DNA of 32,000 nt from Candidatus Aldehydirespirator sp. (GCA_965204415.1 CBDBEL010000003.1:864900-896899), one strand, 5' to 3'; shown: positions 1-32,000, counted from the stretch's first letter. Made by a program: numbers and translations. The notes: a model not told the origin generated them from the sequence alone.

Positions 1-1120
1 CGGCCGGGACCAGCGACAGCATCACGATCAGGCTCAAGGCCACTCCCAGCGCGGCGACGACGCCGAAGTCGCCGATCACGCCGATCGGGGAGAACAGGAT
101 CGACAGGAAGCTCGCAATCGTGGTGACCGCGGCCAGCACGATCGGGACGCCGACGTTGTGCAGCCCCGTCCGGACCGCCTCCAGCACCGGCTCGCCGGCG
201 AGGCGCCGCTCGCGGTAGTGCGAGACGGCCTGGATCGCATAGTCCACCGTGAGGCTGATCACGATGATCGGCACCATCGTCGAGACCGAGCTCGGGGGAC
301 CTATCCAGCCCAGCCCGTTCGGCCCGAGCCAGCCCTCCGCCCCGACGATCCAGCTCACCGAGAGGATGAGGCCCCCGAGGGTGAGCAGCAGATCGGAGAA
401 CGTGCGCATGAACAGCAGGATCAGCGCCGCGATCAGCAGCAGGGCCAGTCCGACCAGCGGCGCCATCCCCTCCTCGGTGGCCCGTTTGTACTCGTCCTCG
501 ATCACGATCGGCGACACGCTGCTCACGCTCAGCGGGCCCTCGGCCGCGGCGGCCAGATCGTTGATGGTCCGCTCGGCGTCCCACACTCGCTCGTCGCCGG
601 TGTTGCTCAGGCGGACGGTGGCCACCGCGATGGGCGTGCCGTCGCTGTCGATGCCGGTCATCGCGTCGAGCGCCCCGCCGATCTCGGGCACGCTGCGGAG
701 CGCGTCTATCTCTGCCGGGGTGACCGACGCCGCGTCGAGCCCGGCCGCGGCCTCAATCACCAGCGACGGCGCGATGACCGGGTCGGCCGGCGCCAGCAGC
801 CCGGCCACGCCCGGGTCGCTGACGATGCCGTCGAGCAGGGCGTCCATCTGGGCGAGCCCGCCGGGGGTGAGCGCCTCGCCGCGGAAGACCATGGTCACCA
901 CGCTGACGTCGCTGGACTCCCCGAAGAACTCGTCGAGCTCGGCCAGCGTGGTGGCGACCGCGCTACCGGGCGGAAGGAACTCCACCGAGGCTCCCTCGGT
1001 GGGCGGCGCCCGCCGGGTCGCTCCCGCGGCCAGCACGAAGGTGAGGAGGATGAGGACGAGGATCGTGATGGCCGGCCGGGCCGTGACCAGCCGGCTGAAC
1101 CTGTCGAGCAGGCGGCTCAT
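1..1120 (-). CDS. MMPL/RND-type membrane transporter, N-terminal ~373 codons (3' end lies beyond the left window edge)
   Basis: Reading the reverse strand from ATG (1120-1118) gives MSRLLDRFSRLVTARPAITILVLILLTFVLAAG. A soluble loop follows, then a TM block (MAPLVGLALLLIAALILLFMRTF..TMVPIIVISLTVDYAIQAVSHYRE..VPIVLAAVTTIASFLSILFSPIGVIGDFG) typical of MMPL/sterol-sensing-like transporters. It is absent from the ORF track because there is no stop inside the window. Plus-strand ORFs 158..1315 and 249..1199 are R/P/S-rich shadows. Confidence 0.7.
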   Translation of the reverse strand, partial: MSRLLDRFSRLVTARPAITILVLILLTFVLAAGATRRAPPTEGASVEFLPPGSAVATTLAELDEFFGESSDVSVVTMVFRGEALTPGGLAQMDALLDGIVSDPGVAGLLAPADPVIAPSLVIEAAAGLDAASVTPAEIDALRSVPEIGGALDAMTGIDSDGTPIAVATVRLSNTGDERVWDAERTINDLAAAAEGPLSVSSVSPIVIEDEYKRATEEGMAPLVGLALLLIAALILLFMRTFSDLLLTLGGLILSVSWIVGAEGWLGPNGLGWIGPPSSVSTMVPIIVISLTVDYAIQAVSHYRERRLAGEPVLEAVRTGLHNVGVPIVLAAVTTIASFLSILFSPIGVIGDFGVVAALGVALSLIVMLSLVPA

Positions 1121-1321
1121 GGCGCGTCACTGTACCGAAGCGCCATTACCTCAATCCTCCACCCTCCTGAACCGGCCGCCGTGCATGATACTCCCGTAGT
1201 AGTTGAAAGACTTCTTGGCGGCGGGATCGTCGAAGTGGTAGTCGGCGCCGAGCTGCCTTGCCGCCGCGAGCCCGGTGACCAGACAGGTCTCCTGGCTGTT
1301 GATCAGCTGTTCTGAGTTCCT

Positions 1322-2404
1322 CTACGCGTCGCCGGCCGCTCGCAGGTTGACGACGGTCTCGGTGTCGCCGGCCTCGGCCGGAGCATCGGGATAGAACTGG
1401 GCGCAGTAGGCGCGGAACTGCCTGATCTCGCCGTCGGAGCGGGCCAGCTTCGGGCGGGGCCGGTACTGCTTGCGGCTCCAGATCGGTATGTCCTGCAACA
1501 CGTCGTTCTTCTGGAGCGACGCCATGAACCTGTTCATGATCGGGGCCCGCAGCCTCACCGGGAGGAAGCCCAGGCCGAGGATCCAGCGGTTGGGCTTGCG
1601 CACCTCTCCCACCTGGGAGACCACCGACAGGTCGATCACCGTGCCGTCGACGGGCGTCGCCAGGATCCAGATCCGCATGGGGATCCCGATCGTGCGCTCG
1701 AGCACCTCCACGAACGAGTAGCCCAGCCCGTAGATGAGGGTGTTGGCCTCCAGGTCGAGGCTCAGGGGCAGCAACCCGGCGATCCGGCGGCTGCTGGCGA
1801 AGTCGAAGCGGCTCACCAGCAGCGGCCCGTCCACCGTCACCGGCTCGACGCGACTCACGCTGTGGTAGTCGTGGACGTAGCGGAAGTGGGCCAGGTCCAC
1901 CGAGTTCTCCGTGGTCTCCTGAGGATGGCCCGCGAAGCGGGAGGTCCAGACGCTCAGGTCGCTCCAGCCGGTCTGGTCCGGCGACTCCTCGGGCAGGCCC
2001 CACTGCGGTGCCCGCCCCCCGATCCCCCACCAGGCGAAGATCAGGCCGGCGATGTCTGAGGTCTCGAAGACCCGCAGCCGGGCCGTCCGGGGCGGGGGCG
2101 CGAAGGGAGTGGCGACGCACTGGCCGGTCGTGTCGTACTCGAAGCCATGGAAGGGGCAGACGAGCCGACCGCCGCGCACCCGCCCCCCTGCGGCCGGGCC
2201 CAGGTCCGAGCCCAGGTGGGGGCAGTAGGCCTCGCTGACGCAGACCCGGCCCTCGTCACCGGACCAGACGACGATCTCGGTGCCCATCCAGGTCTTGCGG
2301 ATCAGCTTGGCTTTCTCCAGGGCCTTGCGGCTGGCGACGAAGTACCAGCCCTCGGGGAACGGCGAGGGCGGGGCGGTCGCAGGTTCCTTACGTTGGACTG
2401 GCAT
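1322..2404 (-). CDS. Rieske [2Fe-2S] non-heme iron oxygenase, KshA / cholesterol-7-desaturase-like alpha subunit
   Basis: 360 aa. It has the Rieske motif CPHLG...CPFHGFEY and the mononuclear iron motif ENSVDLAHFRYVH (D-x2-H-x4-H). The C-terminal DIPIWSRKQY block is typical of this oxygenase family. Confidence 0.85.
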   Translation of the reverse strand: MPVQRKEPATAPPSPFPEGWYFVASRKALEKAKLIRKTWMGTEIVVWSGDEGRVCVSEAYCPHLGSDLGPAAGGRVRGGRLVCPFHGFEYDTTGQCVATPFAPPPRTARLRVFETSDIAGLIFAWWGIGGRAPQWGLPEESPDQTGWSDLSVWTSRFAGHPQETTENSVDLAHFRYVHDYHSVSRVEPVTVDGPLLVSRFDFASSRRIAGLLPLSLDLEANTLIYGLGYSFVEVLERTIGIPMRIWILATPVDGTVIDLSVVSQVGEVRKPNRWILGLGFLPVRLRAPIMNRFMASLQKNDVLQDIPIWSRKQYRPRPKLARSDGEIRQFRAYCAQFYPDAPAEAGDTETVVNLRAAGDA

Positions 2405-2539
2405 TGTTTGACATTCCTGGCCCGGGTGCTCGGCACTTAGGAAACCCGATAACGGACTCTACGCGCTTCGGGAAGCAACCGAATCTTACGGTCCTGTGCC
2501 TTGCAGTGGTCCGGTTTGCAGCCGGCCGAGGGGTTGGTG

Positions 2540-3028
2540 TCAGTCGTCGGTGCCGGGCGGGAGGTCCCCGGCCGCGACCTTCACGAGCTGGTCGAGCAGG
2601 CCGCCCAGCCACTCGTACAGCACGTACCTGGCCGCCTCCTGGGGTTGATCGCCGTCGGTGGGCGGGTTGAAAGTGGCCGCGCCGACCTCCAGCGTGTTCC
2701 CCAGGTAGAGGCGCACGCTGTTGATGGTCTGCATCCAGGCAGCTACTCCGTCGTCATCCAGCGGGGCACCGTCCAGGGTGGCCTCGACGGTGTCGATCGC
2801 CTCTAGGCGGTGTCGCAGCAGCGAGTCGCCGGTCATCTCCCAGAACTCCTCGGAGGCTCGACGGTCGTGGATGTGCACTGGCGGCTGGAAGCGGAGCAGG
2901 GAGGGATCCTTGCCCCCCACCAGCAACTGCCGGAACTGCTCGAGGATTGCGGCCAGGCCGGCCCGCTCGTCGTCCCGCAGCCTCACGTTGATGCCGTCAG
3001 GACCAGGTCTGAACCTCACACCGGACAT
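2540..3028 (-). CDS. DUF2017 domain protein (conserved actinobacterial partner of ClpS)
   Basis: 162 aa, acidic. It has LLRFQPP...EEFWEMTG...AAWMQTINSVRLYLGNTL blocks like DUF2017. It sits immediately downstream of clpS with a 1-nt TGATG stop/start overlap. Confidence 0.7.
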   Translation of the reverse strand: MSGVRFRPGPDGINVRLRDDERAGLAAILEQFRQLLVGGKDPSLLRFQPPVHIHDRRASEEFWEMTGDSLLRHRLEAIDTVEATLDGAPLDDDGVAAWMQTINSVRLYLGNTLEVGAATFNPPTDGDQPQEAARYVLYEWLGGLLDQLVKVAAGDLPPGTDD

Positions 3029-3414
3029 CAGTCCTGCTCGAGGATCGCCCAGAGGCCGTGCTCGTGCAGCCGGTACACATCGAACTCGGCCTTCTCCTTC
3101 TGCCCCGACGCCACCACGGCCTTGCCCTCGGTGTGGACCTGCATCATCAGGCGGTGCGCCTTCTGTTGCGAGTAGCCGAACAGCTTGCGGAACACGTAGG
3201 TGACGTAGGACATCAGGTTGACCGGGTCGTCGAGCACGATCACCTTCCAGGGCAGGTCGGGCCGGCGGTCGGTTTCGTCCACCGGGTCCAGGACGGGCGC
3301 GACGGTCGGCGTCGGGGCTGCCGGGGCTGACCCGGCCGCCGCGGGCGGGGTGCGCGTCACGGCCGCCGCGACCTCTGCTGCCGGCGCGTCGGCGGTGACC
3401 GCGGCGGGCGTCAT
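3028..3414 (-). CDS. clpS: ATP-dependent Clp protease adaptor ClpS with an Ala/Pro-rich N-terminal extension
   Basis: The C-terminal core [73 protein letters not shown] is a clear ClpS domain. I chose the start at ATG 3414-3412 because it overlaps the ctaA stop (ATGA). The longer track ORF (to 3672) would run through ctaA in another frame. Confidence 0.9.
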
Positions 3415-4421
3415 GGGCCTGCTACCACAGTCGAGGCTGTGGCCGGTTGTGGGATCGCCGCGGCCATTCCGGCGCCGGGGGCGTGGACGGCCTTGACGAT
3501 CTCTATCCATGTGACTGTCGCCAGGGTCACATGTACTCCTACGAGCAGGGCGGGAACGCCGGTGAAGTACTGCGTATAGCCGACCGCGCCCTGCACGGCG
3601 AGCAGCACTGCAATCCGTCCCATCCGGACGTGCCCAGCCGAGCCCGATGCCCGCAGCCGCCACCACGTCCACGCCACCATCCCTAGCAGGATCACCGCCA
3701 CGATGCTGTGGATCCGGGCCACCTCCCGCACTAGCAGCGGAAGCCTCTCTGCCCGGGTGTCACCGGCATGGGGCCCGGCCCCTGTGACCAGCGTGCCGGT
3801 AACCAGCAATGCCCCGCCGACCACCAGCACGGCCCACAGCATCAACCGGGTCGTTCCGTCGGGCGGGTTCGGGCGGCGGGGCCGGGTCGTTCCGTCGGGC
3901 GGGTGAGCCGTTCGCGACTCGGCGGACGCAAGCCCCGCGTCGCTGCGGGCTCGGACATCGAGCACGGCCGCGTTCCATAGCAGCACCATCGACAGCAGGA
4001 AATGCCCCATGGTGAAGCGAGGGTCGAGTTCGGACAGCACCAGCAGGGCTCCCAGCCCGACCTGGGCCAGCACCCCGGCCACCAGGCCCAGCGACAGCAT
4101 GATCAGGTCGGCCCGGCGCGGCTTCCGCCGCCAGGAGCCCAGCACGGCCCCCATCACCGCGATGGCCACCACCCCGGTGAAGAGCCGGTTCACGAACTCG
4201 ACCAGGGCGTGATACTCCAGGTCGGCCACGAAGCGGTCCTCGGAGCAGGTGGGCCAGTCCTCGCAGCCCAGCCCCGACCCGGTGAGGCGCACGGACACGC
4301 CGGTCACCACTATGGCCGCGAGCGCCCAGAGGGCGAACCGGGTGAGCCGAGCGTAGGTCGAAGGGGCCACAGTCTGATCGTACGGCCAAAGGGCCGGGGT
4401 TGGAATACGGCGCATCCACAT
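3411..4421 (-). CDS. ctaA: heme A synthase (COX15/CtaA family)
   Basis: 336 aa polytopic protein. It has the N-terminal loop [12 protein letters not shown] and His-bearing helices ([35 protein letters not shown]) typical of CtaA. It lies divergent to ctaB. Confidence 0.85.
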
Positions 4422-4469
4422 GCGGCGCCCGGCCGGGGAGGCCGGGGCTGGGGGCTGGTGGGCAGTCCA

Positions 4470-4901
4470 TCACGCGGCGTCCCGGCTGTCCTCACCGTCG
4501 TTGCCGTCGGGTTGCGGATGGGTGGCGTCGAGTCGTCCCTCGATGCGGGCCAGGCGCTCGCGTGCGTCATTGAGGCTGGCACTGAGGTCGTCGAGCCTGT
4601 CGCTGAAGTCGTCGAGCCTGTCGCTGAAGTCGTCGAGCCTGCCGCCGATGGCGCCGATGGCGGCGCGCAGCAGGTCGAACTGTTCGGCGGTCCACTCGCG
4701 GTTTTTCTGGTTGGTTCTCTCGATCAGCTCGGCGGTCCACTCGCGGGTCTTGGTGCTGTCGACATGCTGGTAGCGCATCAGGGTTACGGCCAACCCCACG
4801 ATGGGCAGGACGAACGCCAGGATGACGGGGGTGAGCTCCCATGAAGAGGCCGTCTCGGCCTGAGCCTGCCCGATGACCGCGGCAACCGTCGATAGTGCCA
4901 T
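4470..4901 (-). CDS. hypothetical single-pass membrane protein with a heptad-repeat (coiled-coil) tail
   Basis: The ORF has one TM segment (LTPVILAFVLPIVGLAVTLM). After it come REWTAE x2 and RLDDFSD/RLDDFSD/RLDDLSA heptads. I chose ATG 4901-4899 (MALSTVAAV...) as the start. ATG 4949 or TTG 4961 are also possible. GC3-rich codon usage supports this being a real gene. I recognise no family. Confidence 0.5.
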   Translation of the reverse strand: MALSTVAAVIGQAQAETASSWELTPVILAFVLPIVGLAVTLMRYQHVDSTKTREWTAELIERTNQKNREWTAEQFDLLRAAIGAIGGRLDDFSDRLDDFSDRLDDLSASLNDARERLARIEGRLDATHPQPDGNDGEDSRDAA

Positions 4902-5097
4902 GACAGCACCGTAGCTATCTGGCGACACTGTCGCAACTCCAAACAGCATGAAATATGTCAATCAGGCATTCAGGCTGCCGTTGGCACTTCGGGCAGGGCC
5001 TGACCGCTGGCACGGCCAGCCGGACGGCAAGACGGGCCTCACCACCTGCGGCGACACCGGCCCGACATTTTGCAGCGGATGGCCGTAGCCTTTCGGC

Positions 5098-6006
5098 GTG
5101 ACCGGAACCGTCACCGGAGGTCTGCGCGCCCCCCGCCGCGCCCGTGCAGCGGCCTTCGTCGCGCTGACGAAGCCCCGCATAGTCGAGTTGCTGCTGGTCA
5201 CCACGGTTCCCTCGATGGTTCTGGCCGAGCGAGGCCTGCCGTCGCTGTGGCTCATGGGGGCCACCGTTCTGGGGGGCGCGATGGCTGCCGGCGGGGCCAA
5301 CGCGCTCAACATGTACGTCGACCGGGACATCGATCGGCTCATGCACCGCACCCGGAACCGGCCCCTGGTCACCGGCGCGGTCCGCCCTACCGAGGCGATC
5401 GTCTTCGCGGTGGCCCTGACCGCCGGCTCATTCGTGTGGCTGTGGGCCTTCGTGAACCTGCTGTCGGCCGCGCTGGCCGCCGCGGCTGCCCTGTTCTACG
5501 TGTTCGTCTACTCGCTGTGGCTCAAGCGGACCTCCATCCGCAACATCGTGATTGGCGGCGCGGCCGGAGCGGTGCCGACCCTTGTGGGCTGGACCGCGGT
5601 CACGGGATCGCTCGACTGGCCCCCGGTGGTGCTGTTCGCGGTGATCTTCTACTGGACGCCTCCCCACTTCTGGGCCCTCGCCATCCGCTACCGCAGCGAC
5701 TATGAGGCCGCCGAGGTGCCGATGCTCCCTGCGGTGGCCGGGCTGCGAGCGACCGCTCGCCGCATCGTCGCCTACACGCTCGCGCTGTGGGCCCTGACCC
5801 TGGTGCTTGTGCCGGTGGCGTCGATGGGCGTCCTGTATGTCGTGGCTGCGCTGGTCCTCGGCGCGGGCTTCCTCGCGCTGGCTGTCGACGTGCTGCGCCG
5901 CCCGGATCCGACCCGGTCAATGCGCCTCTTCGGCTGGTCGAACGCCTACATCGTGCTGCTCTTCGGAACGGTCGCGGCCGATGTCCTGATCCGTAACGGG
6001 TTCTAG
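5098..6006 (+). CDS. ctaB: protoheme IX farnesyltransferase (heme O synthase)
   Basis: 302 aa UbiA-type prenyltransferase. Blocks include LTKPRIVELLL, NMYVDRDIDRLMHRTRNRPLVTG and FYWTPPHFWALA. The start is GTG. Confidence 0.9.
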   Translation: MTGTVTGGLRAPRRARAAAFVALTKPRIVELLLVTTVPSMVLAERGLPSLWLMGATVLGGAMAAGGANALNMYVDRDIDRLMHRTRNRPLVTGAVRPTEAIVFAVALTAGSFVWLWAFVNLLSAALAAAAALFYVFVYSLWLKRTSIRNIVIGGAAGAVPTLVGWTAVTGSLDWPPVVLFAVIFYWTPPHFWALAIRYRSDYEAAEVPMLPAVAGLRATARRIVAYTLALWALTLVLVPVASMGVLYVVAALVLGAGFLALAVDVLRRPDPTRSMRLFGWSNAYIVLLFGTVAADVLIRNGF

Positions 6007-6115
6007 GGATGGAGCCGTGTTCCTCCCCCGCCGGCGCATCGTGCCTTGCGGTGACCCCTGAGCCTTCACGCCGATTGTCGGTGGCCCCATCGTCAATGTG
6101 TAGCATCGCCTCCCG

Positions 6116-7660
6116 ATGACGCTGACCGAGTCCCCCGTCGCGGAATCGGAGGCCGCGTCCGCCGACGGCGGAGCGGCCGCGCCGGCGTCCGCCGCGGAGA
6201 CACTCGGGACGCCCCGGGGCCTGGCCCAGCCGTTCATGACCAGCGACGCGGCGCAGGTCGGAAGGCTCTTCGTGGTCACGTCGCTCCTGCTGGCGCTGGG
6301 CACGGCCGTCATCGGCGTGCTGCTCTCGCTGGGACGCACCGATGCGGTAGCTGCCGACGACCTGTTCGGCGGCCTCAACGCGTACTTCCGCATGTGGACG
6401 CTCTACCGGGTGTCGTTCGTGCTGCTGGTGGTGATGCCGCTGCTTCTCGGCCTGGCCCTCGCGGTTGTGCCGGCCCAGGTGGGAGCGGGCAATGTCGCGT
6501 TCGGTCGAGCCGCGCTGGCGTCGTTCTGGTCGTGGCTGATCGGCGCGGTGATCGTCGTCGCATCGGTGCTCGCGGGAGGGGGCTGGGGCGCCCTCGACGG
6601 CGTGACCGGCAACGAGAGCGACGCCATGGCGCTCACGCTGCTCGGCACCGGCATGGTGATCGTCGCCCTGCTGCTCGGAGCCATCGTGGTCGCCACCACC
6701 GTGATCTCGCTGCGCCAGACCGGCATGAGCCTCCTCGACGTGCCCCCCTTCTCCTGGTCGATGCTGGTGACCGCAGTGGTGTGGCTGTTCTCCCTGCCGG
6801 TGGCCATCGCCAACATCGTGGTCATCTACGCAGACTTGCGGGGCCGGCCGGCCGTCGCCTTCGGCCGGCCCGAGAGCCCCGACATCTGGCTCCAACTCGA
6901 CTGGCTGGTGGAGCAGCCCGCCGTGTACGCGGTGGCCGTGCCGGTGCTCGGCATCATCTTCAGTGCGGCCGGCGCGGCCGTCGGTGCCCGCTCCAGCCGC
7001 CCCGAGGCCATGCTCATCGTGGTGGGGCTGTTCGGCCTGCTGGCGATGGGCGGCTGGTCACAGGACTACTTCACCGCCCCGCAGGACCTCCGCGACGGGC
7101 TCGTATACGTGGCGTTCGGCCTGGCCGCCGTCGTGCCGGTAGTGGCCACCGCCGGCGGCGTCGGCGAGTTGGTGATGCGGGGCTCGAAGACACTGGACCG
7201 GCTCCTGGACACACGCATGCTCGGCGCGGGCGCGGCGCTCAAGCTTCTCGGTGCAGCCGCTCTGGTCGGGGCGCTGCGAGTGATCGAGCCCCTCGACCTG
7301 CTTGAGACCTCCGCCACCTGGGCGGTGTTCCACGGTGTCGTTGTCGCCGGCCTCGTCGCGGCCGTGGCTGCTCTGGCGACCTGGTCGCAGCTGCTGTTCG
7401 GCCCCATCCAGCAGAGGATTGCCCGGGGAGCGATCGTGCTGCTGTTCGGCGGCGGCGGGCTGCTGGTGCTGGCCGACCTTATTTCTGGCTTCGTCGCCGA
7501 TGATCCTGATCTCATGGCCCTCGCGCTCGATGGCAGCGCCGTACTCAACGTGGTGGCCCTGATCGGATCCCTGCTGGTGGCGGCCGGGTTGGCCGCAGCT
7601 CTGGCTGGGGTGGCCTCGGCATTTAAATCGTCCGCGGCGCTCGCGAGCGAGGCGGCATGA
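6116..7660 (+). CDS. heme-copper oxidase subunit I-like polytopic membrane protein lacking the canonical heme/CuB histidine ligands
   Basis: 514 aa. It aligns by eye with CtaD of this window: YFRMWTLYRVSFVLLVVMPL vs YNQVYTMHGVTMVFLFIMPL, VGAGNVAFGRAALASFWSWL vs IGARDVAFPRLNALSYWIWL, LRQTGMSLLDVPPFSWSML vs MRAPGMTLMRMPVLTWMLL, and LDWLVEQPAVYAVAVPVLG vs LFWIFGHPEVYIIILPAFG. The whole protein contains a single His. Confidence 0.85.
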   Translation: MTLTESPVAESEAASADGGAAAPASAAETLGTPRGLAQPFMTSDAAQVGRLFVVTSLLLALGTAVIGVLLSLGRTDAVAADDLFGGLNAYFRMWTLYRVSFVLLVVMPLLLGLALAVVPAQVGAGNVAFGRAALASFWSWLIGAVIVVASVLAGGGWGALDGVTGNESDAMALTLLGTGMVIVALLLGAIVVATTVISLRQTGMSLLDVPPFSWSMLVTAVVWLFSLPVAIANIVVIYADLRGRPAVAFGRPESPDIWLQLDWLVEQPAVYAVAVPVLGIIFSAAGAAVGARSSRPEAMLIVVGLFGLLAMGGWSQDYFTAPQDLRDGLVYVAFGLAAVVPVVATAGGVGELVMRGSKTLDRLLDTRMLGAGAALKLLGAAALVGALRVIEPLDLLETSATWAVFHGVVVAGLVAAVAALATWSQLLFGPIQQRIARGAIVLLFGGGGLLVLADLISGFVADDPDLMALALDGSAVLNVVALIGSLLVAAGLAAALAGVASAFKSSAALASEAA

Positions 7661-8241
7661 GAACGACCGAGCTCCCCGCGGCGGAGGCGACCCGCCCCCG
7701 CACCGTCGTTGTCGGCGCCCTGCTGGCCACGGGGGCGGCCTTCATGGCCTTCGCCGCGCTTGTCTCGGTGTACGTCCAGCAGCGCCAGCAGGCTGTGGCC
7801 CTGGGCGAGGAGTGGTTCCCGTCCGGCACGGTCGAGCTCGGCCCCGCCGGAATGATGATGATGACGCTGGCGCTGTCCGTGGTGACGGTGCAGTGGGCGG
7901 TGCAGGCCGCCCGGGCCGAGGACCGGCCTCACGGGTTCATCGCGCTGGGGGTCACCCTGATGTTCGGCGCCGCAGTGATCAACCAGTTCTGGTTCGTCTA
8001 CCAGGACACCGCCTTCGCCATCGACGACGGCCGGGCCGAGTTGCTGTTCTACGCGGTCACCGGCTCGTTCATCGCCATGCTCATCGCGGCGATGGCGATG
8101 CTGGCGGTGACCACCATCCGCTCGCTGCTAGGGCCCTTCGGCCGCGATCTGGCCCACGCGGTACAGGCCTCGGCCACGTTCTGGCATATGTGCGTGCTGT
8201 GCTACTTCCTGGTCTGGTACGTCGTGTTCATCACCAAGTAG
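7657..8241 (+). CDS. heme-copper oxidase subunit III-like (short, ~5-TM) membrane protein
   Basis: 194 aa. ELLFYAVTGSFIAMLIAAMAML aligns with SSAFFTLTGFHGVHVSLGIVML of CtaE. SATFWHMCVLCYFLVWYVVF aligns with VGLYWHFVDIVWIFIFTVIY. Its start overlaps the upstream stop (ATGA). Confidence 0.75.
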   Translation: MRTTELPAAEATRPRTVVVGALLATGAAFMAFAALVSVYVQQRQQAVALGEEWFPSGTVELGPAGMMMMTLALSVVTVQWAVQAARAEDRPHGFIALGVTLMFGAAVINQFWFVYQDTAFAIDDGRAELLFYAVTGSFIAMLIAAMAMLAVTTIRSLLGPFGRDLAHAVQASATFWHMCVLCYFLVWYVVFITK

Positions 8242-8257
8242 GGCAGGCAGACCGAGC

Positions 8258-9070
8258 ATGTTCACCACCGGATTCAAGTTCTTCTTCGGACTGTTCGTCG
8301 CCTTCACCGGGGCTGCGCTCGTCTACGGCTACACCACCGGCGGCAACCACGTCGGCCCCATCTCGCTGGGTTGGAAGGGCGGAGTGGGCGACCATATCGG
8401 CTACGGGGTGCTCGTCGGGCTGGCCGCAGTCTCTCTGACCGTCAGCCTGGTGCTGGTGTCGTTCCGCGACGCCGACGCCTCGGCCCAGGCCCGCCTCCAG
8501 AACGTTGCCGAGGTGCTCACCGACCAGCCGGTGGCGGCCAGCTTCTGGCCGGTGGTCGCCGCTTTCGGCGTGGGCGCGGCCGCGGTTGGCCTGGTGCTGC
8601 ACCCCATGGTGTTCGTGCTGGGCCTCGCCCTGATCTTCCTTTCGCTGATCGAGTGGACGATGGACGGCTGGTCCGACCGGGCTACCGGCGACGCCGCGAT
8701 CAACCGGGAGCTGCGCAACCGCATCATGGCGCCCATCGAGATCCCCGTCGTGGGCACGCTCGGTGTGGCCGTGATCGTGCTGGCCGCCTCTCGCATCCTG
8801 CTGAACGTGTCGAAGCTGGAGGCAGTGTGGGTCGCGGGCGTCGTGTCGGCGCTGATCCTGATCGGCGCCTGGGTGTACACCAACCGGCCCGGTCTCGGCC
8901 GCCGTCTCGTGCGGATCCTGGGACCCGTGGCGGCCCTGCTGCTGGTGGTGGGCGGGGTGCTGGCGGCGGTGGCCGGCGAGCGCGAGTTCGTCCACCACGA
9001 CGTCGAGCACCAGTCCGACGACACCCACGAGGAGTCCGGTGAGCCGGCCGTGCCTGAGGAAGGCCACTGA
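8258..9070 (+). CDS. polytopic membrane protein; N-terminal half resembles actinobacterial oxidase subunit IV (CtaF), followed by extra TM helices and an acidic/His-rich tail
   Basis: 270 aa. It has two N-terminal TMs (FKFFFGLFVAFTGAALVYGY; GVLVGLAAVSLTVSLVLVSF). A PVAASFWPVVAAFGVGAAAVGLVL..LALIFLSLIEW hairpin then parallels HLPSPSFWPLAVAVGLPLIGYGLIF..LLTVASLYSW at the CtaD C-terminus. It lies 16 nt after the previous gene and ends 1 nt before the ctaC GTG. Confidence 0.7.
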   Translation: MFTTGFKFFFGLFVAFTGAALVYGYTTGGNHVGPISLGWKGGVGDHIGYGVLVGLAAVSLTVSLVLVSFRDADASAQARLQNVAEVLTDQPVAASFWPVVAAFGVGAAAVGLVLHPMVFVLGLALIFLSLIEWTMDGWSDRATGDAAINRELRNRIMAPIEIPVVGTLGVAVIVLAASRILLNVSKLEAVWVAGVVSALILIGAWVYTNRPGLGRRLVRILGPVAALLLVVGGVLAAVAGEREFVHHDVEHQSDDTHEESGEPAVPEEGH

Positions 9071-9071
9071 C

Positions 9072-10301
9072 GTGCGTACGTTGACGCCCGCCCGTGGCCT
9101 CGCCTGGGTGCTGGTGCTGCTGGGCGCAGTCGTTGTCACCGGCTGCGCAACCGACGCCGAGCTCGACACGTTCGCGCCGCAAGGCCCGATCGCCAGGGAA
9201 CTGCACTCCAGGGGAGTGCTTCCCGTCTTCTGGATCGCCGCGGTGGTGATGGTGGGCATCACGGTGGCCATGGTCTGGCTGATATGGCGGTACCGGGTCA
9301 AGAGCTACCGGGGCGACGACGAGTGGCCCGCCCAGACCCATGGCCATGTCCCGCTCGAGGTGGGCTGGACCGTGGGGTTCCTCGTCACCATGGCCGCGGT
9401 AGCGGTCATCATGCTGTGGTCACTTCCCACCGTGGACGCCACCGAGGTCAACAAGATGAGCGTCGAAATCGAGGACCGGAGCGTCGAGTGGGAACCCACC
9501 GTGGTGGTTGTGGGCAACCAGTGGTGGTGGGAGTTCCGCTACTACTTCACCGATCAGGTCGACTTGGCCGATCTGAGGGCCCATGGCGATGCCAAGACGC
9601 TGCCGCCGGCCGACATCGTCACCTCCGGCCAGATGATGATCCCCACCGGCGAGGAGATCGAGCTGATCATCACGGCGCGCGATGTGATCCACTCGTTCTG
9701 GATCCCAGCCCTCAACGGCAAGCGCGACGCGGTGCCCAACCGTTTCTCGCCCTGGAAGCTCGAGGCCTCCGATCCCGGCTTCTACTTCGGGCAGTGCACC
9801 GAGTTCTGCGGCCTGTCGCACTCCCGCATGAGGATGCAAGTGGTGGCGCTGACCCCCGCGGACTTCCAGTCGTGGGTCGACGCCACCACTCAGGACGCGG
9901 TCGAGCCCACCGATCCGGATGCACTGGCGGGCCTGGAGGTGTTCTCCGGCATCTGCACCTCCTGCCACGTCATCGAGGGAGTCAACGACGACGTCTTCGA
10001 GAGCGCCGACCAGGCATCCGGAGCGGCGCCCAACCTGACCCACTTCGCCAACCGGAGCACCTTCGCCGGCGGCATCTTCAACACCTACAACGCCGACGGG
10101 TCGCTCAACCGGGTCCAGCTCGAGGCCTGGCTCCGCAACCCCGGAGACCTCAAGGCCAACTACACCGTGCCGGGCGAGCAGTACCGGGGCATGCCCGATC
10201 TGGACCTGAGCGAGCAGCAGATCGACGACCTGGTGGCCTACCTTGCAGGGCTGGGGAAGCGGCCCGCAGGCTGGATCATCGAAGCGACCCAGGTGGAGTG
10301 A
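9072..10301 (+). CDS. ctaC: cytochrome c oxidase subunit II with fused C-terminal cytochrome c domain (caa3-type), probable lipoprotein
   Basis: The CuA site is HSFWIPALNGKRD...CTEFCGLSHSRM. The C-terminal heme c motif is CTSCH, with a downstream GMP Met. The signal/lipobox is LLGAVVVTGC. I chose the GTG at 9072, which follows GAGGAAGG. An in-frame ATG at 9039 is the alternative. Confidence 0.9.
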   Translation: MRTLTPARGLAWVLVLLGAVVVTGCATDAELDTFAPQGPIARELHSRGVLPVFWIAAVVMVGITVAMVWLIWRYRVKSYRGDDEWPAQTHGHVPLEVGWTVGFLVTMAAVAVIMLWSLPTVDATEVNKMSVEIEDRSVEWEPTVVVVGNQWWWEFRYYFTDQVDLADLRAHGDAKTLPPADIVTSGQMMIPTGEEIELIITARDVIHSFWIPALNGKRDAVPNRFSPWKLEASDPGFYFGQCTEFCGLSHSRMRMQVVALTPADFQSWVDATTQDAVEPTDPDALAGLEVFSGICTSCHVIEGVNDDVFESADQASGAAPNLTHFANRSTFAGGIFNTYNADGSLNRVQLEAWLRNPGDLKANYTVPGEQYRGMPDLDLSEQQIDDLVAYLAGLGKRPAGWIIEATQVE

Positions 10302-10342
10302 CATGGCGCATACCGAGGTAACGACCGGGGAGGTGCACGAGC

Positions 10343-12343
10343 ATGGCGATCACTGAGAAGACGCCCCTCGAGCTCGGCCCGGGCGACAGCGCCCGGTACG
10401 CCGAGCGGCCCCTTGGCATATTCACCCGCCCCCAGGGCGGTCGGGGCTGGCGAGACTGGCTCAGCACCGTCGACCACAAGCGCATCGGGATCCTGTACGG
10501 CGCCTCCGCGATGTTCTTCTTCCTGGTGGGCGGCGTCGAGGCGCTGCTCATCCGGCTGCAGCTGGCCGCCCCGGAGGGCTCGGTGCTCAGCGCCGACGTC
10601 TACAACCAGGTGTACACCATGCACGGCGTCACCATGGTGTTCCTGTTCATCATGCCGCTGGCCGCCGCCTTCGCGAACTACTTCATCCCCCTGCAGATCG
10701 GCGCCCGCGACGTGGCCTTCCCCCGGCTCAACGCGCTCTCGTACTGGATCTGGCTGTCGGGGGCCATCTTCTTGAACACGTCGTGGATCGTGGGCGGAGG
10801 CGGCGCCGACTGCGGGTGGTTCTGCTACTCGACCAACAGCGGCGTGGCCTTCTCGCCCAGCCACGGCGTGGACTTCTACGCCATCGGCCTGCAGATCCTG
10901 GGCATCGCCTCGCTGGTGTCGTCGGTGAACCTGATCGTCACCTGCCTCAACATGCGGGCCCCCGGCATGACGCTGATGCGGATGCCGGTGCTCACCTGGA
11001 TGCTGCTGATCACCCAGTTCCTGTTGCTGTTCGCGCTGCCGGTGATCACGGTGGCCCTGTTCCTGCTGATGTTCGACCGGCTCTTCGACGCCCAGTTCTT
11101 CAACCCCGACGCGGGCGCCGACCCGCTCTTATGGCAGCACTTATTCTGGATCTTCGGGCATCCGGAGGTGTACATCATCATCCTGCCCGCCTTCGGGGTG
11201 GTGTCGGAGATCATCCCCACCTTCAGCCGCAAGCCCCTGTTCGGCTACGAGTTCATGGTGTTCTCTGGGATCGCCATCGGGTTCATGGGCTGGGGCGTTT
11301 GGGCCCACCACATGTTCGTGTCGGGCATAGGCCCCATCTCGGTGGCCGCCTTCTCCCTGTCGACCATGTTCATCGCAGTGCCAACGGGGGTGAAGGTCCT
11401 CAACTGGCTTGCCACGATGTGGGGCGGGAAGCTGCGCTTCACGGTGGCCATGAAGTTCGCGGTGGCCACGGTGGCCATGTTCACCATCGGCGGGCTGTCG
11501 GGCGTGACCCACTCGGTGGCACCGGCCGACACCCAGCAGACCGACACCTACTACATCGTGGCCCACTTCCACTACGTGATCTTCGGCGGCGGCGTGCTCG
11601 GCCTGTTCGCGGGCCTCTACTTCTGGTGGCCCAAGGTGTGGGGCCACTTCCTCAACGAGCGGCTCGGCAACTGGAACTTCTGGATCATGCTGGTGGGCTT
11701 CAACCTCACCTTCGGCCCCATGCACATCCTGGGCCTTCAGGGCATGTCGCGCCGCATCGACACCTACGCACGGGGCTACGGCTTCGAGTTCTGGAACATG
11801 GCGGCCACCGTGGGGTCGCTGCTCCTGGCGGTGAGCGTGCTGGTGTTCATCTGGAACGTGGTCAAGTCCAAACGCGACGCCCCCCACCTGCCCCCGCCCG
11901 GTCCGGACCCCTGGGACGCCCGCAGCCTCGAGTGGTCGATCCCGTCGCCGGTGCCGGTCCACAACTTCGACACCGTGCCTCAGGTGCACGGCCGCGACGA
12001 GTGGTGGCACACCAAGTACGCCGAGAACGACGAGGGCCAGGTTGTGCGGGTCGCCACCGTTGAGGAGGCCGCCCAGACCGGCGAGGCCACCGGCGTGCAC
12101 CTGCCGTCGCCGTCGTTCTGGCCGCTGGCGGTGGCGGTCGGGCTGCCGCTCATCGGCTACGGCCTGATCTTCAACCTTTGGCTGGCGCTGATCGGCGCGC
12201 TCCTGACGGTCGCCTCCCTCTACTCGTGGGCCATGGAGCCGGTAGACGACCCCGACGCAACCCACGACCACCACGAAGCAGACCACCACGAGGACCACGC
12301 CGAGCCCGAGGCCGGGGCCGACGACGAAGGCGACCAGCCATGA
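10343..12343 (+). CDS. ctaD: cytochrome c oxidase subunit I with a ~107-aa C-terminal extension (CtaF-like TM hairpin plus His/Asp-rich tail)
   Basis: All six canonical His ligands are present (TMHG, WIFGHPEVY, WAHHMF, VAHFHYV). The extension from about nt 12020 contains HLPSPSFWPLAVAVGLPLIGYGL...SLYSWAMEP and then DATHDHHEADHHEDHAEPE. Confidence 0.95.
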   Translation: MAITEKTPLELGPGDSARYAERPLGIFTRPQGGRGWRDWLSTVDHKRIGILYGASAMFFFLVGGVEALLIRLQLAAPEGSVLSADVYNQVYTMHGVTMVFLFIMPLAAAFANYFIPLQIGARDVAFPRLNALSYWIWLSGAIFLNTSWIVGGGGADCGWFCYSTNSGVAFSPSHGVDFYAIGLQILGIASLVSSVNLIVTCLNMRAPGMTLMRMPVLTWMLLITQFLLLFALPVITVALFLLMFDRLFDAQFFNPDAGADPLLWQHLFWIFGHPEVYIIILPAFGVVSEIIPTFSRKPLFGYEFMVFSGIAIGFMGWGVWAHHMFVSGIGPISVAAFSLSTMFIAVPTGVKVLNWLATMWGGKLRFTVAMKFAVATVAMFTIGGLSGVTHSVAPADTQQTDTYYIVAHFHYVIFGGGVLGLFAGLYFWWPKVWGHFLNERLGNWNFWIMLVGFNLTFGPMHILGLQGMSRRIDTYARGYGFEFWNMAATVGSLLLAVSVLVFIWNVVKSKRDAPHLPPPGPDPWDARSLEWSIPSPVPVHNFDTVPQVHGRDEWWHTKYAENDEGQVVRVATVEEAAQTGEATGVHLPSPSFWPLAVAVGLPLIGYGLIFNLWLALIGALLTVASLYSWAMEPVDDPDATHDHHEADHHEDHAEPEAGADDEGDQP

Positions 12344-12461
12344 GCGCGGCAGCAGACCCAACCCGACAGGCCGGGGGGTGGCACGGGGGCAAGGAATGGC
12401 GGCGCTGGCGCCGCCAGGCCGCGCCCGTGACAGGACCCGCCGGCCGGAACGGAGTCTGCCA

Positions 12462-13094
12462 GTGAGCACAGAACCTCTCATCGCCGATCCCGGCCATGAA
12501 GTGGCTGATCACGGCCATGACCCGCACGCCACGACCACGGGCCTGTCGCACACCAAGCTGGCCATGTGGGTGTTCCTGGGCTCGGAATGCCTGCTGTTCG
12601 GCGGGCTGATCTCCACTTACCTGCTGTACAAGACCCGGGGCAACGGTCGCACGCTGCCCACCGACGTGTTCGACATCCCGTTCACGTCGGTGAGCTCGTT
12701 CGTGCTGCTGATGAGCTCCCTCACGATGGTGCTGGCCCTCTCCGCGGTGTCCCGGGGCGAGGACGAGGCCGGCCGCACCTGGCTGCTGGCCACCGCGCTG
12801 CTAGGCGGGATATTCATCGGCGGGCAGGTGTACGAGTTCACCAGCTTCGTACGGGAGGGCGTCGCCTTCACCACCAACCCGGCCAGCAGCGCCTTCTTCA
12901 CCCTGACCGGCTTCCACGGCGTGCACGTGAGCCTCGGCATCGTGATGCTGATGTCGCTGTTCGTGGCGTCGGTGAAGGGCAAGCTGACCCAGCGCAACGC
13001 GGAGACGGTGGAGATCGTCGGCCTCTACTGGCACTTCGTGGACATCGTGTGGATCTTCATATTCACTGTGATCTACCTGATCCCCGCCGACTGA
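12462..13094 (+). CDS. ctaE: cytochrome c oxidase subunit III (short form)
   Basis: Blocks include FFTLTGFHGVHVSLG and GLYWHFVDIVWIFIFTVIYL. I chose the GTG at 12462, which follows GGAG. The track ORF start at 12378 would add an R/P-rich extension. Confidence 0.9.
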   Translation: MSTEPLIADPGHEVADHGHDPHATTTGLSHTKLAMWVFLGSECLLFGGLISTYLLYKTRGNGRTLPTDVFDIPFTSVSSFVLLMSSLTMVLALSAVSRGEDEAGRTWLLATALLGGIFIGGQVYEFTSFVREGVAFTTNPASSAFFTLTGFHGVHVSLGIVMLMSLFVASVKGKLTQRNAETVEIVGLYWHFVDIVWIFIFTVIYLIPAD

Positions 13095-13099
13095 TTCCT

Positions 13100-13501
13100 A
13101 TGAGCGACACCGCCACCTCCGAGCACCCCGAGCACGCGGCCGACGCAGCCGGCGAGCACTCCGACGCCGACCACGACGAGGGCCACGCCCATCCCTCCGA
13201 CGCCGACCACGACGAGGGCCACGCCCATCCTTCGGACTGGGCCTACGCCAAGATCGCCATCGTGCTCGCCCTGGTCACCGCGCTGGAGGTGTTCACCTAC
13301 TTCGACACGGTGCTCGACTGGGGGGCGTTCCTGATCCCGTCGCTCATCTTCATGATGATCGTCAAGTTCTATTTGGTGGCCACCTGGTTCATGCACCTGC
13401 GCTTCGACAGCAAGCTGTTCGGCCGGATGTTCACCGCGGGGCTCATCCTGGCCGTCGGCGTGTACGTGGTCACGCTGACGGTCTTCGAGTTCTGGGTCTA
13501 G
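13100..13501 (+). CDS. ctaF: small cytochrome c oxidase subunit IV (Bacillus CtaF / prokaryotic COX4-type) with a His/Asp-rich N-terminal repeat
   Basis: 133 aa starting at ATG 13100 (MSDTATSEHPEH...). Three TM helices follow WAYAKIAIVLALVTALEVFTYF. Its position after ctaE matches B. subtilis ctaF. In the track it is hidden in the 3' part of ORF 12566..13501. Confidence 0.8.
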   Translation: MSDTATSEHPEHAADAAGEHSDADHDEGHAHPSDADHDEGHAHPSDWAYAKIAIVLALVTALEVFTYFDTVLDWGAFLIPSLIFMMIVKFYLVATWFMHLRFDSKLFGRMFTAGLILAVGVYVVTLTVFEFWV

Positions 13502-13604
13502 TGCTGTGCCGCCCGAGTGGACGGGGCAGCCCATGAGCCCCCACCGGCGGGTCGGGGCGGTTCGCGGCGCCCCGGTCGGCGCCGCCACGGACCGCTAGCC
13601 GGCT

Positions 13605-14510
13605 ATGGGCGCGCTGGCCGCCACCGACGCCTGGCGCTTCCAGTTCCATCCCGAGGTGTGGCTGACCGTCGCGCTGCTGGTCGGCCTCGCCGTCTATGTG
13701 GTGCGGGTGGTGGCCCCCGTCGCGGTGGCTCCGGGTGTGGCCGCGGTCACCAAGCGCCAGCGACTGTGCTTCATCGTGGGCGTGGCCCTGCTGTGGGTGT
13801 CGGCGGATTGGCCCATGCACGACATCGCCGAGGAGTACCTGTACTCGGTGCACATGGTGCAGCACCTGCTGATCAGCTTCGTGGTGCCGCCGCTGCTGCT
13901 CATGGCGGTGCCCGAGTGGCTGGCCCGGCTCATCGTGGTCGACGGCTCGCTCTCCGCCAAGGTCATCCGCCGCCTGGTGCACCCGCTGGTGGCGGGGGTG
14001 GTCTTCAACGCGCTGCAGGGCCTGATGCACTGGAACACCCTGGTGGAGCTGTCGGTCCGCAGCGGCCCCTTCCACTACGCCATGCACCTGCTCATGTTCA
14101 CCAGCGCGCTGGCCATGTGGATGGCGGTGGTAGGGCCTCTCAAGGAGTTCCACCTGTCCGAGCCGGCCAAGATGGTCTACCTGTTCACGATGTCGATCAT
14201 CCCCACCGTGCCGGCCGCCTGGCTGACCTTCGCCGAGGGCTCGGTGTACCCGGTCTACGACCACGCCCAGCGCTTGTTCGGCATCTCGGTGGCTGCCGAC
14301 CAGCAGGCCGCCGGCGCGGTGATGAAAGTGCTCGGCGGCCTCTACCTGTGGACCCTGATCGCCATCCGATTCTTCCGCTTCTCAGCCGCCCAGCGCCACG
14401 CCGACGCCACCGAGCGCCGCCAGCGCTTCTCGGCCAACACCCTCACCACGGCCGACGTCGAGGCCGAGTTCGAGCGCCTCGGCCCCCCGCCCTCCGAGCC
14501 CCGCCTCTAA
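13605..14510 (+). CDS. ctaG: cytochrome c oxidase assembly factor CtaG (caa3_CtaG family)
   Basis: 301 aa polytopic protein. It has the characteristic SVHMVQHLLISFVVPPLLLMAVPEW block and is the last gene of the cta cluster. Confidence 0.85.
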   Translation: MGALAATDAWRFQFHPEVWLTVALLVGLAVYVVRVVAPVAVAPGVAAVTKRQRLCFIVGVALLWVSADWPMHDIAEEYLYSVHMVQHLLISFVVPPLLLMAVPEWLARLIVVDGSLSAKVIRRLVHPLVAGVVFNALQGLMHWNTLVELSVRSGPFHYAMHLLMFTSALAMWMAVVGPLKEFHLSEPAKMVYLFTMSIIPTVPAAWLTFAEGSVYPVYDHAQRLFGISVAADQQAAGAVMKVLGGLYLWTLIAIRFFRFSAAQRHADATERRQRFSANTLTTADVEAEFERLGPPPSEPRL

Positions 14511-14565
14511 GAGGCCGAGCGGATAACAGCGGTTCCTGCACGCTCAGCGTCTACGGTTGCTGCGG

Positions 14566-15609
14566 ATGTCCAAAATACTACGAGTGCTCACCGGCCTGAG
14601 GGCAGCGGATCGGGTCGAAGGGGGAGTCGCCCGCCGGATCCGGCACTTCGACGGATGGCTCGACAGAGCGTCGGCGCGTGATGCCGACGCTGCGGGCTAT
14701 GACCACACCGAGACCGTCAAGGAGTACTACGACATCTCCAACGAGCTGATGGTGTGGGGTTGGGGCGAGTCCCTGCACTTCGCGCCGCTGTCGCCCGGCG
14801 AGAGCGTGCACGACTCCAAGATCAGGCACCAGCGGCTGATGATCTCCAAGCTGGAGCTGCGCGAGGGCATGACGGTGGTCGATGTCGGCTGCGGGATCGG
14901 CGGCCCGATGCGCCGGGTTGTCTCGGAGGCCGGCGTCAGGGTCGTCGGGGTCAACATCAATGAGACCCAGATGGACCGGACGAGGTCGTTGAACACCGCG
15001 GCCGGACTCGATCACATGGTCGACTACCTCGTGTGCAGCTTCATGGACATGTCGGCCGTCGCGGACGGCACCTTCGATCGCGGCTACGCGATCGAATCGA
15101 CATGCCATGCGCCGGACAAGGAGGGCGCATTCGCCGAGATCTACCGCGTGCTGAAGCCCGGAGCCCTCTTCTGGGGCCAGGAGATGTGCATGACGGACAG
15201 GTTCGATCCAGCCGACGAGCAGCATGCGGCCATGAAGCAGGACCTCATGCACGGCATCGCGCTCAAGGACATCGCAACCTTCGGCGAGGTGGACCGGGCC
15301 CTCGAGGCGGCCGGGTTCGAGGTCATCGAGGGAATGGATCGGGGCGCCGGGGAGGACGGCACGACCACGCCGTGGTACCAGCCCCTGGAGAGCTGGAGCA
15401 GAACGTTGGGCAACTCCTTCATCGGGGTTCCGCACGGCCGCAGGACGGCGATCGGAGGATCCAAGCTGGCCGAGGTGCTGAGGATCCTCCCGAAGGGCTC
15501 CGCGGACGTCATCGAGATGCTGGACCGGACGGCCAGCGCTTATGCCGCCGGCGGCCGGTCCGGGATCTTCACGCCGCTCTACTGCTTCCTAGCTCGCAAG
15601 CCCGAGTAG
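14566..15609 (+). CDS. SAM-dependent methyltransferase of the sterol 24-C-methyltransferase (ERG6/SMT) family
   Basis: It is collinear with yeast Erg6 as I remember it. [21 protein letters not shown] matches [30 protein letters not shown] matches [20 protein letters not shown] matches YAIEATCHAP, and [10 protein letters not shown] matches YKVLKPGGTF. TPWYQPL matches IPWYYPL, and [19 protein letters not shown] matches GGKSKLFTPMMLFVAKKPE. I chose ATG 14566; the track ORF starts at TTG 14557. Confidence 0.85.
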   Translation: [347 protein letters not shown]

Positions 15610-15769
15610 GTCCGCAGGCCGGTCCATCCAATTCCCGGAAATGTTGATCGACAAGGTCGGGATTCAGGCGGCGGGACTCTAGATTGCACTGTCACTGCCG
15701 CAGTGACCGTCCGCGCCGCGGACCGTCACGCTGGCACGTCACAGCCATCACACAGGAGAAATCCACCCA

Positions 15770-16324
15770 ATGACCACTGCAAACGTCGACAACGGCGTGA
15801 ACGTCGAACACCTGCTGGGCGCCCGCCAGGCCCTCAGCGAGGCACCCGAGGCCGCCCAGTTCACCTGGAAGGCCACCAACGAGTGGCTCAACGGCACCCA
15901 CAGCCGCTCCTCGGTCGACAGCTACTACGGGCTCGGGGAGGAGCACCAGCATCGCTCGACCTTCAGCTTCGAGGCCGATCACCCCCTGGTGTTCGGGGCG
16001 GAGGACAACGCGGCCACGCCGGTCGAGCTGGTCCTGGCCGGCCTGGCCAGCTGCCTCACCGCCGGCGTCGCCGCGGTGGCCCAGAACCGGGAGATCCAGC
16101 TGCGATCGGTGAAGGCCACCCTGGAGGGCAGCATGGACATCCTGGGCATCCTCGGCGGCGACCCGGACGTCCGCAACGGGTTCAACGCCGTGAAGGTCTC
16201 CTACGACATCGATGCCGACGCCACTCCCGACGAAGTCAGGGCGCTGGTGGCCCAGTCCCAGAAGCGGTCGGCCGTCTACGACATCATCACCAACCCGACC
16301 AACGTGACCGTCGACGTCAACTGA
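15770..16324 (+). CDS. OsmC family protein (single-Cys subgroup)
   Basis: 184 aa. It has ATPVELVLAGLASCLTAG and a C-terminal SAVYDIITNPTNV block typical of the OsmC/Ohr fold. A strong RBS (CAGGAGAAA) lies upstream of the ATG. Confidence 0.85.
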   Translation: MTTANVDNGVNVEHLLGARQALSEAPEAAQFTWKATNEWLNGTHSRSSVDSYYGLGEEHQHRSTFSFEADHPLVFGAEDNAATPVELVLAGLASCLTAGVAAVAQNREIQLRSVKATLEGSMDILGILGGDPDVRNGFNAVKVSYDIDADATPDEVRALVAQSQKRSAVYDIITNPTNVTVDVN

Positions 16325-16374
16325 ACTCGACCTGACAACTCCAGACCTGAGAACGTGCGTGGGTAGACAGGTTC

Positions 16375-17625
16375 ATGAGGACTACGACCGTCGTCGTGGG
16401 GGCCGGGCACTCCGGCCTGGCCGTGAGCCGGCGCCTCGCCGAGCGCTCCATCGACCATGTGCTGATCGAGCGCGGCGAGGTGGCCAACTCGTGGCGGACC
16501 CAGCGCTGGGACTCGCTGCGGCTGCTCACCCCCAACTGGCAGAGCCGGCTTCCCGGTTACTCCTACGGGGCCAACGGCGGCCGCGACCCCGACGGCTTCA
16601 TGTCGATGCCGGAGGTCATCGAGTTCATGTCGGGCTACGCCCGGCTCATCGATGCCCCGATCCACACCGGCACAACGGTCACCTCGGTGCGACCGGAAGG
16701 TTCGGGCTACATCGTCGACACCGACAAGGGTCGCTGGGAGTGCGAGACCGTCGTGCTGGCCACAGGCGGGTTCACGGTGGCCAAAGTTCCCGAGCTGGGC
16801 GCCGAGCCGCCGGCGCCGGTCACCGCCCTCAGCGCCTTCGAGTACCGCAACCCGGACGGGCTGGACCCCGGCGGCGTGCTGGTGGTGGGCGCCTCGGCCA
16901 CCGGCGTGCAGATCGCCGACGAGGTGCACCGCTCCGGCCGGCCCGTGACCCTGGCCGTGAGCGAGCACGTGCGCATGCCCCGCCTGTACCGGGGCCGCGA
17001 CATCCTGTGGTGGATGGAGCGCTCGGGCCTGTTCGACGAGCGCTACGACGAGGTCGACGACGTGGTGAGGGTCCGCAAGACTCCGTCGCCGCAGCTGGTG
17101 GGCACCCCCGACCGGGCCACGCTCGACCTCAACGCCCTCACCGACCAGGGGGTCCGCCTGGTGGGCCGGCTCGCGGCCCTGCGGGGCAGCGAGGCGCTGC
17201 TGTCAGGGTCGCTGCCCAACAAGTGCGAGCTGGCCGACCTCAAGCTGGGGCGGCTCCTCGACACGTTCGACGAGTGGGCCGGCGAGAGCGGCCTCGACGG
17301 GGTGGGTCCGCCGGAGCGGTTCGCGCCCACCCGGGTGCCGGAGTCGCCGCCCCTGAGCCTGGATCTGGCCCGGGGCGAGATCCGCACCATCATCTGGGCC
17401 ACCGGATTCAGGCCCGAGTACTCCTGGCTCGATGTGCCGGTGATCGACCGCAAGGGCCAGATCCGGCACAACGGCGGTGTCGTCACCGAGTCCCCCGGCC
17501 TCTACGTCATCGGGCTGAACTTCCTGCGCCGGCGCAAATCGAGCTTCATTCTCGGGGCCGGCGACGACAGCCGCGACCTGGTGGCGCATCTGGCCGGCCA
17601 CCTCGACTCGCTGGTTGCGGCCTGA
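16375..17625 (+). CDS. FAD/NAD(P)-dependent oxidoreductase, flavin-monooxygenase-like (CzcO-type)
   Basis: It has an N-terminal VVVGAGHSGLA dinucleotide motif, a second VLVVGASATGVQIADE motif and an IIWATGFRP (ATG) motif. Confidence 0.8.
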   Translation: MRTTTVVVGAGHSGLAVSRRLAERSIDHVLIERGEVANSWRTQRWDSLRLLTPNWQSRLPGYSYGANGGRDPDGFMSMPEVIEFMSGYARLIDAPIHTGTTVTSVRPEGSGYIVDTDKGRWECETVVLATGGFTVAKVPELGAEPPAPVTALSAFEYRNPDGLDPGGVLVVGASATGVQIADEVHRSGRPVTLAVSEHVRMPRLYRGRDILWWMERSGLFDERYDEVDDVVRVRKTPSPQLVGTPDRATLDLNALTDQGVRLVGRLAALRGSEALLSGSLPNKCELADLKLGRLLDTFDEWAGESGLDGVGPPERFAPTRVPESPPLSLDLARGEIRTIIWATGFRPEYSWLDVPVIDRKGQIRHNGGVVTESPGLYVIGLNFLRRRKSSFILGAGDDSRDLVAHLAGHLDSLVAA

Positions 17626-17668
17626 TCGTCACCTGCTCGCTCGGCCTCTGAGCCGGTGGGAGTGCCGC

Positions 17669-19195
17669 TCAGTTCTGGGGCACGACCGCGGTGCGGTGCC
17701 TGCGGGTCTCCTCGTCGCGGTGCCGGTCTGCCGGAGTGCGGCGGGACGGGCCCGCCACCGTTGAGCCGTTGGTGGAGGCCGCGGCAGGTTCCTCGGTGCT
17801 CCGGTAGTAGTCGAAGAGCCCGGCCTCGTCGATGATGACCCGGTCGGTGTAGTCGTCGAACCACAGCGCCTCGGGATTGCGCCCCACGATGGCCACCTTG
17901 CCCCGGTCGCCGGCGCCGGCGGGGCTCCGCAGCACCTTGAAGACGACGACCCCGTCCTCCGCGCCGGGCAAACCTGGGATCGGCTCCCGGGTGATTGCCG
18001 ACACCTCGGTCTTGCCCTTGAAGTGCACGCAGGTGAGCCGGGCGTGGGACTCGACTCCAGACAGCCCCTTCTGTGACTCGTTGAGAATGTGCCACGCGGT
18101 CTCGATGGGCACGTTGAAGGCCTTGTAGGCCACGATGTTCCGGCCGCCGAAGAAGTAGTGGTTCTCGATGCCTGCCGCCTTGAGAGTCCGTTGCAGGATG
18201 CGCAGGGCATCGGCGTCGTCGTTGACCCCCCGGATGATCGGCGACTGGTTCTCAACGCATATCCAGCCCCGCGACACGACCGCGTCGACGGCCCGGCGGG
18301 TGCTGGGGATCCACTGGTAGTGCCCGTGATCGCCCTGGATGTAGCTGCCGTCGGCGTCCTTGGCCAGCAGCTCGTCCGGATGGTTGAAGTGCACCATGAG
18401 CCGGAGAGCGACGTCGGGGTAGACCTCGTGGAACCGGTCGATCATCGACAGGAAAGCGTCGTCGAAGCGGTCAGGATGGAAGGCGAGCTCCTTGGTCCCC
18501 ACCCTGATGACCTCGGCGCCTGCCTCGGCCAGGGCGGTGAACCAACCGGCCAGCTTGGAGTTGGGGAGCACCATCGGATCGCCCCCCGAGAGCAGGATCT
18601 CCCTCAGCTTGGGCCGGCCAGTCTCGGGATGGCGGCCGCCGTTGGCTTTGACGGCGGCGTTGTGGGTCCGGATGTATTCGGTCACCTCGGCGACCTGGGC
18701 GAGGCCCTTCTTCTTGACGGTGCCGTCGGCTCGCTCGATGTCCTTGCGGCCGATCAGTTCCTCCCGGTAGCAGAAACGGCAGTGCGCCGAGCAGGTTGAG
18801 ATCACATACAGCAGTGCCATCTCGTACTTGTGGAGGATCCCCTCGACCGGGCTGTAGTTGAGTTGGCTGGCGGGGTCCTCCTCGCCGTCGAGGTTCAGGG
18901 TCTCGTCCGGCGAGCCCTTGACCAGCGTCTGGAGGGCCGGGCTGTTGCGGGCCATGTCGAAGTAGTGGCGGGTGATCTTGACCGGCATGCGGTCCTCGAC
19001 GTCGCGGTCGGTTCCCTTGAGGCTTTGCAGGTCGGACAGCTCGACCGGGGTGTAGAAGCCGCGCATGTCCTCGGGCGCGCTTCCGTTGATGAACGGGTCC
19101 AGACCATTGACGATCTGGCGGTCGTAGCGGGGGTTCTCGACGTGGTCGAGAACGAGATTCTCTCTGTCGGTTGGGATGTACTTCGGTCTTGCCAT
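17669..19195 (-). CDS. KamA-family radical SAM protein (2,3-aminomutase-like), long form, substrate unknown
   Basis: The radical SAM cluster motif is CSAHCRFCYRE, with LLSGGDPMVL and PVKITRHYFDM blocks as in lysine 2,3-aminomutase relatives. I chose ATG 19195-19193 (MARPKYIPT). The upstream 53 codons of the track ORF run into an AT-rich region that looks non-coding. Confidence 0.85.
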   Translation of the reverse strand: MARPKYIPTDRENLVLDHVENPRYDRQIVNGLDPFINGSAPEDMRGFYTPVELSDLQSLKGTDRDVEDRMPVKITRHYFDMARNSPALQTLVKGSPDETLNLDGEEDPASQLNYSPVEGILHKYEMALLYVISTCSAHCRFCYREELIGRKDIERADGTVKKKGLAQVAEVTEYIRTHNAAVKANGGRHPETGRPKLREILLSGGDPMVLPNSKLAGWFTALAEAGAEVIRVGTKELAFHPDRFDDAFLSMIDRFHEVYPDVALRLMVHFNHPDELLAKDADGSYIQGDHGHYQWIPSTRRAVDAVVSRGWICVENQSPIIRGVNDDADALRILQRTLKAAGIENHYFFGGRNIVAYKAFNVPIETAWHILNESQKGLSGVESHARLTCVHFKGKTEVSAITREPIPGLPGAEDGVVVFKVLRSPAGAGDRGKVAIVGRNPEALWFDDYTDRVIIDEAGLFDYYRSTEEPAAASTNGSTVAGPSRRTPADRHRDEETRRHRTAVVPQN

Positions 19196-19260
19196 GATAT
19201 ATCTCAGCTTACTTTTATTATACGTGTAGTGACAGTTCGTTCCGCTGGACTGTCCACAGC
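19196..19260. promoter_or_regulatory. AT-rich divergent control region between the KamA-like gene and serS
   Basis: The sequence is locally AT-rich (ATATCTCAGCTTACTTTTATTATACGTGTAGTGACAG) in otherwise high-GC DNA. A TATAAT hexamer on the minus strand (19222-19217) lies 21 nt upstream of the KamA-like ATG. A perfect 5-1-5 palindrome, TGGACTGTCCA, sits at 19246-19256. Confidence 0.4.
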
Positions 19261-19386
19261 CCGACCCTGACTTGAGGATAAGCCCCGATGTCCGGTTGGG
19301 CAAATGGCACCGCCGGACCGGGAGCGCGGCGGCGCGACCGAGAGCCTGCGCCACGCGCCAGCCAGATGAGCCGGTACTGTCGGGGG

Positions 19387-20673
19387 ATGCTCGATCTGCG
19401 CCGGTTGAGGGCCGAACCCGACACCGTCAAGGCCGCTGTCGCTCGCCGGGGCGAGCCGACCGCGCCGCTCGACCAGGTCATCGTTCACGACGAGCGCCGG
19501 CGGGCCGTCGTCAGCGAGGCTGACGAGCTGCGGTCGGAGGTCAAGCGGATCTCGGCTGAGGTGGGCGCCCTCCATCGCGACGGCCGGGCCGGCGAGGCCG
19601 ACGGGCTGCGGAACCGCAGCCGGGAACTCGGCGCCCGCATCGATGATCTGGCCGCGGAGGGAGAGCAGCTCTCGGAGTGGATCCGTCGGATCCTCCTCTT
19701 CGTGCCCAATATGCCCGCCGAGGACTGCCCCGACGGCTCGGGACCCGACGACAACGTCGTGCTCCGCACGGTCGGTTACGACCCCGACTCCTACGGCGAG
19801 CACCAGCGGGTGCCGCACTGGGACATCGGCACCGAGCTCGGCATCCTCGACATGGACAGGGCGGTGCGCATGTCGGGCTCCATGTTCGCCATGTACCGGG
19901 GGCTGGGGGCCCGGCTAGTGCGGGCTCTCATCGACTACGGGCTCGACCGCAACCGGGACCTGTACGAGGAGATCAGGCCGCCCACGCTGGTGCGCACCGA
20001 GGTCATGACCAGCGGGGGATACCTGCCCAAGTTCGCCGACGACGCCTACCACCTCGAGCGCGACGACCTGTGGGCCATACCGACGGCCGAGGTTCCACTC
20101 ACCGCGATGCTGCAGGGCGAGATCGTCGACGAGGCCGACCTGCCCATGAGGCTGATGGGCCACACCTCGTGCTTCCGCCGCGAGGCCGGCGCCGCGGGCC
20201 GCGACACCCGCGGGCTGCTGCGAGTCCACGAGTTCGACAAGGTGGAGCTGTACGGGTTCTGCACGCCCGATCAGGCCGCCGACATCCACGCCGAGATCCT
20301 CGACCGGGCCGAGCAGGCCATCGTCGACCTGGGGCTGGCCCACCGGGTGCTCGACCTGTGCGCCGGCGACATCGGCGGTGCCTCGGCCCGCACCTTCGAC
20401 ATCGAGGCCTACGCCCCCGGGGCGGACCGCTGGCTGGAGGTGTCGAGCATCTCGTGGTGCCGCGACTACCAGGCCCGGCGAGCCAACATCCGGTACCGGC
20501 CGGAGGCCGGGGGCCGTACCCGGATGGTGCACAGCCTCAACGGCTCGGGTCTGGCCGTGCCCCGGGTGTGGGCCGCGCTGGTGGAGACCTACCGCCAGCC
20601 TGACGGCTCGATCGCCGTCCCCGAGGCCCTGAACCCCTACATGGGCGGGATCACGTCTATCGGCCCACGCTGA
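19387..20673 (+). CDS. serS: serine--tRNA ligase
   Basis: The N-terminus MLDLRRLRAEPDTVKAAVARRG opens a coiled-coil arm. Class II core blocks include TSCFRREAGAAGRDTRGLLRVHEFDKVE and SLNGSGLAVPR. I chose ATG 19387 rather than the track start 19288. Confidence 0.95.
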   Translation: MLDLRRLRAEPDTVKAAVARRGEPTAPLDQVIVHDERRRAVVSEADELRSEVKRISAEVGALHRDGRAGEADGLRNRSRELGARIDDLAAEGEQLSEWIRRILLFVPNMPAEDCPDGSGPDDNVVLRTVGYDPDSYGEHQRVPHWDIGTELGILDMDRAVRMSGSMFAMYRGLGARLVRALIDYGLDRNRDLYEEIRPPTLVRTEVMTSGGYLPKFADDAYHLERDDLWAIPTAEVPLTAMLQGEIVDEADLPMRLMGHTSCFRREAGAAGRDTRGLLRVHEFDKVELYGFCTPDQAADIHAEILDRAEQAIVDLGLAHRVLDLCAGDIGGASARTFDIEAYAPGADRWLEVSSISWCRDYQARRANIRYRPEAGGRTRMVHSLNGSGLAVPRVWAALVETYRQPDGSIAVPEALNPYMGGITSIGPR

Positions 20674-20714
20674 GATGGCTGGCTCGATCGCCGTCTATCC
20701 GCTCGGTCTCTGAG

Positions 20715-21350
20715 ATGGCTGGTTCGATCACCTGGATCGAGCCCGCGCGCGCTGTCGTCGAGCCGGCCCGGTTCGGCTCGGACCATCCGATGCGGACGGT
20801 CACCCGCCAGATCGGGGGAGGCGAGGGCTGGTCGCCCGAGCGGGCCGCGTTCGTGGCCGGGGTCTTCGACGAGCTGAGCGTCGGCTGGCACGCCGATCAC
20901 AGCAGCGACCTGCGGCTGGCGCCGCTGGAGGACGCCCTCGACCGGGGCGACCTTCCGCCGGGCCGCCTGGTGGAGATCGGCTGCGGGACCGGGGCCGCCA
21001 CCGAGCGGATCGCGGCCCGCCGTCCGGTGGTCGCCGCCTTGGACCTGTCGCCGAGGATGCTCGCCCTGGCCGATCGGGCGGTGGCGCCGTTCGTGCGGGC
21101 CGACGCGAGCGCGTTGCCGCTGGCGTCCGGGTCGGTCGATGTGATGGTGCTGGTGAACATGTTCATGTTCGCGGACTCCTACGACCGGGTGCTGGCCCCC
21201 GGCGGCCGCCTCGTGTGGATAAGCACCATGGGCGACGAGACCCCCATCTACTTCCCGCCCGACGAGGTGATGGACCTGCTCGGTGGCCGCTGGACGGCCA
21301 CCGGCAGCCACGCCGGCACCGGGTTCTGGCTGGTCGCCCGCCGCCGCTAG
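20715..21350 (+). CDS. class I SAM-dependent methyltransferase
   Basis: 211 aa. It has the motif I block VEIGCGTGAATERI, then LDLSPRML and GGRLVW. Confidence 0.75.
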   Translation: MAGSITWIEPARAVVEPARFGSDHPMRTVTRQIGGGEGWSPERAAFVAGVFDELSVGWHADHSSDLRLAPLEDALDRGDLPPGRLVEIGCGTGAATERIAARRPVVAALDLSPRMLALADRAVAPFVRADASALPLASGSVDVMVLVNMFMFADSYDRVLAPGGRLVWISTMGDETPIYFPPDEVMDLLGGRWTATGSHAGTGFWLVARRR

Positions 21351-21397
21351 CCCCGTTCAGATACAGTGAATACACGTACTACGGAAGGGAGCCGACC

Positions 21398-21625
21398 ATG
21401 CCCACATCGATCCGACTGGCGCCCGAGACCGAGGAGCGGATCCGCCTCCTTGCTGCGACGACCGGGCGAACGAAGGCCTTCTACCTCCGTGAGATCATCG
21501 ACCGCGGGCTTGACGACATCGAGGACTACTACTTGGCCGCGGATGTTCTCGAACGCGTCCGCAAGGGCCTAGAGGACGTGCATGGCGCCGGGGAGGTGCG
21601 CAGCGAGCTTGGCATGGAGGATTGA
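21398..21625 (+). CDS. ribbon-helix-helix type II antitoxin (RelB/ParD-like)
   Basis: 75 aa. MPTSIRLAPETEERIRLLAATTGRTKAFYLREII is an RHH signature. The RBS GGAAGGGA lies upstream. The gene overlaps the toxin gene that follows. Confidence 0.75.
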   Translation: MPTSIRLAPETEERIRLLAATTGRTKAFYLREIIDRGLDDIEDYYLAADVLERVRKGLEDVHGAGEVRSELGMED

Positions 21626-21866
21626 GTACACCGGCACTGCGAGGAGCCAGCTCAGGAAGCTCGACAGAAGCACGACGCGCCGGATCTTGGACTACATGGA
21701 TCACCGTGTCGCGGTGGCGGACCCGCGCCGCGTCGGCCAGCCGCTGACCGGGCCGCTCGGCAAGCTGTGGCGCTATCGGGTGGGACGCTTCCGGGTTGTG
21801 TGCGACATCCAGGATGACGCTGTGCGTGTGCTGGTGGTGAGAATCGGCAGACGGGACGAGGTCTAA
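21582..21866 (+). CDS. type II toxin, RelE/ParE family
   Basis: WRIEYTGTARSQLRKLDRSTTRRILDYMD...GKLWRYRVGRFRVVCDIQDDAVRVLVVRIGRRDEV is a typical RelE/ParE layout. A TTG at 21609 (LAWRIEY) is an alternative start. Confidence 0.75.
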   Translation: MAPGRCAASLAWRIEYTGTARSQLRKLDRSTTRRILDYMDHRVAVADPRRVGQPLTGPLGKLWRYRVGRFRVVCDIQDDAVRVLVVRIGRRDEV

Positions 21867-21959
21867 CGGTAGGGGAGGCACCGGGGGCGGAACGCGCCGG
21901 GCATCGACTGCTGGCGCCCGGCCGCGTGGCCGTAGAGCGCGCGGCCGTAGAGTCGGAGT

Positions 21960-22610
21960 ATGGACCTGGCGCAGATGCGCGAGCAGTACTCCGAGGCCGG
22001 GCTCAGCGAGGAGGACGTGGCCGACGACCCCATCGTCCAGTTCAAGCACTGGTTCGACGAGTGGCTGTCAGCCAAGCCCTATGACGCCAATGCGGTCATC
22101 CTCGCCACTGCCGACGCCGACGGCTGGCCCTCGGCCCGGGCGGTGCTCCTCAAGGGCCTCGACGAGCGGGGCTTCGTGTTCCACACCAACCGGCGGTCGG
22201 CCAAAGGGCTCGACCTCGACCGCTCGCATCGGGCTTCGCTGTGCTTCCTGTGGCATCCCCTCGAGCGCCAGGTGCGGGTGGTGGGAACGGTGGAGCACCT
22301 GCCCGACGACGAGAGCGACGCCTACTTCGCGTCGAGACCCCGGGGCGCTCAGATCGCGGCCCGCGCGTCGCCCCAGTCCGAGGTGATCGCCGACCGGGCC
22401 GAACTGGAGCGCCTGACCGCCGAGACCGAGGCCCGCTTCGCAACGGCCGGTGCCGTGCCGCGGCCCCCTCACTGGGGCGGCTACCTGGTGCGACCCATCA
22501 CGGTCGAGTTCTGGCAGGGACGCCGCAGCCGCCTGCACGACCGCCTGCGCTACCGCCGCTCGGACCCCGGACCGGGTGCGGGCTGGGTCGTCGAGCGCCT
22601 AGCCCCCTAA
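21960..22610 (+). CDS. pdxH: pyridoxamine 5'-phosphate oxidase
   Basis: 216 aa. Blocks include PIVQFKHWFDEW, ATADADGWPSARAVLLKG and VEFWQGRRSRLHDRLRY, typical of PdxH. Confidence 0.9.
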   Translation: MDLAQMREQYSEAGLSEEDVADDPIVQFKHWFDEWLSAKPYDANAVILATADADGWPSARAVLLKGLDERGFVFHTNRRSAKGLDLDRSHRASLCFLWHPLERQVRVVGTVEHLPDDESDAYFASRPRGAQIAARASPQSEVIADRAELERLTAETEARFATAGAVPRPPHWGGYLVRPITVEFWQGRRSRLHDRLRYRRSDPGPGAGWVVERLAP

Positions 22611-22617
22611 CCCACCC

Positions 22618-22666
22618 GAAATCCCTGTAGTTGAGGACCCAGGAGGTCCTTATTCACAGGGATTTC
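22618..22666. terminator. bidirectional stem-loop between convergent pdxH and the DUF867 gene
   Basis: A perfect 11-bp inverted repeat, GAAATCCCTGT (22618-22628) / ACAGGGATTTC (22656-22666), encloses an inner GGACC..GGTCC stem. The right arm overlaps the last codons and stop of the minus-strand gene. There is no clear U-tract. Confidence 0.5.
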
Positions 22667-23286
22667 AGGGAGGGGGCTGACCAGGCGTTGACGGCATCGA
22701 CTAGGGCGTCGATGAGGGTGCTTACCTGGGGGGCACGGGGAGTTCCGTCGTGGTCGGACCAGTTGCGGGCCTCCTTGTTCCAGCGGATGGTCGGCGGCAA
22801 CTCCAGCTGCACCCCTCCCTTCGGGGGAAGGTTCACCGGGTTGGCCTGGTGCAGTCCCCGCAGCCCCCGCGGAATCTCGTCGAGATCGTCGACCACGCCG
22901 TAGTCGGACGGCAGCGCGGCCCTCAGATGCCCGGCCAGATGGCCGGCGAGCCGCCGGTTGCTTCCCCCCAGCAGCACCTTCCAGAACTGGGTCTCGCGGC
23001 CGTAGCCGTGCACCGCGATGACCGTGTGGACGTGGTCGAGGAACTCCCGGAGGTTGCTGGAGTGCTCGGGCCTGATCGTGATGGAGGGCACGTGCTCGCG
23101 CAGTGGTGCGTGCTGGATGACCGCGTAGAACGAGGTTCCGCTGCGCTCGGCGACCTCCCGGGCGATCACGTCGGTGGTGCGCTCCAGGTTCCCGCCGTGG
23201 AACGCCATGATCCCGAAACGGGCCCGCAGCTCGCACACCTCGTCCACGCCCGGGTGGGCGAGCAGCGCCGGAAAGCCTCCGATCAA
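22654..23286 (-). CDS. poly-gamma-glutamate hydrolase family protein (DUF867/UPF0714)
   Basis: Blocks include FGIMAFHGGNLERTTDVIAREVAERSG, VIAVHGYG, LLGGSN and PVNLPPKGGVQLELP. I chose TTG 23286-23284, which overlaps the upstream TGA (TTGA) and gives 210 aa. The longer track ORF (to 23739) overlaps the CcdA-like gene out of frame. Confidence 0.7.
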   Translation of the reverse strand: MIGGFPALLAHPGVDEVCELRARFGIMAFHGGNLERTTDVIAREVAERSGTSFYAVIQHAPLREHVPSITIRPEHSSNLREFLDHVHTVIAVHGYGRETQFWKVLLGGSNRRLAGHLAGHLRAALPSDYGVVDDLDEIPRGLRGLHQANPVNLPPKGGVQLELPPTIRWNKEARNWSDHDGTPRAPQVSTLIDALVDAVNAWSAPSLKSL

Positions 23287-24455
23287 AGCGGCCGGTTCAA
23301 CGCGGTCGGCGCAGGGCGCCCCCGGCGCTTGACCCGTTTGGCCATCCTCCAGGCGATCCAGGCGACCAGGGCGGTGAACAGGATCTCCAGCGGCACCCCG
23401 AAGCGGAGCGGGTCGGTGAACCAGTGGCCGATCCGCAGCGGCCACCCGCCGACGAACCGCAGGACCGGCAGGACCACGAAGTCGCCCCGATTGAAGTAGA
23501 ACTCCACCACGAGGTACAGGGCCAGGTAGATCGCGGTCACAAAGCGGCGCAGGAACACGCTGGTCTCGCCCTGCCGCCACCCCATCACCAGCGCACCGAG
23601 CACCCCCAGAGCGCACAGCACGCCCAGGCGCTCCGCGGTGGCGTGGTCGATCCAGTTGCTGACCGCGGCCTGGAACTCGGTGAACTTCTCGACCAGGACG
23701 TTGGTGGCCAGCGGGTCGTCGAGTATCTGGAGCTCCCACCAGCCGTAGTTGGCCACGTAGACCCCGGACGCGATGAGCACCAGCCCGGAGATCGGATTGA
23801 TCCAGCGGAACATCTTCCGCATCGCGCCCACCACGCTGGTGCGGGCCAGCGCCAGTGCCAGCGTCAGGAAGGTCATGACCGCGCCCATCCCGATCGCGTA
23901 GGCCACGAAGTTGGCTGTCCCGTCAGCCACGCCGTCGGACGAGAAGCTGGTCGCCACCGCCGCAATGAACAGACCGATCGTGCATGACAGCGATACCACC
24001 GCGTAGCTGACGCCGAACATGAACACCGACCCGAGGCCCCGGCTGCCAGTGCCCCGGTTCATCTTGGGCAGTCGCAGGTTGATGGCACGCCCAGTGAGCA
24101 GCCACAGGCCCAGCAGCGCCATGATCACGCCGATGGCGATGGTCACGTAGCCGATGTGATCGAGCACGGTGCCCTGGCTGAGCACCGTCTCGAACAGCAG
24201 GCCGAAGGCACCGAAGACGGCGATGAAGCCGGCGGTGAGCGTGAGCGCCACTCCGATGGCTCGCAACATCGCGCCCAGCGTCCGGGCGCCCGAGGCCGGC
24301 TGCGAGTCCGGAGACTCCACGCCGATGAAGTACGACAGGTAGGCGGGCAGCAGGGCGAAGCCGCACGGGTTGAACGCGGCGACCAGGCCCAGAGAGAACG
24401 GGTAGGCGAGCGCGGCCCAGTCCATAGTCCTAAGAGGCCGAGCGGATGGACCCAT
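23283..24455 (-). CDS. ccdA: cytochrome c biogenesis CcdA/DsbD-family thiol-disulfide transporter with a ~150-aa extra C-terminal membrane domain
   Basis: The N-terminus has LGLVAAFNPCGFALLPAYLSYFIG and a second Cys helix, VSYAVVSLSCTIGLFIA. Additional TM helices follow about residue 240. ATG 24425 (MDWAAL) is an alternative start. Confidence 0.8.
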   Translation of the reverse strand: MGPSARPLRTMDWAALAYPFSLGLVAAFNPCGFALLPAYLSYFIGVESPDSQPASGARTLGAMLRAIGVALTLTAGFIAVFGAFGLLFETVLSQGTVLDHIGYVTIAIGVIMALLGLWLLTGRAINLRLPKMNRGTGSRGLGSVFMFGVSYAVVSLSCTIGLFIAAVATSFSSDGVADGTANFVAYAIGMGAVMTFLTLALALARTSVVGAMRKMFRWINPISGLVLIASGVYVANYGWWELQILDDPLATNVLVEKFTEFQAAVSNWIDHATAERLGVLCALGVLGALVMGWRQGETSVFLRRFVTAIYLALYLVVEFYFNRGDFVVLPVLRFVGGWPLRIGHWFTDPLRFGVPLEILFTALVAWIAWRMAKRVKRRGRPAPTALNRPL

Positions 24456-24578
24456 CCCGCTGGAGGTCTCCGCAGGGTGTGTAGCGAGGCCGTGGCCCTA
24501 GCGGCCCGTGAGCGCAGCGAACAAGAGCGGGAATGACAACGCCGCACTGCGAGACAATGGCGAGCAATCCAGGCATGC

Positions 24579-25199
24579 CTACGGTCTAGCCGCTACGCCG
24601 AGCACATTCTCGACTAGTTCGGCCAGCCCTTCGGCGTCGAGTGCTCCGGCGAAGGTGTCGAGCAGCTCGCCGGAGGGTGACACGAATGCGGTGGTGGGCA
24701 TGGCGATGCTCTCTGTCGCCCCGTAGACCTCTAGGTCGAGGTCCCAGCCCACGTCGTAGGTGACCCCCGTCCTCTCGACTAGGGCGAGCGCGTCTTCGGG
24801 CGTCTGGTCCTGCGAGAGCCCGAGGAACGCGACCTCGCCGTCGAGGCTCTCGAAGACTTGCTGGAACTCCGGCATCTCCCGCACGCAGGGCGGGCACCAC
24901 GACGCGAAGAAGTTCACCACCAGCGGCGTGCCCTCGTAGCCCGCGATCGTGCCGGTGCCGCCGTCGAAGAGGTCGAAGGTGAGCTCGGAGAGGTCGGTGC
25001 CGTCGGAGGTGTCGGGCGAGATGTCGGTGCCGGCCACGAAGCCCGGGCTGTCGTCGCTGAGCACGATCTTGGGGACCTGCTCGTCCGCGGGGGCGGCCCC
25101 CTCCCCGCCGCATGCCACCGCCGCTACCGCCATTACGGCGACAAGACCGGCGACGAGGCGGACCCGCGCCGGGGCCTGCAGCGGCGGCTTGACGCTCAT
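24579..25199 (-). CDS. TlpA/ResA-like thioredoxin-fold thiol-disulfide oxidoreductase, probable lipoprotein
   Basis: The active site is FFASWCPPCVREMPEF. The signal/lipobox is VAVMAVAAVACGG. I chose ATG 25199-25197 (MSVKPP). Confidence 0.85.
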   Translation of the reverse strand: MSVKPPLQAPARVRLVAGLVAVMAVAAVACGGEGAAPADEQVPKIVLSDDSPGFVAGTDISPDTSDGTDLSELTFDLFDGGTGTIAGYEGTPLVVNFFASWCPPCVREMPEFQQVFESLDGEVAFLGLSQDQTPEDALALVERTGVTYDVGWDLDLEVYGATESIAMPTTAFVSPSGELLDTFAGALDAEGLAELVENVLGVAARP

Positions 25200-25212
25200 G
25201 GTGCAGCCGACG

Positions 25213-25236
25213 GTACCGGTGCCGGCACCGGTGCCG
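25213..25236. repeat. 12-nt tandem duplication forming an 18-nt perfect palindrome in the MBL/ResA intercistronic gap
   Basis: ACCGGTGCCGGCACCGGT (25215-25232) equals its own reverse complement. It is embedded in ACCGGTGCCGGC x2. It lies 11 nt after the MBL stop and 16 nt before the ResA-like ATG. Confidence 0.5.
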
Positions 25237-25242
25237 GTGCGT

Positions 25243-26376
25243 TCAGGCCGCGTCGGCCGACCCTTCCGAAGGTCCGGCACCGGCGTGTTCGGGTGCCTTG
25301 GGCCCGTAGTGCAGCAAGCCGTCGCGGTCGCGGCTGCTGTCGGCCTCGCCGATCACCCGCAGATGCTCGAGATGGGCGAATGTCTCGCTGGCGGCCATGT
25401 CGCCCCAGGCCCGCTCGCTGAACAGCTCCTTCATGTAGGCCTCCACCGGAGCGTCGCCGAGCTCGGTGGCCGCCGCCCGCAGTATGTCGAGCCGCTCGAT
25501 GTGGTGGCGGCGGATGCTGTCGGTGCGGCCCCGCAGGTCGGTGAACGGGTGCCCGTGGGCGGGCAGGCACACTTTGACGCCCTCGAATGCCCCCACCCGG
25601 GCCAGCGAATCGAAGAAGGCCGCCAGCGGGTCGTCGAGGTCGGTCGATCCCGCTATGTGGGGCGTGATGGTGGGGAGCACGTGGTCCCCCGACAGCAGCA
25701 CGCCCTCGGCCGGATCCCACAGGCAGAGGTGGTCGACGGTGTGGCCGGGAGTGTGAACCGCGAACCAGTCCCGGCCCGCCAGCCGCACCGGGTCGCTGTC
25801 GGCGACCCGGATGGTCGGCTCGGGCACCCGGAAGCGGGGCACCTGGCCCTCGGCGTTGCTCTGGATGAACAGGCGGATGGCCTCGTCGGGGGGTGGCGCC
25901 CTGCGGGTGCCCCACGGCGTGCTGCCCCGATCGGCCAGCTTGGCCTTCCAGAGCTCGACCAGCGCCTCGGAGTCCAACTCAAGCAGCTCCAGGTCGATGT
26001 CGGCGTTGGCGTCGTCGGCCGCGGGGCTGGGCGTGAAGGCGGTGTGGGTCAGCAGTTCGGCGCCGGTCTCCTCGCGCAGCTGGTGGCTGCCGCCGTAGTG
26101 GTCCGGATGGGAGTGCGTGACCACGGTGGTGTGCACCCGCCGCAGGGGAATGCCGGCCTGCTCGAGCCGGTCGACCAGCGCCGACCACGACTCCTCGCCG
26201 GGCAGTCCGGGGTCCACCAGGGCTGCGCCGTCGGAGTCGACCAGCGCGTAGCAGTTGACGTGGCCTAGGCCTGGCATGCTCACCGGGAGCTGCAGCCGCA
26301 GCACCCCGGGCGCGACCTCGGTCACCTCCGAGGACGCGGGCTCCTGCTCCTGCTTGGTGTACGTCTTGGTGGTCAT
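25243..26376 (-). CDS. MBL-fold metallo-hydrolase
   Basis: 377 aa. It has the THSHPDHYGG metal-binding motif, with downstream HTPGHT and PAHG blocks. Its start overlaps the orn stop (ATGA). Confidence 0.85.
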   Translation of the reverse strand: MTTKTYTKQEQEPASSEVTEVAPGVLRLQLPVSMPGLGHVNCYALVDSDGAALVDPGLPGEESWSALVDRLEQAGIPLRRVHTTVVTHSHPDHYGGSHQLREETGAELLTHTAFTPSPAADDANADIDLELLELDSEALVELWKAKLADRGSTPWGTRRAPPPDEAIRLFIQSNAEGQVPRFRVPEPTIRVADSDPVRLAGRDWFAVHTPGHTVDHLCLWDPAEGVLLSGDHVLPTITPHIAGSTDLDDPLAAFFDSLARVGAFEGVKVCLPAHGHPFTDLRGRTDSIRRHHIERLDILRAAATELGDAPVEAYMKELFSERAWGDMAASETFAHLEHLRVIGEADSSRDRDGLLHYGPKAPEHAGAGPSEGSADAA

Positions 26377-26927
26377 GGTCGCGGCGGCGTCCCGGCGCCG
26401 ATGAACCCGGCCCGCCGGTACCAGCGCAGTTCCTCCAAGCTCTCGGTGATGTCGTCGAGCGCCCGGTGGCCGCTTGCCTTGGTGGGTGCACCCTCATACA
26501 CCGACGGCTGCCAGCGGCGGGCCAGCTCCTTCACGGTGGACACGTCGATGGACCGGTAGTGCAGGAAGTTCTCGATGTCCGGCAGGTGCCGGGCCAGGAA
26601 CCGGCGGTCGGTGCCGATGGAGTTGCCGCAGAGTGGGACGGTCCTCGGCTCGGCAATGTGGTCGCGCAGGAAGGCGAGCACCGACGCGCCGGCCTCGGCC
26701 AGGCTCACCGTCGAAGACCGGATCTGCTCCACAAGCCCGCTCTCGGTGTGCATGGCCCGAACGGTCTCGTCCATGCCGGCCAGGACCTCCTCGGGCTGAT
26801 GGATCACCAGGTCCGGTCCGATGGCCACCGTCTCGAGGTTGTCGTCGGTTATGAGGACGGCGATCTCGACGATGGAGTGGAGCCCGGGGTCGAGGCCGGT
26901 CATCTCCAGGTCCATCCACGCAAGCAC
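26373..26927 (-). CDS. orn: oligoribonuclease
   Basis: 184 aa DEDDh exonuclease. Blocks include AWMDLEMTGLDP, CGNSIGTDRRFL and HRALDDITESLEELRWYR. Confidence 0.9.
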   Translation of the reverse strand: MLAWMDLEMTGLDPGLHSIVEIAVLITDDNLETVAIGPDLVIHQPEEVLAGMDETVRAMHTESGLVEQIRSSTVSLAEAGASVLAFLRDHIAEPRTVPLCGNSIGTDRRFLARHLPDIENFLHYRSIDVSTVKELARRWQPSVYEGAPTKASGHRALDDITESLEELRWYRRAGFIGAGTPPRP

Positions 26928-26990
26928 CGCGGCAGGATAACGACGCCCGCCGCCCGCGACCCATGTGCTCGCGCCCTTGCAGATACTTGC

Positions 26991-27356
26991 TCAGAGATGC
27001 CTGATCTCTCGGAAGGTCCTTGGAAACAACTTGGTGTCCCAGGGATCCACCACCAGGCCCAGTCCTTCCAATGTGTAGGAGCCCAGCAGCGGCTCCACGC
27101 CCTCCTCCCCGAACACCACGATGGTCGTAACGCTGCGGCCGTCGATGGTGGCCCGGGCCTCGCCCAGGTCGTACTCGCCGACCCGGCCGTCGGCCAGCTC
27201 TAGGTGCACGCTGCGGGAGGGCGTCACCCCCAGTTCGGTGAGCTGGGACGCCGGCACCATCGTGTAGAAGGCGCCGGTGTCCACCAGCGCTTCGATCTCC
27301 AGCGAGCGTTCGCCGTCCATGCTCTCCAGCCGCAGCGGGCAGTTGAATGTGCCCAT
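26991..27356 (-). CDS. stand-alone retropepsin-like (clan AA) aspartic protease domain protein
   Basis: 121 aa. The catalytic-type motif is ALVDTGAFYTMVP, followed by beta-rich sequence and LLGSYTLEGLGLVVDP, as in single-domain bacterial retropepsins. Confidence 0.7.
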   Translation of the reverse strand: MGTFNCPLRLESMDGERSLEIEALVDTGAFYTMVPASQLTELGVTPSRSVHLELADGRVGEYDLGEARATIDGRSVTTIVVFGEEGVEPLLGSYTLEGLGLVVDPWDTKLFPRTFREIRHL

Positions 27357-27440
27357 ATCGCTTCCTTCCCTGGTCGAAGCCCTCGCCTGACAGCCTTTTT
27401 GGGGATTTATTGATATATGTCATGTTAATCAATGAATGAT
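27357..27440. promoter_or_regulatory. AT-rich divergent control region between the retropepsin-like gene and dut
   Basis: TTTTTGGGGATTTATTGATATATGTCATGTTAATCAATGAATGA is strongly AT-rich for this DNA. The inverted repeat ATTGAT (27409-27414) / ATCAAT (27428-27433) has a 13-nt spacer. Confidence 0.4.
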
Positions 27441-27503
27441 CCCGTTGCAACCAGGCGCGCGGGGGTTTCTGCCGTCAGGCCGGGCCGGCGCTACTCTCGG
27501 CCG

Positions 27504-27941
27504 GTGCTCGATGTTCCTATTCTGCGGCTCGACGCTGACCTGCCCCTGCCTGGCTATGCGAGGCCCGGCGACGCCGGAATCGACCTGAGGGCCCGTATCT
27601 CTACGGTGATCCAGCCGGACGGGGGCCGGGCGCTGGTGCCCACCGGGGTGGCCATCTCGCTGCCGGAGGGCTGCGCCGGCTTCGTGCTGCCCCGCAGCGG
27701 GCTGGCCCTCAAGCACGGCGTGACCTGTCTCAACACTCCCGGCTTGATCGACTCCGGCTACCGCGGCGAGCTGAAGGTGGTGCTGGTCAACACGGACCCG
27801 TCCGAGCCGTTCGTAGTTGAGCGGGGTGAGCGCATCGCCCAGTTCGTGGTGATGGCGGTCGAGCAGGTGCGGCTGGTGGAGGTGGACAGCCTCGACCCCT
27901 CGACGCGCGGCGACCAGGGATTCGGCTCGACCGGCCGCTGA
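27504..27941 (+). CDS. dut: dUTP diphosphatase
   Basis: LPLPGYARPGDAGIDL, LPRSGLALKHG, NTPGLIDSGYRGELKVVLVN, GERIAQ and the C-terminal RGDQGFGSTG are the five Dut motifs. I chose the GTG at 27504 by alignment to typical Dut N-termini. ATG 27432 is the alternative. Confidence 0.9.
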   Translation: MLDVPILRLDADLPLPGYARPGDAGIDLRARISTVIQPDGGRALVPTGVAISLPEGCAGFVLPRSGLALKHGVTCLNTPGLIDSGYRGELKVVLVNTDPSEPFVVERGERIAQFVVMAVEQVRLVEVDSLDPSTRGDQGFGSTGR

Positions 27942-28020
27942 AGTCTCAGGCTTGGAGTCTCAGGCTCGGGCATGAGGCTGGAAGTCTCAGGTTCGAGTCA
28001 GGCTTGGAGTGTCAAGCTGC
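27941..28020. repeat. degenerate ~14-bp tandem repeat array (consensus AGTCTCAGGCTTGG, 5-6 copies) in the convergent intergenic gap
   Basis: Successive units are AAGTCTCAGGCTTGG, AGTCTCAGGCTCGGG, (CATGAGGCTGG), AAGTCTCAGGTTCG, AGTCAGGCTTGG and AGTGTCAAGCTGCGG. The array runs between the dut stop and the stop of the minus-strand ORF. Confidence 0.6.
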
Positions 28021-28413
28021 GGGCCGGCTGCCGGGCCGGCCGATGTCCTTGCGCATCAGCAGCCGTCCCCTCTCGGGCTCCACTGTCGCCGTCACGTTGG
28101 AGGCATCGGCCGCCTTCTTGAACCGGGCCGCGTCGGTGGCCGGGACGCTGGCCCCGTCGGTGCGCTCCAAGTCCACCTCGAGGCGGCCTCCTTGGGCCCG
28201 GAGCACGCACACGATGGTGGCGTCGGGCCCGGCTGGCGGCGCGAGCAGCAGCGCAGTTGCCTGGTCCATGGCCGCTCGCAACTCGTCGATCTCGGTGAAC
28301 GACATGCCCTGACGCAACGCCACCGCGGCGGCGCCCACGCGCACGATCCGGCCGCAGGCGGCGGTGGCGGGCACCTTCAGGACTATCTCGTCGATGGCGA
28401 GCGCATCGCTCAC
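28012..28413 (-). CDS. hypothetical protein
   Basis: GC3-rich codon usage holds from GTG 28413 (VSDALAIDEIVLKVPATAACGRIVRVGAAAVALRQGMSFTEIDELRAAMDQATALLL...). The N-terminal pattern loosely recalls anti-sigma/HATPase-like proteins, but I see no ATP-binding motifs. The start is uncertain. Confidence 0.45.
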   Translation of the reverse strand: MSDALAIDEIVLKVPATAACGRIVRVGAAAVALRQGMSFTEIDELRAAMDQATALLLAPPAGPDATIVCVLRAQGGRLEVDLERTDGASVPATDAARFKKAADASNVTATVEPERGRLLMRKDIGRPGSRPAA

Positions 28414-28520
28414 ACCCCAAAGAATGCCACGGATCGGCAGGGATTGGCACGGTTGCTGCGGCTGGTGCCGGGCATTTGCGGGGCCGGGCGCCACCGGGGG
28501 CGCCGGTAGCCTGACCGGCG

Positions 28521-31035
<2,515 letters not shown>

Positions 31036-31054
31036 AGGTCGGCTGCCCAGCTTC

Positions 31055-31465
31055 CTAGGGGACGATCGTGAAGACTCCGCCGTCCAGTGGGCGCATCACA
31101 CTGAAGTGCTTACGGTCGAGTGTCAGGATCGTGCGCGTCCGGTAACGCTTGGCCAGAACGGCCAAGGAGGCGTCGGCCAGCCCGATGCCCAGGTCGGCAT
31201 ATCGCCTGACCACTCTCGTAGCCTCGGCCAGGTCCTCGGCATCCATCGCCGCCAGCTCGTAGGCACCGCCGGACAGCTCTGCCAGGACGGCCAACTCGGC
31301 CTCGACGCCCCTGCGGGTTGCGACCAGGTAGTCGACTTCGGCCATCACGTATGGGGACACCACCATTACCGGGTCGTTCCTGTCGAGCCATTCCACCACG
31401 GCGTCGTGCTGTGGGCCGGACTCGCTGAAGAAGGCGATGAGGCCGCTGGTGTCCGCGATGATCAT
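31055..31465 (-). CDS. vapC: PIN-domain type II toxin (VapC family)
   Basis: MIIADTSGLIAFF is followed by conserved acidic positions (..SPYVMAEVDYL.., ..GLADASLAVLA.., ..ILTLDRKHF). Its start overlaps the antitoxin stop (ATGA at 31462-31465). Confidence 0.85.
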   Translation of the reverse strand: MIIADTSGLIAFFSESGPQHDAVVEWLDRNDPVMVVSPYVMAEVDYLVATRRGVEAELAVLAELSGGAYELAAMDAEDLAEATRVVRRYADLGIGLADASLAVLAKRYRTRTILTLDRKHFSVMRPLDGGVFTIVP

Positions 31466-31671
31466 CGCTCGCCGAAGCCCTCCAGCAGTTCGTCGACATC
31501 CTCGGCCCACGAGCTGTCACCGGGGATGATCCCGGGTCGGGGCTTGGGACGGGACACTGCGTCCCGGATTGCCTGACGGATCACTTCCGCCTCCGAGCAC
31601 GAGCGCTGGCGAGCCTGGCGCTCGACGTCCCGCTTCAGGGAATCAGGCAGGTACACAGTCGTTTTCTGCAT
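31462..31671 (-). CDS. vapB: ribbon-helix-helix (CopG/VapB-type) antitoxin
   Basis: 69 aa. MQKTTVYLPDSLKRDVERQARQRSCSEAEVIRQAIRDAV is an RHH signature. It is translationally coupled to the PIN gene. Confidence 0.75.
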   Translation of the reverse strand: MQKTTVYLPDSLKRDVERQARQRSCSEAEVIRQAIRDAVSRPKPRPGIIPGDSSWAEDVDELLEGFGER

Positions 31672-31692
31672 GCCATATATGGTACCACTGCC

Positions 31693-32000
31693 CTACTTGG
31701 TCGGGCGGGGGCGGCTGGCGACGATGGCTGCGATCACGAGGCCGATGCCCAGCGCCTCCTGGGCGCTCGGCACCTGGGCCAGCGCGATCAGCCCCACTAC
31801 TGTGGCTGTCGCCGGCAGGATTGCCTGCAGCAGGGCGAAGCGGTGCGGGTCGATCCGGCGCATCACGGTCTGGTCGATCCGGTAGGGGATCACGTTGGAC
31901 AGCAGGCCGGTGGCCAGCCCGAGCGCGAGCACCAGCGGGGCGTCCAGCGCCCCGGCCACCGCGGCAGCGCCGAACGGGCTGATGGCCACCGCGCCGGCCA
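31693..32000 (-). CDS. EamA/DMT-family transporter, C-terminal part (5' end beyond the right window edge)
   Basis: The frame is open to the window edge. The hydrophobic C-terminal segment LGLATGLLSNVIPYRIDQTVMRRIDPHRFALLQAILPATATVVGLIALAQVPSAQEALGIGLVIAAIVAS resembles the second EamA repeat. Confidence 0.55.
   Translation of the reverse strand, partial: AGAVAISPFGAAAVAGALDAPLVLALGLATGLLSNVIPYRIDQTVMRRIDPHRFALLQAILPATATVVGLIALAQVPSAQEALGIGLVIAAIVASRPRPTK

Follow-up and report, generated by a model that had tools for sequence, protein, structure and literature searches.

A conserved three-gene module within the caa3 oxidase operon of Acidimicrobiales encodes a subunit I paralogue without the oxygen-reducing centre

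Organization of the caa3 oxidase operon

The stretch of DNA analysed in this study, 32,000 nucleotides from Candidatus Aldehydirespirator sp. (hereafter the window), carries a caa3 oxidase operon of Acidimicrobiales, in which three tightly packed genes, herein designated I', III' and orf3, are located between ctaB and ctaC (for details see Table 1). The locus resembles the ctaA/ctaBCDEFG caa3 locus of B. subtilis in having a divergent ctaA, followed by ctaB, ctaC (with fused cytochrome c), ctaD, ctaE, COX4_pro and Caa3_CtaG, but differs in the addition of the three genes and in the QoxB/CyoB-like C-terminal two-helix extension of its CtaD; a match to PF12270 was detected at CtaD residues 580-632. 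The three-gene paralogue set within a Bacillus-style cta operon, as recognized in the first-pass annotation, was confirmed, and its gene map and spacing are those given there. The translation of ctaC includes the CuA motif and CTSCH (CxxCH), and all six His ligands are present in CtaD of the window, as judged from the motifs in its translation and from alignment. No second subunit II is present within the three-gene module.

Table 1. Genes of the caa3 oxidase operon and the divergent ctaA in the window
Gene	Product	Position	Strand	Supporting match or remark
ctaA	Heme A synthase	3411-4421	-	PF02628 COX15-CtaA, E 1.2e-18; divergent from ctaB
ctaB	Heme O synthase	5098-6006	+	NF003349, 393.6 bits (cutoff 246); PF01040, E 2.3e-66
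I'	Subunit I paralogue, 514 aa, 12 helices	6116-7660	+	PF00115, E 2.7e-33
III'	5-helix subunit III paralogue	7657-8241	+	PF00510, E 4.1e-11
orf3	270 aa, 7 helices	8258-9070	+	No Pfam family; N-terminal part CtaF-like
ctaC	Subunit II, CuA domain and fused cytochrome c domain (caa3 type)	9072-10301	+	PF00116, E 4e-23; PF00034, E 1e-4; TIGR02866, 154 bits (cutoff 147.7)
ctaD	Genuine subunit I with C-terminal two-helix extension	10343-12343	+	TIGR02891, 683.8 bits (cutoff 670.75)
ctaE	Genuine 5-helix subunit III	12396-13094	+	PF00510, E 3.8e-19; CyoC / QoxC type matches, about 1e-43
COX4_pro	Bacillus-type subunit IV	13100-13501	+	PF03626, E 8e-8
ctaG	Caa3_CtaG copper-insertion factor	13605-14510	+	PF09678, E 9.6e-37

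The intergenic gaps at the I'/III', III'/orf3 and orf3/ctaC junctions are -4, 16 and 1 nt, respectively, the start of III' overlapping the stop of I' by 4 nt. The gap of 1 nt assumes translation of ctaC from GTG at 9072, which has GAGGAAGG directly upstream and gives a product with a lipoprotein-type signal ending in VTGC; the alternative start, GTG at 9039, leads to a 32-nt overlap with orf3. The 4-nt overlap and the short gaps, together with the failure to find terminator-like sites in the gaps of the operon, are consistent with co-transcription of the module with the oxidase genes. In the single transcriptome study found for Acidimicrobiia, expression is given at the level of KO values. The GC3 of I', III' and orf3 ranges between 0.89 and 0.94 (0.89 for I'), equal to that of the neighbouring genes.

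Conservation of the three-gene module

The first-pass annotation had proposed a search for the ctaB/I'/III'/orf3/ctaC order in other genomes. The entire order ctaB/I'/III'/orf3/ctaC/ctaD/ctaE/subIV/ctaG was detected in all 80 related loci (species-level genomes) and also in 4 more distant contigs, while ctaA was located on the minus strand at the same position in 79 of the 80. The carriers of the module, where named, all belong to Acidimicrobiales, and in the 4 distant contigs a 1-nt start/stop overlap was observed at most of the I'/III' and orf3/ctaC junctions. In none of these 84 contexts did the module occur outside a caa3 operon. The dN/dS values for I' (0.22), III' (0.125) and orf3 (0.18), compared with 0.08-0.29 for the real cta genes, indicate that all three genes are under purifying selection, and 41 of 194 positions of III' are conserved at 95% or more across the 80 loci.

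The three genes could also be left over from an oxidase that was duplicated or displaced, and no longer be functional, since the cofactor ligands of I' are nearly all gone and I' diverges more rapidly than CtaD (down to about 39-48% identity to the window for I' versus 75-83% for CtaD at the same evolutionary depth). Reading frames are, however, intact and synteny is identical in 80/80 species-level genomes and in distant clades, GC3 is native, clustering at 50% identity gives over 150 groups, each of full length, and 64 of 270 positions of orf3 are at least 95% conserved. Rather than one genome with signs of decay, an outcome also considered in the first-pass annotation, we found 80 loci with dN/dS between 0.13 and 0.22. 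By these conservation data the decaying-duplicate reading is effectively refuted, and we consider it extremely improbable.

Loss of the oxygen-reducing centre in I'

I' is a full-length 12-helix homologue of the A-family subunit I (CtaD/CoxA, PF00115). Its PF00115 match spans positions 2-434 of 436 in the model, covering the full-length COX1 fold, and its comparison with CtaD gave hhalign probabilities of 99.9-100. With the profile of the I' family, M. smegmatis CtaD reached 180 bits and B. subtilis QoxB 172 bits. The I' family shares with A-family subunit I its structural Gly, Pro and Trp residues as well as the motif PxQVGA...AFPR in the loop between helices 2 and 3. On TIGR02891 (CtaD_CoxA), I' of the window stays, with 137.4 bits, far below the curated equivalog score (cutoff 670.75).

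The ligand pattern of the window I' is Y-Q-Q-D-V-H as compared with H-H-H-H-H-H of CtaD, MAFFT and hhalign alignments against the window CtaD being in agreement: the heme a His of TM2 is replaced by Tyr, which leaves that of TM10 as the sole His ligand retained, the first CuB His is replaced by Gln with retention of the cross-link Tyr, the CuB His-His pair is replaced by Gln-Asp, and the heme a3 His by Val. Of the proton channels, the D-channel Asp is changed to Asn, Glu278 to Ala, and the K-channel Lys is lost, as are the Arg pair and the Mg-site His. The same holds family-wide, with Thr, Ser, Ala or Asn at the D-channel Asp position and Val or Leu at the K-channel Lys position; in contrast to A-family subunit I, the I' family is without the six His, CuB, heme a3, the Mg-site His, the Arg pair and the D and K channels. 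Neither the full six-His ligand set nor an intact binuclear centre was found in any of the 356 family members. Because the module is without subunit II and without a binuclear centre, it cannot form an independent oxidase, in agreement with the first-pass annotation.

The same annotation regarded the module as non-redox. This non-redox nature is not established, because a competent axial pair for a low-spin heme is kept in 200 of the 356 members (His/His in 103, Tyr/His in 84, His/Tyr in 13; about 56%). The window I' carries Tyr/His at this site; in a distant clade His/His is found in 78 of 114 members; about 44% of the family is without a competent pair, for example with Tyr/Asn in 39.

The replacements at the former active site are themselves conserved rather than random, forming a Gln/Gln/Tyr/Trp set with Gln at the first CuB ligand position (Gln267) in 271, Gln at the second (Gln316) in 255, Tyr271 in 268 and Trp263 in 347 of the 356 members. 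This pocket and the low-spin heme pairs in about 56% of members could mean cofactor binding or a new site, and both were counted against a purely structural role. The pocket, with the possible retention of a single heme site, would suit an independent new function, such as transport of ions or small molecules, sensing or single-heme electron transfer, of a module merely co-regulated with the oxidase. We regard such a function as unlikely, given that R50 is the sole polar or charged family-specific residue at the 85% level, the residues of the D and K channels are absent, and the module was confined to the caa3 operon in all 84 contexts. The I' positions of at least 85% conservation are almost all Gly, Pro, Trp and loop residues common to COX1, and the constraint is strongest in helices 2-5 and weaker in what was once the catalytic half, a distribution that would be expected of a scaffold.

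Canonical active-site residues are also substituted in other members of the heme-copper superfamily, such as NOD and the eNOR/sNOR/gNOR-type families, which keep both hemes and the metal site and are catalytic. I' differs from these in being without the whole binuclear centre.

III' and orf3 as a split subunit III

The match of III' to PF00510 (43.7 bits) is above the gathering cutoff of 23.8, its best NCBIfam match is aa3_CtaE_Actin, and its comparison with CtaE of the operon gave an hhalign probability of 96.4 (E 1e-9). For orf3 of the window no match was found in Pfam, including PF12270 and COX4_pro (PF03626), and among its 425 homologues the named ones are all annotated as hypothetical protein. 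Its residues 93-136, however, align with the C-terminal hairpin (TM13-14) of CtaD with an hhalign probability of 89.5 (E 2e-6), as compared with E > 0.1 for unrelated membrane proteins used as control (first, non-realigned hhalign settings), and the two share the motif SFWP..GL..W.M[DE]. PF12270 (CtaF) matches were obtained for 8 of 24 members of the orf3 family, all below threshold (best E 0.0014). For CtaF a four-helix fold is expected, in which the last hairpin takes the place of helices 1-2 of subunit III. After Foldseek search of PDB, the best hits of orf3 were 8hcr_H (probability 0.99) and 7q21_F (probability 0.97), with E 0.09 and a target TM-score of 0.37-0.41. These chains, of 139 and 143 aa, belong to the bcc-aa3 supercomplexes of M. 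tuberculosis and C. glutamicum and were assigned as CtaF by length alone; the AF2 model of orf3 has a pLDDT of 74. Taken together, the N-terminal 140 or so residues of orf3 appear to be CtaF-like, with helices 3-4 probably homologous to CtaD TM13-14 and equivalent to helices 1-2 of subunit III, and are followed by three further helices and a His/acid-rich tail.

The I-like and III-like assignments of the first-pass annotation hold, but its IV-like assignment of orf3 does not, because orf3 resembles CtaF and not COX4_pro. Bacillus-type subunit IV (COX4_pro) was rejected as its identity in the absence of a Pfam match and with an hhalign probability of 2.2 over 24 terminal columns against COX4_pro of the operon. 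With an orf3 of CtaF type standing in for helices 1-2 of subunit III, the module would therefore comprise a subunit I together with a subunit III that is complete but split in two, rather than I, III and IV.

In the bcc-aa3 enzymes, CtaE and CtaF together make up the canonical subunit III, CtaF giving helices 1-2, and mediate the contacts to the partner complex (PMC8361435). III' and orf3 resemble the CtaE and CtaF of M. smegmatis, M. tuberculosis and C. glutamicum as a 5-helix protein plus a separate protein that may supply helices 1-2. Unlike CtaF, orf3 is about twice as long, with three extra helices, the His/acid-rich tail and a highly conserved cytoplasmic loop (DRATGD..N..LR.R.M.P.E.P), would be a partner of a ligand-less subunit I, and is encoded in a Bacillus-style ctaA/ctaB...ctaG operon beside a complete second subunit set.

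Possible roles of the module

The three genes would together specify a duplicate of the membrane core of the oxidase, poor in cofactors, composed of I', III' and the CtaF-like orf3, and made from the same operon as ctaC-ctaD-ctaE-subIV-ctaG through start/stop overlaps or short gaps. I' stops after helix 12, and orf3 may provide the two helices that are fused to the C-terminus of the real CtaD; with this hairpin equivalent, the set would therefore be structurally self-complete (12 + 5 + 2 helices, plus 5 extra). The module is incapable of O2 reduction or proton pumping.

The most likely role, to which we give about an even chance, is that of a non-catalytic membrane-embedded partner of caa3, serving as a pseudo-oxidase protomer or as a docking module via its subunit-III-type surfaces. 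We infer that I', III' and orf3 bind one another and bind caa3, and, more speculatively, that they are co-assembled with it. The literature searches revealed no earlier case of a heme-copper oxidase protomer that is catalytically dead, and neither they nor the curated families yielded anything on the three-gene module.

Ranked as a close second, and judged possible though less probable, is a role in assembly, in which the module would act as a scaffold or reservoir that passes heme A (or heme O) from CtaB and CtaA to nascent CtaD, or stabilizes assembly intermediates, and stays only transiently without entering the mature enzyme. The comparison is with NifEN, a paralogue of NifDK encoded beside the catalytic subunits, which has partly lost the cofactor sites and serves in biogenesis. 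It is meant as an analogy only; NifEN/NifDK is an unrelated protein family, and I' would be no more than a candidate for cofactor handling. The location of the module, directly after ctaA/ctaB and ahead of the structural genes at every locus, is in line with this role, and so are the low-spin heme pairs, which are non-random and chemically competent, including those of the His/His-rich distant clade. A review of bacterial oxidase assembly factors names no subunit-I-like factor, and this niche therefore has no known occupant in the lineage. On the other hand, the clades without a competent axial pair maintain both the position of the module and purifying selection, the heme-propionate-binding Arg pair is lost, it is not obvious why a chaperone should require an equivalent of the whole subunit III, and the overlap or short gaps with ctaC suggest an output similar to that of the structural subunits. 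In an exploratory analysis of rate covariation, I' was linked most strongly to ctaB (partial r 0.72), a link that is at least as much in keeping with heme handling as with a structural role.

Returning to the module as a whole, the loss of the oxygen-reducing metal centre gives I'/III'/orf3 the appearance of a so far undescribed partner or scaffold, without catalytic function, of a respiratory enzyme.

Organization of the operon and its surroundings

The ten genes of the flagged region share the native codon bias (GC3 0.84-0.96; G+C of the window, about 69%) and were identified by Pfam and NCBIfam searches. Inserted between ctaB and ctaC of the Bacillus-style caa3 operon are a paralogue of subunit I (I'), a paralogue of subunit III (III') and a third gene (orf3), together referred to as the module; the spacings reported in the first-pass annotation, a 4-nt overlap, 16 nt and 1 nt, were right. 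Scanning for promoters and terminators gave no promoter-like site, no terminator-like hairpin in any gap of the operon and only two terminator-like sites, both intragenic and fewer than expected by chance, and the Rfam and tRNA scans gave no match.

Features of the oxidase region and neighbouring genes (window positions)
Feature	Position	Strand	Evidence
ctaA	3411-4421	minus	Pfam/NCBIfam
ctaA/ctaB intergenic region	4422-5097		
Small ORF, 143-159 aa	4470-4901/4949	minus	no Pfam match
ctaB, heme o synthase	5098-6006		393.6 bits vs cutoff 246
I', subunit I homologue, 514 aa	6116-7660		PF00115 E 2.7e-33, model positions 2-434/436
III', subunit III homologue, 194 aa	7657-8241		PF00510 43.7 bits vs cutoff 23.8
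orf3, 270-aa membrane protein	8258-9070		no Pfam/NCBIfam identity
orf3 C-terminus	8975-9070		His/Asp/Glu-rich
ctaC with fused cytochrome c domain	9072-10301		Pfam/NCBIfam
ctaD (genuine)	10343-12343		683.8 bits on CtaD equivalog model
CtaD C-terminus	12250-12343		His/Asp/Glu-rich
ctaE	12396-13094		Pfam/NCBIfam
CtaE N-terminus	12396-12560		His/Asp/Glu-rich
Subunit IV, COX4_pro	13100-13501		Pfam/NCBIfam
Subunit IV N-terminus	13100-13240		His/Asp/Glu-rich
Caa3_CtaG	13605-14510		Pfam/NCBIfam
SAM-dependent methyltransferase	14557-15609	plus	PF08498 E 7e-15; CMAS domain
561-aa ORF	17669-19354	minus	radical-SAM-like signal, E 0.016
ParE-family toxin	21582-21866	plus	
CcdA/DsbD-type and ResA-type proteins	23283-25280	minus	
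171-aa ORF	28012-28527	minus	no family matched

The His/Asp/Glu-rich tails of orf3 and of the oxidase subunits, that of subunit IV including two copies of DADHDEGHAHPSD, could be metal-binding or proton-collecting segments; the positive-inside rule predicts a periplasmic location for the orf3 tail, and the tails of CtaD, CtaE and subunit IV are likely cytoplasmic. The divergent ctaA/ctaB intergenic region is about 676 nt long, its length in close relatives being about 40-80 nt, and the small ORF therein encodes a single membrane helix followed up by its coiled-coil segment of tandem DRLDDFS repeats; among the 80 related loci a homologue was found at L023 alone, in the corresponding place and with 40% identity. 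The methyltransferase directly downstream of ctaG, with its sterol methyltransferase C-terminal domain, is notable in a member of Acidimicrobiia that seems to be marine or sponge-associated. Two components of cytochrome c maturation are encoded about 9 kb downstream of the operon, one a membrane protein of CcdA/DsbD type, the other a thioredoxin-like protein of ResA type. The window also carries a ParE-family toxin gene and two ORFs, one without Pfam family (weak radical-SAM-like signal only) and one matching no family.

Active-site residues of the subunit I paralogue

On the CtaD equivalog model I' scored only 137 bits against the cutoff of 670.75, which the operon's own CtaD exceeded. After alignment of I' with this CtaD, for which MAFFT and profile-profile comparisons were concordant, we identified the replacement of the helix 2 heme a His by Tyr, the helix 6 CuB His by Gln (with the cross-link Tyr kept), the helix 7 His-His pair by Gln-Asp, the heme a3 His by Val, the D-channel Asp by Asn and Glu278 by Ala, together with the absence of the K-channel Lys and of the propionate-binding Arg pair of the hemes. 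The sole ligand left is the helix 10 heme a His, and the genuine CtaD and CtaC of the operon carry the full set of canonical motifs. I' is predicted from its sequence to be catalytically dead.

All six His ligands were found in none of 356 full-length members of the I' family, and the ligands of CuB and heme a3 are absent nearly throughout. The active-site replacements across the family are non-random, with Gln at the first CuB position in 271 members and at the second in 255, the cross-link Tyr retained in 268 and the adjacent Trp in 347. The axial pair of the low-spin heme is His/His in 103 members, Tyr/His in 84 (the state of I' in the window), His/Tyr in 13 and Tyr/Asn in 39, a pattern that looks as if cofactor sites had been lost in steps, the binuclear centre before the others. 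Since axial pairs are kept in many members, one heme may persist in I' of many lineages. The first-pass annotation had taken the module to be non-redox, a claim not proven for the family because many members carry competent axial pairs, yet a large minority are without any, and the module is retained even there.

The positions conserved at the 85% level across the I' family are nearly all Gly, Pro, Trp and loop residues common to true COX1, and the constraint is densest in helices 2-5 and loosened over the former catalytic half, CtaD being constrained evenly. This pattern appears scaffold-like; this face and the helix 2-3 loop presumably adjoin subunit III.

Identity of the third gene and origin of the module

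The initial label of orf3 as a IV-like gene had to be abandoned, as neither Pfam nor profile comparison gave similarity to the operon's later, Bacillus-type subunit IV, and four weak lines of evidence instead converge on a CtaF-like identity. Residues 93-136 of the orf3 family profile, covering helices 3-4, aligned with the C-terminal two-helix extension of CtaD (probability 89.5, E 2e-6), both having the motif SFWP..GL..W.M[DE] in common; unrelated membrane proteins, taken as control in the first, non-realigned comparison, gave E > 0.1. The CtaD extension matches PF12270 (actinobacterial subunit IV, CtaF), which also matched, below threshold, 8 of 24 orf3 family members. A PDB sequence search placed the same orf3 region on helices 1-2 of plant COX3 (E 0.03). 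With an AlphaFold model of orf3 built from a 101-sequence alignment (pLDDT 74; a first AF2 model from 24 sequences, with pLDDT of only 57, was set aside), the best two Foldseek matches in PDB were chains of 139 and 143 residues from the bcc-aa3 supercomplexes of M. tuberculosis and C. glutamicum (probabilities 0.99 and 0.97, E 0.09).

In the bcc-aa3 enzymes, CtaE plus CtaF make up the canonical subunit III, with helices 1-2 supplied by CtaF, and it is through these subunits that the partner complex is contacted (PMC8361435). Since I' stops after helix 12 and the genuine CtaD includes the hairpin itself, the module would make up a self-complete core of subunit I plus split subunit III. Beyond the CtaF-like part, orf3 carries three more helices, a highly conserved loop on the cytoplasmic side and a tail rich in His and acidic residues.

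In a neighbour-joining quartet that included QoxB of B. subtilis and CtaD of M. smegmatis, I' was monophyletic with 100% bootstrap, and its sister group was split between Acidimicrobiales CtaD (65%) and mycobacterial CtaD (34.5%); the relative PDB scores of I' tilt slightly to the actinobacterial type. The module could have originated by duplication within the operon or by descent from an actinobacterial CtaD/E/F set.

Conservation and distribution of the module

The searches gave at least 181 close homologues of I' and 425 homologues of orf3; the latter lack Pfam domains throughout and, where named, are called 'hypothetical protein'. When GTDB species were scanned, each by a single genome, 96 carriers emerged, 80 of which were retrieved, all MAGs of Acidimicrobiales except for one evidently mislabelled bin. 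This locus (L044, CAXMSE010000038.1), from a MAG labelled 'uncultured Gammaproteobacteria bacterium', carries a complete Acidimicrobiales-type operon with I' 48% identical to that of the window, and the label probably reflects an error in taxonomy or in binning.

The comparison of gene order proposed in the first-pass annotation showed the order to be conserved: ctaA(-)/ctaB/I'/III'/orf3/ctaC/ctaD/ctaE/subIV/ctaG was observed in 80 of 80 loci as far as the contigs extend, and four contigs of a distant clade showed the identical order, upstream ClpS and DUF2017 genes included, with 1-nt start/stop overlaps at most I'/III' and orf3/ctaC junctions. At the farthest of the 80 loci, identity to the window was 39-48% for I', 42-49% for III', 50-55% for orf3, 75-83% for CtaD and 50-55% for CtaC. 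An exhaustive HMMER search for I' gave more than 150 clusters at 50% identity, above 204 bits, and a further search, started from the most distant members, gave at least 905 proteins, the named ones all from Acidimicrobiales. Against ten close relatives, dN/dS was 0.22 for I', 0.125 for III' and 0.18 for orf3, all inside the range of the genuine cta genes (0.08-0.29). A decaying duplicate restricted to one genome, also envisaged at the outset, is therefore ruled out by the intact order in the 80 loci and distant contigs together with dN/dS in the purifying range. The carriers are marine, sponge-associated and soil Acidimicrobiales, the named ones being MAGs in every case, and the module is always locked into the caa3 operon.

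Possible roles of the module

As far as comparative sequence data can tell, the module represents a conserved, selected, operon-locked and non-catalytic copy of the I-III core, of which the three products would assemble with one another and act on the caa3 oxidase or together with it. We favour a stoichiometric structural partner of caa3, because the complete I-III architecture is kept, because the start and stop codons overlap or sit a few nt from those of the structural genes, and because many clades do without the heme ligands. Nearly as likely is a NifEN-like scaffold, a paralogue holding heme A for nascent CtaD: the module sits directly after ctaA/ctaB, the axial pairs in I' are chemically sensible, and exploratory rate covariation among the ten genes, of which the values are non-independent, was 0.72 for I'-ctaB (0.47 for I'-orf3 and 0.52 for III'-ctaD), correlations that are suggestive and are not taken as evidence of contact. 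A new function unrelated to caa3 is possible, with little support. It is a speculative and rather doubtful proposal that caa3 of Acidimicrobiales is an asymmetric assembly, in which the catalytic I-II-III core is permanently paired with a dead I'-III' core perhaps carrying a single Tyr/His- or His/His-ligated heme; if so, the heme-copper oxidase superfamily would have its first described pseudo-enzyme protomer, or NifEN-like scaffold for a cofactor.

Few membrane enzymes have been studied as thoroughly as the heme-copper oxidases. We found no account of the module by full-text literature searching or in a review devoted to assembly factors of bacterial oxidases, and a conserved paralogue with the subunit I fold minus the catalytic centre is described neither in curated protein families nor in the literature searched; Pfam and NCBIfam hold no family specific to I' or orf3, and the source records name the module proteins generically or as hypothetical. 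Automatic annotation calls the module genes 'cytochrome c oxidase subunit I' or 'cbb3-type subunit I', and such misannotation can inflate oxidase counts in metabolic reconstructions from MAGs. The I' family offers a natural series at the low-spin site, from His/His through Tyr/His to Tyr/Asn, for the tolerance of the fold to cofactor loss. If the module is a structural protomer, the picture of how the caa3 complex appears would change; a role as heme A scaffold would bear on how heme A is delivered to subunit I.
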